NCBI GenBank assembly: GCA_963786955.1
Contig: CAWBAT010000003.1
Location: 160,001-224,000 of the forward strand
Origin: an uncultured Acidimicrobiia bacterium
GTDB taxonomy: Bacteria > Acidobacteriota > Terriglobia > Versatilivoradales > Versatilivoraceae
DNA length: 64,000 bases
Direction of reading: 5' to 3'
Shown here: piece after piece, positions 1 through 64,000 of the stretch
How the letters are laid out: every line of letters starts with the position of its first letter
Numbering within the stretch: the stretch's first letter is position 1
Notes under the pieces: model-generated
What the model saw: only the letters and a program-made list of their open reading frames with translations
What the model was told of the DNA's origin: nothing
The model's database searches: none
Position numbers and translations under genes: made by a program

Positions 1-170
1 CGAGGGGGTGGAGAATATTCAGAAACCAATAACCGCTTCAGCGGTTTTTCAAAATAGAACAATAGGAATTGCTTGCTACGGTGACTCCTGTTTGTGAGGA
101 CGCGGTAAACCGTTGAAACGGTTTCCTGATTGAATGTGCCCTGTGACCCCTCGATGAATCGAGGGGTTAA
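1..170. repeat. REP/BIME-like composite palindromic element, probably cut by the window edge
   Basis: Hairpins aaccgcttcagcggtt (~31-46), aaaccgttgaaacggttt (~107-124) and cccctcgatgaatcgagggg (~147-166). The window starts with cgaggggg, which looks like the tail of a mirror copy. Confidence 0.6.
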
Positions 171-229
171 TCCAATGTCCAAACCCCAGGCTGGAGTTCC
201 CAGAGCGCAGCCACAGCAATTTCACAGCT

Positions 230-1735
230 ATGATAGAAGAAAATCTTCCCTTGGAACTGAAGGGTGTTACCTGCGAATTCCCCGGAGTTCGGGCGCTGGA
301 CGACGTCACTCTTGCCTTTTTGCCCGGTGAAATTCATGCGCTGGCGGGCGAAAATGGAGCCGGAAAATCAACTTTGCTTAAAGTGATTTCCGGCCTGGTG
401 ATCCCAACGAAGGGAAGTGTCCAGATCGCAGGCCGGTCCTACTGCAGTGTCAGGCATCCCCGGCTTTTTGGAATTCGCGTCATTCCCCAGGAGCCGGAGC
501 TGGCACTCGACCTTTCGATAGCCGAAAACATTTTGCTGGGTCAGCTCCCCAAGACTCGTTGGAAAACTGTCGATTGGCGACAGGCTTTCTTGCAGGCCCA
601 AGAATTGTTAACCAGGGTTGGATTGGGAGAACGATCTCCGCAGCTGCCAGTCTCCCAGCTTGGATTGGCGGAACAACAACTCGTTGAGATCGCCAGAGCG
701 CTGGCAGAAAACGGACAGATTTTTCTTTTTGATGAACCGACCGCTTGCCTTACCCTTCCAGACGTCGCCAGACTGGGAGAGATACTAAAAGAGCTCAAAC
801 AGATGGGAAAGCTTGTCCTTTACGTTTCCCATCGATTGGAAGAGATTTTTTCTCTCTGTGATTGTGTCAGCATCCTGCGTGATGGGCAATTAGTCGGGTC
901 AAAACGGGTTTCTGAAACCAATCCACAGGAATTGATTCAAATGATGGTCGGCCGGGAAATTGTCGCGAGTCAGGCTCCGGAGGGATCCGATTCCCGGGAG
1001 ATTGTCCTGCGAGTCGAAAAAATCAGTTCCGACCGGTTCCCGCGAAACGTTAGTCTGGAAGTGCGGCGTGGTGAAATCGTTGGGATTGCAGGCTTAGTAG
1101 GGGCGGGACGTACAGAACTTCTCCAGACAATATTCGGGGCAAGACCGGTCAAGACCGGGAAAGTCTTCGTCTCTGAGCATGAAGTTCAGACTCAATCTCC
1201 CCAGGATTCGATCGATGCCGGCATTGCCTATGTCCCCGAAGATCGTAAACGGGACGGTCTTGCGCCAGGCCTTTCGATTGCGGACAATATCAGTTTGCCA
1301 AACATGAAATCTCTAGAACGCTACGGCTTATTGCGAAGCCGAAGGAAAAACGAACTGGCAGAGCGGATGGCCCGACAACTGGACATCCGTCATTCCGGGG
1401 TCGACGGCCTGGCTCTGCATCTCAGCGGCGGGAACCAACAAAAAGTCGTTTTGGGGAAATGGTTGGCAAGAGCGCCGTCGATTCTCCTTCTAGATGAGCC
1501 CACCCGGGGAATCGATATCGGCGCTAAAGCGGAAATTCACAGTCGAATTCGCGAACTCGCCAAGGCAGGAATGGCGATCCTTCTGGTCTCTTCTGAATTG
1601 CCGGATCTACTCTCTCTAAGCGACCGGATCCTGGTCCTGCGGGAAGGTGAGATTGCAGGGGAGCTGGAGCGGCCAAATTTTCACGAAGAATCTGTTATGC
1701 GGCTGGCAACGCCGGGCTACCAGGATATTTATTGA
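230..1735 (+). CDS. Sugar ABC transporter ATP-binding protein (RbsA/MglA-like, two ABC domains)
   Basis: Walker A GENGAGKST, Walker B motifs FDEPT and LDEPTRGIDIGAK, signature LSGGNQQK; 501 aa. Confidence 0.93.
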   Translation: MIEENLPLELKGVTCEFPGVRALDDVTLAFLPGEIHALAGENGAGKSTLLKVISGLVIPTKGSVQIAGRSYCSVRHPRLFGIRVIPQEPELALDLSIAENILLGQLPKTRWKTVDWRQAFLQAQELLTRVGLGERSPQLPVSQLGLAEQQLVEIARALAENGQIFLFDEPTACLTLPDVARLGEILKELKQMGKLVLYVSHRLEEIFSLCDCVSILRDGQLVGSKRVSETNPQELIQMMVGREIVASQAPEGSDSREIVLRVEKISSDRFPRNVSLEVRRGEIVGIAGLVGAGRTELLQTIFGARPVKTGKVFVSEHEVQTQSPQDSIDAGIAYVPEDRKRDGLAPGLSIADNISLPNMKSLERYGLLRSRRKNELAERMARQLDIRHSGVDGLALHLSGGNQQKVVLGKWLARAPSILLLDEPTRGIDIGAKAEIHSRIRELAKAGMAILLVSSELPDLLSLSDRILVLREGEIAGELERPNFHEESVMRLATPGYQDIY

Positions 1736-2121
1736 GCTCCAGAATGGGTGATCTGCATAGTCTCATCAATGGAATAAACCGGCCAGCCCAGTTTCCCAGG
1801 ATCATTTGGGGTTGCTGTTATTTTGAAGTGCGCCCCATCCTGTACTTCCGAAACATACTGATATCCACGGCGGTTCGCCCCGGAGAATGTTAGATCTCCT
1901 TCGTTTTGAAGTTGTTCCAAACTGGCATAGCTCCCTGAATTTGCAAAATACAATCTTTCCGCTTGAGCGATGGAAAGCAAGTCACTTTGGACACCCGTGG
2001 TATCGATGATTTGCTTTGGCGGGGCTTTCGTCACAGAATTTCGCGTGAGCTGAACCTGGTAAATGTAATAACCGATTCCCAACGCGATCACCAGTCCTAG
2101 CAATGCAGCGCCTCGTCCCAT
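1729..2121 (-). CDS. Small type IV pilin/pseudopilin-like protein
   Basis: ATG at 2121 after a GGAGG RBS. N-terminal hydrophobic helix, then SDLLSIAQAERLYFANSGSYASLEQL and GYQY...FKITATP, typical of pilin globular domains. Confidence 0.6.
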   Translation of the reverse strand: MGRGAALLGLVIALGIGYYIYQVQLTRNSVTKAPPKQIIDTTGVQSDLLSIAQAERLYFANSGSYASLEQLQNEGDLTFSGANRRGYQYVSEVQDGAHFKITATPNDPGKLGWPVYSIDETMQITHSGAQ

Positions 2122-2673
2122 CTTTTCCTCCCTCCTCTTTGTAACTTCTCCTATTTGACCTTGGAATCCAATCTGCGCCGGGGACAACGCTTCCCACAAT
2201 CAAAACGTGCGGCCGCACTCAAGTGCCCAGTCCTGAGGGGGAAGGCAGCCTTCCCTGCCAGCCTCAGCCGGATCTGCGATTCATGTCAGATCGCTTCGCT
2301 GCCTGTCGTCGAGAGGTTACGGACCTAAACTCTAGAATGTTAACCACGCAACAACTTTAGCTCAGAAGGTCGTGGCATGACAATACCCATACAAACGTGT
2401 TTTCAGCCGGTAGTCTCTCATCCCAAGTCTGAAAATTGGGAATTAAGAAGATTCTATTGGATGACGATTACCCATGGTAAGATATTGGGGTTTCGTGACC
2501 TTATTTATTCTCCTGGCCTTCCACAGAGATCTCGTGAAACCTGTGACGGTCCAAACTTCACCTTTCCAGTCTTTTGACCTTAGCCTGACTGTTATATTCT
2601 TGCATGATGGAGTCAAAGCAAGGCTTCTTCGGCCGGTAATTCATGGAAAAATACTACATCCTCGGAGGTACCT

Positions 2674-4638
2674 GTGATGAAAATCCTTTTCAATTCCTCC
2701 CGAACACCTCGTCGGCTATTCCAAATAATTCTTATCTTGCTCTTCCTGTGTTTGGCCTGGACGGCTTTGCCGCTGACGGCCCAGCAGGCTTCCCAGCCCA
2801 AGGATCAAGCTCAAGATCGGAAAGAGAGTTTTGGCGGTTCATTCAAGACTCTCAACCCCGAACAACAAAAACTGGTGGTTAATCTGGTTCAGGCCTACGG
2901 CCGCGCGGCGAAAACTCAAGTGGATCCTGAAAGGGTCTATGACGCGAGTCGTCAATCTGTCAGAAGCACATTCGATGCGGTAACACATGCCCTGTGGAAC
3001 ACGAAGTTGACCAGCTCAGATGGGAAATCGTTGGGTACCGCGCTTGATTTGATCGATGCTGTGGAAGATATTGCAGGGGAAGTCCCCGAGGCCCGAGGCG
3101 ATCGACAATTCCGCATCTATGTCCATTTGAAGCCGAATGCCATTGAGACGCTTGGCGCCAGCCGGGAATTCAAGCGAGAGGGAGACAATACGCACTATCA
3201 CTTCGGTTTCCCCATTTGCTTCCGGATGAAGGGTGGGCCACCCTCTATTCAGTGTTCCATTTCGCGAGATGGCAAGCGAGGCGATTTTGACGTGGATTAC
3301 CGCTCTTCTTCATTTCCGTCGGCTGCATTCAACGGGCATCTGAGTGCAGCGAACTCCGATGTGCGAGCGGGTGACAATCTGGACCGGCACGACGGGCGCT
3401 GGTCTGGGCTCACCGGTTGGTGGCAAGGCCTTTTTAGCCTGCCTCTTCAATCCTCTTCAACTTCCGATCCCACTCTAGGCTCATCCAGGATTCCTCCCAA
3501 CCCTCGTATTTCTGAAAAAGAAGGTCTGGACGCGGCCGTCAATGATTTTCTTACTTCTTGGATCATTGAGCAGCAGCCCAATCTTACCGTCGCTTATTTC
3601 TCCCCCCGCAGCTTCTCATGCCTCGAAGAAATGGCCAGTAAGAGAGGGAAGCCTTTTGAGCCTGGAATAGTGAAAGCGCAGCTGATGGTGCGTTTGGCTG
3701 CCTTCAATAAAAAAGTAGGGAAACCCGCTAAAGTTGAAGACGTCCTTGAGAACGTCAAGCCATGGAATCCTCGGCTCAAACCGGTGAAGAATCGGTATGA
3801 GTCAGAGTTCCTCTTATTCGCCGTACCGAACGATATTGCGGCTGCCGTAGATTGTGCGGAACAGAACGCGGTTGAGCCTACACCGGCAAAGAAGAAGGCC
3901 TCCAAGGACTATGGGGATTATTTCGGCTCGGCGTTCCGCCTCAAGGCTGGGGACAGTAAGGGCACTACCGTCTATTTCCTCTGGAGCAAGGAAGGCAATT
4001 ACTGGAAGATCGTTGCATTGAAGACAGCGGATGAAGCCGATCCCAAAATGGTCGCTACAGCAGCAAGTACCGCCGCTCCAAAAGTTCCTACCACGCCACG
4101 GGTGAATGGCGATCCAAAGTTAATCCAAGCAGTGCAACAATTCCTCTCCGCGTGGTTCGTAAAGCAAGAGTATGAAACGGCTCTCTCGTTCTTGTCTCCG
4201 AAATCTTACGTTTGCTTGGATTTCTCAGAAGACCCGGCCAAAAAGGGACTCGCCCCGGAACAGGCCCGCAAAGCAATCACCGACGGATTAGAGAAGGCAG
4301 AACAAGCCATCGGCAAGAAAGCGAATCTGGATGATGCCATCAAAGCCGTCCCGGCACAGCACGAGCTCATTAAGATTGTTACCCATAAAGACGAGAACGT
4401 CTATTCCTTGATCAGCCTTCCGGACGGAATGGCCGAGGATCGCATGTGCAGTAATGCCGATCGAGGAAAGGGGAAGGAGTCGGAACTCGATGATCCCCGC
4501 AATAAGATCTATGGTCACTACTTTGTCAGTTCCTTCGAGCTTAAAATAAGCGGTGGTGAGCCAGCCTCACTCCATTGCATGTGGGGACTGGAAGATGGGA
4601 GCTGGAAGATTCTTGCCTGGAAGGTGGCCAGCGACTAG
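2674..4638 (+). CDS. Exported hypothetical protein with a tandemly duplicated C-terminal domain
   Basis: 654 aa ORF with a signal-peptide-like N-terminus. Two similar segments: AVNDFLTSW...FSPRSFSCL...YGDYF...YWKIVALK and AVQQFLSAW...LSPKSYVCL...YGHYF...SWKILAWK. Confidence 0.8.
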   Translation: MMKILFNSSRTPRRLFQIILILLFLCLAWTALPLTAQQASQPKDQAQDRKESFGGSFKTLNPEQQKLVVNLVQAYGRAAKTQVDPERVYDASRQSVRSTFDAVTHALWNTKLTSSDGKSLGTALDLIDAVEDIAGEVPEARGDRQFRIYVHLKPNAIETLGASREFKREGDNTHYHFGFPICFRMKGGPPSIQCSISRDGKRGDFDVDYRSSSFPSAAFNGHLSAANSDVRAGDNLDRHDGRWSGLTGWWQGLFSLPLQSSSTSDPTLGSSRIPPNPRISEKEGLDAAVNDFLTSWIIEQQPNLTVAYFSPRSFSCLEEMASKRGKPFEPGIVKAQLMVRLAAFNKKVGKPAKVEDVLENVKPWNPRLKPVKNRYESEFLLFAVPNDIAAAVDCAEQNAVEPTPAKKKASKDYGDYFGSAFRLKAGDSKGTTVYFLWSKEGNYWKIVALKTADEADPKMVATAASTAAPKVPTTPRVNGDPKLIQAVQQFLSAWFVKQEYETALSFLSPKSYVCLDFSEDPAKKGLAPEQARKAITDGLEKAEQAIGKKANLDDAIKAVPAQHELIKIVTHKDENVYSLISLPDGMAEDRMCSNADRGKGKESELDDPRNKIYGHYFVSSFELKISGGEPASLHCMWGLEDGSWKILAWKVASD

Positions 4639-4666
4639 CTTTAGCTTGTGTCCGATTGCAGGCAGT

Positions 4667-4695
4667 TGCAGACCCCCGCCAAGCGGAGGTCTGCA
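4667..4695. terminator. GC-rich hairpin between convergent genes; possible terminator or REP
   Basis: tgcagacccccgc-caa-gcggaggtctgca lies between the stops at 4638 (+) and 4713 (-). No clear U-tract. Confidence 0.4.
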
Positions 4696-4712
4696 GGACC
4701 ATTGAGGGGAAA

Positions 4713-4931
4713 CTAACTGGGCAGCTTGTGGCCATTCTTTTGGAATGCCTTCCCGAAGTCGGTGAGATTGGGATCTGTAGCACCTTTCGCGGGAACCTTG
4801 GTATGGCATTCTGTGCATTTCTTGCCGGTTTCCTTGGCATATTTCTGAGTTGCCGTGACGGGATTTGAAGACCAGACTGTAATCACCGCCAAACTCGTCA
4901 TAAGAACGACAAACACCCTAAGCATTTTCAT
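4713..4931 (-). CDS. Very small exported monoheme c-type cytochrome
   Basis: Signal peptide, YAKETGKKCTECH (CxxCH), C-terminal LTDFGKAFQKNG; GGAGGAG RBS. Confidence 0.75.
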   Translation of the reverse strand: MKMLRVFVVLMTSLAVITVWSSNPVTATQKYAKETGKKCTECHTKVPAKGATDPNLTDFGKAFQKNGHKLPS

Positions 4932-4955
4932 TGACTCCTCCTGTGAGTTTGAATT

Positions 4956-5606
4956 TTAAAAGGGTTTGGCAATTTTCTTTACGCCCTTCTCAGTTGCTTT
5001 GCCTGCGTCTTTGGCTCCTTCTCCAACTGCTTCTCCTGTTTTTGCAGCCCCTTTGGCCGTACCTTTGGCTGCCGCCTTCGTCCCATCAGCCGTCGCGTCA
5101 GCGGCTTTCACGGTGCCTTTAGCCGTTGCATCCGCTGCGCCCTTTGCGCCTTTGGCTGTACCTTTGGCTGCCACTTTCGTGCCGTCAGCCGTCGCGTCGG
5201 CGGCTTTCACTGTACCCTTGGCAGTCGCATCGCCAGCTTTGGTAACTCCTTTGGCCGTACCTTTGGCTGCCGCTTTCGTGCCGTCAGCCGTCGCATCGGC
5301 GGCTTTCACTGTACCCTTGGCAGTCGCATCGCCAGCCTTGGTAACTCCTTTGGCCGTACCTTTGGCTGCCGCTTTCGTGCCGTCAGCCGTCGCATCGGCG
5401 GCTTTCACTGTGCCCTTGGCAGTTGCATCCGCGGCCTTGGTAACTCCTTTAGCCGTACCTTTGGCTGCCGCCTTCGTACCATCAGCCGTTGCGTCGGCCG
5501 CCTTTTCTGTGTCTTTCGCAGCCTGGCTGCTGCACAGGGCAGACGTACAGATGCCCGCTAAAAGCAGGACGGCCAGACCCAAAGCCATTTGAAGGTTCTT
5601 CTTCAT
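4956..5606 (-). CDS. Exported Ala/Lys/Thr/Gly-rich 11-mer repeat protein (LEA-like)
   Basis: Signal peptide followed by 33-aa units made of three 11-mers: AADATADGTKA / AAKGTAKGVTK / AGDATAKGTVK. Near-identical 99-bp DNA repeats. Confidence 0.8.
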   Translation of the reverse strand: MKKNLQMALGLAVLLLAGICTSALCSSQAAKDTEKAADATADGTKAAAKGTAKGVTKAADATAKGTVKAADATADGTKAAAKGTAKGVTKAGDATAKGTVKAADATADGTKAAAKGTAKGVTKAGDATAKGTVKAADATADGTKVAAKGTAKGAKGAADATAKGTVKAADATADGTKAAAKGTAKGAAKTGEAVGEGAKDAGKATEKGVKKIAKPF

Positions 5607-5938
5607 AAGTATTGTTTCTCCTCGGTTAAATATTAAACTACGTTTCCCTAACTAAAAAGAGCCACCTATTCCTGTCCAAAACAAGACAGGTCTTAGTCTT
5701 CATTGGAAAAAATATATCAAATGCTCTTTGATCACCAGGTTTTTTTTGAAATTTTTGGGGAACTAATTGTGACCACCTTTAATTTAGAAACAGAGTGCGG
5801 AGCAGGTGAAAGGGACCGGCTTGGGGGGAGGAGCGACTTTGGAAAATGATGAATATGGGAGCAGCGGACCTACCCGCATGTCAACCAGCCAAAATTGGTT
5901 TATGGTCTCGTCGATTACACTCCGGCTTTCACAACGGC

Positions 5939-7381
5939 TTATGCCAGGATATCTTTGACGACTTCACCGTGCACATCGGTGAGACGATAGTCCCGACCCT
6001 GGAAACGGTAGGTGAGTTTGGTGTGATCAAAGCCCAGCAAGTACATGATAGTGGCGTGCAAATCATGGACGTGAACTTTATCTTTCACCACATTAAACCC
6101 GAGCTCGTCACTTTCGCCCAAAGTAAAGCCGGCCTTGACCCCGCCTCCTGCGAGCCACATGGTAAACGCGTTGGGGTGGTGGTCGCGTCCATCACTACCA
6201 CCCTGGACCATGGGGGTGCGGCCAAATTCGCCGCCCCAAATCACCAATGTATCGTCTAGCATGCCGCGCTGTTTGAGATCTTTAATCAAGGCAGCGCAAG
6301 CTTTGTCGGTATCGAGACAATTCTGCTTGATATCGCGGACTAAGTTCCCGTGCTGGTCCCAAGCTTCATGATAGAGCTGGACAATCCGCACGCCCCGCTC
6401 TACCAAACGCCTGGCGAGGAGGCAATTGTTAGCGAATGAGGGCTTGCCTAATTCAGCCCCGTACATTTCAAGGACCTGTTTAGGTTCCTTGGAAAGATCC
6501 ATGAGTTCCGGTGCGCTGCTCTGCATGCGAAACGCCATCTCAAAAGAATTAATGCGCGTGGCAATTTCAGGGTCCCCGCTAATTCCCAAATGCATTTGAT
6601 TGAGTCGGCGAATGGAGTCTAGCGAATCCCGCTGCAGTTCTTGATCAACACCCCGAGGATTGGAAAGGTAAAGCACCGGGTCGCCGCTCCCGCGGAACTG
6701 GACTCCTTGATAAACGGTGGGGAGAAAACCACTCCCCCAGCAGGAGTTCCCGCCACTGGGACCCTTTTTCCCGGAGCTGAAAACGACGAAGGCCGGCAGA
6801 TCCTGGGATTCGCTACCTAAACCATAAGTGACCCAGGCTCCCATGCTTGGTCTTCCAAACTGGGGTGTTCCCGTATTCATCATCAACTGCCCGGGAGCAT
6901 GGTTAAAGGCATCTGTAACCAGGGACTTCACAATCGTCAGTTCATCGACAACTCCTGCGGTATGAGGCAGTATTTCCGATACGTCGGCCCCCGACTTGCC
7001 ATACTTTGCAAACTTAAATTTAGGGCCTAGTAATTTGGAATTAGGGTTGATGAATGCCGAGCGGTATTCCTTGAGTAATTCGGGAGGAGGGAGTGTCCCA
7101 TCAAATTTTTCCAATTGAGGCTTGTAATCAAATAGTTCCATATGGCTCGGTCCGCCAGCCATAAAGAGGTAAATGATGTTCTTTGCTTTTGGAGAATGAT
7201 GCGGCTTTCTGGGTGCAAGCGGGTTGGGTGGAGCCGGATTCTCGCCGGCGGCAAAGCCGGCACTATTGAGGAGCTGGCCGAGAGCCAGAGTGCCTAAACC
7301 GACACGGCATTGCTCAAAAAACCAACGGCGTGTCACCAGCTGAGGAGGAAGATGTCGATTAAGATTATCCTGACAATTCAT
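5939..7381 (-). CDS. DUF1501 domain protein (sulfatase/alkaline-phosphatase-like fold) with Tat-like signal
   Basis: TRRWFF twin-arginine-like motif; [35 protein letters not shown] and HVHDLHAT motifs. Confidence 0.92.
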
Positions 7382-7423
7382 TTAATTACTCCGTATTCTA
7401 GTCTCGATGGTTAATAGTCCGTA

Positions 7424-7452
7424 GTTTAAGGTTCAAGGATCAAGGTTTAAAC
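7424..7452. repeat. Heptamer repeat tract downstream of the four-helix-bundle gene
   Basis: gtttaag gttcaag gatcaag gtttaaa; reverse complement of the upstream tract. Confidence 0.7.
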
Positions 7453-7454
7453 CA

Positions 7455-7884
7455 TTAGGTTCCATGCCTTGCAGGTGGCGCTTGGATTTCAGAAGGCTTG
7501 TATTTTGAACCACGCAGATCAGAATGTCTAAGGTACCCCATTAATCCTGAAATCATTCTGCTGACTCTTTTCGTTTGCTCAATGAGGTCATCAAAATCAG
7601 TCTGCTTCATGTAACCTCTGTCAGATGCCAAATAAAGCTGGGCACGGAGTTCCCCCGCGGACCCTTTTGCCTGCGAAAGAAATCTGCAGGAACTCCCGAT
7701 TTCCCCCTCTTTCAAACCCTTCAGCAATGTTTGAAAGAATCGATACAGCAGCGCGACGAATTTGATTACGAAGTTCAAAGTCTCTAGAAAATGGGTGAAG
7801 TTCGGATAAATCGTAAATCAAGTTAGCAAGAACACGAGCCTCTTTCCAAGCATCCATATCCTCAAAGGTTGTGATCCTCGCCAT
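7455..7884 (-). CDS. Four-helix-bundle protein (23S rRNA intervening-sequence protein/bAvd-like family), one apparent frameshift near 7683
   Basis: MARITTFEDMDAWKEAR...FELRNQIRRAAVSILSNIAEGFERG joins FLSQAKGSAGELRAQLYLASDRGY in another frame. Confidence 0.88.
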
Positions 7885-7916
7885 ACATTCAATTTCTAAG
7901 AATAATTCTAAGCAAT

Positions 7917-7972
7917 TCGAACCTTGAACCTTGAACCTTAAACCTTTGACTTTCGACCTTAGACTTTTGACA
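7917..7972. repeat. Heptamer repeat tract upstream of the four-helix-bundle gene
   Basis: accttga accttga accttaa acctttg actttcg accttag acttttg; 7-bp periodicity. Confidence 0.75.
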
Positions 7973-7973
7973 G

Positions 7974-10900
7974 TCACTCTTTTGTTATCGTTTCATCCAA
8001 ATTGAGAAGCACCCTTGAAACCGTCATCCAGGCAGCCAGTTGGACAGGGGTTGCTCCCTTTGGAAGCGCAGGGAGTTGTCCGTCATGGATTCCCGCCAAG
8101 TCCCATGGACTGATCCATCCATCTATCAGGCGTTGCTTTTGTTTGTTCAGTAGACCCAGCAATTCAGCCGACTCTTGTTCCGTTGGGGTTCTGGACAGAC
8201 AGCGTCGAAAAGCGTAGGTCAACCGGTTCTCGTCCGTTTCCCCGCCTTCTTGAAGCGTCCGCAAAGCTAGAGCCTGGGCAGTTTCGACAAAGAGCGGCTC
8301 ATTCAACATTGTTAATGCCTGCAGGGGTGTGTTGGATCGAGAACGCCGAACGCAAGACATGTCACCATTGGGCGTATCAAATACCTGCAACATCGGGTAG
8401 GGAACAGAACGGAACCGGAAGGTATAGAGTGCCCGGCGATAGCGGTCTTCGCCTTTGGCCTCATACCAGTTCTTCGGACCATAGCTGGCCGGAGGGACAA
8501 ACAAAAATTCCGGGGCTGGCGGATAGACACTCGGTCCTCCAATCTTGGGATTTAGCAGGCCGCTTGCCGACAACGCGATATCCCGCACAATCTCTCCGTC
8601 GACTCGAAATCGAGGGCCCCTGGCCAGCAGACGGTTATAGGGATCCCGAGCATAGAGTTCCGGTGTGACCTTAGAAGATTGCCGGTACGTTGCTGAAGTC
8701 ACTATCAGCCGGTGCAACTTCTTCATGCTCCAGCCGCGGTCCATGAATTCGACGGCCAACCAATCCAACAACTCCGGATGAGACGGCGGGTCGCATTGTC
8801 TTCCAAGGTCTTCGGCGGTACTGACGATTCCAGTACCAAAGTAGGACTGCCAGGTCCGGTTGACGATGGCACGCGCTGTGGTTGGAGCTTGACGATCCAC
8901 GATCCATTTTGCAAAAGTCAGGCGGGTGGGTGGTGCATTAGGCGGCAGGGGATTCAGGAAAGCGGGCACACCCTCAGTCACCACTTTAGCCGGTTTCAGA
9001 AAATCGCCCCGGGTCAGAATATGGGTCTCGCGTGGTTCTGTGCGAGCCTGGAGCACCAATTGTGACGAGCTTTCAGGATGCTCCCGCCACATTCCCTCAA
9101 TTTTTGTATTGGCTTCCTGCCAATCCGGGATAGTGGTTCGCCAGTAACTGAATACGGCCTGAACCTGGGCGGGGCTCCTTTGATCCTTAGGAATAGCCAG
9201 GATGTCTCGAACATTCTGAGGCACCGGATCCGCCGTAGGATTCGGTGCGGTGGTGATGGAGAGACGAAAACGGCCTAGATTGTGAGTTGTATTGTCGTCG
9301 CTATTCCATCCGCCGTGATTTTCCGTCAAAAATATTCTCAGTACATTTCCCTGCGGATTTGAAATGGGCTGTTCTGCCTGGAAGACCGCTTTTCGCGGGA
9401 GGTTGCGGCGAACCGGGCCCACATCAATCCCCCAGGCGGTCTCGTCTTTGCCGTCAATGGCAAATGTGACGGGTCCGGTCACGCGCCCGCGGTCTGTTTT
9501 ATCGTAGAAAATCGGTTCCAGTGGAGTCTCCGGCGGGTTCACGTCAGCCGTCGCCTTGACCATTTTTACTTTTGTGAATTTGTCAGGAGTTTCTTCCGCT
9601 GCGGCTTCGACTTCGAACTCGGTCAGAGCCCCGGTCCCTTTAGTCGAACGACCGGGCCCTCCTAACGGAAGGTTTGGATCGTTCATCAGTTCCAGACGGA
9701 AACCGGTAATATTCTCAACATCCGTCTTGACGGTCAACTTTACGCGATGTTTTCCGGGAGCGTAGCCTCTGGCACAGGAAGGAACCATCTTTCATGGGCA
9801 GGTACTTCTGCCCTCCGGCAGTATCCGCTTCCACGCTCGGGAGGATAACAATCCACTCCGGTAGATCGTGGCTGCCTTTTTCTTCCCATTGAGCCATCCG
9901 TTCCTGCCAACCTGGATTGCGATGCTGGAGTTCTGCTTCCACTTCACCGATCTTCCGGTAAATTTCTGCCCGCTTCATTTGCTGATCTGGTGTGTAGACC
10001 GCCACGTTTGCTTCATATGAATTATTCAGAAAGGCAAAAATCTGGTAATACTCTTCCTGCTTCAGCGGGTCATATTTATGGTTATGGCACTGGGCACATT
10101 GAATCGTGATGCCCAGGATGCTCTTCCCGACTGCATCCATGCGATCGAACATGGCTTCCATGCGAAACTGCTCCGGATCAATGCCACCCTCCTCATTAAT
10201 CATGGAATTCCGCAAGAATCCGGTGGCCACGATCTGATCTTGGGTCGGATTGGGGAGCTGATCTCCGGCCAGTTGATCGATAATAAATTGATTGTAAGGC
10301 AAATCCCGGTTCAAGGATTTAATCACCCAATCCCGATAAAACCAGACCCAGCGCTGTTTGTCTTTTTCATAGCCATCAGAGTCTGCGTAACGCGCCGCAT
10401 CCAGCCAACTGCGTCCCCAACGTTCTCCATAGTGAGGTGAGCCTAAGAGTCTGTCGACTTGTTTCTCATAGGCATCCTTGCTTGTGTCCTTGAGAAAGGC
10501 ATCGATTTCTTCAAGAGTGGGAGGGAGTCCCACTAGGTCGAGGCTCAGCCGCCTCAGAAGTGTCACTCGATCCGCTTCCGGTGAGGGTTTCAGCCCTTCC
10601 TTCTCGAGGCGTGCCAAGACAAAGAAGTCGATGGGGTTTAAAGGCCATTTGGAATCCTGAACCGTTGGCAAAGGCGGAAGGACTGGAGGGATGAAAGCCC
10701 AGTGCTTTTTGACTTCTGCTCCAGCAACTCCCACTCCTTCCGGCCAGTCGGAACCCTGGTCGATCCAGGCCTTGATGAGAGCGATCTGGGCGGCAGGTAG
10801 AGCTTCGCCGCCCATGGGCATCCTGGGCTGGTCTCCGAGGCCGGCGACCCGCTGATACAGGTGGCTATCAGACGAATTGCCAGGAACAATGCTTTTCCCC

Positions 10901-11148
10901 CCCAAGGCGAGCTGACGGGAATCAAGCCGAAGTCCTCCCATCTGCATTTTTTCGCCATGGCAGCTGTAACAAGACTTCTCAAAAATGGGCTGAATGTCTT
11001 TGACGAAGTCAACTTTAGCCGGAGTGGCTGCTGCCGGGGTTCCTTGAGCCCAGATTATTGCCACCCAACCCACCAGGGCAGCGAAAAATAAGGCAAATCT
11101 AGGTGCAGCCATTTTCCTGTATCTCGCTGATTTTATCTTCCCACTCAT
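7974..11148 (-). CDS. Planctomycete-type cytochrome c / DUF1549 / DUF1553 protein, split by one apparent frameshift near 9770
   Basis: N-terminal CYSCHG...GGLRLD domain; HWAF, NPIDFF, HYGERWGRSWLDAARYADSDG and CAQCH (DUF1549); PSHPELLDWLA, SATYRQSS and NTPLQALTMLN (DUF1553). Confidence 0.9.
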
Positions 11149-11704
11149 GATCGGTTATCAATCCTTAAGTATAATAGCTTCAAATTCATGAACGCTTATT
11201 CCATCCTAAACCAAAGACGAATTGGAATTCGTCAAGAGAAAAGCCTATCTATTCCTTCAAACCTACTATGATACATAAACTTAGTCCAAATTTCACCTCA
11301 AGACAAGGGAGTTTGTTTCTCCTTAACTTGTGATTTTGATGGTTAAAGGTAAAGTGCAGTTTATTGGCGCAGTTTAGATCTATTGCTTTCTTTTAGTGTT
11401 CTTACAGAGGATTTAGTCTATAAGATGCACACTTCGCTGATTTTTATGCTTCTGAGCAGTTAATCTTCTTGGACTCAAATCGGTGTTTCTTTAAAGCAAA
11501 TGGGGCCAAGTGGAATTTTACGCGACGCAAACTCTGCAAGCGATCTTGGTGAGTACATTTCCACGACGCCGTATCTTCATGAGCCCATACCGTTCTTTTG
11601 CATTCTTAAGAGGTGGCTCGATCACCTTTTGTTACCCAGATCCGGACCGTGACGAAGGCCGGGGGAACTAGAGACTTAATCTATTCAAATTTAAGGGGAA
11701 AATT

Positions 11705-12253
11705 ATGAAAAAAGTATTTTGGATTAGCTGCTTGGTGCTGCTGCTCGCGGTGCCGGTTAGCGCCCAGAGAGTGAAAGTAAAGACAGGGTATGATAAGCAA
11801 ATTGATTTCTCGAAGTACAAGACCTATAAGTTCGGACTGGGTTTGCCCGTAGCCAATATGACCGTCAACCAGCAAATCTTTGCCAACATGGAACAGTCAT
11901 TGACTGCCCTCGGCCTGACAAAGGTAGATGGATCCACGAAGGCGGATATCGAGGTGAGCTATTTTGGAGGTCTCGGCTCACCATTGACAATCCCCCCGCG
12001 AGCGGAATACGTTGCTCCAGCTTGGGTGGGATATTGGGCGCCAGTATACACAACAATGGTGGCCCAGACGTCTGCCGTAGTTACAGGTGAACTTCAGTTT
12101 GAAATTCGCGATCTCAGCACGAATCATCTGGTCTGGCAAACCTATGCATCACAGAACATCCTGGATTCCACTCTGACGAATCCCAAGAAGCTATCCGAAG
12201 TCGTGCACAATATGATTGAGAAGGTCTTCGACAAATATCCCAAAAATAAATGA
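11705..12253 (+). CDS. DUF4136-like exported protein
   Basis: Signal peptide, YDKQIDFSKYKTY, GELQFEIRDLSTNHLVWQ, C-terminal KYP. Confidence 0.75.
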   Translation: MKKVFWISCLVLLLAVPVSAQRVKVKTGYDKQIDFSKYKTYKFGLGLPVANMTVNQQIFANMEQSLTALGLTKVDGSTKADIEVSYFGGLGSPLTIPPRAEYVAPAWVGYWAPVYTTMVAQTSAVVTGELQFEIRDLSTNHLVWQTYASQNILDSTLTNPKKLSEVVHNMIEKVFDKYPKNK

Positions 12254-12310
12254 GTGTGGAGTTGCCTTAGAATGTGAAGACAAGCCAGCTTGGCCTGAGC
12301 AGGAACCACA

Positions 12311-12655
12311 ATGAGCGCTGACTTGGTAAGCGCCACTAAGGGCATCATCACTTTAAAGGTTTCGGGCAAGCTGACGCAACCCGAGTTGGACGCCGTCCAG
12401 GAAAAGGCACTAGCGGGGGCGTCCGCCAATTCGGGAAAATGCGCCTGCTTATACTCGCCGGGGATTTCCAGAGCTGAAAGCGGGGAGGCGACTAGGGAGA
12501 TCTGTCGTTTTTCGATGAGAGCGACGAATATCTGGAAAAGATCGCCATTGTCGGAGACAAGAAGTGGGGAAATTTGGTGCTGATCCTTATTGGTAAAGGC
12601 TTGCGGCGTTAGTACTTTCACCCTGAAGAAGCCGCCAATGCCCAAGCTGGGTTGA
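12311..12655 (+). pseudogene. Degraded STAS/SEC14 (SpoIIAA-like) domain gene
   Basis: IITLKVSGKLT, then in a shifted frame GKMRLLILAGDFQS*KRGGD*GDLSFF...LEKIAIVGDKKW. The TGA and TAG stops sit at likely Trp codons. Confidence 0.7.
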
Positions 12656-13044
12656 TGGAGAACTCGTCGCATCTCAACCGCTGCTTCATGCCCGCCAGTG
12701 TTACTCGACTACTTCGATCAGGCGCCGATCTCCTTTTACAGGAATCCGAGTACCAAGGTCGCGAATCCGGATTGACCAGAGCACGGGTGGCTGCCGCGCC
12801 GAGTTGGGCGCGGGCTGATCCGGTCTATCCCGCGACTTCACTGCGGACGCCATAGATATCGCAAACAATTGAGGACATCATCGGCAGTGGATCCATGACC
12901 CGAGCTGAAATTTCCTGTTTGGTACTATTTTGTAATCTGACTATTCAATTGCCGGATGTTACCGAAAAGGAGTGTACGGAAGTCGGTGTGGATTGAATTC
13001 CAGTCGCAGGGTTAGGCAGTGTGGTTTGCTAAAGAGAGTCAGAC

Positions 13045-13593
13045 TTGAAAAGCGCAATATCCTACCCAGATTGGGTCCTTGAAATTGTATCTCCCGGCGT
13101 TGTTCACAAGAGCCCGGAGGATTTGATGCGAATCTGCATCAGGATTGCGTTAGCCAATATCAAAAGGACGAAGGGAGGACCTTTTGGTGCAATTATGGCA
13201 ACGGACAAAGGGGAAGTTGTTTCCATCGGTTACAACCAGGTTGTCCCATGCAATGATTCCACCAGCCACGCCGAAATAGTAGCCCTTCGACATGCCGAGC
13301 AACTGTTTGGAACATTCTGCCTCAGAAGTCATGGACTACCTAAGCTCCGCCTTTTTACCAGCTGCGCTCCCTGCATCATGTGTACTGGCGCAATCCACTG
13401 GGCCGGAGTTCCTGAAGTAGTTGCGGGTGCCCGCCGTGAAGATGCAGAGGGTATTGGGTTCCTCGAGGGGCCCACGGATATGGATGTTCCGGGATTTATG
13501 AAAAAGAGAGAGATCACCTATCAATGCGACTTTTTGCGGGACGAAGTCCTCGAGGTGTTTAAACAATACAAGGGCTTGATTTACAATGGATAG
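13045..13593 (+). CDS. CDA-superfamily nucleoside/guanine deaminase
   Basis: GGPFGA, zinc motifs HAE and PCIMC; near a purine catabolic operon. Confidence 0.85.
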   Translation: MKSAISYPDWVLEIVSPGVVHKSPEDLMRICIRIALANIKRTKGGPFGAIMATDKGEVVSIGYNQVVPCNDSTSHAEIVALRHAEQLFGTFCLRSHGLPKLRLFTSCAPCIMCTGAIHWAGVPEVVAGARREDAEGIGFLEGPTDMDVPGFMKKREITYQCDFLRDEVLEVFKQYKGLIYNG

Positions 13594-13860
13594 TTAGATT
13601 TTGCTCCTTATCCATTTTCCGCGACCCGGATTCCACGAGAGTTTGCAAGGCGTCCAGCTTGTTCGACCAGCTGAGTCGAGGAATTTCCCAAAAGGGTCTG
13701 CGTCCATTGGAGACGGCTTCAGTCATTGCATTCCCGCAATGGTATCGAGAATTGGCCTCGCTTCGGTTGGTCTCTTATTGTTTGAATTGACTTGGCGCGA
13801 GGCGGCTTCGTCAGGTTCAGTGGGACTCATGCCGGATGTTTTGGTTAAGTACGGGACAAG

Positions 13861-16611
13861 ATGAAGGGAAAACCAGAAATCGAGAGACAAGGGGTTGGCC
13901 CTGGTCGATTGATCAGACCCGGTAACCCTTTTTCTGAATTCCGACGCGAGGACATCGAACAGTCCATTCCAGCGCGATTCTCCCAGCGGGTCGCTCTTGC
14001 TCCAGATGCAATTGCCGTCAGCACGGAAGGTGGCTCACTCACTTATTCCGAGCTTGACCGGTTGAGCAATCGGATTGCACATAGCATCTTAGAGTTCTCT
14101 GGGGTGGGGGCGGAGCCCGTGCCCTTCCTTCTCGATCAGGGAGCCACGGCGGTTGCGGCTATCCTCGGAGTGTTGAAAGCCGGCAAGTTTTACGTGCCCC
14201 TAGAACCTTCTCACCCACCATCAAGAATCGCGGCCGTGCTTGTGGATGCTGGTGCGAGACTTATTATCACGGCAGGTGAACACCGCCGTTTGGCGGAGCA
14301 ACTGGGTGGGCAGTTGAAGGTCGTTGACCTCGATAGTCTCGACGTTGGATTCCCATCCGATTCACCAGCGGTTTCGCTCGGTCCTGATCACTTGGCTTAC
14401 CTTTTTTACACTTCGGGTTCCACCGGCAAACCGAAGGGCGTCTTCGACAACCATCGGAACGTCTTGCACAATGTCCTGCGATACACCAACACACTTCACA
14501 TCGCTTCCACGGATCGGTTGAGCCTTCTACAATCGTGTAGTTTTAGCGGCACGGTATCGAGCCTCTTCAGTGCTCTCCTGAACGGAGGCTCAGTCTGCCC
14601 TCTCAACATTCAGGGCGCAGGGCCATCGGAGCTAGCCAATTGGATCAATCATCTGGAAATTACGATATATCATTCTGTTCCTGCCCTGTTCCGAAGTTTT
14701 CTCGAAGGCGACCGGTATTTTCCGACCGTGAGGCTCATCCGCCTGGAAGGCGATCAGGCCGCGAAGATGGATTTCGAACTCTTTCGGAGACATTTTTCGC
14801 CTGCCTGTATCCTGGTCAACGGGCTCGGAACAACGGAGACTGGAATTGCCAGCCAGTTCTTTATGGACCGAGAAAGCATTGTAGAGAGTGCGCACCTTCC
14901 GATAGGTTTTCCGACTCCCGATGTGAAGCTCTTGCTGTTGGATCATGACGGCCAGCCAATAGCGAATGGCCACGTCGGCGAGATCGGGGTCCAGAGCGAT
15001 TTTCTCGCCCTCGGATATTGGCAAAATCCCGAACTGACCCAGACTGCCTTCGCGTCGTCATCTCTACCGGACAGTCAGCGTCTTTACAGGACCGGCGATC
15101 GGGCCCGGCTCGGCTCCGACGGTTGCTTCGAGTACTTAGGGCGTGAAGATTTCAGGATCAAGATCCTCGGTCAGACGGTTGAAGCCGCCGAGGTGGAATC
15201 AGCACTCACCGGGCTCTCGGCAGTCAAGGACGCTCTTGTGGTAGCCCGCGAAGATCCCCGGGGGGAACGTCAGCTTGTCGCATACATTATCCCGGCTTTG
15301 GCCGTTCGACCCACTGTGACACAAATTCGCCGCATGCTCCTTGGCTTGCTTCCCAGCTTTATGGTTCCCTCACACTATATCTTTCTCGAGGAATTTCCTC
15401 TTAGCTCAAACAAAAAAGTAGACCGTCGGAAGTTGCCCGAACCCGGCTGGTCAACCGTCCTTGCGGATCGGCCGCCCATCGCACCCCGTTCTCTACTTGA
15501 GACTCAACTCGTCCAAATTTGGGAAGAGATTCTGGGCGTCGGTCCCATTGGCCTGACTGACGACTTTTTCGAAATAGGCGGACACTCGTTGCTTGCGGCT
15601 CGGATGCTGGAATCCATCGAGACGATGTTTGGGAAGAGGATTCCACCCTCTTTTCTGCTTGGCGGTGCAACCGTCGATCGCTTGACTCACGCTCTCACGA
15701 GCGACTCAGTCGATCTTCGTTTGCCTTTCGTTGAGATCCGTCGAGGCCGAATTAGCCCGCCATTCTTCTTTTTGCACGGAGACTATAATAGTGGGGGGTT
15801 TTACTGTCTTAACTTATCCCGGTTTTTGAATGCCGACGAGACTTTCTACGCCCTTCCTCCTCAGCATACTGACCTCCCGACGTTTCCGCGGACATTTGAG
15901 GCGATGTCGAATGCATATGTTGACACGTTGCAACGGCTCCAACCACAGGGGCCGTATTTCCTGGGTGGTGTCTGTAACGGCGGTCACGTCGCGTTCGAGA
16001 TGGCGCGGTCGCTCGAAGCAAGAGGCCAACAGGTTGCGTTGCTGGTGATTATCCGGGCCACGGCTACAAACGTCCGACACGTTGGCGCATGGCGGCTGTT
16101 GAAGTCATTAGGGATTCTCTTGGATCGGGACAACGAATGGCAGAGAGAATGGTTTCAACGCTGGCGATGGTTCGTCCAAAACCTTGAGAACTGCCCAAAG
16201 AAGGCGCGCCCCGCATTCGTGCTAGAAAAGCTCAGAAGACTTGCCGAGCGGTTGAGTTCGAGCCTCTCACAAAGCTCGAACTCAAAGTTTGCACTTTCCC
16301 GGGACGCACTGCCAGAGCCTGCCAGCACGGAGGCTTCTCTCACCTCTAGCTTATCCGAGCCCTATCGCTACCTCGAGGAGACCTTTGTTCCGAGAAATTA
16401 CTCAGGACGGATCACGCTTTTCTGGCCGACGGATGATGAGGAGAGCCCCCAGGATGCGGCCTCCCGCTGGAGCAAAGTTGCTCGGGACGTTGAACTCCAT
16501 GTCCTCCCCGGCGATCACCTCACGTGCCTCACGAAACATGCATCTGTGCTGTCTCGGGAGCTGCAAACTTGCCTATCGAAAGCGAGGCACAGTTTGATTG
16601 CCGCGAAGTGA
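13861..16611 (+). CDS. Stand-alone NRPS-like enzyme, adenylation - carrier - thioesterase (A-T-TE)
   Basis: A domain: LKAGKFYVPL, YTSGSTGKPKG, YRTGD, GREDFRIKILG, NKKVDR. Carrier: DDFFEIGGHSLLA. TE: GPYFLGGVCNGG and GDH. Confidence 0.9.
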   Translation: MKGKPEIERQGVGPGRLIRPGNPFSEFRREDIEQSIPARFSQRVALAPDAIAVSTEGGSLTYSELDRLSNRIAHSILEFSGVGAEPVPFLLDQGATAVAAILGVLKAGKFYVPLEPSHPPSRIAAVLVDAGARLIITAGEHRRLAEQLGGQLKVVDLDSLDVGFPSDSPAVSLGPDHLAYLFYTSGSTGKPKGVFDNHRNVLHNVLRYTNTLHIASTDRLSLLQSCSFSGTVSSLFSALLNGGSVCPLNIQGAGPSELANWINHLEITIYHSVPALFRSFLEGDRYFPTVRLIRLEGDQAAKMDFELFRRHFSPACILVNGLGTTETGIASQFFMDRESIVESAHLPIGFPTPDVKLLLLDHDGQPIANGHVGEIGVQSDFLALGYWQNPELTQTAFASSSLPDSQRLYRTGDRARLGSDGCFEYLGREDFRIKILGQTVEAAEVESALTGLSAVKDALVVAREDPRGERQLVAYIIPALAVRPTVTQIRRMLLGLLPSFMVPSHYIFLEEFPLSSNKKVDRRKLPEPGWSTVLADRPPIAPRSLLETQLVQIWEEILGVGPIGLTDDFFEIGGHSLLAARMLESIETMFGKRIPPSFLLGGATVDRLTHALTSDSVDLRLPFVEIRRGRISPPFFFLHGDYNSGGFYCLNLSRFLNADETFYALPPQHTDLPTFPRTFEAMSNAYVDTLQRLQPQGPYFLGGVCNGGHVAFEMARSLEARGQQVALLVIIRATATNVRHVGAWRLLKSLGILLDRDNEWQREWFQRWRWFVQNLENCPKKARPAFVLEKLRRLAERLSSSLSQSSNSKFALSRDALPEPASTEASLTSSLSEPYRYLEETFVPRNYSGRITLFWPTDDEESPQDAASRWSKVARDVELHVLPGDHLTCLTKHASVLSRELQTCLSKARHSLIAAK

Positions 16612-16637
16612 ACTGAGCTTTGTATCATTCCGCGTTG

Positions 16638-16728
16638 AACCGGCAAGAATTCTCCCCACAAATGGCGGTGGGCGGAGATGGGTACACAGTGCGGCAATTT
16701 AACTGGCCCGATTCCTCCCCACGGTGGC
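16638..16728. repeat. Two imperfect ~28-bp direct repeats resembling IS21-family terminal sub-repeats
   Basis: aaccggcaagaattctccccacaaatggc (16638-16666) and aactggcccgattcctccccacggtggc (16701-16728). Confidence 0.35.
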
Positions 16729-16731
16729 CTA

Positions 16732-17577
16732 TCAACCCCTCTTCAAACGCGCCTCGATGAGTCCGGATGGTGTCTCCGTCGGCACAAAGATTTCCCCATC
16801 GTTTTCGAGACCGAACGGCGAAAGATCGATGAGTAGACAGTGACGATTTGGAAGGGAGAGCAGGATCTCGCCGATTGCGTCGTTCTGTTCCAGAACAGCA
16901 CTACCGAGGACATGAAGCGTTTGCTGAAGCGAGGCGCTCTGGTGGGTTGCAAATCGCTCGAGCAACAGAACTCGTGCCTGCTGCCAGCAACTGTCAAAGT
17001 CGATCTCGGTATTGAGGTATGACCAGAGGGCATGAATCTCCGTGGACAGAATTCGGCTGCTCGCATCCTCGAGCGTCGTGTAGTCGTCGCGGAGAAAGCC
17101 TTCGAAGCGAGAATCGCTGGTCTTGAGGACCGCCAGGCCTTCAATCCCCGAGGCGATACTGACCTGTTCTCGGGTACCGCTCACCCTGGCCAGGCGCCGC
17201 TCTCCAGCTTTCCTGTAGAAGGCAGTCCCATGAGACTCCCCTGCCGCTTCGATGCGTTCCCAAAGCACTCCTGAGAAGTTGATTGTTAGTTGCATTATTT
17301 GCTGGTGGTCGTCGAGGAACTGGCGCAGGAGTCTCAAACCGAACTGTTCCATGCTCTCGCCCCCATGACCGCGAGCCATAGCATAGATCCTGTTCCGCAT
17401 ACTGTCCGTCGGGAGAACTTTCCTGTTGTCTCCATGGGTGTATGTGTCCTCGAAGTCGCCACTCGCGCTGACGTCTACTGACCAGTCGTCCAGTTCGTGG
17501 CGGTCGGGAAAGCGCTTCACTCGGAGAAGTCGAACGCCGGTCTTGCCGTAATTATTATCGACGAGAACTGCAACCAT
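16732..17577 (-). CDS. pucL: Urate oxidase (cofactor-independent uricase)
   Basis: YGK, PTDSMRN, VLKTSDSRFEGF..DDYTTL, SLQQTL and LPNRH uricase motifs. Confidence 0.92.
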   Translation of the reverse strand: MVAVLVDNNYGKTGVRLLRVKRFPDRHELDDWSVDVSASGDFEDTYTHGDNRKVLPTDSMRNRIYAMARGHGGESMEQFGLRLLRQFLDDHQQIMQLTINFSGVLWERIEAAGESHGTAFYRKAGERRLARVSGTREQVSIASGIEGLAVLKTSDSRFEGFLRDDYTTLEDASSRILSTEIHALWSYLNTEIDFDSCWQQARVLLLERFATHQSASLQQTLHVLGSAVLEQNDAIGEILLSLPNRHCLLIDLSPFGLENDGEIFVPTETPSGLIEARLKRG

Positions 17578-17580
17578 CTG

Positions 17581-17925
17581 TCACCTCCCGCGGTAAGTTG
17601 AGTATCCGTAAGGACTCAAAAGAAGGGGAATGTGGTAGTGCTCGATTGGGTCTTCAATATGGAACGTGACCGTAACTTCAGTATAGAAACTTGCTGTGCC
17701 GAGAGAACGGAAATATTCGGCCGTTTCGAAGGTAAGACGATAGGTTCCCGTCGTGAGAACCTGTTGCACGTCGAGTAGATCAGGGATGCGACCATCCCCA
17801 TCCGTGATTCTGCTGGCCAACAACTCCCATTGATTTGCGGAGGAGAGATGATGCAGCCATACCGCGATGCCGCTCGCGGGCTGACCGCGCATGGTATCCA
17901 GAACATGGATCGTGATTGCGCTCAT
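17581..17925 (-). CDS. uraH: 5-hydroxyisourate hydrolase (transthyretin-like)
   Basis: ITIHVLDT, DGR, HYHIPLLLSPYGYSTYRG. Confidence 0.92.
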   Translation of the reverse strand: MSAITIHVLDTMRGQPASGIAVWLHHLSSANQWELLASRITDGDGRIPDLLDVQQVLTTGTYRLTFETAEYFRSLGTASFYTEVTVTFHIEDPIEHYHIPLLLSPYGYSTYRGR

Positions 17926-18440
17926 ATTTCTAAAAGGAGCTTTCGCAGTCTGAGCTGTGTGATCTTGCTTTGCTCTTCGGCTGCAGTTTGGAGCTCCCCC
18001 TCCTTATCTTTCTTCAGCCGCTCGATCAGCAGCTGCAAAATCTCTTGGTAGCTTTTCCCGGTCGCACAGATGACGAATGGGAATCCAAATTTATCCAGGT
18101 AGGCTCGGTTGAGCTCTCCGAGGGCATCCAAGGCTCGTTGAGTCGCAACCTGAACGCCTGATTGTTCCTCGGTCGACCATTGTTTTGTGTCTTTCGGTTG
18201 TGAGGAAGCTGATGAGGTTTCGCCGATCTTCGGATGAGCCCACAGAGCTTCCTGCCAATCGTCTGGCCCGAGATACGACCAGACTTGGTCTGCTGCGTCG
18301 AAAAGCTCCTGGACAGATCGAAACGGGCGTTTCTTTAACATTTGCCGCGCCCATTGAGTCGAACTGCAGCATCTCATGAATTCGCGTTCCACGCTTCGAT
18401 CATCAGCCGTATTGAGTCGAAGAAGTCCTGGCTTCAGCAT
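17922..18440 (-). CDS. uraD: OHCU decarboxylase
   Basis: CCSS..W, RPF, AHPKIG, EQSG, YLDKFGFPFVICATG, KITQLRL; overlaps the uraH start. Confidence 0.92.
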   Translation of the reverse strand: MLKPGLLRLNTADDRSVEREFMRCCSSTQWARQMLKKRPFRSVQELFDAADQVWSYLGPDDWQEALWAHPKIGETSSASSQPKDTKQWSTEEQSGVQVATQRALDALGELNRAYLDKFGFPFVICATGKSYQEILQLLIERLKKDKEGELQTAAEEQSKITQLRLRKLLLEI

Positions 18441-18478
18441 AGCCGCATCAACCTGTGCCGTCTTCTAGTAGGGTCGAG

Positions 18479-19909
18479 CTAGTGTGCATTACTGGGTGAA
18501 ACGCATGACTTTGACCCTCGCAGGAGCAAAACTCCGGTCGGTTCTGCAGAAAACCCTGTTCCATCGAAGATTTGCTTGCCGCGCAGATACGTGGCTCGTA
18601 CGATACCCTTCAGCCGGTACCCAACGTAAGGTGTCACGTTGTGTCTATGATGAATTCGAGACTGCGGGGCCGGTTTCTCCTCCGGAGCCTCGATTCTGCC
18701 GTTTGCCGTCACGCGGAATTCTGCCTCTGGATCGAAAACCACGAGATCGGCATCAAACCCTACTTCTATCGCTCCTTTGCGACTGCCAAGCCCGGCGAGC
18801 CGGGCAGGCGCTCCTGCCATCCACGTTGCTAGCCGGTGGAGCGGCAGTCCACGCTCGCTCGCCGCGGTCCACACTACAGAGAGACTAACCTGGAGCGACG
18901 AGATACCTCCCCAGGCCTCGAAGAAATTACCAGACTCAAGTCGCTTCAACGTCTCAGGGCAAGGCGAATGGTCCGAGGCAAGGACGTCGATGAGTTCTTC
19001 GTCGACAGCCTGCCATAGTTTTTCCCGGTTTTCACCATTCCGAATGGGCGGGGCACATTTGAACTGGGTAGCACCCGCGGCAACGTTCTCCGCGGAGAAA
19101 AAGAGATAATGGGGACAGGTCTCGACCGTGACCTGGAGCCCTTCTGCCTTGGCCTCCCGTAGCTGCTCGAGGACAGAGGCGGATGAAAGGTGAACAATGT
19201 GCACCGGGCAGCCTGTTTCACGACACAAGCGGATGAGGAGCGCTACGGCCTTGTCTTCCATCTCCGGCGGTCGCGATTGCAGATATACGGAGTACTGCCG
19301 TTCCATGCTGGGCTGGAGGTTTGGGACTTTGTTATTGGCCTGAGGGAGCTCTGCGTGTGCCAGGAGCACAGCCCCTAATGATGACAGCTCCGCCATGGCT
19401 GGCCTGAGTTCGACCTCTGTCACACAGGGGAACTCATCGACACCTGAAGGGATAAGGAAACACTTGAATCCCAACACTCCTTGCTCATGGAGGGGGCGCA
19501 GCTCCAAAATGTTTCCAGGAACCAGGCCACCCCAGAAACCGACGTCGATCCAGCACTGACCGCCCGCCGCGTCGATTTTCATTTGCAGTCCCTTGCCATC
19601 GGTGACGGGGGGGATGCTGTTCAAAGGCATGTCGACGATTGTGGTCACTCCGCCCGCTGCGGCCGCTCGGGTCGCGGTTTGGAACCCCTCCCACTCTGTG
19701 CGTCCTGGTTCGTTCACGTGGACATGGGTGTCGACAAGGCCCGGCAGGACAACTGAGTTCCCGACGTCGACGCAGGGCCCATCCGCCGGCGTCTCATGGT
19801 GAGCAGTCAATGCGGCGATAACGCCGTTTCTTACGTGAATGCATGCCGGTGCCACTCCCCCTCGGCATACCACGCGAGTGCTTCGAATCAGGAGATCAGG
19901 TGGAAGCAT
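18479..19909 (-). CDS. allB: Allantoinase
   Basis: PGLVDTHVHVNEPGRTEWEGF, DMPLNS, HAE, ETCPHYL, KCAPPIR, SDHSP, WGGISSLQ. Confidence 0.93.
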   Translation of the reverse strand: MLPPDLLIRSTRVVCRGGVAPACIHVRNGVIAALTAHHETPADGPCVDVGNSVVLPGLVDTHVHVNEPGRTEWEGFQTATRAAAAGGVTTIVDMPLNSIPPVTDGKGLQMKIDAAGGQCWIDVGFWGGLVPGNILELRPLHEQGVLGFKCFLIPSGVDEFPCVTEVELRPAMAELSSLGAVLLAHAELPQANNKVPNLQPSMERQYSVYLQSRPPEMEDKAVALLIRLCRETGCPVHIVHLSSASVLEQLREAKAEGLQVTVETCPHYLFFSAENVAAGATQFKCAPPIRNGENREKLWQAVDEELIDVLASDHSPCPETLKRLESGNFFEAWGGISSLQVSLSVVWTAASERGLPLHRLATWMAGAPARLAGLGSRKGAIEVGFDADLVVFDPEAEFRVTANGRIEAPEEKPAPQSRIHHRHNVTPYVGYRLKGIVRATYLRGKQIFDGTGFSAEPTGVLLLRGSKSCVSPSNAH

Positions 19910-20774
19910 ATTTCGATCTCACCTTGCGCAGAAATGATTCCAAGAGGTTTCCCAGGACTTGCCGGCGATACCGGGCGGTCGAGCGGAGGTCGTCGATGCA
20001 AGAGACTTCGTTGAGTAGCAAGTCCTGCGCTCCCTTGAAGTCACCGATAGCTCCTGTGCCATCCTTCAAGAACGCTTCGGTTTTTAGACAACGAATAGCG
20101 GTCGGCGCGACGCTACCAACGGCGATGCGGATATCCCGAATGCCCTTGCCTTCAAACTCCGCAAGCCCAGCGAAGGTGACTTTGGATATTGCCCGCCCGT
20201 TGGAAGCAGCCACCTTGCGATAGAATGCGATACAGTCCCTCTTCAACCGCGGGAGGCGAATCCCTCGCAGGAGTTCTCCTGGGTTCAGCGCTACGCGACG
20301 GTATCCCTTGAAAAAAGCCCCGCAGGGAACCCAGCGGGCGCCTTGTGCCGATACGAGCTCCAGTTCCGCCTCATAGACCATGAGTGCTGGCGGAGAGTCC
20401 GCCGCGGGTGACGCATTCACTAGATTTCCGCCTAGAGTTCCGCGGTTCTGGATGGAAAGGCCACCAGTCAAGCTTCCTGCCACACACAAAACCGGGAACT
20501 CTTGCCGAAGCGTTGTGTCTGCCTCTATCTCCGTAAACGTGGTCGTCGCACCAAGATCAACTGCGTCTGCAGTCACGATGACCCCTCTCAGTTCGGATAG
20601 ATGATGGAGGCTCAGCAGTTTTCGGTGTGACAGCGCTCCAGCGTTGAAGAGAACCATCAAATCTGTGCCCCCTGCCATGGGTTTCCAGGCGTCTGGGTCG
20701 CTGGCGAGCAGGTTCAGTGTCTCTCCGAGGTCGCGAGGGGCCCTGAGCTCGTATCCGGGGACGTAGGCTCTCAT
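19896..20774 (-). CDS. Xanthine dehydrogenase family FAD-binding subunit
   Basis: AGGTDL, IQNRGTLGGNLVNASPAAD, IDDLRSTARYR. Confidence 0.9.
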   Translation of the reverse strand: MRAYVPGYELRAPRDLGETLNLLASDPDAWKPMAGGTDLMVLFNAGALSHRKLLSLHHLSELRGVIVTADAVDLGATTTFTEIEADTTLRQEFPVLCVAGSLTGGLSIQNRGTLGGNLVNASPAADSPPALMVYEAELELVSAQGARWVPCGAFFKGYRRVALNPGELLRGIRLPRLKRDCIAFYRKVAASNGRAISKVTFAGLAEFEGKGIRDIRIAVGSVAPTAIRCLKTEAFLKDGTGAIGDFKGAQDLLLNEVSCIDDLRSTARYRRQVLGNLLESFLRKVRSKYAST

Positions 20775-21262
20775 CCATCGCCTCCCTCTTGCTGCAATAC
20801 GTTTACGATCGCCGCTAAGATCTTCGTGTATCCCGTACAGCGACAGAGCATTCCTGCAAGCTCGGAACGCACTAAATCCACGTTAGGTTTTGGCTCCCTG
20901 TGGAGTAGCGATACGGCGGCAAGTATCATTCCGGGTGTGCAGAACCCGCACTGCACAGCGCCATTAGCCCAAAATGCCTCCTGCACACGGTGAAGTGACA
21001 TGCTGCCAGCAAGGCCCTCAATTGTACAGATCTCTGCGCCTTGCACCTGAAGGATTGGGACGAGACAGCTATTTACAAGCTTCCCGTCAATGAGGACCGC
21101 ACAGGTCCCACACTCTCCCTCACCACAACCCTCCTTCGTGCCGGTAAGCCCCAATTCCTCGCGGAGGACGTCGAGTAACCGGGCCATGGGATAGGTGCGC
21201 ACGCTACGCGTCTGTTGGTTTACGCGAAGAATGACGTCGATTTTGGGGACGCGTTCAATCAC
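20771..21262 (-). CDS. Xanthine dehydrogenase family (2Fe-2S) subunit
   Basis: LLDVLREELGLTGTKEGCGEGECGTC, QCGFCTPG, CRCTGY. Probable GTG start at about 21262, overlapping the Mo-subunit stop. Confidence 0.9.
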   Translation of the reverse strand: MIERVPKIDVILRVNQQTRSVRTYPMARLLDVLREELGLTGTKEGCGEGECGTCAVLIDGKLVNSCLVPILQVQGAEICTIEGLAGSMSLHRVQEAFWANGAVQCGFCTPGMILAAVSLLHREPKPNVDLVRSELAGMLCRCTGYTKILAAIVNVLQQEGGDG

Positions 21263-23489
21263 GGGCGGCCTCGGTTTCAATCGCTTCAAGGAGAGATTCA
21301 GGCGTAACCGGTACGTGAAAAAGGTGAATTCCGGTGGCATTTTCAATGGCGTTGACAATCGCTGGAGCTGGACCGTCGATCGGCAGTTCTCCGATACCCT
21401 TTGCCCCTGAAGGTCCACGCCCGGAAAGTTTTTCTTCGAAATGAATCTTGATGGTCGGAATATCCACGGCCGTAGGGATAAAGTAATCAGACAGCCTCGG
21501 ATTGGCCATCTGCCCGTCACGCCAGACCACGTTCTCAGAAAGGGCGAATCCGATCCCCTGTGCAACGCCCCCCTCGATCTGTCCTTCAGCGAGTACCGGA
21601 TGGATGACTTTCCCGACTTCTTGCACCGCGACGTAGTTGTCAACCTTCGTCTCGTAAGTATCAAGGTCCACTGTGACCTCCGCCACATGGACGGCCCAGG
21701 CGTAGGCCTCGTACGCGTCGCCATGGCAGCACTCGTCATCCCAAGAGAACTCTGCGGGAGGCGCGTACTGGCTTTCCGATCTCAGGGACCCGCGCCTCAT
21801 GATGTATTGCTGGCAGGCCGAGAGAAATTCGTCTGGACCGGAGTCGTCGTGCAGTAACCCATCCTTGAGGAGGATCTCCTTCATCTTTTGGGCTGCATTC
21901 TCGACAAGTCTACCAACAATCATGCAGGTGCGAGAGGCAACGGTAGGACCGCTGTTTGGAACCTTGGCCGTGTCCGGCTGCGAAATATCCACCTTTTGGT
22001 AATCAATCCCTAGGGCGTCGGCGGCGATCTGGCAGAGGATCGTGTTGGTTCCCTGGCCAAACTCAGTGCTGGCCACCCGGATGCTAATCCGCCCTTCACG
22101 GGTCGCCTCGAGCTCGACGACTGATCTTAAGAGATCCTCGCCCTTTCCGGTGAACCCCGCGCCGTGCATATAGACGGAAAGGCCGATCCCCTTCTTTGCA
22201 CGACTGGAGCGGTTATACGCCGCAAAGCGCTCGCGCTTGGCCTGGTAATCCGAAAGCTCGATTGCGCGGTCGAGCAGTTGATCGAGGTCAACATCGCCGC
22301 TGACGCGCTGACCAATGGCGAGTGACTGTCCAGAGTGAATGAAGTTACGACGCCGAAATTCGTCCGGCGGAAGGCCGAGCGCGTGGGCGACCCGGTCAAA
22401 ATGTCGTTCCAGGGCGAAGATGCTCTGCGGGGCTCCAAAGCCGCGAAAAGCTCCATTCGGCGGGGTGTTCGTCGCTACCGCTCGGCTGCGAATGCGAATG
22501 TTTGGACAATGATAGACTCCCGCAGCATGGATCGTGCCGCGCGCGAGGACGACAGGAGAGAGGGTTGCGTAGGCGCCACCGTCGATGACAAAATCAATTT
22601 CCATCCCGAGTAGAGAGCCGTCCTTGCCGAGGGCAGTGCGATGCTTCGTGCAAGAGGGGTGCCTCTTTGTCGTGGCCAGCATGTCTTCGGTTCGATCGTA
22701 AACAAGCTTGACCGGTCGCCCCGATTTCCATGCGAGGAGCGCAGCATGCCCCGCAATCATTGACGGATACTCTTCTTTGCCGCCGAATCCGCCGCCGGTC
22801 TCCGTCTGAATGACGCGAATTTTTTCGTCCGGGAAACCGAAGAGTCTTTTGACTGCCTTATGGACGTAGTAAGGGCACTGCAAGGAACCCCAAACGGTAA
22901 CTCCCTCGATCGAGTCGAAAACTGCGACCATCCCATTGGTCTCTAAATAAAGCTGTTCCTGTGCTCCCGTCCGGTACTCACCTTCAACGACGACCTCGGC
23001 TTGGTTCCAGATTGCGTCGATATTTCCCTTGTTGACGGTATAGGTCTTCAAGACGTTGTCTTTGCCCCACACGATCGGATCCTGTTTCAGAGATTCCTCA
23101 ATGGACAAGACTGGAGTCAATGGCTCGATCTCAAACCGCACCCGCCGGCGAGCGTCCTCAAGTAAATACTTGTCTTTGTGGGCGAGGAGGACAACAGGCT
23201 CCCCTGCGTGGTTGACGAACCTGTCCGCCAGGTATGGCTGGTCATCGAGAATTAATGAGACGAGGTTTTCTCCAGGGATGTCTCTGGCTGTCACGATCGT
23301 AAATTCTTCCCAGGGGACATCCGGATCGAAGTGTACTTTAACAATCTTCCCCCGGGCGCACGAACTGCGGACAGTTGCTCCGTGGATGAGGTCTGGCAGA
23401 ACGAGGTCATCAACAAACCGAGATTCACCTATGACCTTTCCATGTCCTTCCTTGCGCGGGACAGGAGAACCGATAGTCTTGTCATTCAT
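21255..23489 (-). CDS. Xanthine dehydrogenase family molybdopterin-binding subunit
   Basis: GGGFGGKE, AFRGFGAPQ, EFGQG, TVASR, GQIEGG, AKGIGE. Confidence 0.93.
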   Translation of the reverse strand: MNDKTIGSPVPRKEGHGKVIGESRFVDDLVLPDLIHGATVRSSCARGKIVKVHFDPDVPWEEFTIVTARDIPGENLVSLILDDQPYLADRFVNHAGEPVVLLAHKDKYLLEDARRRVRFEIEPLTPVLSIEESLKQDPIVWGKDNVLKTYTVNKGNIDAIWNQAEVVVEGEYRTGAQEQLYLETNGMVAVFDSIEGVTVWGSLQCPYYVHKAVKRLFGFPDEKIRVIQTETGGGFGGKEEYPSMIAGHAALLAWKSGRPVKLVYDRTEDMLATTKRHPSCTKHRTALGKDGSLLGMEIDFVIDGGAYATLSPVVLARGTIHAAGVYHCPNIRIRSRAVATNTPPNGAFRGFGAPQSIFALERHFDRVAHALGLPPDEFRRRNFIHSGQSLAIGQRVSGDVDLDQLLDRAIELSDYQAKRERFAAYNRSSRAKKGIGLSVYMHGAGFTGKGEDLLRSVVELEATREGRISIRVASTEFGQGTNTILCQIAADALGIDYQKVDISQPDTAKVPNSGPTVASRTCMIVGRLVENAAQKMKEILLKDGLLHDDSGPDEFLSACQQYIMRRGSLRSESQYAPPAEFSWDDECCHGDAYEAYAWAVHVAEVTVDLDTYETKVDNYVAVQEVGKVIHPVLAEGQIEGGVAQGIGFALSENVVWRDGQMANPRLSDYFIPTAVDIPTIKIHFEEKLSGRGPSGAKGIGELPIDGPAPAIVNAIENATGIHLFHVPVTPESLLEAIETEAARD

Positions 23490-23929
23490 ATTGAGTAACT
23501 GAGGATTTCAGGATGATGTGAAGATCCTTCTGAGACCGTGAGCTCATGCCGTGTCTAAACCTACAACTCGACTACTTCCTCGTCAACGGATATTGTCAAT
23601 AAAAGAATACTGTCACCTTGTGAGCTTCTTGTGAAGCTGCATCGCCTGCCATGTGCTAAACAACGAAGAAGCAGTGGAAGGTGCTGCCGAGGTTTCCTGC
23701 AAAAACGCGGACGCTGAATTAGCTTAAGCTATCAACGCCGGAGATGGGCATTACGTTTTTTTTGTTGGGCTGAAGAATTAGGGTCGGAGTGTGCAATCAG
23801 GTATCGGGCCCCTGACAACCCGGCACAACGCCCTGTTCTCTGCGGTCCTCATTCGTGTGACAGCCGGAGGGCAAATCGTTTCGTTCCATAACACTTTGGC
23901 TTTTCCACCGGATGGACACTAGCTGCAGT

Positions 23930-24000
23930 TGTAGCGGCGCTCTCAGGCGCCGAGCAAGGCACAAAAGGGACATCCCCCTACACCCCCTTCAAGGGGGAAT
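23930..24000. repeat. REP-like palindromes
   Basis: gtagcggcgctctcaggcgccg and cccccttcaaggggg hairpins in an intergenic region. Confidence 0.45.
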
Positions 24001-24159
24001 CATTTCATTCTGCTGTCTAAGTGGCAGTGTAAGTGGTTTGATATAAGCCGCAGCATCTTCCTATCTCAAGGAAACCCATGATCCTGATATAATGAGCAGC
24101 GCAGTGTTCCCGTAAGTGAACCGTTTGGCCAACCTCATTAGTGGAGAGGAAGAAAAGGC

Positions 24160-24858
24160 ATGTGTAGAACATTTTCCTTCATCGGGTCATTGGTCTTTAT
24201 TGCGATTTCCCTCTTCGGAGATTCAGGGAAGTCAGAGGCTCTGACGATCAACGAACAGCTCATTAGCGCCGCCGAACAAGGAGACACTTCCATGGTCTTG
24301 AAACTTCTTTCGAATGGAGCAGACATCAATGGACGGGACGCGCGCGGTCGCACCCCCGTTATGGCTGCCACGCATGGCAACCGCGTCACAACCGTCAAAG
24401 CCCTCATTCAGGCAGGAGCAGATATCAATTTGCGCGACAACATGCTGGACAATCCCTTTTTGTATTCGGGGGCCGAAGGGCTGCTGGATATCTTGAAGCT
24501 TACCATCGCGGCTGGAGCCGATCCAAAGTTGACAAATCGGTTTGGGGGGACTGCCCTCATCCCGGCGGCCCAACGTGGACACGTGGAGGTTGTGCGAGAG
24601 ATTTTGGTGCACACCCAGGTGGACATCAACCATATTAACCGGCCAGGATGGACGGCGTTACTCGAGGCGATTGTGTTGACGGATGGAGGCGTCAAGCATC
24701 AGCAGATCGTGCAATTGTTAGTGGATCACGGGGCAGACGTGACGATTCCGGATAAGGAGGGCGTCACGCCGCTCCAGCATGCACAGAAGAAGAATTTTAC
24801 CGCCATCGTAGATATTTTAACTAAGGCCGGCGCCAAGAGTACAGTCTCGCCCCAGTAG
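24160..24858 (+). CDS. Exported ankyrin-repeat protein
   Basis: Repeated GRTPVMAA, GGTALIPAA, GWTALLEA and GVTPLQHA with GADIN linkers; hydrophobic N-terminus. Confidence 0.9.
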   Translation: MCRTFSFIGSLVFIAISLFGDSGKSEALTINEQLISAAEQGDTSMVLKLLSNGADINGRDARGRTPVMAATHGNRVTTVKALIQAGADINLRDNMLDNPFLYSGAEGLLDILKLTIAAGADPKLTNRFGGTALIPAAQRGHVEVVREILVHTQVDINHINRPGWTALLEAIVLTDGGVKHQQIVQLLVDHGADVTIPDKEGVTPLQHAQKKNFTAIVDILTKAGAKSTVSPQ

Positions 24859-24929
24859 TCATTAGCGCGCTGGCTCTTAACGAATTTCTCACAATACAAT
24901 CTGCCCGATGGAGTCACAAACCTACCCCC

Positions 24930-25694
24930 ATGCATTACCAGTTTGCCACGGAACAGCAGAATTATTCGGACCTCGCCAGCGGCCGAGTGTTTTACAGTCG
25001 GCCCGGGCATCCTGCTTTCCCAATCCGGCTTGCAAGTGAAATATTTCAGCGCTGCATGGCCATCCGAACCGCGGAGCGTTTGTCAACTCCGTGCGTTCTT
25101 TTCGACCCCTGCTGTGGCGGTGCGTATCACCTGAGTGTGCTGACCTACCTGCACCGGGACTGCATCCGGGAGGTCATTGGCTCTGACGTTGATAAAGAAG
25201 CGGTCGCGTTAGCCCAGCGAAACCTTGAACTACTGAGCGTCAGCGGCCTAGATCAGCGAATCCAAGAGATCACCGAGATGATCAGTCGATTTGGAAAAAC
25301 TTCTCATGAGGAAGCCCTGAAAAGCGCAGCTGTTTTGCGACAGACCGTCTCTTCTTGGGAAGAAAGATTACCTCTTAAGATCAGCACTTTTCTGGCCAAC
25401 GCCGGAGACGGCATTACACTGTGTGATAACCTTAAAGGGGTGAAAGTGGATATCGTTCTCACGGATGTTCCTTATGGTCAATGTTCCAGTTGGAGCAGTT
25501 CCAATTCCGAGGTCTCACCTTCCGAACCCCTGTGGTCGATGCTCACCGCATTGTTGGGGATACTATCGCCAACTGGCATCGTGGCCATAGTTTCCGATAA
25601 AAGTCAGAAGATCAAGCATCAGAATTACGAAAGGCTGGAACAGTTCCAGGTTGGTAAGCGGCGAGTCGGCATCCTGCGGCCGGTAGTTTCGTAG
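24930..25694 (+). CDS. AviRa-like SAM-dependent rRNA methyltransferase
   Basis: NYSDLASGRVFYSRPGHPAFPIRLASEIFQR, motif I DPCCG, SDVD and TDVPYG match the AviRa family pattern. Confidence 0.8.
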   Translation: MHYQFATEQQNYSDLASGRVFYSRPGHPAFPIRLASEIFQRCMAIRTAERLSTPCVLFDPCCGGAYHLSVLTYLHRDCIREVIGSDVDKEAVALAQRNLELLSVSGLDQRIQEITEMISRFGKTSHEEALKSAAVLRQTVSSWEERLPLKISTFLANAGDGITLCDNLKGVKVDIVLTDVPYGQCSSWSSSNSEVSPSEPLWSMLTALLGILSPTGIVAIVSDKSQKIKHQNYERLEQFQVGKRRVGILRPVVS

Positions 25695-25720
25695 ATGGAC
25701 GAACGTCTGCTGAATCCTTA

Positions 25721-28525
25721 ATGGAGTCAATGTTCATGATTCAAAACAAATCCGCATCCCAGCAGCAGACCGACAAACGCTCATTATCTTCCCCTCTCTT
25801 TACCGAAGCAGCTTGCTGGATTTGGGATCAAAGTGACCGTTGGAGTTATCACCATTACGTGCAAGCCCGGCGCCGCTTTACTCTTGACGCGCTTGCCTGG
25901 CAGGAGATTATTTCCGGTCAAGGCGCCAAATTAAGAATTACGGCCGACGCCTATTATCAAGCCTGGTTGAATGACAGGATTGTCGGCCACGGCCCTGCCA
26001 AATCGGCTGAAGGCAGGCGTTCCGTGGACACTTACGACATTACCGAACACTTGAAGAACGGAAGCAACGAAATATTAATCTTGGCGCTTGGTATGGGAGT
26101 TGGCACGGAAGCCTATTGTCCAGGGGAGGCGGGCTTGATCTTCGAGCTGGACCTGGTCTCGCAAAAGATTGCGAGCGACGGCAAGACAGAAGTCAGTTCC
26201 GATCCGGCTCGTCGCAAACGGACCGTGAGACGTTGGATCATGCCCTGCATAGAGGATTATGATGCCACGGCCAAAGAAGAAGGCTGGGTGCCTGCCACGG
26301 TAGTCGAGAAGAAGATTACACTATATCCCCGCCGCGTCCCCCTGCCTACACGCGAAGAGCTTACGCCGAAACGTTTTATCCTGGCAGAAAAGGTGCGATT
26401 GCCAAATGTTGCAGTCACCATGCGTCTTCGTCCTTACCTCACGGACGGAGAGCAGAAGCATCGCTGCAATGAGTTTAGTACGTCGGCCTACCTGGTTACC
26501 GACATCCATTCTCCGATCGATCAATCCTTAACCTTTACACCAGCTTTGGGTCAGGTCAGCTGGTACTTTCACGGGCGCAAGTTGTTCGAGGGAAGAGGCT
26601 GGAGATGCTGGGTACAAACCAAACCTCCCGTTTGTATCGATTTGAAGAAAGGAGCCAACCGTCTCATCGGCCTGCATAATCACCGCAATCATTTTGAAGA
26701 TATCAATCTGGCCGGCTATGCCGAGCAACCGGTAGAGTTTGTCAACCCCTTTGGCAAAGGCGGATTTCAGGTTGTGCGAATGGGTCGCCCGGAAGATTTG
26801 GTGGAAGGTCCGGAAATGGAGAGGATCGATTGGGATGGTCTTCGCCCTCATATGGCAGACATGGATCCTCTCGACACGATGCCATTTGGAAACAGTTATG
26901 ACCTGGTCTATGGCGCAGAGCGACTGGAACCGAATGACCTGTCATTGCAACAATTCATGGAAACGGCAGCTTCTGACCCGATACAAATTCCTTCTGCGTC
27001 GACAAATGAAGCCGCACGTCTCATTGTCGATCTCGGCGTTCTCCACAATGGCTGGCTGGCTTTCGATGTTGAAGGGCATGAGAAGAGCAGGCTGATTATT
27101 GCCATGTTTGAGGGTCTTGACCCTGGGCCTCCTATGCGCATCCAGTGGCCCAATGCCGGTCACAACGCTGTCACCTACCGCCTGCATAACGGGTATCAAT
27201 CCTACGAGAGTTTTTTCCCTTATGGAGTTCGTTACATTGCCATTCATCACACTGGACCGGAACCGGCCATTTTAAAGAACCTTCGGGTCTACACGGCCAA
27301 CTGTGGCTCCATCATGCGAGGCTCCTTGCTATGCGATGAAGAGCTCGTCAATTCGATTTATCGGATTTGTGCCCAATCAGTCATTTCCGGGGTGGATGAT
27401 ACCTTTACTGACTGCCCAACCTGGGAGCAGGTGAATTGGAATTGTGACAACGCCCTCGCGGCACAAGCTGATGCAGTGACCTGCTTTAACCAGGCAGTGG
27501 TCCGGAACACCATCGAATTATTCGCTGAAGACACTCGTTACCGGGGCCTGGTGCGTAGCCAGTATCCCAGCGCCTGGGAATCTCAGATCCCGTTATGGTC
27601 GTTCCATTGGCTGATGTTTTGTCGTGATTTCTATTGGCGTACGAGGGATACCCAATTTCTGCAACGGATCATGCCGCGGGTGACGGCAGGCATCGAAGAG
27701 GGATTGTCAAAAATTGGATCCCGAGGTCTGCTGGAATGGGCCAACGTTTGGCACTTTATCGAGTGGAGCAACGGGCGTGACGATAAACATGCCATCATGA
27801 CTGCTGAACAGGGCGGTTTTGCCGGAGCGCTGGCTTCGGCCAGTGAGTTAGCAGAGCAAGCGGGCAGGCCCTTTTCGCAACAGGCAGACCGGTGGCGAAG
27901 TGCTCGAGAAAACTTGATCCGAGCGATCAATGCCAGTCTGTGGGATCCCACCCGAAAAGCTTACGCGGATAGCCTCCATGAGGACGGTTCATTGTCCCCG
28001 GTCTCCAGTCAAGCCACCAATGCTGCGCTGATCATCTATGGGGCGGTGCCGGAAGAACGCGGCAGAATCTTAGCCGCGCGTATCCTTGCCAAGGACAAAC
28101 AGCTTCTCCACTACGGGAGTCCATATGGTTTGTATTATATTCTGGAAATGCTCGATCGGTTTGGAGACGTCGAAAACATCTTTAGGTTGGTGCGCGAGCG
28201 TTGGGGCGCAATGGTCTTGGCGGGGGATACTTGTACTTGGGAGACCTTCGCGGAATTTGGATATGACGATTGGCCGACTCGCAGCCGTTGCCATCCCTTC
28301 GCCGCTTACGTAGCCAAATATATGGCCAAGTATATGTTGGGAATCATCATGTTAGAACCAGGTTATCAGAGATTTCGGGTGGACCCAAAGCCACCTAAGG
28401 GAATTGCATTTTGCCACGGCGCCGTGCCAACGGCGAAGGGGCTCATCCGCGTGGGTTGGGAAAATCGCGGAGGAGTCGTCGATCTTATGGTGGAACACCC
28501 GGCAGAGTTGCAGAGAGTTCTATAA
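25721..28525 (+). CDS. GH78-like alpha-L-rhamnosidase family glycoside hydrolase
   Basis: ITADAYY..WLN, FTDCPTWEQ..W, TCTWE, SRCHPF, GAVPTAKGLIRVGW. Confidence 0.85.
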   Translation: MESMFMIQNKSASQQQTDKRSLSSPLFTEAACWIWDQSDRWSYHHYVQARRRFTLDALAWQEIISGQGAKLRITADAYYQAWLNDRIVGHGPAKSAEGRRSVDTYDITEHLKNGSNEILILALGMGVGTEAYCPGEAGLIFELDLVSQKIASDGKTEVSSDPARRKRTVRRWIMPCIEDYDATAKEEGWVPATVVEKKITLYPRRVPLPTREELTPKRFILAEKVRLPNVAVTMRLRPYLTDGEQKHRCNEFSTSAYLVTDIHSPIDQSLTFTPALGQVSWYFHGRKLFEGRGWRCWVQTKPPVCIDLKKGANRLIGLHNHRNHFEDINLAGYAEQPVEFVNPFGKGGFQVVRMGRPEDLVEGPEMERIDWDGLRPHMADMDPLDTMPFGNSYDLVYGAERLEPNDLSLQQFMETAASDPIQIPSASTNEAARLIVDLGVLHNGWLAFDVEGHEKSRLIIAMFEGLDPGPPMRIQWPNAGHNAVTYRLHNGYQSYESFFPYGVRYIAIHHTGPEPAILKNLRVYTANCGSIMRGSLLCDEELVNSIYRICAQSVISGVDDTFTDCPTWEQVNWNCDNALAAQADAVTCFNQAVVRNTIELFAEDTRYRGLVRSQYPSAWESQIPLWSFHWLMFCRDFYWRTRDTQFLQRIMPRVTAGIEEGLSKIGSRGLLEWANVWHFIEWSNGRDDKHAIMTAEQGGFAGALASASELAEQAGRPFSQQADRWRSARENLIRAINASLWDPTRKAYADSLHEDGSLSPVSSQATNAALIIYGAVPEERGRILAARILAKDKQLLHYGSPYGLYYILEMLDRFGDVENIFRLVRERWGAMVLAGDTCTWETFAEFGYDDWPTRSRCHPFAAYVAKYMAKYMLGIIMLEPGYQRFRVDPKPPKGIAFCHGAVPTAKGLIRVGWENRGGVVDLMVEHPAELQRVL

Positions 28526-28579
28526 CGGATTGTTCCAAGCGATGAAACCCAGTATTCAGTGACACCGCTTTGCGATAGT

Positions 28580-28790
28580 TATTTCAAGTCGGCGGTTAGG
28601 TGGGTTCCGACCAAAGCTCATGACCAAAGTCAGCTCCTGCTTACTCAGCAAAGAGTGAAGAAGGTTTTTTCGGTCTGCTTTTCCAATGACAAGCCGGGAT
28701 TGACGCGGATCCTTGTATCAATCAAAAAGACCAGGGTCAAAGGCGGGCTATCGAAAAATGTGGCCTGCCATCGTACAACTGTTCGCTAGA
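28580..28790 (-). pseudogene. Possible relic of an acidobacterial VWA-domain gene
   Basis: Minus-strand fragments YDGRP, PPLTLVFLIDT..., LEKQT, ELTLVMSFG and LTADL lie in broken frames. Confidence 0.3.
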
Positions 28791-29061
28791 GAACGAGAAC
28801 AAGTCGGTCATTCCAGCGGGTTGTCTCCCTGCCTTTTCAGGCAATGCCTGTTACTCTCCCACCCAGTCATTCCTTTCAAATATAATATCCCGATAAGAGT
28901 GTCCGATCAGTATTACTGGGCAGTCCGCTGCAAGATCCATTGAATCCTAGATGGCCTTTCGGTACGAAAGAACAACTCTTGGTTCAGATTACGGCTATTG
29001 GTGCACTGAGATAGTTTATTAAGACATACCCACTTTATTTTTTTTAGAGAAAGCTGCGCGA

Positions 29062-30435
29062 ATGTCAGAAAATCTTTTTACTTATTTGTTTTGTGCGCTC
29101 GTTCTAGCGGTTCCCTTGATCCTTTACCTGAAAAGCCTAAAGAACAGGGAACGGCGAGCGCAGGAGGCTGCAGAAAAGGGGAAGCTGTATTCCGAGGGGC
29201 CCAGAGCCCAGCATCCTCACATCGACACAACTTATTGCATTGGCTGTCAAAGTTGCACGATGGTGTGTCCGGAGGGGGATGTCCTCGCCATGTTAGGCGG
29301 CAAAGCGGTCATCGTAAACGGTTACAAATGTATCGGGCATAGCCTATGCGCCGAAGCCTGTCCAGTCGGCGCCATTACAATGGTGATGGCCGAACCGAGC
29401 ATGAGTGCCGACATGCCATTTATAACGCCTGAGTATGAGACGAGTGTCCAGAACCTGTTCATTGTTGGTGAGCTCGGCGGTCTAGCCTTAATCAAGAACG
29501 CCATTAACCAAGGGCGTGATTGCATTGATACGGTCACGAATCGAATCGCAACGATGGGGGCTTCAGAATTGGTCCCGGGTGTTTACGATGTATTGATCAT
29601 CGGGGCTGGTCCGGCAGGGATCAGCGCTTCGCTTCGTGCCATCGAGAGGAAACTCAATTACATCGCCATCGAGCGGGATGAGATCGGGGGCACGGTCGCG
29701 AAGTATCCCCGCCAGAAGCTGGTGATGACGAGCCCAGTTGAATTTCCTTTGTCTGGGAAATTCAGGAAGACGGAACTCTCTAAGGAAGACCTCCTATCGT
29801 TTTGGAACTCTGTTTTGCAACGAGTTGATTTCAATGTTCGTGCAAATGAAAACGTGGAGAATATTCAGAAGGGGGAGGACGGTATCTTCGTAATCTTAAC
29901 AAACAAGGGACAATACCGCTCTCGCGCCGTGGTCCTGGCGCTGGGAAGGACCGGAACTCCGCGGAAACTCGGAGTCAAAGGAGAGGAACTGCCCAAGGTC
30001 ATGTACCGTCTGATCGAGGCGGATCATTACATCAACAAGAAAATCCTCGTGGTCGGCGGAGGTGACAGCGCTATAGAGGCAGCCATGGGGCTTGGGCACC
30101 AAAGAGGGAACAAGGTAGTTCTTTCGTATCGAAAAGAATCTTTCAGCCGGATCAAAGACCGAAACGCCAAACGCCTCGCAGACTGTGTTCGTACCGGGAA
30201 AGTTCATGTGCTATTCAACTCACACCCCGTGGAGTTCACCGAAGATACGGTTGCTCTCGAAGTCAATGGCGAGCAGTTGGAGATTACTAACGATTTCGTT
30301 TGGATCTTTGCCGGAGGCACGCCTCCGAATGACTTCCTTAAGAAAATCGGTGTCGAATTTGGAGTGCGGGACATGACCTTGGAGGCAAGCAGCGAGGCTA
30401 AACAAGCCGCTCTCGCTAAGTACTCTGGTTCATGA
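29062..30435 (+). CDS. Membrane-anchored 4Fe-4S ferredoxin / FAD-NAD(P) oxidoreductase (TrxR-like fold, no redox CxxC seen)
   Basis: N-terminal TM helix; CIGCQSCTMVCP and CIGHSLCAEACP; Rossmann motifs IIGAGPAG and VVGGGDSA. Confidence 0.88.
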   Translation: MSENLFTYLFCALVLAVPLILYLKSLKNRERRAQEAAEKGKLYSEGPRAQHPHIDTTYCIGCQSCTMVCPEGDVLAMLGGKAVIVNGYKCIGHSLCAEACPVGAITMVMAEPSMSADMPFITPEYETSVQNLFIVGELGGLALIKNAINQGRDCIDTVTNRIATMGASELVPGVYDVLIIGAGPAGISASLRAIERKLNYIAIERDEIGGTVAKYPRQKLVMTSPVEFPLSGKFRKTELSKEDLLSFWNSVLQRVDFNVRANENVENIQKGEDGIFVILTNKGQYRSRAVVLALGRTGTPRKLGVKGEELPKVMYRLIEADHYINKKILVVGGGDSAIEAAMGLGHQRGNKVVLSYRKESFSRIKDRNAKRLADCVRTGKVHVLFNSHPVEFTEDTVALEVNGEQLEITNDFVWIFAGGTPPNDFLKKIGVEFGVRDMTLEASSEAKQAALAKYSGS

Positions 30436-30617
30436 CTGCATTCGTGTATTTTTAACCAGAGTGCTTAGTTTGTTGCCTGCCTCAATTTCCGGCATGAGGA
30501 TGGCGGATTCTGAGGGGCCAATTTGGGTGGGAAAATGAGATGCGAATCAGATTGGAGATTCGCTTGCTCTTAACCGACAAATAGATTATTGATGCTCGGT
30601 CGATCAAAAGCGGATTG

Positions 30618-32549
30618 ATGAAACGATTGGCACTTCGCCCCATTCTCTTGAGTTCATTATTTCTGTTGCTCGCGACGCCAGTTCGCTCGGCCTTCGCGCA
30701 GGTCTCACCGGGACCTCTTTCCAAAGCCCATAGTTCCTTGAACGGCCTCACGTAACTGCACTTCCTGCCACAGCTTTGGTGGAGGGGCGGGTAAGTTCAA
30801 ATGCGTTGAGTGCCACAAAGAGATTCTTCAACGAGTTCAAGAAAATAAGGGATATCACGCGCGAGTCGTCGATAGGAGTAAGGGGGGCCAGGATTGCATT
30901 CGCTGCCACGCCGAGCATTTAGGAGAAGACTTTGCCATAGTTCATTGGGAGCCGAGCCGCGAAAACTTTGACCACCGACAGACTGCTTACCCGCTCCTGG
31001 GAAAGCACGCCACTCTCGAATGTAGCCGCTGTCATAATCCTTCTCACATCGGTGCCGCCGAGTTGCGCGTTTTGCAGGGGAAAGATCTGAAGAAGACTTT
31101 TCTCGGGTTATCACAACAGTGCGTCGCTTGTCATAAAGATGTGCACAACGGCCAATTGGGTGAGAATTGCACTTCCTGTCATACCTTCCAGTCCTGGAAG
31201 GAGAAAGGAGGGTTCGATCATCAGCGGACTTCGTTTCCGTTGACCGGGCTGCACCAGCAAGTTCCCTGTCAGAAATGTCATCTCCTGCCCGAGAACGGCA
31301 CAGCTGTGGCGAAATACAAGGGAATAGCCTTTAGCCGCTGCACAGACTGTCACCGCGACCCCCACCAAGGTGCGTTTCAAGCGGCCTGCCATACCTGCCA
31401 TACGACAGGAGGGTGGAAACAAGTCAAGAAACTTTCCGGTTTTGACCATCAATTAACGAAGTTTCCATTGAAGGGGATGCATGCGGAGGTGGTCTGCGCA
31501 AAATGTCATCCAACCAGTAATTTCAAGCAGCCACTGCCTCATGCGCTGTGTGTGGATTGCCATAAAGTAGATCCTCACAACGGACAATTTGCGAAATCGC
31601 ACGGATCATGGCGAATGTGGAAGTTGTCATGTGGAAAAGGGATTTAAACCAGCGACATTCGCCTTGGAACATCATCAGAAAACGAGCTATCCACTGACGG
31701 GAAAACACGAAGCGGTCGTCTGCGCTAAATGCCATATTCCTAATGGAGCCAAGACGCTTTATCGTCTCAAGTACGAAGCCTGTCTGGACTGTCATAAGGA
31801 TGTCCATGACGGCCAATTTGCCGGCTCTGGATTACGGAACCGCTGTCAATCCTGCCATACGGTACAAGGGTTTCAACCCAGCACTTTTACACTTGCCCGG
31901 CATAGTGAGACTCGCTTCCGACTGACGGATGGTCATATCGCTGTGCCTTGTCTGGAGTGTCACAAGAGGCCGGCAAACCGTTATCCGCTGCCCCCGGCAC
32001 GATACAAGTTTGAACTCCTCGAATGCCAGTCCTGCCATAATGATCCGCATGGTGGAGAGTTTGCGGCGCGCGTCGAGAAGGTTTCTTTAAATGGTGGGAA
32101 GGACGATTGCCTCAGCTGCCACAACCTCAAGACCTGGAAAGACGTCGTGAAATTTGACCATGCGGAAACAAAGTTTCCTCTCTTCGGAGCTCATCGCGTG
32201 GTGGCATGCGCGGATTGTCATCGGCCGGACAACCTGGGGAGGGGTGTCCAGAATATTCGCTTCCGCATGGCCCCGAAAGACTGTGGTGGCTGCCATGAAA
32301 ACATTCATGGTGACCAGTTCAAGGTCGACGGCCACAGCCCGGATTGCTCTAGTTGCCATGACGTTTCGAAATGGAAGCCTTCTAAGTTTGATCATGAGAA
32401 AAAGGGCGCGTTTCTCCCTGGCTGGTGCGCACCAGTCTGTCCCTTGCCGTCTTTGCCACAAGTCGAAAATTGAAATTGAGGGGCGCGCCATGCTGATCTA
32501 TCGCCAGGCGCCAAAACAGTGCTCAGCTTGTCATGCAGACAAAACTTAA
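30618..32549 (+). CDS. Exported multiheme c-type cytochrome, ~23 CxxCH, rebuilt across ~3 apparent frameshifts
   Basis: MKRLALRP signal peptide, QVSPGPLSKAH, then CTSCH, CVECH, CIRCH, CSRCH ... CRLCH, CSACH with repeated FDH..T.FPL.G.H spacers. ORF pieces at 31063, 31589 and 32154. Confidence 0.88.
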
Positions 32550-32897
32550 ACAGTGGACTAGCGAAGGAGCAATCGATTCATGGTTTCGTTGAGAGTCGGC
32601 ACGATGCCGCATTCGCACTGGCTGCCTCTGTGAAGCAATCAGCCGAGCACCGCAGATGGGTACAATGTAAAAATGGCCGCAAGATTGTAAAAAATCCTCG
32701 GAATCTTCAAATCACCGTGACTTCAATGTGCAAATGATTTTCGGGAAATTCATGTTTTCTTGCTTCCTCGGATTTTCTCGATACATCTACTCCCGCTCAA
32801 CTTTCACCCACCTTGCACCACTTCCGTTTCTATTCCCTAATTTGAGCCGTTGTTGAATTCCCAACCCCAACCAACTAAGACGGGCCTTTCTGAGTAT

Positions 32898-32913
32898 TGG
32901 CCAATGAGTTGCA
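32898..32913 (+). promoter_or_regulatory. Putative sigma54 (-24/-12) promoter
   Basis: TGGCCAATGAGTTGCA has exact GG-N10-GC spacing, ~140 bp upstream of the large cytochrome gene. Confidence 0.5.
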
Positions 32914-33050
32914 ATCAATATGATTTGGTCTTTAGCGCACAACCATTCGCAAACTTTTGAAATACAAATTGAAACAAGCTGGAAAACTCTGTACTAACGA
33001 GAGTCTTCTTTACTCTGCAGGCATGAAAGAGCAGATTCTTTCGCTTACAA

Positions 33051-36000
33051 TTGACAGGCTTCAGTGGACAGCGCGTGAAACACGGGAAGCGCCGCGTGCG
33101 GCTGGCTCATCGCTCGAAGGTCGCTAGGGCCAGTTCAATTTTTTCACGGGCTGCGTTGGTACTGCTCTTTCCTTTGTCTTTCGTTTCTCCTCATGTTCTC
33201 AGCAGGGCTATGCAGCCGACAAACGAAATCCTCACGGCTCGTTACAGCTAGTTTGTGAGAGTTGCCACACGACCATAAGTTGGAGGCCAATCCGGAGCAA
33301 ACTAGAGTTCGATCATAACCATGATACCCGTTATCCTTTGCGTGGGTTACATGAAGGAGTGTCTTGTACCAGTTGTCATCGCAGTCTGATATTTAACAAT
33401 GTCGGGACAAAATGTGCTGACTGTCATGCGGATATTCATCGAAGACAATTTGGTCCTCGTTGTGAAGATTGTCATACCGTGCAAGGTTGGAAAGTTAATG
33501 TCCAATCGGTACGGAATCACCTCAACCGTTTCCCCTTGCTTGGGGCACATGCCGCCATCGACTGTGATTCCTGTCATCCAAAGGCTGCCACGAGGAGTCT
33601 ACATTGGTCTCAGCATGGATTGTGTGTCCTGTCATCTCAAAGACTATCAGGGAGCAACCTCTCCAAATCATGCCAGCGCTAATTTCCCACTCACCTGTCA
33701 GACCTGCCACGGAGTTGATCGATGGCAAGGTGCGAAATTTAACCATGCTCAGGTAACCGGATTTGCGTTGGTTGGAGCGCATGCTCAGTTGGAATGCAGT
33801 TCTTGTCACAAAGGACAGCAGTTTAAAGGAACTCCGCGAGATTGTTTTGGATGTCATGCGCAAGACTATAACCGAACAACGAATCCCAACCATGTGGCTG
33901 CCAATTTCCCGAAGGACTGTGCCATTTGTCATGACTCAGAGCATTGGCAAGGAGTCCGATTTGACCATAGCCAGACCGGGTTTGCACTGACGGGGGCGCA
34001 TGTCACGGCGCGATGCGATACCTGCCACCAAGCTGGGCGGTATAAAGGAACTCCAAGAGAATGTTTCAGTTGTCACGTCGCGAAATACGAGGGAACCCAA
34101 AACCCGGATCACCGAAAGGCAAACATCTCGACTCAGTGCGATAGTTGCCACACAACGTCCAATTGGCAGGGGGCCAAGTTTGACCATACATTGACTAAAT
34201 TTGCCCTCACCGGGGCTCATGTCTCAGTCAATTGCACTCAATGCCATGTGAAGGCCAGTTTTCGGGAACCCCCACGGACTGTTTCCTGCCTTATAGCTGC
34301 CATCAGTCAGCTTACAACTAAACCACTAACCCGAACCATCAGAAGGCAGGTTTTTCTCAGAACTGCACGGTCTGTCATACGACTCAGCAGTGGAAAGGCG
34401 CAAAGTTTGACCATAACAACACCAAATTTGCCCTTACCGGGGCTCATAGCTCAGTCGGTTGTGCCCAATGTCATGTGGGAGGGCGGTATGCCGGAACTCC
34501 GACCGATTGCGTCTCCTGTCATTTAAAGGATTTTGATGGAACAACATCACCCAATCACACGGACTGCTAATTTCCCGCGAGATTGCACGGTTTGCCACAC
34601 CACTCAACAATGGAAGGGGGCAAAGTTTGACCATACCAAGACCCGCTTCCCGCTAACTGGCGCCCACATCACCACGAGCTGTGCGCAATGTCACATCAAT
34701 GGAAAGTATACTGGGACGAGCACACAATGCATTGCTTGTCATCAGACTGATTACAATGGGGCAAAGAACCCCAATCACCTTACGGCAGGCTTTCCCGAAG
34801 GATTGCATCGTTTGCCACACCATCACCGGCTGGAAAGGCGCTCGCTTTGATCATAATTCCACGCGCTTTCCGCTGACCGGCTCACATACCAGTGTAAGCT
34901 GTGACAAGTGTCACGTCGGTGGGCAATATGCGGGGACGACGATGCAGTGCGTCGGGCTGTCACAAGGCGGACTACAATGGAACCACAAACCCCAATCATG
35001 TTGCTGCAGGTTTCCCGCAGGACTGCACGGTCTGTCACAACACCGTTCAATGGAAAGGCGCCCACTTTGATCATAATGGCGCGACGAAATTTCCGTTGAC
35101 CGGTGCTCACATTTCTGTCAACTGCAGTCAATGTCACCTGAACAACCGGTTTGCCGGAACGCCATCTGACTGCATCGCCTGCCATCTGGCGGATTATAAT
35201 CGGAACCACGAACCCCAATCACAAAGCAGCAGGATTTCCGCAGACTTGCACGCACTTGCCATACGACGGCGCAATGGAAGGGAGCTCGTTTTGATCACTC
35301 GACGGCCACGCACTTTCCACTTACAGGAGCCCATGTCAACGTTGCTTGTACCCAATGCCATGCCAACAACCGATTTGCCGGAACACCTACGGATTGTGCC
35401 TCCTGTCATTTGAGTGCTTATAACGGAACCACAAATCCCAACCATGTGGCTGCGGGATTCCCTAAAGATTGTTCTTTGTGCCATACGACGACGGCCTGGC
35501 CGGGAGCCAAGTTTGATCATTCGCAAACCAAGTTCCCACTGACGGGCGCTCACGTATCGCTTACTTGCAGCAATTGTCATAGCAGTGGAAAGTACGCCGG
35601 GTTGGGCACGTCCTGTGTCACTTGCCATTTGAAGGAATACAACGCCACGACCAATCCCAATCACGCTGCCGCTGGTTTTCCGCAGGATTGTCAAACCTGC
35701 CACAGCACCACCCAGTGGAAAGGCGCTGATTTTTGATCATAGCAAGACCCGCTTCCCATTGACCGGTGCCCACAGAACCGTCACCTTGTGTGAGTTGTCA
35801 TATCGGTGGACGATACGCGGGAACGCCCATGGATTGCTACAGTTGCCATCGAACTGTATATGAAACCGTGAGCAATCCGAACCATCTTTCCGCCGGCTTC
35901 CCCAAGACCTGCGAGACTTGCCACACGACGACGACTTGGACGGGCGCAACCTTCAACCACAAATTCCCAATTTATTCAGGGACACACAGAGGGAAATGGA

Positions 36001-36168
36001 CCACTTGTAACGATTGCCACACCAATCCGGCGAATTATTCGTTGTTCAGCTGTATCAAATTGTCATACCCACGATAAGACCCCCATGGATCAGAAACATT
36101 CGGGCGTTCGAAACTATGTTTATAACAGTGTGAACTGCTATGCCTGCCATCCAACAGGGAGCAATTAA
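33051..36168 (+). CDS. Very large multiheme c-type cytochrome, ~40 CxxCH in tandem triheme modules, rebuilt across many apparent frameshifts; start uncertain
   Basis: Repeating ~75-aa unit FDH..T.FPLTGAH....CxxCH......GTP.DCxxCH..DY..TTNPNH.AAGFP.DCxxCH....W.GA. Ends NCYACHPTGSN with TAA at 36166-36168. Confidence 0.88.
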
Positions 36169-37841
36169 ATGTTGAGAACGATCACCGTTTATTTTGTGCT
36201 CTTCTGCCTTTCTTTTCAGGCCCTTTCTGCCGCTCCGCAGAACGAGGAAAAACAACTCTCTTTTAGGGTCAAATATGTGGCGGCCGATGCCATCTATCTG
36301 GATTCAGGTCTCGAGGCGGGTCTTAAGGAAGGGATGGATTGACCGTCAAGCGGCTCTTGCCCGGAGAGCCGACCATGGCAGCCAAGGTCGTTGGCGAAAT
36401 TGTGGTGACCTCGCTGGCAAGAAGCTCAGCGGTGTGCTCGATTGAATCGTCACAGCTCCCCTTTCAGACGGGGGACATGGCTTTCCTGTCTCAACAAGAT
36501 GCCGAAGCCGTGCACGCCCAGAGCGCTGCGGCAGGCCGAAAATATGCTCAAGTCGTGACGTTTACAGAAGGGGATCCACTGGATGAAGAGATGCGGGAAA
36601 TGGTTCCCCATCCACCGCTTCCCGAAGTGAACCGTATTCGTGGAAGGATTGGTTTCGAAAACAGCAGCATTTGGGATCGCGGAAGCGGGGGGGGCCATTC
36701 TCTTCAGACAGGGCTCGTCGTTAGAGCGGACATGACGAGGATCGGGGGAACCTATTGGAACTTCACTGGCTATTGGCGGGGTCGCATCAACTCCCGTAAT
36801 ACCGGGCCGCAACAGCAAACCCTCACTGACTTGCTCAACCGGACTTATCAGATTGGGCTGCAATACGCCAATCCCCAATCCCGGCTCGTCGCCGGAATCG
36901 GTCGGCTCTATATCCCTTGGGCCAGCAGCTTAAGCACAATTGACGGAGGCTATTTTGGAGCCAGGTTGGGTAAGAATGCCACTGTCGGGTTTTTTGGCGG
37001 TTCTACGCCGGATCCCACAGCTTGGAATTACAACCCGGACCGGCAAATCGCTGGAACCTTCGTCAATTTCGAAGGGGGATCGTATGAACACGTTCGCTAT
37101 ACCAGTACGACTGGTATCGCTTTGACTCGGGTGCAATTCAGGCCGGAACGTGAGTATGCTTTTTTTGAAAACGCGCTGTTCTTCAAGAAATACATCTCAA
37201 TCTATAACAATCTGGAAGTAGACAAATTGACTTTGGGACGCTTTGGGAGCCTCGAGAGCGGGCCTGCGGTGAGCCGAAGTTTCCTGACCGTCCGATATCA
37301 GCCTCACCGGAGAATCGCCTTCGACGTGAATCAAAATTATTTCCGGAACATTCCTACATTCGATACCCGGCTAATTGGGATTGGGCTTCTCGACCGCTAC
37401 CTGTTCCAAGGGTTAAGCGGCGGGGTTCGACTGGAATTACCGTATCGGGTTACGCTCTACACAAGTCTGGGAAGAAGCAAACGCGATTCGGATTTCAAGC
37501 CATCCTTAAACCAGATGTATGGCGTTACATTCAACAGGGTATGGCGCACCGGAATCCGCGCCGATTTTCGTTATTCGCAATTCGATAGTTCCTTTGGAAA
37601 GGGATCTTATTCGGCGATCTCATTTTCCCGAGAAGTGACTGACAAGCTGCGTATAGAGTTGCAAGGGGGAAAGCAAACTCTCGCTTCACCCTTCACTCAA
37701 CAGAGCGATACCTTGTGGATGAACGGTTCATTTGACTATTTTCTAGGGACCCATTACTTCCTGGGTGCCGGTTACATGATTTATCGAGGGCAGGTACAGG
37801 ATTACGACCAATCGTACATTAACTTAGGATATCGATTCTAG
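36169..37841 (+). CDS. Outer-membrane beta-barrel (putative porin of a porin-cytochrome complex), frameshift near 36338
   Basis: ATG directly after the cytochrome stop; signal peptide MLRTITVYFVLFCLSFQALSA; many aromatic/Gly-rich amphipathic strands; C-terminal YINLGYRF. Confidence 0.8.
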
Positions 37842-37916
37842 AGTGAGGTGAATTCCGGTGCTGTTCGGATCAATGTCACAACTCCTATCGGGAGAGGGAA
37901 GGTGTGAAGAAATTCC

Positions 37917-38058
37917 GCCGGGTCGGGGGACCCGGCCTATAACACGGTGGCAGGCGGTTTGGAAGGTTGCAGGCTTGGGGCTTTATCAAAGCCCCAACCT
38001 CACGCGGCGTTTTCCAATTATTTCACACCCTCAGGGGGACGCTCAGAGAGCGCCATCG
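37917..38058. repeat. Cluster of REP-like palindromes inside the cytochrome cluster
   Basis: gccgggtcgggggacccggc, ttggggctttatcaaagccccaa and gacgctcagagagcgcc hairpins. Confidence 0.55.
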
Positions 38059-38124
38059 AAATCAATTCTTTCATGCCTTGAGGATTTTGGGGCTGAGGAG
38101 CAGACCGTTTATTCAAGACTTCTG

Positions 38125-38940
38125 ATGATTTTAAGAATGCCATTAGGTTTTGCCGGATGGGGATACTTCTGTTTCATTTCGCTAATCTTTTCCCTCCAAC
38201 TTAAGGTCTCTGCCTCAGAATTTTCTTTGGACACAGTTCTGGATAGGACCGGAAAACGCGTCGAGAAGCTACTGGATCGGTTTTCCGAGGTCACTTGCAC
38301 CGAGGTCGTGTCGCAAACGAAGCTTGGCCCAAGCGGAAAAGTAGCCTCGCAAACAAAAGTGACCTTCGATACATTAATCATCCTGCAGATGACGGACGAT
38401 GATATCAGTATCGAGGAGTCGAGATTGGAGCAAGGGAAACCAATCAAAGGGAAGAATACGGAAAAATCCTTGCTTGTGACCAACGGATTCTCAGTATTCT
38501 TGATGGTCTTTCATCCCTCTTTCAGAAGCAGTTTTGAATTCGAATTGGGAGACACGAATGATTTGGGTGGGCAGCGAATGCAGATCGTCCATTTTCAGCA
38601 AGTTCGTGGAAAACGGTCTCCCTCGGCTCTCCAATTGAGGGGACGCGACTACCCACTTGAGTGGGAAGGGGAAGCCTGGGTTGATCCCCGCACCGGCTAT
38701 GTTGCCCGAATGACGGCAACACTAAAGACAAGCTTGGAAGATGTAGGGCTCAAAAGCCTGAGCAGTGAAGTCGTTTATCAACCGGTGACATTTGTGGGGG
38801 CCGGGGAGACCCAATGGTTACCGTCAGTTGCCATGATCGAGGCTGTGTCGTTAAAGCAACACTGGAGGAACACACATCAATTTTCAAATTACCGTCTCTT
38901 TTCAGTCAACACGAGCACTAAGACTGAGGATCCGCAATGA
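38125..38940 (+). CDS. Exported hypothetical protein (beta-rich, LolA-like envelope type)
   Basis: Hydrophobic N-terminus, CTEVVSQ, WEGEAWVDPRTGYVAR, WLP, FSNYRLF; stop overlaps the next ATG (ATGA). Confidence 0.7.
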   Translation: MILRMPLGFAGWGYFCFISLIFSLQLKVSASEFSLDTVLDRTGKRVEKLLDRFSEVTCTEVVSQTKLGPSGKVASQTKVTFDTLIILQMTDDDISIEESRLEQGKPIKGKNTEKSLLVTNGFSVFLMVFHPSFRSSFEFELGDTNDLGGQRMQIVHFQQVRGKRSPSALQLRGRDYPLEWEGEAWVDPRTGYVARMTATLKTSLEDVGLKSLSSEVVYQPVTFVGAGETQWLPSVAMIEAVSLKQHWRNTHQFSNYRLFSVNTSTKTEDPQ

Positions 38941-39888
38941 AAGAAAGAATGACTTTGGCGCAACCCGTGCGTCTTTTGTCTATCCCTCTAGTGGGGCCCA
39001 ATCTCCGTCATCGAGCTTGTCTCGGAGCAGCCTGGCTGGTGGCTGGGATTCTCATCGTGAGCTTGGCGATCCACGGTTACACCTACTATAAGCTCCCGCT
39101 GCCCAAAGAGTCTTTTCTCCCTTTCATGCATCCTTGAAACCGAGTGGAAGCATCGGACTCCGACTTGGAATATTGGGTACTGTTCTTTTCGGATTTCTCT
39201 ATTTATACCTCATCCGAAAACGCTGGGGTTGGCTGGGCAGGATTGGAAAAACAAGACATTGGCTCGACTTTCACGTACTTTTCGGTACTACCGCGCCAAT
39301 TATCATCACGTTTCATTCCTCCTTTAAACTTCACGGGCTGGCAGGGGTGGCTTACTGGATCATGATGGCAGTGATGATCAGCGGTATCGTTGGTCGATAT
39401 CTCTACGCCATGGTCCCGAGGAGTTTAAGTTCCATGGAAATGTCGTTAAAGAAATGGAAGAAATCATTGCGCTCCAGTCCCGGCAGTTAGGACATCAGGC
39501 ACTCGTCGGGACGCAGGAATTGGAACCCCTATTCCAGGTACCGTCTGCGGATGAGGCCCGGCGCATGTCACTTTATCGAGCGCTGTTAACCCTGGTATGG
39601 CTGGATTTGGCGCGGCCCTTTCAAGTCAGCCGGTTGCGACGGCAGTCCATCTCTCCCTTCACGAAGTTCATCACCCTTGGAGGACTTTTCCCTTCCAGGG
39701 ATGAAGTCCTGGAGACGATTGTCTCAACGGCCAAACGACAGTCCTTGCTGCTCACACGGATACTGTTCCTCGACAGGATTCACCAGGTATTTCATCTCTG
39801 GCATATCGTGCACCGGCCGTTCAGTTATTCTTTTGCAGCGCTTGTCGTTGTCCATATTGGGGTCGCCTTGTGGCTCGGGTATTTTTAG
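38937..39888 (+). CDS. Polytopic inner-membrane protein with His in TM segments (ferric-reductase/cytochrome b-like), two apparent frameshifts
   Basis: Pieces at 38937, 39134 and 39454: WLDFHVLFG, ITFHSSFK, SGIVGRYLY, WHIVHRPFSY, VVVHIGV. Confidence 0.75.
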
Positions 39889-39906
39889 TGAACGGATAAA
39901 AAACAA

Positions 39907-40530
39907 ATGAAAAAAAGTATGACGAAGACGCGGCACTCCATACTACTCCTCAGTATTATCCTGGTGACCGGTGCTCTCATCTATTTCACGTTGCCCAGAA
40001 AATCGACTTCACTATCCAAGGTGACGAAAGTAAATCCTGTTGCGGCCCCGGAGATGCAGAAGGAGCATGCCGATAAAGGTGAAAAGTCCCATGAATTAAG
40101 AACCCTGGAGGCGCAACTCCAACAGAAACCGGATCATACTCCAATTCTGTTGCGGCAGGCCGAGATCTATCGCGAAATGGGAAAGCCCACAGAATCGGCG
40201 AAGCTTCTAAAGCAAATTGTTGCCAATGAACCGAACAATTCTCAGGCACAATTAGAGCTAGGCCGAGTTCTCTATGATTCCGGGGACATTCAGGGAGCCA
40301 TCGCAGCGACGAATACGATCCTGAAAAATGATCCCAAAAATACAGATGCCCTCTATAACCTCGGGGCGATTTATGGGAATCTGAATAACGAAAAACTGGC
40401 CCAAGAGTATTGGAACCGTACCATTACCGCTGACCCTTATTCCGCAAGTGCTGATCTTGCCCGTCAAGCGCTGACCCGCATGAGTCACTCGGCGGGTGAA
40501 ACTAGTCAGACCGCGAAAATTTCGAAATAA
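39907..40530 (+). CDS. Membrane-anchored TPR protein
   Basis: N-terminal TM; TPR motifs AQLELGRVLY and ALYNLGAIY. Confidence 0.85.
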   Translation: MKKSMTKTRHSILLLSIILVTGALIYFTLPRKSTSLSKVTKVNPVAAPEMQKEHADKGEKSHELRTLEAQLQQKPDHTPILLRQAEIYREMGKPTESAKLLKQIVANEPNNSQAQLELGRVLYDSGDIQGAIAATNTILKNDPKNTDALYNLGAIYGNLNNEKLAQEYWNRTITADPYSASADLARQALTRMSHSAGETSQTAKISK

Positions 40531-40735
40531 TTGAAAGTCCGGGCTTTTGCCAGGCTTGGCTAATGTTTTTCTCGAATCTTTTGTGACTCAATTATTTTTA
40601 GTTTGTCTTTTCGAATGTTGCTGGCAGGACGGGGGCAATGGGCTCTAGTCTAAAATGGTAATGGAGCAAGCTAAATTTGGTTCAGACCGTTCCGCGTCAA
40701 GGACCGCACGTGGATTGTACGGTCAACTCGCCATT

Positions 40736-41143
40736 TTAGGGGGGAGACTTTGTCTTCTTGCTGAGCACATGGGCTTCACGAACAAATCGAGCCATGGACT
40801 TTGAAAGATGTCCCAGCACGATAATCCATTCTTCGAAATGACGTTCCCCATTGGATGTCAACTTATAAAGACGTCTCGCCGGACCACTCCCACCCACATT
40901 CCATACCGAGACAACATTGCCATTCTTTTCCAATTGCCGGAGCGTTCGGTAGAGAGCGGCCACTTCGATTTCCGCATCGGTCAAGGCATGCGCCTTTAGT
41001 TCGTTGGCTAAATCATAGCCATAGGATTGGCCCTTCGTCTTCAAGAGAAAGAGCACAACAGGCTCAACAAATCGATACAGATTGCCCATCGCACAACTGC
41101 AGGGATATTCTCGACCGTGACGTAAGCAGATCTTTCGAGCCAT
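40736..41143 (-). CDS. PadR-family transcriptional regulator with Cys/His-rich N-terminus
   Basis: SYGYDL, LYRTLRQLEKNG, GPARRLYKLT..G; N-terminal CLRHGREYPCSC. Confidence 0.9.
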   Translation of the reverse strand: MARKICLRHGREYPCSCAMGNLYRFVEPVVLFLLKTKGQSYGYDLANELKAHALTDAEIEVAALYRTLRQLEKNGNVVSVWNVGGSGPARRLYKLTSNGERHFEEWIIVLGHLSKSMARFVREAHVLSKKTKSPP

Positions 41144-41204
41144 AGATTTGAGGGTCCCTATATATTGTTCACCAAAGTTTTTTTTCGGACCGGAGCGGAC
41201 TAAA

Positions 41205-41260
41205 AAATCTGTTGCATGATACTAACAGATTTGTCAATATAGATGCAAGTTGCATATAGT
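41205..41260 (+). promoter_or_regulatory. Sigma70-like promoter with overlapping inverted repeats (candidate PadR operators)
   Basis: TTGTCA-N18-TATAGT (41231-41260); palindrome ATGCAA-G-TTGCAT (41243-41255); aaatctgtt-N10-aacagattt (41205-41232). Confidence 0.55.
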
Positions 41261-41325
41261 TTGTCCGGACCACTCTTACGAGCCGCTCCGGGATATTCAA
41301 AGAAATAAAAGAAAGGAGTCGAGCC

Positions 41326-41814
41326 ATGAAAATCATTGCCAAGCTTGGTCTCATCTTACTTCTCTGGTTCTTAAATCTTACCCCAGTCTCGGCACACTGC
41401 TGGGGCCACCATGGGGATTGCTGCCGTTCCGGGAACGACATGGGAACCTGTGCGGATTGTACTTGGAGATACACCCCGCCTTGTCAGAACGGCCATTTTG
41501 TGGCTCAAGGGTCGGTGCAGAATCTCGAAACAATAAAGGGAAAGGTTGCTGAGGTGAACTACTTGCCTGGCGCCGGCGCCAGTAGTGCGATGGTTGAGAT
41601 TCAATTGCAGGGTGATGCCCCAACAACCCCGGTTCGTCTGGGACCGACTGGCTTTCTCAGTCGAAACGGACTGGGCCTTAAAGAGGGAGACGTGGTTCAG
41701 GTTCGCGGTTATCGCGTGAGTGCCAATGAGGTTGAATTCCTTGTCGCGACCGAGATTGAGAAGAATGGCAAAAACCTGGTCTTGCGAAACGAGCGAGGTC
41801 GGCCTGCTTGGTGA
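41326..41814 (+). CDS. Exported OB-fold protein with Cys/His-rich N-terminal arm
   Basis: Signal peptide; HCWGHHGDCC..CADC; ETIKGKV, VRLGP..FL, GDVVQVRG, LRNERGRPAW. Confidence 0.75.
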   Translation: MKIIAKLGLILLLWFLNLTPVSAHCWGHHGDCCRSGNDMGTCADCTWRYTPPCQNGHFVAQGSVQNLETIKGKVAEVNYLPGAGASSAMVEIQLQGDAPTTPVRLGPTGFLSRNGLGLKEGDVVQVRGYRVSANEVEFLVATEIEKNGKNLVLRNERGRPAW

Positions 41815-41963
41815 GGTGGCAGGTACCACGCTAAAACAGGCAACTTGGCGGTATTATTTGCTGGCCGAAAGTGCTCGTCGCATCCTCCCGTTTGCGATGG
41901 AGTGGTTAAGTCAAGACGCTCGACCAGCGCGGGGTAGGATCGAGAGAGTAAAGGGGGTTCTTC

Positions 41964-42407
41964 ATGACACACAAGACGCTGTGGGCGACGGTGTGTAGCG
42001 TTGCCTTGGCGGCGATGGTCTCCATGCCGACGCTCGCGCAACAAGGGGTGGGAGGGAGAAAGGGCTCGCCGCACTACAACCCGAAGACGGAAGTGACATT
42101 CAAAGGCACGGTCCAGGAAGTCAAGGAGTATCCGAGTCAGGGAGGCGGCTCGCGTACTGGCCTGCACGTGATCCTTAAGACGGATAACGGCAGTTTTGAC
42201 GTTCACGTCGGCCCGACCGATTACTGGAAGAAGAATGGATTCGAACTGACCAAGGGGGACTCGATCCAGGTGATTGGCTCGAAGATCAAAGTGGATGACG
42301 CAGAGTTCATTATCGCACGCGAGGTTAAGAAGGGCGACAAGGCCGTTACGCTACGCAACGCCGAGGGGGTTCCCGCCTGGTCCGGTGGACGACGGTCTCC
42401 TCCTTAG
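41964..42407 (+). CDS. Exported OB-fold protein, paralog of the upstream gene
   Basis: YNPKTEVTFKGTV, VHVGP..Y, GDSIQVIG, LRNAEGVPAW. Confidence 0.8.
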   Translation: MTHKTLWATVCSVALAAMVSMPTLAQQGVGGRKGSPHYNPKTEVTFKGTVQEVKEYPSQGGGSRTGLHVILKTDNGSFDVHVGPTDYWKKNGFELTKGDSIQVIGSKIKVDDAEFIIAREVKKGDKAVTLRNAEGVPAWSGGRRSPP

Positions 42408-42664
42408 AGCGAAAACCACACTCCCGAACCCGCTGCTCGGCGCACGCTCTTGCATGCGCCGCGGAGCCGCAAACCGTTATTTAATCTCATATAACAGCAC
42501 TGCGTCTCTTGTGAAACAAGACTCTCAGGATATTCCTGCCGGATCCGAAGACAGATCTGATGAGCGGTATGCCGCTGTCTGTGAAGTGCTTTCTGGTCCC
42601 CTTCCAAAATTTCGTCGATTAATCCTTTCACTAGCTGCAGCCTCGGACTCTTCTGCCTAACCAC
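42404..42664 (-). mobile_element. IS21-family transposase (IstA) N-terminal fragment
   Basis: IDEILEGDQKALHRQRHTAHQICLRIRQEYP resembles the IstA pattern ID.IL..D...P.KQRHTA.RI..RL..E. No DDE domain or istB nearby. Confidence 0.7.
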
Positions 42665-42846
42665 TTTCCGCCCCGGCGAAGCACGTTACAGGTCGTGACC
42701 GAAAAGGCGGACTGGCGTGGCGTCATAAAGAAATGGTAAGGTACTTCCTTCTTGCGGAGCAGTGAGCGGCGTATCCCAATGGGCGTGGGGTGGTGCTGCA
42801 GCACGGCCGTTCTGCCCGGGGCCGGTCAAGTGGAGTGAAAGCAATC

Positions 42847-44312
42847 ATGCGCGTTGGTTTCGTCTGCATCATCGGATTAACTTTGGCCTCACTCCTCGAG
42901 GTGCCGCCTTCCCGCTCAGGCAAATGGGGCGTAGTTAACATCACCTACCAGCAGGCTCAGCCCATTCTCGAAGTGCTTGACGGCGACCTGCCCGCCGAGC
43001 TGAAGAACCGGAGTCCGGCAGAACTGGAGGCCGCTTGGCCGGGCTGGGTCGCACGTCACGGCCAGGAGATTCGTGCCCGCCTGATTCGCGGGGAAGAAGA
43101 TACACTGGTCAATTTTCTTACCTTTGGGACCTCCTACACGACGCAGCCACGGCTAACTCCAGTAGAGTTTAAAGGCTTGCGGCTCAACCAGGTCCCATCA
43201 CAGCTTTCACCCGACAGCTCGCCAGCGGCCACTCTCTTCTTGATCGGGTCGATGACTTGTTGCGGGGCTTGGCGAACCCAGGGAATAACGAAAGACTGCT
43301 TTTCTTTGCCCAGTTCATGGAAAAGCAGGGCTATCATCCTCGAGAAGCGTACGGGGTTCGTCCTGACCTGTCGGAGCGAGCTCGCTTGAAGGCATACGTG
43401 ATTGCCAATGCTGCGCGCGTGGTCAAGGAGCAGGAAGGGTTTTCAAAGGGAGCTAGAGCAGGCCCGTCAGCTGAAGGATCGCACAGAGGATTTTGCGGAG
43501 CGCTCGAAACTTTATCGTTCCCGAGGGCTTTCTTATGACACCTCGCTGTTGCCCAACTTCGCCATAGTGGAGTCGCTCAAGGCGATGCAGGTGCGCAGGC
43601 TACTCGCGCCGGGCAGCGTGCGCCGTGCGGCAGTGATTGGCCCCGGGCTTGACTTTACGGACAAAGTGGGCGGCTACGACTTCTATCCCCAGCAGACTAT
43701 CCAGTGCTTTGCCTTGGCAGATACGTTGTTCCGATTGGGCCTTGCCCGCGTCGGGCAATTGGAGCTCACCACATTCGACATCAGCCAGCGCGTCAACGAC
43801 CACTTGCGGCGTGCAAGGCGCCGCGCCCAACTCGGTCAAGCGTATGTCTTGCAATTGCCCCGACAACAGCAAGTACCTTGGAAGCCGGCGGCTTCCAAAT
43901 TTTGGCGGCAGTTTGGGAACCAAATCGGGACGCCGGTAACTCCTATTCAGGTCGCCAGCGCTCGCCGGGAACGTGGAGACTCGTGCCGTCAAAATCCGCC
44001 CCGCCATCGTTTCAATGATCACGCCGGTGGAACTGGACATCGTGACCCAGCATCTCGACCTACCTCCCAAAGAGCGGTTTCGACCTGATCGTCGCCACCA
44101 ACGTCTTCCTCTATTACAAATTCTTCGATCAATTGCTTGCCCTTGCCAACACGCAAATCATGCTGCGGCCGGGAGGCTTCCTGCTCTCGAACGATTCTCT
44201 GCCCATATTGGACGCCTCTCCAATGCGCTCGGTGGACTACCTCTCACTCTTCTATTCCGACCGCCCTGAAGATGGTGACGTCATTGTTTGGTACCAGCGA
44301 TCACCCGGCTGA
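42847..44312 (+). CDS. Hypothetical protein with class I SAM-methyltransferase-like C-terminus and hydrophobic N-terminus, several apparent frameshifts
   Basis: Pieces at 42790, 43257, 43402 and 43973: AVIGPGLDF, TTFDIS, ELDIV, and DLIVATNVFLYY...LRPGGFLLSN after a frame change. Confidence 0.65.
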
Positions 44313-44424
44313 AGTTCCTCCGGAGCATCTCGGTAGCATTCCCCCCCCCCAGGTTTTCTCTTGGCATCGCAGGCTTGATGAGGGCCAACTTGCTAGCCCG
44401 GATTTCTCACCACGAATTGGACTT

Positions 44425-44526
44425 CCTGGGAGCGCAAGCTTCCAGCCTGCATCTTCGTCGGATTTGACCCAATCCGTGACGGGCAGCGGGAAGGGACAGA
44501 GCCGGCAAGATGCCGGCGGTCCCAGG
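44425..44526. repeat. REP doublet (BIME-like) with inverted ends
   Basis: cctgggagcgcaagcttccagcctgc ... gccggcaagatgccggcggtcccagg. Confidence 0.65.
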
Positions 44527-44609
44527 GGTTGCCAGTTATCCCCGTCCGCCGGTGAGAAATGCGCGCTAGAGCATTCTTCTTAGCTTATTTCACTTCATTG
44601 GCGGTTCAA

Positions 44610-45875
44610 TTACTTTGCCATTGTCCTTTCAAAAGTTGCGGGCAGGGTGGCAGTGGTGCTAGGGTTCGCGATTCCAGCTTCGCCATTTTCCAGCCATTTC
44701 CTGGCGACAGTGCGCACTTTTTCCAGATTGTCTCCACCCACCCCGATTAAGGAATAAAATACCCTTCGTGCCGATTGGTCGTTCGGTAGATCCCAGAAAT
44801 CCATGCCGGCAGGCGAGAAGTGGTTCGGATAGATCTTGAGAGAATCACCGTTCACTTCATGGGCCTGACTGTTAAGCCAGCCGATCGGCCAATGATCCCA
44901 GGACTTCGAAACCCAGCCCCAACCGCCGGTATCACGGAAGCTATGTTCCTTGATGCGGGTAAAATCATGCCGAAAGCCTGAAGCATCTCCAAAAACGCAG
45001 AATGGAGCACCGTCCCGCATCGGTACAATGAGGGCCACTCCAGCTGAGTCGTCGAGCAGTTTCCAATCGGCTCCAGCACGGCGAGGTGTTGCCTTCCAAA
45101 TCGGGTTGGATTCGGGAGTGGGTTTCCAAAATACATCGTACCGACTACTGGAGAAAGGATCGAGCACAGCCAAGGCATGGCTTTCTCCCGTCCGGTCGTC
45201 CTTTCTGAGCACATCACTCCACATTTTATCAACTGGACACATCCCGATCATTTCAATGGGTTCGCGAGCATAGCCTTTGTTCTCTTTAGGGATCAGTGAT
45301 TCATAGGTTTGACGTCGCAGAATCAAGCCGTTTGGGTAAGCCCAAAAATCTTCGCTAGCGCGGTAGGCAGGTTGCCCACTATCCATGTTTACGCCGAAGT
45401 AGGTCCATCTTACCCAGACACGCTCGGGGCCCGATTCGATAATGTCAACAAAGCTATTTTTGTCTTTTCGCCCCCAGTCGTTAAACAATTCGGCCCAGCC
45501 TTCATTTCCTTCAAAGAACTGATAGCAAAAACCTGTCCCGGAGGGGAATTCAAACCAGGGACAATAACTTCCCTCGTGGCAGAAAACGAATCGGAAAGGG
45601 AAGTCCTTCCAAAAGACAATGAAAGCCTTCTTGGGATTGCCGTCGGCATGGGGTGGGCTTGGAAGATCCCCTTTGTAATTCCCGAAGATATAGTCTGTCA
45701 CTTCGACAACCGAAACACCTTCTGTCTTGAGGCGGCTCACTTCCGCTACCGTCAGCGGAAGGGGCTTGATCAGCGGACTCGATATCTTTTCCCCTGCTGA
45801 AAGCTGAAAACCGGTTAGCGCTATCGCTGCCAGCAGAATATAGAAAAGAATGCGAAACAATTTAAGATCCTTCAT
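44610..45875 (-). CDS. Exported hypothetical protein, Trp/aromatic-rich
   Basis: 421 aa intact ORF with signal peptide and GGAGG RBS; no family recognised. Confidence 0.75.
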   Translation of the reverse strand: MKDLKLFRILFYILLAAIALTGFQLSAGEKISSPLIKPLPLTVAEVSRLKTEGVSVVEVTDYIFGNYKGDLPSPPHADGNPKKAFIVFWKDFPFRFVFCHEGSYCPWFEFPSGTGFCYQFFEGNEGWAELFNDWGRKDKNSFVDIIESGPERVWVRWTYFGVNMDSGQPAYRASEDFWAYPNGLILRRQTYESLIPKENKGYAREPIEMIGMCPVDKMWSDVLRKDDRTGESHALAVLDPFSSSRYDVFWKPTPESNPIWKATPRRAGADWKLLDDSAGVALIVPMRDGAPFCVFGDASGFRHDFTRIKEHSFRDTGGWGWVSKSWDHWPIGWLNSQAHEVNGDSLKIYPNHFSPAGMDFWDLPNDQSARRVFYSLIGVGGDNLEKVRTVARKWLENGEAGIANPSTTATLPATFERTMAK

Positions 45876-45986
45876 TGACCCTCCGTTCTACACAGCAGTA
45901 ACAGGCCCCCAAGCTTATCTTCCACCGGAGCACCGGACCAAAGACGCTAATTTTGTCACCCTTTTGCTGCCCTGCCGCCGGAAGAC

Positions 45987-46166
45987 CGAAACGCCAAAAA
46001 CGCGAAGAGCGCCAAGAGAAAAAAAAGAGATCTGGGCTGCTGCTGGTTGATTCCAAGAGCCTGGAGCTTAGGCTCGCTACCCAATGAGCGCGGCCTCAAT
46101 GCCGCCCTGAGCCACCTCGATGGCGATCCCGTAAGCCCCTGAGTGGTCATTGCGTTCTTGGCGTTT
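45987..46166. repeat. 9-mer repeat tract with a partial inverted copy
   Basis: aacgccaaa aacgcgaag agcgccaag near 45990-46017, and cattgcgttcttggcgtt near 46148-46165. Confidence 0.4.
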
Positions 46167-46184
46167 CCACACCATTCTCGTATG

Positions 46185-47412
46185 TTACCCATTCACTGCG
46201 TCCAGCATGGCCACAATGTTTTGAGGAGGAACATCAGCCATGATATTGTGCACTTGCTGGAAAACAAACCCGCCTCCCGGAGCCAGAACCTCAACCTGCC
46301 GTTTTACATGTTCACGGACTGCCTGCGGCTGAACCATGGGGCAAAATGTCGCGTGTGTCGCAGCCTCCCCCCCAGAAGGTGATCTCTCTCCCAAAATCCG
46401 CTTTCAATCCTTTGGGCTCCATCCCCTTACACGTAATCTGAACAGGATTAATGGCATCCAGCCCCGCTTCGATCAGATCGGGAAGAATCTCCCGAACCCC
46501 GCCGCAGCAATGCAGCATTACTTTAACATTGGCCAATTCTTTAGCGCGTTTCCACATTTGTGCATGTCTCGGCTTGAAGAATTCACGATACATTTTCGGG
46601 GACATCTGGGGCCCCCGCTGCGAGCCGAGATCATCTCCGAAAAGTATGATATCGATGTAAGGTCCAACAGCCCCAAGGAACTTTTCCAAGTTCTTGAGAT
46701 GAATCGTAACCAGTTTCTCCAGAAAATCGTGCGCGCGGTCAGGGTCTCCAGCCAACAGCATCAGGAAGTTATCATTGCGGTAAAGAAACTGGCCGATCTC
46801 CAGCAGGTTTCCTCCAAACAAGCCGATGATCGCTTTGTCAGTTTGCTGTCGCAGTTTTCTGGCTCCTTCAATAAATTCCCGTTGTCCTTCCGGTCCTTCG
46901 ATCAAAGGACCTGGAGGGGAAGCCACTGTCGTCCACATGCATTCGCTGAAGGCATCCAGGATGCGGTCATGATCAGCTTTCCCTTCCGCAAAAGGGTAGA
47001 AAGTTTGTTCGAAAAAGAGCGCACCGTCCGGCATCTGAGCAATCACTCTGCCGGTGCGCGAACGCAAAACCCATCGATTAGGTTCCCTTTCGGGGGAGAC
47101 CCACACTGGCATTTGACAAGGGGTGCCGTCAGGGAGAACCCAATCTTTCCAATGAATGGCCTCCAAAGCAAAAGCTCTTCCCAGTTCTATGGCGTCTATG
47201 CCGAATCGGTCTAGGACGTCAGGGTCAACAATCGCCAATTGTTGAACCGGGTCGTAAACTCGGATAGTTTTCTTGGGTAGCCCCAGATAATTTCTCAACC
47301 GCGAGTATGCAACTGCAGCGATGCCTGAGGAACGATGACCCGATAGGTCAACGGCTACCCGGTCGGGATCTCGATGATTTAGAGCGGCAAGAACTCTCTC
47401 TCTTGAGTTCAT
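46185..47412 (-). CDS. Uroporphyrinogen decarboxylase / MtaA-CmuA methyltransferase family protein, frameshifted near 46320-46345
   Basis: MNSRERVLAALNH, GDDLGSQRGPQMSP, MLHCCG, NPVQ, FWGGGCDT; C-terminus GGGFVFQQVHNIMADVPPQNI in another frame. Confidence 0.85.
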
Positions 47413-47971
47413 AGGGATGTCCTCTTCCTGAAGTTTTCATTAAAGGGCGATGGATTCCAGTAGATGGAACGTCTTGGCTGCACAATTATCCTTTCGGACG
47501 AAGCAATTTAGATGCCGTGCCAAGGTTTGTGTGGATGGGCTGTGCGCCTCTTCTTTATTTTGCCTATTGGCAAAGATCAGGCTTCTGGATCTCTCTTCAC
47601 GACAGGGGCATCTCCAGAGGAGAATCCCCAACAGAGCTCTCTCAACTCACACGCAATAGCCTGAAGTGTGCTCTCTTCTGGTGTTTGGTACGTCTGGTGC
47701 TATTGCGCCATTCGACCCACACCTTGGCAAGATCCCCCGGGAATCAAAGATTGGAAAATAGTGGGGGGACATTCATCCCCATTTCCAATCGGGATGCGTG
47801 ATCGAGACCGATTTATCTCTTAACCTTAGGGTGAAAAATCTTAACATTGGCATGACAAACAGAGGATTGCGTACTATCATCTTTCTACCGTCTAAAAAGA
47901 CAATGTCCTTGATATTCTCAAGCAGAATGAGCGGATTAAAGTAGGGCTCAAAAAATCACATCACAAATCGA

Positions 47972-50713
47972 ATGCAGAGGATGATCAAATTTTTAACATC
48001 GGCTGAGCATAGGGGCTTCGCCTTTTTTGGGGCAAGACTGCTGTTCAGTGGGGTCATTACCGGAGCTGTGCTCGTTTATGGTACAGGACTATCCTTTTTA
48101 ACCGGGTCTCCGGCGCAAAACGCATCTACGAACCAAATGGGAGTGCGAATGATCATTGTGTACTCAACTGGAGAGGCGGAGAGAATCTTGGAGCGATTGA
48201 AAAGTGGCCTGGAATTTGCGGTGGTTGCGCGAGAGGAGTCCGTAGACCCCACCGCAGTCAACGGCGGCCTCTTGAGTAGGTCCGATATTGCGACACTACA
48301 GCCTGAGTTGAGAGACGCGTTGAAGGGCCTTGAACCAGGGCAGCTTTCACCCATCGTTCAGATACCATTAGGTTATGCAATCTTGAAGCTTTTGTCGCAA
48401 TCCGAAGTGGTGGATATCGAGGAGTCTGACCGTTCTCGGTTGGCCGCCACCAAAGCTCTGGGTAACGTGCGGCTTCCGGCTGATGTTGACGGACGCGCGG
48501 AGGCATTATCGGCTCTGGTTCGGCTCCCCAGGAAGAATGGCTGGGACCAGGACTTGCAGGCGATCTGTGAGTCGTACAACCAATCGTTTTCCGTGTCCAT
48601 GGAAGGGCTCGAGAAGATGCTGAGCCCAACTAGCAAGGAGGGTGCAGATTATGTGAAGTATGCCAAGCCGCTTGATGTGATGCAGGCTCACGTCGCCAAG
48701 GGACAACTCCATGCCTACAAAGGCGAAATGGAGAAGGCCGTCGAAGAGTGGGAAATCGCATACCGGATTGCGGTGGAGGATGTCCCTCTGATTTTGCCTC
48801 GGATGGATGAAATGCTCGGGATTGGCTATCTGCACAAATCCGAGATGGATAATGACGTGTATCGAAATCCCGGCGAGAGGTGCCTTTTCCCAATGCCTCT
48901 GGGGATCCGATACGCGAAAACGGCTAGTTCTGAGAAAGCCATTCAGTATTTCTCCAGATATCTCGAGAAAAAGCCCGACGAGCTCGAAGTGAAATGGCTA
49001 CTGAATTTGACCTACATGACGTTGGGAGAATACCCGGCTGGGGTTCCGCAAAAGTACCTGCTGCCCCCCGCTCTGTTCACATCTATTGAGAATGTCGGAC
49101 GATTTAAAGACGTGGCCCCCGAAGCCGGATTGAACCTGTTCGTGATGGCCTCGGGCGTGATCGTGGATGACTTCGATAATGATGGATTATTCGAGGTGGT
49201 GACTACGAGTTGGGACAGTTGCGAGCCGATGCACTATTTGCACAACAATGGGAAGGGGAGCTTCACAGACCAAGCCGCGAAGGCAGGACTATCAAACCAG
49301 TTGGGTGGGTTGAACCTCATGCAGACAGACTACAACAACGATGGATGCTTGGACATTCTGGTGTTGCGGGGAGCCTGGCAATCGCTGGGGCAGCGCAAAT
49401 CGTTGCTCCGAAATAATTGCAACGGAACCTTCACTGATGTCACCCAAGAGAGCGGCCTGGCAAAGCCGGCCACGAACACGCAGGCCGGAGTTTGGGCGGA
49501 TATCAACAACGACGGTTTTCTTGATCTCTTCGTGGGTAACGAGAATGGCCCCAGCCAGTTATTTCTGAATAAGGGTGACGGGACCTTCACAGACATCTCC
49601 CAATCTGCCGGCATCGACCAAACCAAGTTCACGAAGGGAGTTGTGGCGGAAGATTATGACAACGACGGGTACGTGGATTTCTACGTTTCGAACGTGATCG
49701 GCTACAACTTTCTATATCACAACAAGCACGATAGAACCTTCACAGAGATCGCGGATCAAGCCAGAGTGCCGGGGACCGGAAGGAGCTTCGCCACCTGGTT
49801 CTTTGACTATGACAATGATGGTTGGCCTGACATTTTCGATACAGCCTACCAGGCGTCGGTTGATGAGACCGTGCGTACCTACCTCGGGCTTCCTCACAAT
49901 GCCCCATCCTCAAGACTATACAAGAACCTGGGAAATGGCGCGTTCCGCGATGTGACCAAGGAAGTCGGACTTGACCGGGTCTTCATGCCCATGGGCGCTA
50001 ATTTCGGCGACGTGGATAACGACGGATATTTGGATATCTACCTCGGCACCGGTGACCCTTCTTATGCCTCTCTGGTTCCCAATATCTTGTTCCGCAATAA
50101 GGAAGGAAAATCTTTCGTCGATATCACCGCTTCTTCGGGCACCGGCGAGTTGCATAAAGGACACGGCGTCGCCTTTGTAGACATTGACAACGATGGCGAC
50201 GAAGATATTTTCACCTCAATTGGTGGTGCGGTGCCTGGTGACCGTCATGCATTCCGCCTTTTCGAGAACCCTGGCAACGGCAACAATTGGATCAGTCTGC
50301 GGCTAGTGGGAAGCAAGTCAAACCGGGCCGCGATTGGAGCGAAGATCAAAGTGACGGTGAAGAACGAGGGCCAGCCAATCCGGGCGATCTATCGCACCGT
50401 CGGCAGTGGAGGGTCTTTTGGAGCGTCCCCGTTGCAGCAACACATCGGTTTAGGCAAATCGGCGCAGATTGTGAGCCTCGAAATAAGGTGGCCGGGAGGA
50501 AGCATGACACCGCAAATATTCTCCAACGTAGGCAAGAACCAGTTTCTCGAAATCAAAGAGTCTGCCGCGGACTATACGAAACTCGAGCGGCGGCCGTTCC
50601 ACCTGGGAGGCACGAAGAATGAGGCCTCGATCCCCGTCAACCCTTCCGCGGATCATCAAAAGCAAAAGGGTGCAGACGGAGTAATTCAACAGGGAATTCA
50701 GCGGATACGGTGA
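47972..50713 (+). CDS. CRTAC1/ASPIC-UnbV protein with FG-GAP repeats, N-terminal PpiC rotamase-like domain and TPR-like region
   Basis: AREESVDP...GGLL...GQLSPIVQIPLGYAIL (rotamase-like); repeated DxDNDGxxD; SNRAAIGAKI and HIGLG (ASPIC). Confidence 0.88.
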   Translation: MQRMIKFLTSAEHRGFAFFGARLLFSGVITGAVLVYGTGLSFLTGSPAQNASTNQMGVRMIIVYSTGEAERILERLKSGLEFAVVAREESVDPTAVNGGLLSRSDIATLQPELRDALKGLEPGQLSPIVQIPLGYAILKLLSQSEVVDIEESDRSRLAATKALGNVRLPADVDGRAEALSALVRLPRKNGWDQDLQAICESYNQSFSVSMEGLEKMLSPTSKEGADYVKYAKPLDVMQAHVAKGQLHAYKGEMEKAVEEWEIAYRIAVEDVPLILPRMDEMLGIGYLHKSEMDNDVYRNPGERCLFPMPLGIRYAKTASSEKAIQYFSRYLEKKPDELEVKWLLNLTYMTLGEYPAGVPQKYLLPPALFTSIENVGRFKDVAPEAGLNLFVMASGVIVDDFDNDGLFEVVTTSWDSCEPMHYLHNNGKGSFTDQAAKAGLSNQLGGLNLMQTDYNNDGCLDILVLRGAWQSLGQRKSLLRNNCNGTFTDVTQESGLAKPATNTQAGVWADINNDGFLDLFVGNENGPSQLFLNKGDGTFTDISQSAGIDQTKFTKGVVAEDYDNDGYVDFYVSNVIGYNFLYHNKHDRTFTEIADQARVPGTGRSFATWFFDYDNDGWPDIFDTAYQASVDETVRTYLGLPHNAPSSRLYKNLGNGAFRDVTKEVGLDRVFMPMGANFGDVDNDGYLDIYLGTGDPSYASLVPNILFRNKEGKSFVDITASSGTGELHKGHGVAFVDIDNDGDEDIFTSIGGAVPGDRHAFRLFENPGNGNNWISLRLVGSKSNRAAIGAKIKVTVKNEGQPIRAIYRTVGSGGSFGASPLQQHIGLGKSAQIVSLEIRWPGGSMTPQIFSNVGKNQFLEIKESAADYTKLERRPFHLGGTKNEASIPVNPSADHQKQKGADGVIQQGIQRIR

Positions 50714-51585
50714 AACTAATGAAAGGAAGAATATTCTTCGCCATTGCGGTATGCCTTAGCGCAGGACAGGCCTGGGGCACAGAGCGTTACCCCGTAACCG
50801 GGCTGATCTTAAAAATCGACCGACCACATCAGACCTTCGTTGCATCGTGCGCGGCTATTCCCCAATATATGGAAGCGATGACAATGCCGTTTTCAGTTCG
50901 TGACCAGAAACTGCTGGATGGTCTGGAGCCAAGCATGCAAGTGGATTTCACCTTGGTGGTGGAAGAAAACGACTCCTATGCCGAGGATATTCGCGTGCAC
51001 AGCTATCAAAGTCTGGAACAGGAACCGCTCCTGGTCCGCAGGTTGCAACTTCTGGACAGCTTGGATAAGACGAAACCGGCGATGAACACGCTGGCCCTCG
51101 GCCAGCCAGTTTCCGATTTTGCTTTGATCGATCAAACCAAGCGGCGCATTACCCTTTCACAATTTGCAAATAAGGTTGTGGCTATCACGTTCATCTATAC
51201 GAGTTGTCCGTTACCGAACTACTGTTTCCGGCTGTCCAACAATTTCGGACACCTTCAGAAGCGTTTCGCAGACCAAATGGGACGTGATCTCATCTTACTG
51301 AGCATTAGCATTGACCCGGTACACGATCAGCCGGAGGTAATGGCCAAGTATGCCGAAACGTGGAAGGCCGATCCTAACTCGTGGCACTTCCTGACAGGTT
51401 CATTATCTGACGTCAAGCAGGTGTGCCGCGGCTTCGGCGTCAATTATTGGCCGGATGAGGGCAGCCTGACGCATTCTTTGCATACGGTTGTCATTGACCG
51501 CCAGGGGAAACTGGCAGCTAACTTCGAGGGAAACGAGTTCACGGCTGAACAATTAGGCGATTTTGTAGCGACAACGTTGCGTTAG
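50710..51585 (+). CDS. SCO family protein with N-terminal CusF-like copper-binding domain
   Basis: IPQYMEAMTMPF; TFIYTSCPLPNYC, SISIDPVHD, WHFLTG, HSLHT; GTGA overlap with the upstream gene. Confidence 0.9.
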   Translation: MKLMKGRIFFAIAVCLSAGQAWGTERYPVTGLILKIDRPHQTFVASCAAIPQYMEAMTMPFSVRDQKLLDGLEPSMQVDFTLVVEENDSYAEDIRVHSYQSLEQEPLLVRRLQLLDSLDKTKPAMNTLALGQPVSDFALIDQTKRRITLSQFANKVVAITFIYTSCPLPNYCFRLSNNFGHLQKRFADQMGRDLILLSISIDPVHDQPEVMAKYAETWKADPNSWHFLTGSLSDVKQVCRGFGVNYWPDEGSLTHSLHTVVIDRQGKLAANFEGNEFTAEQLGDFVATTLR

Positions 51586-51777
51586 CCAGACAAATTCGGC
51601 TACGGTATTGGGGAGACGACAATATCAGGCTGCATGCACTCTGTCTCAATAGATCTGATATTTCAGGAGTCACTGAGTGTTGAGACTTAAGATATTTCTT
51701 TATAAGATTTCATATCTTTGTGACTGAGTTTTCCTAAATCAGCGTCTGTCGACTAAATCAAGATTCTTCCGAGAAAT

Positions 51778-52653
51778 TCATACACTCACCACCGGGCAGG
51801 GAGACTCACGGATGATGGTGTAGGCATGAGTGCGAAATCGCCCTAAGGTGCTCACGATGGAGCCTCGACCTACAACGATCAGTTCGGCTTGAACCAATTT
51901 GGCCGCTGCGCAAACTGCTTGAGCGACATCCCCTATTTCCAGTTCCACTTCAAACTTCGTTCCAGCGGCCTGTTGGAGATTATTGAGATCCGTGCGAGCT
52001 TGATCGATCAAGTATTTCCGCCATTCTGGAGCAAAATAATAATCCTCCGCCCGAGGGTTGAGCGCCGTAATCACATGAAGTAGAGTCAACTTGGCGTTGA
52101 ATTCGGTGGCAAGCCGGGATGCCCAGTCGAGTGTTTGCATGCTATGCGGACCTAAGTCGATGGCGCAGAGGATATGACGCAGCGGGATGACTTCTGCCGG
52201 GGATTTGGATTGAAAATGGGCCCCCGTCCAGACTGGGCATTCTGCGTCGTGGAGAACTTTTGAGGTGACAGACCCGAGCAACATTCTGCGGAAGGGCCCG
52301 TATCCGTGCGTTGGCATCAAAATCAAGTCGCAGCCGGTAGATTGTGCCTGTTCGACAATTTTATGGGCTGGGTCCCCCTCGAGTAGGATACGGGTGACTC
52401 TGAAGTCCCGCAGTTCATCGGCAAGAAACGCTTCGAGCTGTTTCCTCGCCTCCTTTCTTCTCTCCACCATGTATTCTCCGGACAGGCTAATACCGAGTTC
52501 GGAAGAACCAAATTCAAGGAAAGGTGGCAATACATGGCATACGATGATCTCACAACTAAAATGCTTTGCGAGCGGGGGCAGGGCGTACCGGATGGCTTCG
52601 TGGCAACGTTCCGAGAAATCAACTGGTAAAAGGATTTTCTTCAATTGAAACAT
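51778..52653 (-). CDS. Universal stress protein (two USP domains)
   Basis: KKILLPVDFS, LILMPTHG...LLGSVTSKVL, ILCAIDL, CPVVSV. Confidence 0.92.
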   Translation of the reverse strand: MFQLKKILLPVDFSERCHEAIRYALPPLAKHFSCEIIVCHVLPPFLEFGSSELGISLSGEYMVERRKEARKQLEAFLADELRDFRVTRILLEGDPAHKIVEQAQSTGCDLILMPTHGYGPFRRMLLGSVTSKVLHDAECPVWTGAHFQSKSPAEVIPLRHILCAIDLGPHSMQTLDWASRLATEFNAKLTLLHVITALNPRAEDYYFAPEWRKYLIDQARTDLNNLQQAAGTKFEVELEIGDVAQAVCAAAKLVQAELIVVGRGSIVSTLGRFRTHAYTIIRESPCPVVSV

Positions 52654-52875
52654 GAGATTCTCCTATTTGAGGTGGGGAAGAGCGAGATCTATGCCAATGA
52701 ACCCTATTGAATGAAAAAGAGCTGGATCTCTTCGATTTCTTTCTCCGATAGCCACAAAGAGGCATCGCATGGATTGCAAAGACCCGTGCCAGTCGGAAAT
52801 TTAAGGGGCCGAAATCTGGAGATCACTCGTCTTCTTGGCGATGTGCGGGCCCGGATTTTCACCCGAGTTCAATCC

Positions 52876-53082
52876 CTAATGGGATTCGCCTTTTACTCTC
52901 GTTAGCCGGAATGCCCAAATTGACATCAAGATCGCTCCTGCAAAAGGGAGCCAGGAGACCCAGACCGGAATGGTCCAAGAGTCAACTTGAACCGGTAAGG
53001 CGAAAACCAGCCGAAATAAATGGGCCATGGCAAAAAACAGGAAGAGGAAGCAGGTGAGACTCAAATAGGATTTGCTAGTCAT
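52876..53082 (-). CDS. Small two-TM membrane protein
   Basis: GGAGG RBS; FAMAHLFRL and IPVWVSW. Confidence 0.65.
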   Translation of the reverse strand: MTSKSYLSLTCFLFLFFAMAHLFRLVFALPVQVDSWTIPVWVSWLPFAGAILMSIWAFRLTRVKGESH

Positions 53083-53121
53083 GATGTGACCTCCTTTTTG
53101 ATCTTCTTCCAATGAGTTTGA

Positions 53122-53137
53122 TGCAATCGATTGGCCA
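53122..53137 (-). promoter_or_regulatory. Putative sigma54 promoter
   Basis: Minus strand TGGCCAATCGATTGCA, GG-N10-GC, 40 bp upstream of the ATG at 53082. Confidence 0.55.
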
Positions 53138-53334
53138 TGAGTTTTAATGGCAGGTGGAAACTTCCGCAGTCACTGTTCAAACAAACATGGGATCTGCCGA
53201 TGGCCCCAAGGGAATAACCCCACTAACTGCGCGAATCAATGGGTGAAAAACACCGAACTGCGGCGGTTTCCCCAGTCTAAACCAGACTTTTTCCCTGAAC
53301 TGGATGGGGCAAGTTTCCAGGAAGGGACTGCCTC

Positions 53335-54498
53335 TCAGATTGGGATGAAAGCTCCGTGAAACAGCTGGGCGAGCCTACCGGAATCTTCCTGTTTTGTGAA
53401 AAGTGTCAAACGCAAGGGCGACGTATCCACTCCGAGTATCTCAACTCCGTTGTGTCTTGCTAGAGTTAAGGCGCGAGTGACTTCGCTCGCCTGCCCTAAA
53501 CTGGTTCCCACGACAGAAACAGCGGCAAAATCTTCCTCTGTTTGTAAGCGAGAAGCGAATCGGGCTTGCAATGAAAGCCGTAAAGCTGGCCAGTCGGGAA
53601 GGTCATCGCGGCTGAAAATGGCGACCGAGCTCGCTTGATCGTCGATAAGTCTCCACAAAGAGACACCGGCCTCCGCCAGGGGTTCTCCCAAGTATGATGC
53701 AGACTCTGAGAGACGCAACCTGACCAGATTTCTGGCGATCGCAACACCGCAAGCATTCTGACCACTGGCCGCGGCGCCCACGCGTGTTCCCCCGCCGTCC
53801 GCATGAGCGGAGCGCGCTTGGATTTGGATCCCGGCTTTTCGAGCCCACTCAACGGCCTGAGCGTTCAACACCTTGGCGCCGTGTTCAGCCAGTTCCTGCA
53901 TTTCGTCGTAAGAGATCTGGTCTAAGCGACGAGCGGCTTCAACAACGCGAGGGTCTGCGGTGTACACGCCATCCACGTCAGAGCAAATCTCGCAAAACGA
54001 GGCGTTCAAAGCAGCTGCCAGCGCCACGGCGGTTGTGTCAGAACCACCGCGGCCGAGTGTGGTAATTTCCCGTTTATAAGACATGCCCTGGAATCCCGCC
54101 ACAATCACGATTTTGTTGCGCTCCAATTCGTCTTGAATGCGAACGGGGCGGACCTCGATAATCCGGGCGCCGGAATGCCGGTCGTTGGTAATAATGCCCG
54201 ACTGCGACCCCGTAAAAGAGATGGCTTCTTGTCCACGCTTTTGAATAGCCATCGCCAATAGGGCCATCGAAATTCTTTCGCCAGTAGACAAGAGCATATC
54301 GAGCTCCCGTCGCGGCGGCGAATCTGTGACCTGATGCGCTAGAGTGATCAGGTCATCGGTTGTCCTGCCCATAGCCGATACGACCACACATACCCGCTTC
54401 CCCTCTTGCGCCGTCCTGACAACGCGGTCAGCGACCCGCTCCAGCCGGGGGACATCTGCCACCGAACTGCCTCCATATTTTTGAACAATGATTTCCAT
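53335..54498 (-). CDS. lysC: Aspartate kinase
   Basis: [49 protein letters not shown]. Confidence 0.92.
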
Positions 54499-54540
54499 TT
54501 GGGCTCGATATTCTCTATGAACTAATTTTTTGAAAAGGGA

Positions 54541-56412
54541 TCATGATTCGATTGATCGCTTGACTGCCGTCATCGGGGGTACCAGTCTCATCTGTCGAAT
54601 CATGTCTTGGACCCTTGGGTCGGCTCGCAGAGAGTCGTATGTTGGATACACGTTCAGGTAAGCCAGAGGACATTCCCGCTCGTTGAACGCTTTTTTGAGC
54701 CAGGTATAAGCCTCATCCGGCTTATTAAGTGCGTTATTCAAGAGTGCGAACGTCACCGAGGGAACGTGACGTTCTAGAGAAAGCTGTAGCAATTCCTCTT
54801 TGAGGAGCTCCGCTTTCTCCTGGTCTCCCATGATGGCGTAACAGTGGGCCAGAATCCCGGTTACATACGGGAGGTCCCCTGATAATGCCCTGGCTTTTTG
54901 AAAATATTGCAGTGCTTCACGGAACATTCCCAATTGCATGTAAGATCGTCCTAAGCCTGTGTAGAAATGGTAATAATTGGGATCCAGACATACGCCCTTC
55001 TGGAACTGCTCAATGGCCTGCTCGTACTCGCGTCTGTGGATCAACACAAAGCCAACGCTGCAGTTAATGAGATGAGAAAGAGGATCTACAAACAAAGCAT
55101 GCTGGATATGTTGCAGGGCCTCATCCACTCGCCCCAAAGGTAAGAGGTAGTCGGTTGCATACCAGTGTTGCGCTTCCACGTTCCCATACGAGGAAGACTC
55201 CAGAGCTTGCCAATAATGCCGCTCGGCCGCTTCCCAATCCCAGTCATAGACTGACCGCACAAAACCGAGTGCCATATGGGATTCGGGGACATGTGGATCC
55301 AACTCGATTGCCTTGAGAGCTGCGGCCCTGACTTTCGGCATGATGTCATGGGGTCGGTGCAAGCCTTTGTGTGCCAGCAAACTGAAGGATTCCGCCAATC
55401 CCCCATAGGCTGCTGCATAATCTGGGTCTACCTCAGTAGCTTGATGAAAGAATTCTATAGATTTCTTGATTCCTTCTTCTGTTCGTTTGCGGCAGTAAAA
55501 CCGCCCTTTGAGATAAATATGATAGGCATCTAAATTCAGACTGGCACGGGGCAAAGAAGAACCGCCCGGCTGGTAGAGGTGCCTCAGAGTATTCACAATC
55601 GTATTGGAAATCTCATCCTGAATAGCAAAAACGTCTTTCATCTCTCTTTCGAAGGTTTTCGACAAAAGATGGTAGCCATCCGCGGCGTTGATGAGTTGGG
55701 CCGTGATCCGAAGTCGGTCACCGGCTTTCCGTACACTCCCTTCCAAAACCGTCTGAACATTCAGTTGTTCGCCCAATTTTCGGACATCGTAGGCTTTCCC
55801 TTTGAATTGAAAAACTGAGGTGCGTGCGACAACGCTCATACCCTCAACTTTACCCAGAGCGTGAATTATTTCTTCAGTCAACCCATCGCTAAAGTATTCG
55901 TTCTCACTGTCGGAGCTCAAATTCACGAAGGGCAATACGGCGATGGTTTTCAAATGGGGCTTCGGTGCGTGCGACAAAGGATGTGCCGTTTGCACTCCTG
56001 GTAAGTCCTGTACGTTTGCCTCGAAACAAGGGATATAGCTTCCTTTGGGCAGATTGAAACGGATGGGATCGGTCCCACCCTCAACCTCATAGTACTCTTT
56101 GAGTTTCAGGCGAAGGCGCCGAGCCTCGCCGCGCACCACCGGATCGGTTCTGGGGTCGAAAGATTCCCCACGGTCAAAGACCTCTATCCCGATCGAGTAT
56201 TCCTTGAGCCGGTCTCCATGCCCCCCCAAAGTCTGTTCAACAATAAATTTCAGGAAGCGGCTCATCCGTTCTGACCGGATGAACCCCGCACTGGCCATAA
56301 CCTTTCTGAGCTGCTTTTGGATTGCTTCGTCACTGAGCGCTGCCCCACGGCTTGAACTCGATGACTTATCCGCGGGCTCAGGGCCTTCGAATTGGGTATC
56401 AGGCTTTGGCAT
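54541..56412 (-). CDS. TolB-like N-domain / TPR protein with N-terminal putative DNA-binding domain
   Basis: FDPRTDPVVRGEARRLRLKLKEYY; IAVLPFVNLS...YFSDGLTEEII; VLEGSVRK; TPRs; LRADPR. Confidence 0.85.
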   Translation of the reverse strand: MPKPDTQFEGPEPADKSSSSSRGAALSDEAIQKQLRKVMASAGFIRSERMSRFLKFIVEQTLGGHGDRLKEYSIGIEVFDRGESFDPRTDPVVRGEARRLRLKLKEYYEVEGGTDPIRFNLPKGSYIPCFEANVQDLPGVQTAHPLSHAPKPHLKTIAVLPFVNLSSDSENEYFSDGLTEEIIHALGKVEGMSVVARTSVFQFKGKAYDVRKLGEQLNVQTVLEGSVRKAGDRLRITAQLINAADGYHLLSKTFEREMKDVFAIQDEISNTIVNTLRHLYQPGGSSLPRASLNLDAYHIYLKGRFYCRKRTEEGIKKSIEFFHQATEVDPDYAAAYGGLAESFSLLAHKGLHRPHDIMPKVRAAALKAIELDPHVPESHMALGFVRSVYDWDWEAAERHYWQALESSSYGNVEAQHWYATDYLLPLGRVDEALQHIQHALFVDPLSHLINCSVGFVLIHRREYEQAIEQFQKGVCLDPNYYHFYTGLGRSYMQLGMFREALQYFQKARALSGDLPYVTGILAHCYAIMGDQEKAELLKEELLQLSLERHVPSVTFALLNNALNKPDEAYTWLKKAFNERECPLAYLNVYPTYDSLRADPRVQDMIRQMRLVPPMTAVKRSIES

Positions 56413-56622
56413 TTCTGTTTTCCCCCGATTCTCTCTCTATTCACTTTAACTTAGTTATCCAGATGGATTCAAGCTTCTCACTACCGTGTCACACCGTGCA
56501 ATTACCGGGTCACACTTACTTGACTTCAATTTTTGAGCCAATCTAGCTGTTGAGGGCAGCGCGCGGCCTGCCCTCAAGCCCTCAATTGATGAAGGCCAGT
56601 TTTTCACAAATAGGAGATAACA

Positions 56623-58125
56623 ATGAGAAAACCAATACGAATACAAACGCATGAAGCAAAGTTACACTTTCAGTCATCTTCGAATTGTTCCCCCTCACCC
56701 GGCTCGCCGTCCGGCGGACCGCTCTCTCCCCAAGGGAGAAAGGCTGGGGGTGAGAGGACAATTGTCACAAAACTTACTGCTTCTGTATTAGTCCGATGTC
56801 TCGTGGTTATCGCTGGGGCGATGTTCCACCTCCCTTCTGCTCTGGCGGAGAGTCACGAAGTCCTAAATCCTGCCAGCGCGTCTTTGCTCGAGCGGGCTGG
56901 TGAACTCAACGGCTCAGCCGAGCGACTGAAAGCCGAAGGTCGCTATATGGAAAGTGAGCCTCTCTATCGAGAAGCGCTCGATCTCTTTCGGCAGGTCAAT
57001 AGGGAAGAAGATCCCAACACGGCTGACGCCTTAAATAATCTTGCCGAGCTCTGCCGGATCCAGAATCGATGGGAAGAGGCGAACCGCCTTTACCAGCAAG
57101 CCCTATTCATCATTGAGAAAACTTTGGGTGCTGAGCATCCCTCTGTAGCCACAACACTCAATAACTGGGGGCAACTTCTGGTCGCGAAAGCAGACTATGA
57201 AAAGGCCGAACCGGCCTATCTCAAATCATTGAAGATCTGGAAAATGACTTTGGGACCCAAACACCCCTATGTGGCAACAGGGTTAAATAATCTGGCTGAA
57301 ATGTATCGAATCCAGGGACGCTACAAAGAGGCAGAGTCGCTCTACAAACAGTCCTTGGAAATCCGCAAGGAATCCCCTGAGCTCGACGAAACCGCGACGG
57401 CGGCTACACTCAATAACTTGGGGCTGTTGTATTTTCATCTAGGCCAATATGGTCAAAGTGAACGGTTGCTCCGCCAGGCACTCACCATACGAGAAAGACT
57501 GCTCGGTCGGTGCCATCCCGATGTTGCCTCCAGCTTGAGCAATTTGGCGGAACTGCTTCGAGTTCAGAACCGGCATACCCGTCCAGAGCCACTTTACCGG
57601 AGAGCCCTGCAGATTTGGGAAATGACCTTGGGACAAGACGATCCCAAAGTAGCGCTCTGCCTTTCCAATCTAGCCGCCTGGTACCTGGGTGAAGGAAAGG
57701 CAGGGAAAGCCATCCCCTTGTTGGAGCGGTCCCGTTCGATTCGGGAGAGAGTACTGGGACCCGATCACCCGGAGGTAGCGGGTAGTTTAAGCACCCTGGC
57801 TGCCGCCTATTATTCTTTCCGGCAAACAGTCCAAGCAGAGCAGCTCCTCGTCCGCGCGTTGGCCATCCGGGAGAAAGCGTTGGGTCCGAATCATCCCGAT
57901 GTAGCCCGGAACCAGGTTTCTCTTGCCACGATCTATTGTGGCCAACACCGTTACACCGAAGCGCAGGAATTACTGCAGCAGGCCACATCCAATTTGGAAA
58001 AAAGTTTGACTGCCGATAACCCTGAAGCCAGAGCGTGTCTGCAGCAATATGCCGCGGTACTTCGTAAGACCCATCAAAGTGGTGACACCGGGACCATGAA
58101 TGGAATGGCTAAAACCTTACGATGA
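56623..58125 (+). CDS. Kinesin-light-chain-type TPR repeat protein
   Basis: About nine 42-aa repeats HPxVAxxLNNLAxxY..QG.Y.EAE.LY..AL.I; AGGAG RBS before the ATG at 56623. Confidence 0.9.
   Translation: MRKPIRIQTHEAKLHFQSSSNCSPSPGSPSGGPLSPQGRKAGGERTIVTKLTASVLVRCLVVIAGAMFHLPSALAESHEVLNPASASLLERAGELNGSAERLKAEGRYMESEPLYREALDLFRQVNREEDPNTADALNNLAELCRIQNRWEEANRLYQQALFIIEKTLGAEHPSVATTLNNWGQLLVAKADYEKAEPAYLKSLKIWKMTLGPKHPYVATGLNNLAEMYRIQGRYKEAESLYKQSLEIRKESPELDETATAATLNNLGLLYFHLGQYGQSERLLRQALTIRERLLGRCHPDVASSLSNLAELLRVQNRHTRPEPLYRRALQIWEMTLGQDDPKVALCLSNLAAWYLGEGKAGKAIPLLERSRSIRERVLGPDHPEVAGSLSTLAAAYYSFRQTVQAEQLLVRALAIREKALGPNHPDVARNQVSLATIYCGQHRYTEAQELLQQATSNLEKSLTADNPEARACLQQYAAVLRKTHQSGDTGTMNGMAKTLR
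56683..56763. repeat. REP-like palindromic element within the 5' part of the TPR ORF
   Basis: aattgttccccctcaccc...ctctccccaagggaga...gggtgagaggacaatt with inverted ends. Confidence 0.6.
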
Positions 58126-58453
58126 GAGATTCCCAAACCAAGAGATATGGGCTGAGAGGGCTATTCGACTCGGACGATACCTTGCTGCTGGCAGGAACTG
58201 TTTTCACCAAACGGACCACCGCTATGCGGCTCACTTTTTCATGCATTTGATTATCCCTTGGCTCGCTCTAGAAACAGTCCTTTGCAGCTTATTTCCAAAG
58301 CCTCTCCCCGCAGATGACGCAGATTCCGCAAGAAAACCATTTGACGGAGAATCGGCGCCATCTGTGGGTGAATAGTTTTCTTAGTGGTTAAACGATTGGG
58401 GGGTTATCACTAGTGCCTTGACTTAGCTCTAGATCCGTTCAACTGCTATGGCC

Positions 58454-60060
58454 TTAGCTGATTGAGGTGAGCTGCCGCCCTCGATTCGCTTCGTCCAGGA
58501 GGCGGAGACCTTCCAGGATAAGCTGGGTGTTGCTGCAGCCGATCTGCTCACCGAAAGGTTGGGGTGAAGATTGGAATTCAAAGCGGGCTTTCTGGATGTT
58601 GAGTATTTCAAAGAAAGCCATCTCCGCTCTTTTCCCTTGGTAGATCGCATCTACGATCCTTCCTAAATTGAAGAAGACGATTCCTAGGTGGCCCTCGGCA
58701 CTCAAGACCAATTTCCCACTCTTTCGCCCGTTAGCCAGGATCTGGAGAACATCGAGCAACTCAATCTCTGAGAGATCGCCACGGAAGGCGGCGCTGTCCC
58801 GTTTGAGCTGTCAAAAGCCCCTGGGGATTTTGTGGTTTCAGCTTCATTGAGAGATTGCGTCGTCCAGAGTGTTGGGCTGAGAGTGGCCTCAATGACTCCG
58901 ATGCCCACCGTGACAGGCTTTCCCGAGTCTGTCGTGATGGTATTCTCTACAATCTGTTTGATATTATTCATGATCTGCTGGGCCCGTTCTTTCGGGACGT
59001 TAGGCAAAATCATGCCGAATTCTTCGTTCCCGGTTCTCCCCACCACGCTTCCCTTGCGTACATGCGTCTTGACCAGAAATCCTACCTTGTGAAGAACTGT
59101 TTCAGCGGCGGTCTGGCCCTGGGTCATGACGATATCCTGGAAATCATTGACGTAGAGCAGACCGAGACAGAGCGGGTAATTTTGCTGATTGGCATTGCGC
59201 ATTTCTACCGCTAGCCTTTCTTCGAAAAACTGAGGGGATTCCAGGCCGGTGAGCTGATCTTTCAGTTCCCGAGTCTGGGCCTCGTTGAAATGCCGGGCAT
59301 TCTGAAGTGCCACTGCGGTATGTCCGGCAACTGTTGACGAGCAAGGAAATTTCTTCTGGCGTTCCAGGAATTCTCTTCCTGGCAGCTGTGAATCATAATC
59401 ATGCCGATTTGGGTGGATTTGTAGATTAAGGGACAGACGAGAATCGAATTGAACAGAAAAAAATTCCAAAATTTCTCGTTGAAAGCAAACAATGGAGAAG
59501 TTTGAATTTTCTCAAACGAGATGGTGTCTTTAGCTTCCGAAATCAACTGCCAGAGGATCGTATTCAGCTTTCAATTTTTCCCAAGGGCATGGAGAGATTG
59601 TTTTTCGGCAGAGACGTATGTTGGGTCTCTTCCCATTCGCTCGGACTCGGGCACCCAGATCAAGCAACGATCTCCCGAATCGTTTTTAGAAGGCCGGAGG
59701 TCGAAACCTCCAAGACATCTTGATAATCCCGGGTGTCATAAATCTCGCGAACGATTGAGTCGATCCTGGCAATGAATTCCCTTTTGTGAAGATCGGGCTG
59801 AATTCCGTTTGTTGGATTCGGTCGGTCGCCAATTCTGTGCGGATCTCATTCATTTCATTCTCAAGTTGGCTGACTTGCTCCGATTTTCCCGTATCCCGAT
59901 AAATTTTTTGCAGGGTTTCCTTGGCAGGCAGGTACCTGGGATGCTTCTTGTTGAGGGTGCTCAAGATCTCAACCGCTTGGGAATAACACTCATACTTTAC
60001 GGCAATCTCGGCGAGAATCATTGCATCGAGAATTTCCGGATCTACAGTTTGAGTAGCCAT
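58454..60060 (-). CDS. TPR-like / GAF-like / degenerate GGDEF / DUF4388 signalling protein, several apparent frameshifts
   Basis: HTAVALQNAR, DQLTGL, GRTGNEEFGMILP, VTVGIGV; C-terminal FRGDLSEIELLDVLQILANGRKSGKL...GRIVDA (DUF4388). Confidence 0.75.
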
Positions 60061-60187
60061 CGCTTGACCACGATTCTATTGATACAAAATTGACTCATCT
60101 ACCCCGCCGAAGTCGAAGAATCATGGGCAGGGCTCATATCTATTTCAGTTTGGTCCTCTAAACTGGTTCCAACGCTCTACATCCGAG

Positions 60188-60215
60188 ATATCGGCCAGAG
60201 CGGTTAATGGCTTTA
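60188..60215 (-). promoter_or_regulatory. Putative sigma28 (FliA/SigD) promoter
   Basis: Minus strand TAAA-N16-GCCGATAT, ~130 bp upstream of the GGDEF-like gene. Confidence 0.5.
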
Positions 60216-60468
60216 ATATGTTCATCCTTGGAGGAACTCCGGTTGCTGGCGGAGAAACGAATCTCTGGGAAATTAGAGTGCCAGTTATAGCATGGTGAAT
60301 TCAGATTTCAATTGTTTTGCGTTGCAGCGGTCTTGTCGCTCAGATGGTTTCAACAAAACGTGTCGAAATGCTCCGGCCTGCGTCCGTCAAACGCAAACCT
60401 ACACGCAGATGTCCGGCGATATACCGGGTCGATCGCTCCATGTGCCGATGCCTCCGAACCTGACTCGT

Positions 60469-61030
60469 TTACTTTGGGTGAGAGGCAATAAAGTTCAAGG
60501 CGAAATTTTTGAGGGTTGGGCTGGTGAGTCCGATCCGGGTAGCTTCATCGAGGGCCCTCTCTTTGGGCCAGCCTTGTTCTAAGACTCTGTAGATCATCCA
60601 GAAAGCGCCCACCCGATTGGCGCTGGCGCAATGAATGAGCATAGGCTGGAAGGACTTGTTTTTCACCACCGTCAGAAATTCAGTGACTTGTCCAGGGGTG
60701 GGAGCACTCGGAAATGACCGGGATATTGAGGTATCGTAGGCCGGCTTTTTCAACGGCATTCTTCTCTTCCTCAAGGTTAACTCCCTCCTGAGCGGTGCGG
60801 AGATTTAATACGGACCGAAAACCGTCGGACGCAAGTTTTGCATAGGCGTTGATGGAGGGTTGGCCCCCGGTCGCGAAATTCGGTCCCACACACAAGACAT
60901 GGGGGATGTCTTCCTTTAGGGTCTGTTCCAACTCTGCCATTCTTTTTTGTTCTTGCGGTGAATCTTCTGCATAGACAGGACATGGAATGGGCAAGATCAA
61001 TGTAAGCAATACGATCGCAAGTCGGATCAT
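60469..61030 (-). CDS. Exported protein-tyrosine-phosphatase-like (DUF442/Blh-type) protein, frameshift near 60700-60715
   Basis: ATGGQP, VLNLR, YLNIPV, and catalytic loop HCASANR (CX5R). Confidence 0.82.
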
Positions 61031-61216
61031 GAGGCCTCCTTTGCCGATGACATGATACCTTTGAAAAACCACAGAGCGCGCGGGGCAACTACCCCTGCCA
61101 TTTCGAACCACCATTCAATTCCCTCTGATTTGAAGATAACACTTTCCTCTTGAAAATCCACTTGATAGGGGACCTTCAACGGAGTAGATTCAACATTCTT
61201 TTTCTCGAGGAATATT

Positions 61217-62343
61217 ATGTCCCGTTCTGATATCAACCTCCAATCACGTTGTACTCAGCTCGAAAATGCCCTTGATTTCGCACAATGCCAGCTCAAGAAT
61301 TTAATCGAGGGACAACCCGATTTCTTTCCAATGTACACAGTAAATGGAAAGTGGCGGCACGGAGGGGAATATTGGACAAACTGGTGCGAGGGATTCCTAC
61401 CGGGGATTCTTTGGATTCTCTTCCAACTCACTGGAAATCGTTATTGGCGAAACAAGGCGGAGCATTACAGCCTGCTATTGGAATCACGCAAAAATGACCG
61501 GAACGTCCACGACCTCGGATTTGTTTTCCATTCATCTTACGGCCGCTGGTACGGTCTAACTCAGGATCCGGAATTGCGGGAAACCTTGATTCAGGCCGGC
61601 CGGACGCTGGCGTTGCGCTTCCAGCCGAAAGGCCAGTACCTCTGTTCTTTCTTGGGAACGGAGTCTCTGTTCATTGACATCATGATGAATGTGGGGATTA
61701 TCTTTTGGGTAGCGGAAAAAACCCAGGATGATCGTCTTTGGGATATTGCCACCTGCCATTGCCGGACCTCTCAACAGTACCTCGTTCATTCTGACGGAAG
61801 CACGGTTCACGAAGCGATCTTCGATCCCGCTCGAGGAGTCTTTCTGCGTGAAAGTACTCAGCAGGGGCTTCGCCCCAATTCCTGTTGGTCACGAGGATTG
61901 TGTTGGGCGTTATACGGGTTTGGCACAGCCTACCAATTCACGCCGCGACCCTTCCTTTCTGGAAACAGCCGAACTCTGCGCGGGCTATTATCTCCGCCAT
62001 GTTCTAGAAGACTGGGTTCCCTATTGGGATTTCCATGTACCCGCAGGTCCAGATTCCCTCTGGGACAGTTCCGCCGCTGCTATTGCGGCTTCCGGATTGT
62101 GGAACTTAGCGGCACTACTCTCCAGATCGGGAGAAGTCACACCAATATCGCAATGCCGCCTTTGAAATCCTGGATAGACTGACGTCGGCTCAGTTTCTAG
62201 CGCGTGGCCACGCAGGTCAAGAGGGCATCCTTCTTCACGGCGTTTACCATTATCATAAGAAGTTAGGCGTCGATGAGTCGGTCATGTGGGGAGAACATTT
62301 CTTGATGGAAGCGTTGCAAAAAGCGCTCAATGCGTTACGGTAA
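61217..62343 (+). CDS. GH88 unsaturated glucuronyl hydrolase family, frameshifted near the 3' end
   Basis: WCEGFLPG, HDLGF, IDIMMN, WSRG..WALYGF, WDSSAAAIAASG, VDESVMWGEHF. Confidence 0.88.
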
Positions 62344-62451
62344 CGACATAATAGGGTCAAGGATCAAGCTGCAACGGTCAAGGATCGAGGCGCGAGGAAG
62401 CTAGATTTTATTCCTCTAAGAGCATGTTGTGCTGGTTCGCCTCCTGGCTTT

Positions 62452-63922
62452 GTGGAATCTGAGAAAGCAGTCTTGAAAAGATACTTTCATTATCAATCAC
62501 TGGAAGAGTTGGCAGCCGAAATCAAAAAGCTGCAGCTTCCCATTCCATTGGAAGGCGATCCCGAAAAGGTCAAACAAATTCTCAGCCGACCTGTCCGCGT
62601 CGGCACATTTTCCATTGGGAACTCACTGGCGATCCATCCCATGGAGGGGTGTGATGGGACGTCGGGCGGACGGCCTGATGAATTAACGTTTCGCCGTTAT
62701 GAGCGCTTTGGCCGTGGTGGAGCGAAGCTGATCTGGTTTGAAGCAACGGCGGTCGTTCCTGAGGGGCGCGCCAATCCGAGGCAGTTACTCCTCACGGAAG
62801 ACAATGCAGGGTCATTCGAAGAACTTCTCACTCATACCCGCCGGGTGCACCAAGAGATGTATCAGGATTCTGAAAATCTCCTCGAAGTCTTGCAATTAAC
62901 TCATTCCGGCCGATACAGTCATCCTCTCCCTCTCATTATTCAGCGCCATCCGGTCCTAGACGGGCTCACCTTCCTGGATCGCCGAAAATCAATCAAGATT
63001 CCCGCGGACTATCCTGTTTTGAGCGATGATTATCTGGAACAGCTGGAAGACCATTTTGTTGAAGCAGCCCGAATTGCCAAGAAAATCGGATTCAAAGCTG
63101 TCGATCTCAAACTAACCCATGGGTACCTCGGAAACGAGTTGCTCGGTGCGAGAACTCGCCCGGGAAAGTATGGAGGCTCCCTGGAGAATCGCAGCCGATT
63201 TGCGCGAAATGTTGTTTCGAAAATTCGCAGCGAGTGTGGGCCGGATTTATTGATCGCGACTCGATTGGGTGTGCACGATAGCGTGCCCTTTCGAGCTGGA
63301 TTCTCAGACTCGGTGCGGAAAACCCAGAGCCTATCCGCTTCCATACGATTATGGGTTTGGAGTTTCAAAGGAGAATCCACTGGCTCCTGACTTAAACGAA
63401 CCCCTGGATCTGATTCGAATGCTGAAGGAGCAGGGGGTGGCGCTCTTTAATATTTCCCTGGGTAATCCCTACACCAATCCGCATATCGGCCGGCCATTTG
63501 AAAAGCCAGACGAGGGAAATTACTGGCCCCCAGAACATCCACTCATTGGCGTTGCGCGACATTTCGAGATCTGCGCCCAATTGCAGCAAGCATTCCCCGC
63601 ATTGACTTTTGTTGGGACTGGATACAGTTGGCTTCAACACTTCCAAATCAATGCCGGTGCAGCCAATATTCGAGACGGGCGCGTGAGTCTGATGGGTGTC
63701 GGACGAGGAGCCCTGGCTTACCCGGAATTCGCGAGGGATGCCCTGACCAAAGGGGTGCTCGATCCCGCTCGGACTTGTAAGACCCTGACCTTCTGTACCT
63801 ACCTCATGCGCCAGAAAAATCATCCCCTTGGGCAATTTCCTACCGGGTGCCCACCCTTTGATAAAGAAGTCTATGGCCCCATTGTGAAAGAGGCGAGGAA
63901 GATTCAGAAGGGACGAACTTAG
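62452..63922 (+). CDS. NADH:flavin oxidoreductase (Old Yellow Enzyme family), frameshift near 63300
   Basis: IHPMEGCDG, LIWFEATAV..EGRANP, QLTHSGR, HGYL..ELL.ARTRPGKYGGSLENR, GVGR, C-terminal Cys cluster. Confidence 0.88.
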
Positions 63923-64000
63923 CCACTACTGTGCTGTCTAAGCCGTCAGGTGACAATGGAGGGGCGGTATGGTGACATTTCTTTTCAATCTCTACGCCGA

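Follow-up and report, generated by a model that had tools for sequence, protein, structure and literature searches.

Gene content of the locus

The locus at 29062–40530 on the forward strand of the window (the whole 64,000-nucleotide stretch of DNA analysed) raises the question of whether its genes could carry electrons across the entire cell envelope and, if so, in which direction. Seven genes in one orientation were delimited here, as a sequence-only reading had described, and both of the tight junctions in that reading were present: the TAA of the longer cytochrome gene (36166–36168) abuts the ATG of the barrel gene (36169), and the next two genes are joined by an ATGA overlap at 38937–38940. 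On balance, the cluster as a whole is probably best explained as a porin-cytochrome conduit across the envelope, most likely exporting electrons, and this explanation is advanced with modest confidence. A terminator-like hairpin lies directly after the last gene (40539–40559, forward strand); this is weak evidence, since such sites were no commoner in the region than in shuffled sequences.

CxxCH motifs in all six frames of the window numbered 64, and 59 of these lay on the forward strand within 5.4 kb (30757–36136), distributed over all three forward frames; the other five were scattered. Two cytochrome genes were recognised, both of the c7/c3 multiheme type in profile searches: c23 (approximately 30618–32546), a 23-heme c-type cytochrome with a Sec signal peptide, and c40 (approximately 33136–36168, the start being approximate), with about 40 hemes. 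Reading through the frame breaks gave 23 motifs in c23 and 39 that were still readable in c40, while in L001, the closest relative, the intact proteins have 23 and 40; the earlier estimate of about 63 motifs, in proteins of roughly 23 and 40 hemes, was therefore accurate. The c23 product was 75% identical to the intact 646-aa protein of L001. The c40 homologue of L001 has 1039 aa (26.0 aa per heme), its motifs being spaced by 16, 25 and 32 residues with a period of 73 aa, and c40 accordingly consists of 73-aa triheme (c7-type) repeats followed by a distinct C-terminal end. Twelve stretches of c40 matched Pfam Cytochrome_C7 (150.6 bits); the scores against NCBIfam TIGR04257 (29.3 bits, cut-off 40) and, for the C-terminal end, the DmsE/MtrA model (36 bits, cut-off 192) were below threshold. 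No lipoprotein signal is seen in the sequence of either cytochrome.

Frame breaks in the cluster

The sequence-only reading had attributed the fragmentation of the cytochromes to indels, and when the genes were aligned with the intact L001 proteins, allowing for frameshifts, three breaks fell in c23 (approximately 30750, 31597 and 32405) and 11 in c40, along with one in-frame stop (approximately 34321). With one break in the barrel gene (approximately 36338) and two in the gene for the inner-membrane protein (approximately 39100 and 39447), there were 17 frame breaks and one stop. If these are real, the cluster would be a decaying pseudogene array in this genome, as the earlier reading had allowed. 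Four of the seven genes are broken, the breaks are far denser than in adjacent 900-aa ORFs (with a density in the cytochrome genes about 4.6 times that elsewhere in the cluster), and fast evolution is reported for multiheme cytochrome genes in the cited account (PMC12977616). However, 62 of the 63 expected heme motifs survive, and the differences from L001 were concentrated at third codon positions, both in c23 (0.18/0.13/0.57 at positions 1/2/3) and in c40 (0.13/0.08/0.55). Every segment between breaks keeps this pattern; any decay would therefore have to be extremely recent and to consist of 17 indels. That 13 of the 14 breaks in the cytochrome genes are +1 insertions outside homopolymers weighs, like their density there, against the artefact reading, but an insertion bias is not the usual outcome of natural bacterial gene decay either. 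Other genes in the window are split as well (23S_rRNA_IVP, PSCyt/PSD1 and Oxidored_FMN), and fragmented cytochromes were confined to loci with one style of title, 'MFD..bin contig_' (10 of 30, with none among the 23 remaining loci; Fisher p = 0.003). Genuine decay was judged very improbable. Because the coding pattern is kept in each segment, and because intact relatives have exactly 23 and 40 motifs, these sequence comparisons indicate that the breaks are most likely assembly errors.

Conservation across genomes

A pattern search of species genomes returned 549 matches, of which 540 were confirmed barrel loci; the best 80 of these 540 were almost all from Acidobacteriota. Judging from these genomes, the cluster is common in soil Acidobacteriota. 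Among the 68 loci kept with at least 3.5 kb of downstream DNA, the gene pX followed the barrel gene in 64 and the inner-membrane protein (IMP) was present in 61. The flavoprotein gene g1 directly followed IMP in 46 of 61 loci with at least 5.2 kb downstream, and was missing from the fetched flanks in the other 15, including L001. In 36 of the 39 loci having two intact cytochrome ORFs the first had exactly 23 motifs, as it does in Emticicia, and in 36 of the same 39 the count for the second was 22+3n, with a range of 22 to 97. Plasmid NC_018749.1 of the cultured Emticicia oligotrophica carries a corresponding set of six genes, namely IMP with g1 immediately after it, the 23-heme and a 40-heme cytochrome, the barrel and a small lipoprotein, beside ccsA. 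The gene set thus recurs in most related loci and extends beyond Acidobacteriota into another phylum, in keeping with the co-conservation that the sequence-only reading had expected. By their record titles the hosts were Acidobacteriota of soils and peat; Emticicia is heterotrophic.

Outer-membrane and accessory proteins

The product of 36169–37841 (557 aa when read through) had been described as a beta-barrel, and structure prediction bore this out. The AF2 model of a 504-aa piece (pLDDT 77.7, pTM 0.67) contained 22 strands between residues 103 and 503; the predicted order is a signal peptide, a small N-terminal beta domain, a disordered linker and a 22-strand barrel ending in GYRF. Every one of the 50 Foldseek matches listed was an outer-membrane barrel (FimD, MOMP, AlgE, Occ and TonB receptors among them), and MtrB was absent from the list. 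In sequence, the protein matched nothing in Pfam (MtrB/PioB family included), NCBIfam or the PDB.

The next gene, pX (approximately 38125–38940, intact), encodes a secreted protein of about 270 aa whose family is unassigned and whose signal peptide was read directly from the sequence. The 360-aa ORF at 37858–38940 is probably too long; a start at 38125 is more likely in view of the signal peptide and of relatives with 255–300 aa. Pfam gave no match in 60 members of the family and no PDB match was found; the sole lead is that its language-model neighbours are LolA/TP_0789/MucB-like. The last gene (39907–40530, intact) encodes a membrane-anchored protein of Pfam TPR families, which resembled the CcmH/CycH TPR domain below threshold (E = 6e-6, 26.6 bits, cut-off 42); 20 of 60 loci had a homologue on the downstream side of the barrel gene.

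The inner-membrane module

The g1 gene (29062–30435, intact) encodes a membrane-anchored iron-sulfur flavoprotein comprising an N-terminal transmembrane helix, a 2x[4Fe-4S] ferredoxin domain and a TrxR/YpdA-type FAD and NAD(P) domain. It matched Pfam Pyr_redox_3 (5e-45) and Fer4 dicluster families, and its nearest solved proteins were YpdA/Bdr (1e-32), thioredoxin reductases and TrxR-type ferredoxin-NADP reductases. Alignment of g1 sequences showed that both GxGxxG motifs are invariant and that invariant cysteines are confined to the ferredoxin domain (C59/62/65/69 and C90/C96/C100, with H93 near-invariant); the flavin domain lacks a conserved pair of cysteines.

IMP (38937–39888; 317 aa when read through) was modelled by AF2 with five transmembrane helices and a helical insert at residues 165–277 (pLDDT 90.2). 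Two WX3HX13H motifs and one SGXXG motif were read in the window copy, the former on helices 3 and 5 and the latter on helix 4; W109/H113/H127, S149/G150/G153 and W289/H293/H307 were invariant in 64 sequences. IMP is presumed to bind two b hemes through the four invariant histidines. It did not match the ferric-reductase family PF01794 (E = 0.48), a PDB profile search found nothing, and a PDB fold search gave nothing at E ≤ 0.001, the best being cytochrome b561 (E = 1.4).

Five fused g1-IMP proteins were found in other bacteria. P0121 (743 aa) matched g1 at 43% identity (E = 2e-108) and IMP at 34% (E = 7e-27) and kept both histidine motifs, while P0122 and P0124 join Fer4 (PF13247) to a relative of the window IMP; the protein atlas also contained an 805-aa Myxococcota cluster with Pyr_redox and Fer4 families (TM 0.76 to IMP). 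Complex prediction for the L004 pair scored 0.45, against 0.00 for the best control, and the runs agreed in at least 66% of contacts with partner pLDDT of at least 67. Of 80 solved complexes 58 attained the mark, as against 2 of 110 mismatched pairs; in the range ≤ 0.60, just 7 of the 80 passed, together with both of those mismatches. The L004 result is weak support. Since g1 and IMP are fused in some bacteria, they suggest a NOX-like, quinone-independent route from NAD(P)H to the outside.

Route and direction of electron flow

The proposed route is built on gene content, domain families, invariant ligand residues, the predicted barrel and five-helix folds, co-conservation and the g1-IMP fusions. 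In the cytoplasm, membrane-anchored g1 would move NAD(P)H electrons to FAD and then to its own two [4Fe-4S] clusters. These would reduce two b hemes within IMP, stacked so as to span the inner membrane and held by the histidines of helices 3 and 5, in the manner of NADPH oxidase or ferric reductase and bypassing quinones. The invariant 23-heme cytochrome would cross the periplasm to the predicted 22-strand barrel, within which a cytochrome may be seated, and the variable triheme-repeat cytochrome (about 40 hemes here) would prolong the chain outside the cell. The final acceptors may be insoluble or polymeric; Fe(III) minerals and humic matter are candidates.

The same conduit could run inward, drawing on Fe(II), Mn(II), reduced humics or cathodes as outside electron donors and delivering through IMP to the quinone pool. 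For PCC3 and PCC4 of iron oxidisers, the nearest clusters in the literature, He et al. (2017, PMC5566968) proposed this opposite direction, with electrons taken up from Fe(II) and passed to quinone; PCC3 genes are reported as expressed in an iron oxidiser (bioRxiv 10.1101/2025.02.27.639646), and multiheme conduits are described as reversible (PMC10734462). However, IMP is partnered not by a quinone-site protein but by a flavoprotein of NAD(P) type, with which it is fused in some bacteria. Electron transfer from Fe(II)-level donors up to NAD(P)+, and against the membrane potential, is energetically unfavourable. Furthermore, the hosts are not known iron oxidisers, and inward flow was considered unlikely.

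Alternatively, the outer conduit could be as described while IMP acts as a quinol dehydrogenase, standing in for CymA, ImcH or CbcL, with g1 in a side role (maintenance or regulation). Most of the 15 loci without g1 nearby keep IMP, a quinone-active cytochrome b was suggested by He et al. (PMC5566968), and in the window g1 stands at the upstream end, five genes from IMP. This separation also counts against the export route, as do the absence of g1 from those 15 flanks, the missing ferric-reductase match, the lack of a lipoprotein signal in both cytochromes and the absence of MtrB among the Foldseek matches listed for the barrel. Yet g1 directly follows IMP in most loci and in Emticicia, fusions exist, and the complex score, if weak, was positive relative to controls. 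Profile searches of Pfam and NCBIfam recognised no quinone-site family in IMP and no NapC/CymA or NrfD family in the cluster, the latter as the sequence-only reading had reported. A quinol dehydrogenase was regarded as decidedly unlikely, and export from NAD(P)H remains the preferred reading.

Comparison with known systems

The sequence-only reading had inferred a trans-envelope conduit and had tentatively likened it to PCC4; its parts list proved real and co-conserved, but the label did not hold. PCC4, as outlined by He et al. (2017, PMC5566968), has a porin and, in the periplasm, three cytochromes (4, 5 and 10 hemes), with the extracellular cytochrome absent, whereas two cytochromes of 23 and about 40 hemes occur here; these heme counts, the repeat-rich long cytochrome and the membrane protein of about 300 aa fit PCC3 instead. 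Likenesses to the PCC4 outline are the porin, the multihemes, an IMP with the same motifs and extra redox genes, including an Fe-S gene adjoining or fused with IMP.

Compared by published description, the architecture matches the predicted PCC3 of iron oxidisers and other Proteobacteria, for which 21–27 periplasmic and 10–85 extracellular hemes are given (He et al. 2017, PMC5566968; Hoover et al. 2023, PMC10734462). As in those accounts, a porin gene lies beside two very large multihemes, the longer being repeat-rich and T/A/G/S-rich, and a five-helix IMP of about 300 aa carries WX3HX13H in its third and fifth helices and SGXXG in its fourth; He et al. noted the likeness of the PCC3/PCC4 IMP to NOX/ferric reductase (PMC5566968). 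The described PCC3 order is extracellular multiheme, porin, periplasmic multiheme, IMP (bioRxiv 10.1101/2025.02.27.639646), unlike c23, long multiheme, barrel, pX, IMP, g1 in this cluster. PCC3 hosts are given as Alpha-, Beta- and Gammaproteobacteria, rather than Acidobacteriota and Bacteroidota, and PCC3 porins as having up to 42 transmembrane segments, against 22 predicted strands; the conserved pX, FeS-flavoprotein and TPR protein fall outside the published PCC3 outline.

MtrCAB of Shewanella and the Pcc complex of Geobacter (OmaB-OmbB-OmcB) likewise pass a cytochrome chain through an outer-membrane barrel to an outer cytochrome. However, MtrB/PioB and DmsE/MtrA profiles did not place the window proteins in those families, heme numbers are 2–10 times larger here, and the cluster lacks a lipoprotein outer cytochrome and a CymA-type quinol dehydrogenase. 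The NOX/FRE proteins (PF01794) resemble the inner module in that a cytoplasmic NAD(P)H flavoprotein would feed two b hemes for export across the membrane, the hemes would be held by histidines paired 13 residues apart, one pair on each of helices 3 and 5, and IMP with the helix of g1 would make six helices plus a cytoplasmic dehydrogenase. They differ in that g1 belongs to the TrxR type, not the FNR type, and has a 2x[4Fe-4S] relay in addition, IMP is usually a separate polypeptide and matches PF01794 proteins significantly in neither sequence nor fold, and the acceptor would be a cytochrome chain rather than O2 or Fe(III) chelates. If the route is correct, two huge multihemes would conduct electrons from NAD(P)H out of the cell without the involvement of quinones. 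Finally, c40 is a string of triheme c7-type units like the Geobacter c7-type 'nanowire' cytochromes (TIGR04257), presumably comparable with the multidomain cytochromes of GSU1996 type, but it has far more units and is linked with a barrel and a module in the inner membrane.

Heme motifs, gene junctions and frame breaks

Across the six frames of the window 64 CxxCH motifs were found, 59 of which lay on the + strand between 30757 and 36136 and were spread over all three frames. A stop-to-stop map of this region gave a chain of overlapping open segments, switching frame repeatedly; elsewhere in the window there were intact ORFs of more than 900 residues. The stop codon of the second cytochrome gene (c40, ~33136–36168), a TAA at 36166–36168, was followed directly by the ATG of the barrel gene at 36169, while an ATGA overlap at 38937–38940 joined the genes of a secreted protein (pX, ~38125–38940) and an inner-membrane protein (IMP, 38937–39888). 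The cluster, the tight junctions and the heme-rich region described in the sequence-only reading were thereby confirmed.

Frame breaks were located with a frameshift-aware script that aligned the intact proteins of the closest relative, L001, to the window. The first cytochrome gene (c23, ~30618–32546) had 3 breaks and c40 had 11, plus one in-frame stop; 13 of these 14 cytochrome-gene breaks were +1 insertions, mostly outside homopolymers. One -1 break was identified in the barrel gene (36169–37841) and two more -1 breaks in the IMP gene, all in A/G-rich runs, and the genes of the FeS-flavoprotein (g1, 29062–30435), pX and a TPR protein (39907–40530) were intact. Two further calls of the script, at ~38181 in pX and at ~30419 where g1 ends, were dismissed as artefacts of unconserved ends, both ORFs being open in one frame. 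Reading through the breaks gave 23 motifs for c23 and 39 for c40, against 23 and 40 in the L001 counterparts, which bears out the ~23- and ~40-heme cytochromes counted by hand at the outset.

The frame breaks are most likely errors of assembly and not signs of decay, judging by codon positions, by other split genes and by the style of record titles. Differences from L001 at the first, second and third codon positions were 0.18, 0.13 and 0.57 for c23, and 0.13, 0.08 and 0.55 for c40. The third-position excess was present in every segment between breaks, and therefore selection has kept every local frame. Genes outside the cluster were also split: 23S_rRNA_IVP (7458–7992, - strand) was found in two halves, PSCyt1/PSCyt2 and PSD1 lay on overlapping ORFs (7974–11148, - strand), Oxidored_FMN (62452–63922, + strand) was cut at profile position 248 of 342, and GGDEF adjoined DUF4388 (58457–59469, - strand). 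This points to indel errors throughout the assembly, far more sparsely spread than those of the cytochrome genes. Among related loci, fragmented cytochromes occurred in 10 of 30 with titles of the form 'MFD...bin... contig_', which we take to be long-read assemblies, and in none of the 23 others (Fisher p = 0.003). The fragmented loci also leaned towards +1, for example by 6 to 0 in L070.

The sequence-only reading had allowed for real frameshifts in a decayed cluster. Were the breaks real, decay would have to be very recent, and we consider this very improbable given that the coding pattern relative to L001 is kept between all breaks, that further genes of the window are split, and that fragmentation is confined to a single title style. 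The breaks are concentrated in the cytochrome genes (14 in 5551 nt, against 3 in 5439 nt for the other five genes), where they are biased towards insertions. In what follows the breaks are treated as assembly errors.

The barrel and its downstream neighbours

In the predicted model of the barrel (pLDDT 77.7, pTM 0.67; the L001 protein has 557 aa), a small N-terminal beta domain and a disordered linker precede 22 strands, and the chain ends in GYRF. The matches listed by Foldseek were outer-membrane barrels only, among them FimD (7.8e-10, TM 0.35), MOMP, AlgE, Occ and TonB receptors, so the beta-barrel assigned from sequence was upheld by both model and matches. An MtrB-like fold in particular was rejected, the barrels returned being generic and MtrB being absent among the 50 matches listed. 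Pfam and NCBIfam gave no match for the barrel, nor did Pfam for any of 36169–37841, 37858–38940 and 38937–39888.

The L001 pX has 275 aa. A Pfam search of 60 family members returned nothing credible and a PDB profile search gave 0 hits. Its neighbours in the protein atlas were LolA/TP_0789-like (0.89–0.93); a function of that kind was not adopted, since these neighbours stood alone beside the empty Pfam and PDB searches. Pfam identified TPR repeats in 39907–40530 (203 aa in L001). A weak match to the CcmH/CycH TPR, together with a ccsA gene beside the related cluster of Emticicia, makes this protein a candidate that may help in cytochrome maturation.

Relatives and gene order

Of 8000 candidates scored against the barrel piece at 36327–37838, 3148 were related to it at E ≤ 0.001; the matches listed were hypothetical proteins of ~555 residues from Acidobacteriota/Terriglobia/Bryobacteraceae, with no Pfam domain. 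A barrel profile run against 1.84 billion cluster representatives recovered 1392 relatives at E ≤ 0.001; 933 of them reached 1e-10 and 310 reached 1e-30. The relatives include forms of 900–1150 residues with N-terminal extensions (P0126–P0132, P0135) and a distant subfamily (~530–550 aa, 22–26% identical). A further profile search yielded 22 proteins.

Scanning one genome per species, 185,579 species genomes in all, with the barrel alignment gave 549 pattern matches and 540 confirmed barrel loci. Synteny was counted by tblastn with the proteins of the window in the best 80 of these 540 loci, whose titles name Acidobacteriota lineages in 79 cases and Dormiibacterota in one. Where at least 3.5 kb was available downstream, pX followed the barrel in 64 of 68 kept loci and IMP in 61 of 68, with both present in 61 of 68. 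Where at least 5.2 kb was available, g1 came directly after IMP in 46 of 61; identity to the g1 of the window was at least 60% in 32 of these 46 and ~40% in 14. In the remaining 15 of 61 loci, L001 among them, the flanks fetched contained no g1. Downstream of the barrel, 20 of 60 loci had a TPR homolog, and four loci (L045, L048, L052 and L079) had barrel and cytochrome but neither pX nor IMP. The order in the window is g1, c23, long multiheme cytochrome (MHC), barrel, pX, IMP, TPR; most relatives have the order c23, long MHC, barrel, pX, IMP, g1. These counts, with the Emticicia cluster, sustain the earlier expectation of a co-conserved gene set. The ~40% identical proteins form a second g1 subfamily (L006 13382–14806 and 13 other loci), and in L006 an apparent extra N-terminal cysteine-rich, zinc-ribbon-like stretch was noted by eye.

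At 53 loci with at least 9 kb before the barrel, the upstream region held at most two non-overlapping cytochrome ORFs in 43 cases and was fragmented in 10. In 36 of the 39 two-ORF loci the first ORF had exactly 23 CxxCH motifs; the second had 22–97, and its count took the form 22+3n in 36 of the 39. In 22 loci the stop codon of the long cytochrome was located -25 to +29 nt from the barrel start, and in 17, about half of the relatives, a gap of 0.6–1.8 kb separated the two. In L043 this gap (7941–8507) appears by eye to hold an AMIN-like domain and then a proline-rich stretch. Single ORFs rich in motifs were found in L040 (2503–9825, 97 CxxCH, 2440 aa) and L013 (3315–9752, 85 CxxCH, 2145 aa); a further one in L022 (3867–9830, 1987 aa) had 79. 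L025 has a single ORF (3402–9761, 2119 aa) with 84, and both cytochromes may be fused in it because a separate 23-heme ORF is absent. According to record titles, two MAGs each contain the barrel cluster twice, with the copies on separate contigs (L025 with L026, and L065 with L079).

Upstream of the L001 cluster, on the opposite strand (855–4107, - strand), lie two genes whose products, judged by eye, resemble a multicopper-oxidase-like protein and a large outer-membrane protein; the window has a rhamnosidase-like gene in that place. Elsewhere the window carries a purine-degradation block (16732–23489, - strand) with uricase, HIUase/transthyretin, OHCU decarboxylase, an amidohydrolase and the FAD, 2Fe-2S and molybdopterin subunits of a xanthine-dehydrogenase-type enzyme. 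It also has a stand-alone NRPS-like protein of 916 aa with AMP-binding, carrier and thioesterase domains (13861–16611, + strand), and an ankyrin-repeat protein followed by an AviRa-type rRNA methyltransferase homolog (24160–25694, + strand; E 1.9e-73). Promoter and terminator scans of the region stayed at chance level, and an Rfam search of the window gave no family.

A related cluster on an Emticicia plasmid

A tblastn search of plasmids with IMP led to pEMTOL02 of Emticicia oligotrophica DSM 17448. The order there is ccsA, a hypothetical protein (281 aa), an NAD(P)-binding protein (440 aa), two cytochrome c3 family proteins (635 and 1001 aa), a hypothetical protein (538 aa) and a GW-domain protein (256 aa). 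By BLASTP these resembled IMP (29%, 1.5e-39), g1 (41%, 1.8e-116), c23 (37%, 1.5e-138) and c40 (43%, E 0), and the 538-aa protein resembled the barrel (23%, 5e-14); the GW protein did not resemble pX. Exactly 23 and 40 CxxCH motifs are present in the two cytochromes, spaced as in L001.

Plasmid searches with the barrel, c23 and IMP found the full set in Emticicia only; plasmids of Sphingobium, Rhizorhabdus and Methylophaga were set aside as bearing partial or different clusters. On pMSHV of Sphingobium herbicidovorans (L082) the IMP relative (296 aa) is flanked by an 825-aa flavoprotein with a cyclic-nucleotide-binding annotation and by a 10-heme cytochrome, with a 1329-aa multiheme cytochrome nearby. 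This cluster resembles the porin-less clusters in Supplementary Table 6 of He et al. (PMC5566968).

The two cytochromes

The L001 proteins have 646 aa (c23) and 1039 aa (c40), and Pfam assigned pieces of the cytochromes to the Cytochrome_C7/c3 families. A search by sequence for relatives of solved structure (E ≤ 0.001) found none. Both carry Sec-type signal peptides in which no lipobox was seen by eye. Hemes are packed at 28.1 residues each in c23 and 26.0 in c40, the latter being rich in T, A, G, H, C and S and having a period of 73 residues with motif spacings of 16, 25 and 32. Bis-His ligation is possible in both, because histidines outside the motifs outnumber the hemes.

The strict count of 23 hemes over two phyla, set against 22–97 in the other cytochrome, suggests two separate roles. 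c23 would span a fixed distance, that of the periplasm and perhaps of the barrel, and the long cytochrome would sit outside the cell, where its length is free. The ten-heme MtrA is ~100 Å, a figure quoted by He et al. (PMC5566968); extrapolated by proportion, 23 hemes might reach roughly 20 nm and 40 hemes roughly 35–40 nm.

The inner-membrane module

IMP (317 aa in L001) was modelled (pLDDT 90.2, pTM 0.81) as five transmembrane helices (21–46, 72–96, 106–127, 134–159 and 279–313) with a helical insert at 165–277. Invariant in 64 sequences were W109/H113/H127, S149/G150/G153 and W289/H290/H293/H307, the pairs H113/H127 and H293/H307 falling on helices 106–127 and 279–313. Neither Pfam nor NCBIfam gave a family, and Foldseek found no PDB fold match at E ≤ 0.001. 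Membership of the ferric-reductase or cytochrome b561 families was rejected, with PF01794 at E 0.48 and no significant fold or profile match in the PDB.

In g1, a hydrophobic N-terminal helix and basic residues precede the cysteine motifs CxxCxxCxxxCP and CxxHxxCxxxCP. Pfam returned 4Fe-4S dicluster domains and Pyr_redox_3 (5e-45); Fer4 dicluster domains were among the hits and PF13247 was not. The PDB entries closest to the flavin domain were YpdA/Bdr (1e-32), thioredoxin reductases and TrxR-type ferredoxin-NADP reductases (FNR, 6e-15), and the score against NCBIfam YpdA, 175 bits, was below the cut-off of 339.9. Both glycine (dinucleotide-binding) motifs are invariant and the flavin domain has no conserved cysteine pair, and g1 is thus, on its motifs, best assigned to the FNR/YpdA kind of TrxR-type flavoprotein and not to the disulfide reductases.

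Several observations connect g1 with IMP. An atlas structure search with IMP matched a Myxococcota cluster of 805 residues with Pyr_redox_2/3 and Fer4_10 (TM 0.76), and returned IMP-like clusters of Gemmatimonadota, Verrucomicrobiota and Planctomycetota as well. Among longer relatives, five fused proteins were identified, two of which join IMP to Fer4 domains only. P0121, an NAD(P)-binding protein of 743 aa from an Anaeromyxobacteraceae MAG, is g1-like over residues 27–426 (43% identity, E 2e-108) and IMP-like over 476–735 (34% identity, E 7e-27), and it retains both histidine motifs. Prediction of the g1–IMP complex for the L004 pair gave 0.45 (runs 0.37, 0.45 and 0.49), with the best control at 0.00; of the solved complexes 58 of 80 attained that mark, as did 2 of 110 mismatched pairs, and scores up to 0.60 were those of 7 of the 80 solved complexes and of both passing mismatches. 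Contact agreement in these runs was at least 66% and partner pLDDT at least 67. The prediction thus lends weak support to the pairing. Taken together, complex prediction, fusions and gene adjacency would fit a g1 that docks on IMP and supplies the IMP hemes with electrons from NAD(P)H by way of FAD and two FeS clusters. So far as the literature was searched, no description of this input module as such was found.

Direction of electron flow and significance

We read the electron flow as outward from NAD(P)H, because g1 is of the NAD(P)H:FeS kind, because it is fused to IMP in some bacteria, and because transfer in reverse, from Fe(II)-level donors to NAD(P)+, would by established bioenergetics run uphill and against the membrane potential.

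Tentatively, the cluster could be an undescribed and widespread machine for electron export, although we consider this complete reading less likely than not. A NOX-like module that bypasses quinone, consisting of the NAD(P)H flavoprotein, its FeS relay and a di-heme-b membrane protein whose fold is without solved relative, would pass electrons to a 23-heme 'periplasmic ruler', then through the 22-strand barrel to an extracellular wire of 22+3n hemes (up to 97), the length of which would vary in steps of three hemes.

Acidobacteriota rank with the most abundant bacteria of soil and peat, and their anaerobic respiration is poorly understood. If the reading is true, those of soil could dump reducing equivalents directly onto minerals or humic matter tens of nanometres off the cell. 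A conserved conduit would offer a specific molecular candidate for extracellular respiration with iron minerals and organic matter as acceptors, a process of consequence for carbon turnover and methane suppression in wet soils. Its inner-membrane half is possibly a new electron exit with NAD(P)H, not quinol, as the source, and the 23-heme and 22+3n-heme proteins offer natural tests of the maximal length of a single-protein heme wire. Since the cluster is carried on a plasmid of the cultured and harmless E. oligotrophica DSM 17448, it is open to ordinary genetics and biochemistry.

Comparison with known systems

The cluster differs from MtrCAB, MtoAB and PioAB in that the barrel matched no MtrB/PioB-family porin in Pfam or NCBIfam, and the DmsE/MtrA family TIGR03508 scored 36.2 bits against a cut-off of 192.2. 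IMP shares with NOX, FRE, STEAP and MsrQ (PF01794) histidine pairs 13 residues apart on helices 3 and 5, but is without significant sequence or fold match to them. The g1–IMP pair as read here would resemble an NADPH oxidase, but with g1 as a TrxR-type flavoprotein, an FeS relay, and an IMP not tied to the ferric-reductase family; g1 resembles YpdA/Bdr, TrxR and FNR in two dinucleotide-binding motifs and in significant similarity.

Literature searches found no paper on PCC3, a predicted porin-cytochrome c complex, in Acidobacteri, none on Emticicia with multiheme cytochromes, and He et al. 2017 as the sole relevant paper for the HX13H motif. The terms Acidobacteri, Solibacter, FAD, pyridine, 4Fe-4S and Planctomyc do not occur in the seven supplementary tables of that paper (PMC5566968). 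The clusters in a 2026 peat preprint (10.64898/2026.05.27.727921), four in number and of acidobacterial or verrucomicrobial origin, have cytochromes of 8–13 hemes and apparently differ from the present one, going by the heme counts in the preprint's own description.

PCC4, the type named in the sequence-only reading, was rejected as the matching published type. As described by He et al. (PMC5566968), it lacks an extracellular cytochrome and combines a porin with an IMP, additional redox genes, among them an Fe-S (pfam13247) gene upstream of the IMP, and three cytochromes of the periplasm with 4, 5 and 10 hemes; the present cluster has two cytochromes, of 23 and ~40 hemes. The earlier interpretation was right in kind and wrong in the published type that it named. 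PCC3, in the same source, combines a porin, an extracellular cytochrome with a median of 34 hemes (up to 85), a periplasmic one with a median of 21 and an IMP of ~300 aa, and its hosts are Alpha-, Beta- and Gammaproteobacteria. The IMPs of both types are described there as having five helices, with SGXXG in helix 4 and WX3HX13H in helices 3 and 5, and their likeness to ferric reductase domains is remarked on. In Hoover et al. 2023 (PMC10734462), PCC3 heme numbers are 21, 24 or 27 for periplasmic and 10–35 for extracellular cytochromes. A 2025 preprint on Sideroxydans CL21 (bioRxiv 10.1101/2025.02.27.639646) gives the PCC3 order as extracellular MHC, porin, periplasmic MHC and IMP, and states the function as untested.

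With PCC3 the cluster shares a porin-like barrel gene (here a predicted 22-strand barrel) beside multiheme cytochrome genes, and a five-helix IMP of ~300 aa with SGXXG and two WX3HX13H motifs, as read in the window. It also shares two very large cytochromes: its 23 and 39–40 motifs, at 28.1 and 26.0 residues per heme, lie inside the PCC3 ranges of 21–27 and 10–85 hemes at 22–39 residues per heme given in the published sources. It differs in its gene order, which is not the published four-gene order, and in its additional conserved genes. All architectural features of PCC3 that were compared with the published descriptions are thus present except order, and on this architecture the cluster is best placed among the predicted PCC3-like conduits, as a new and very widely distributed form.
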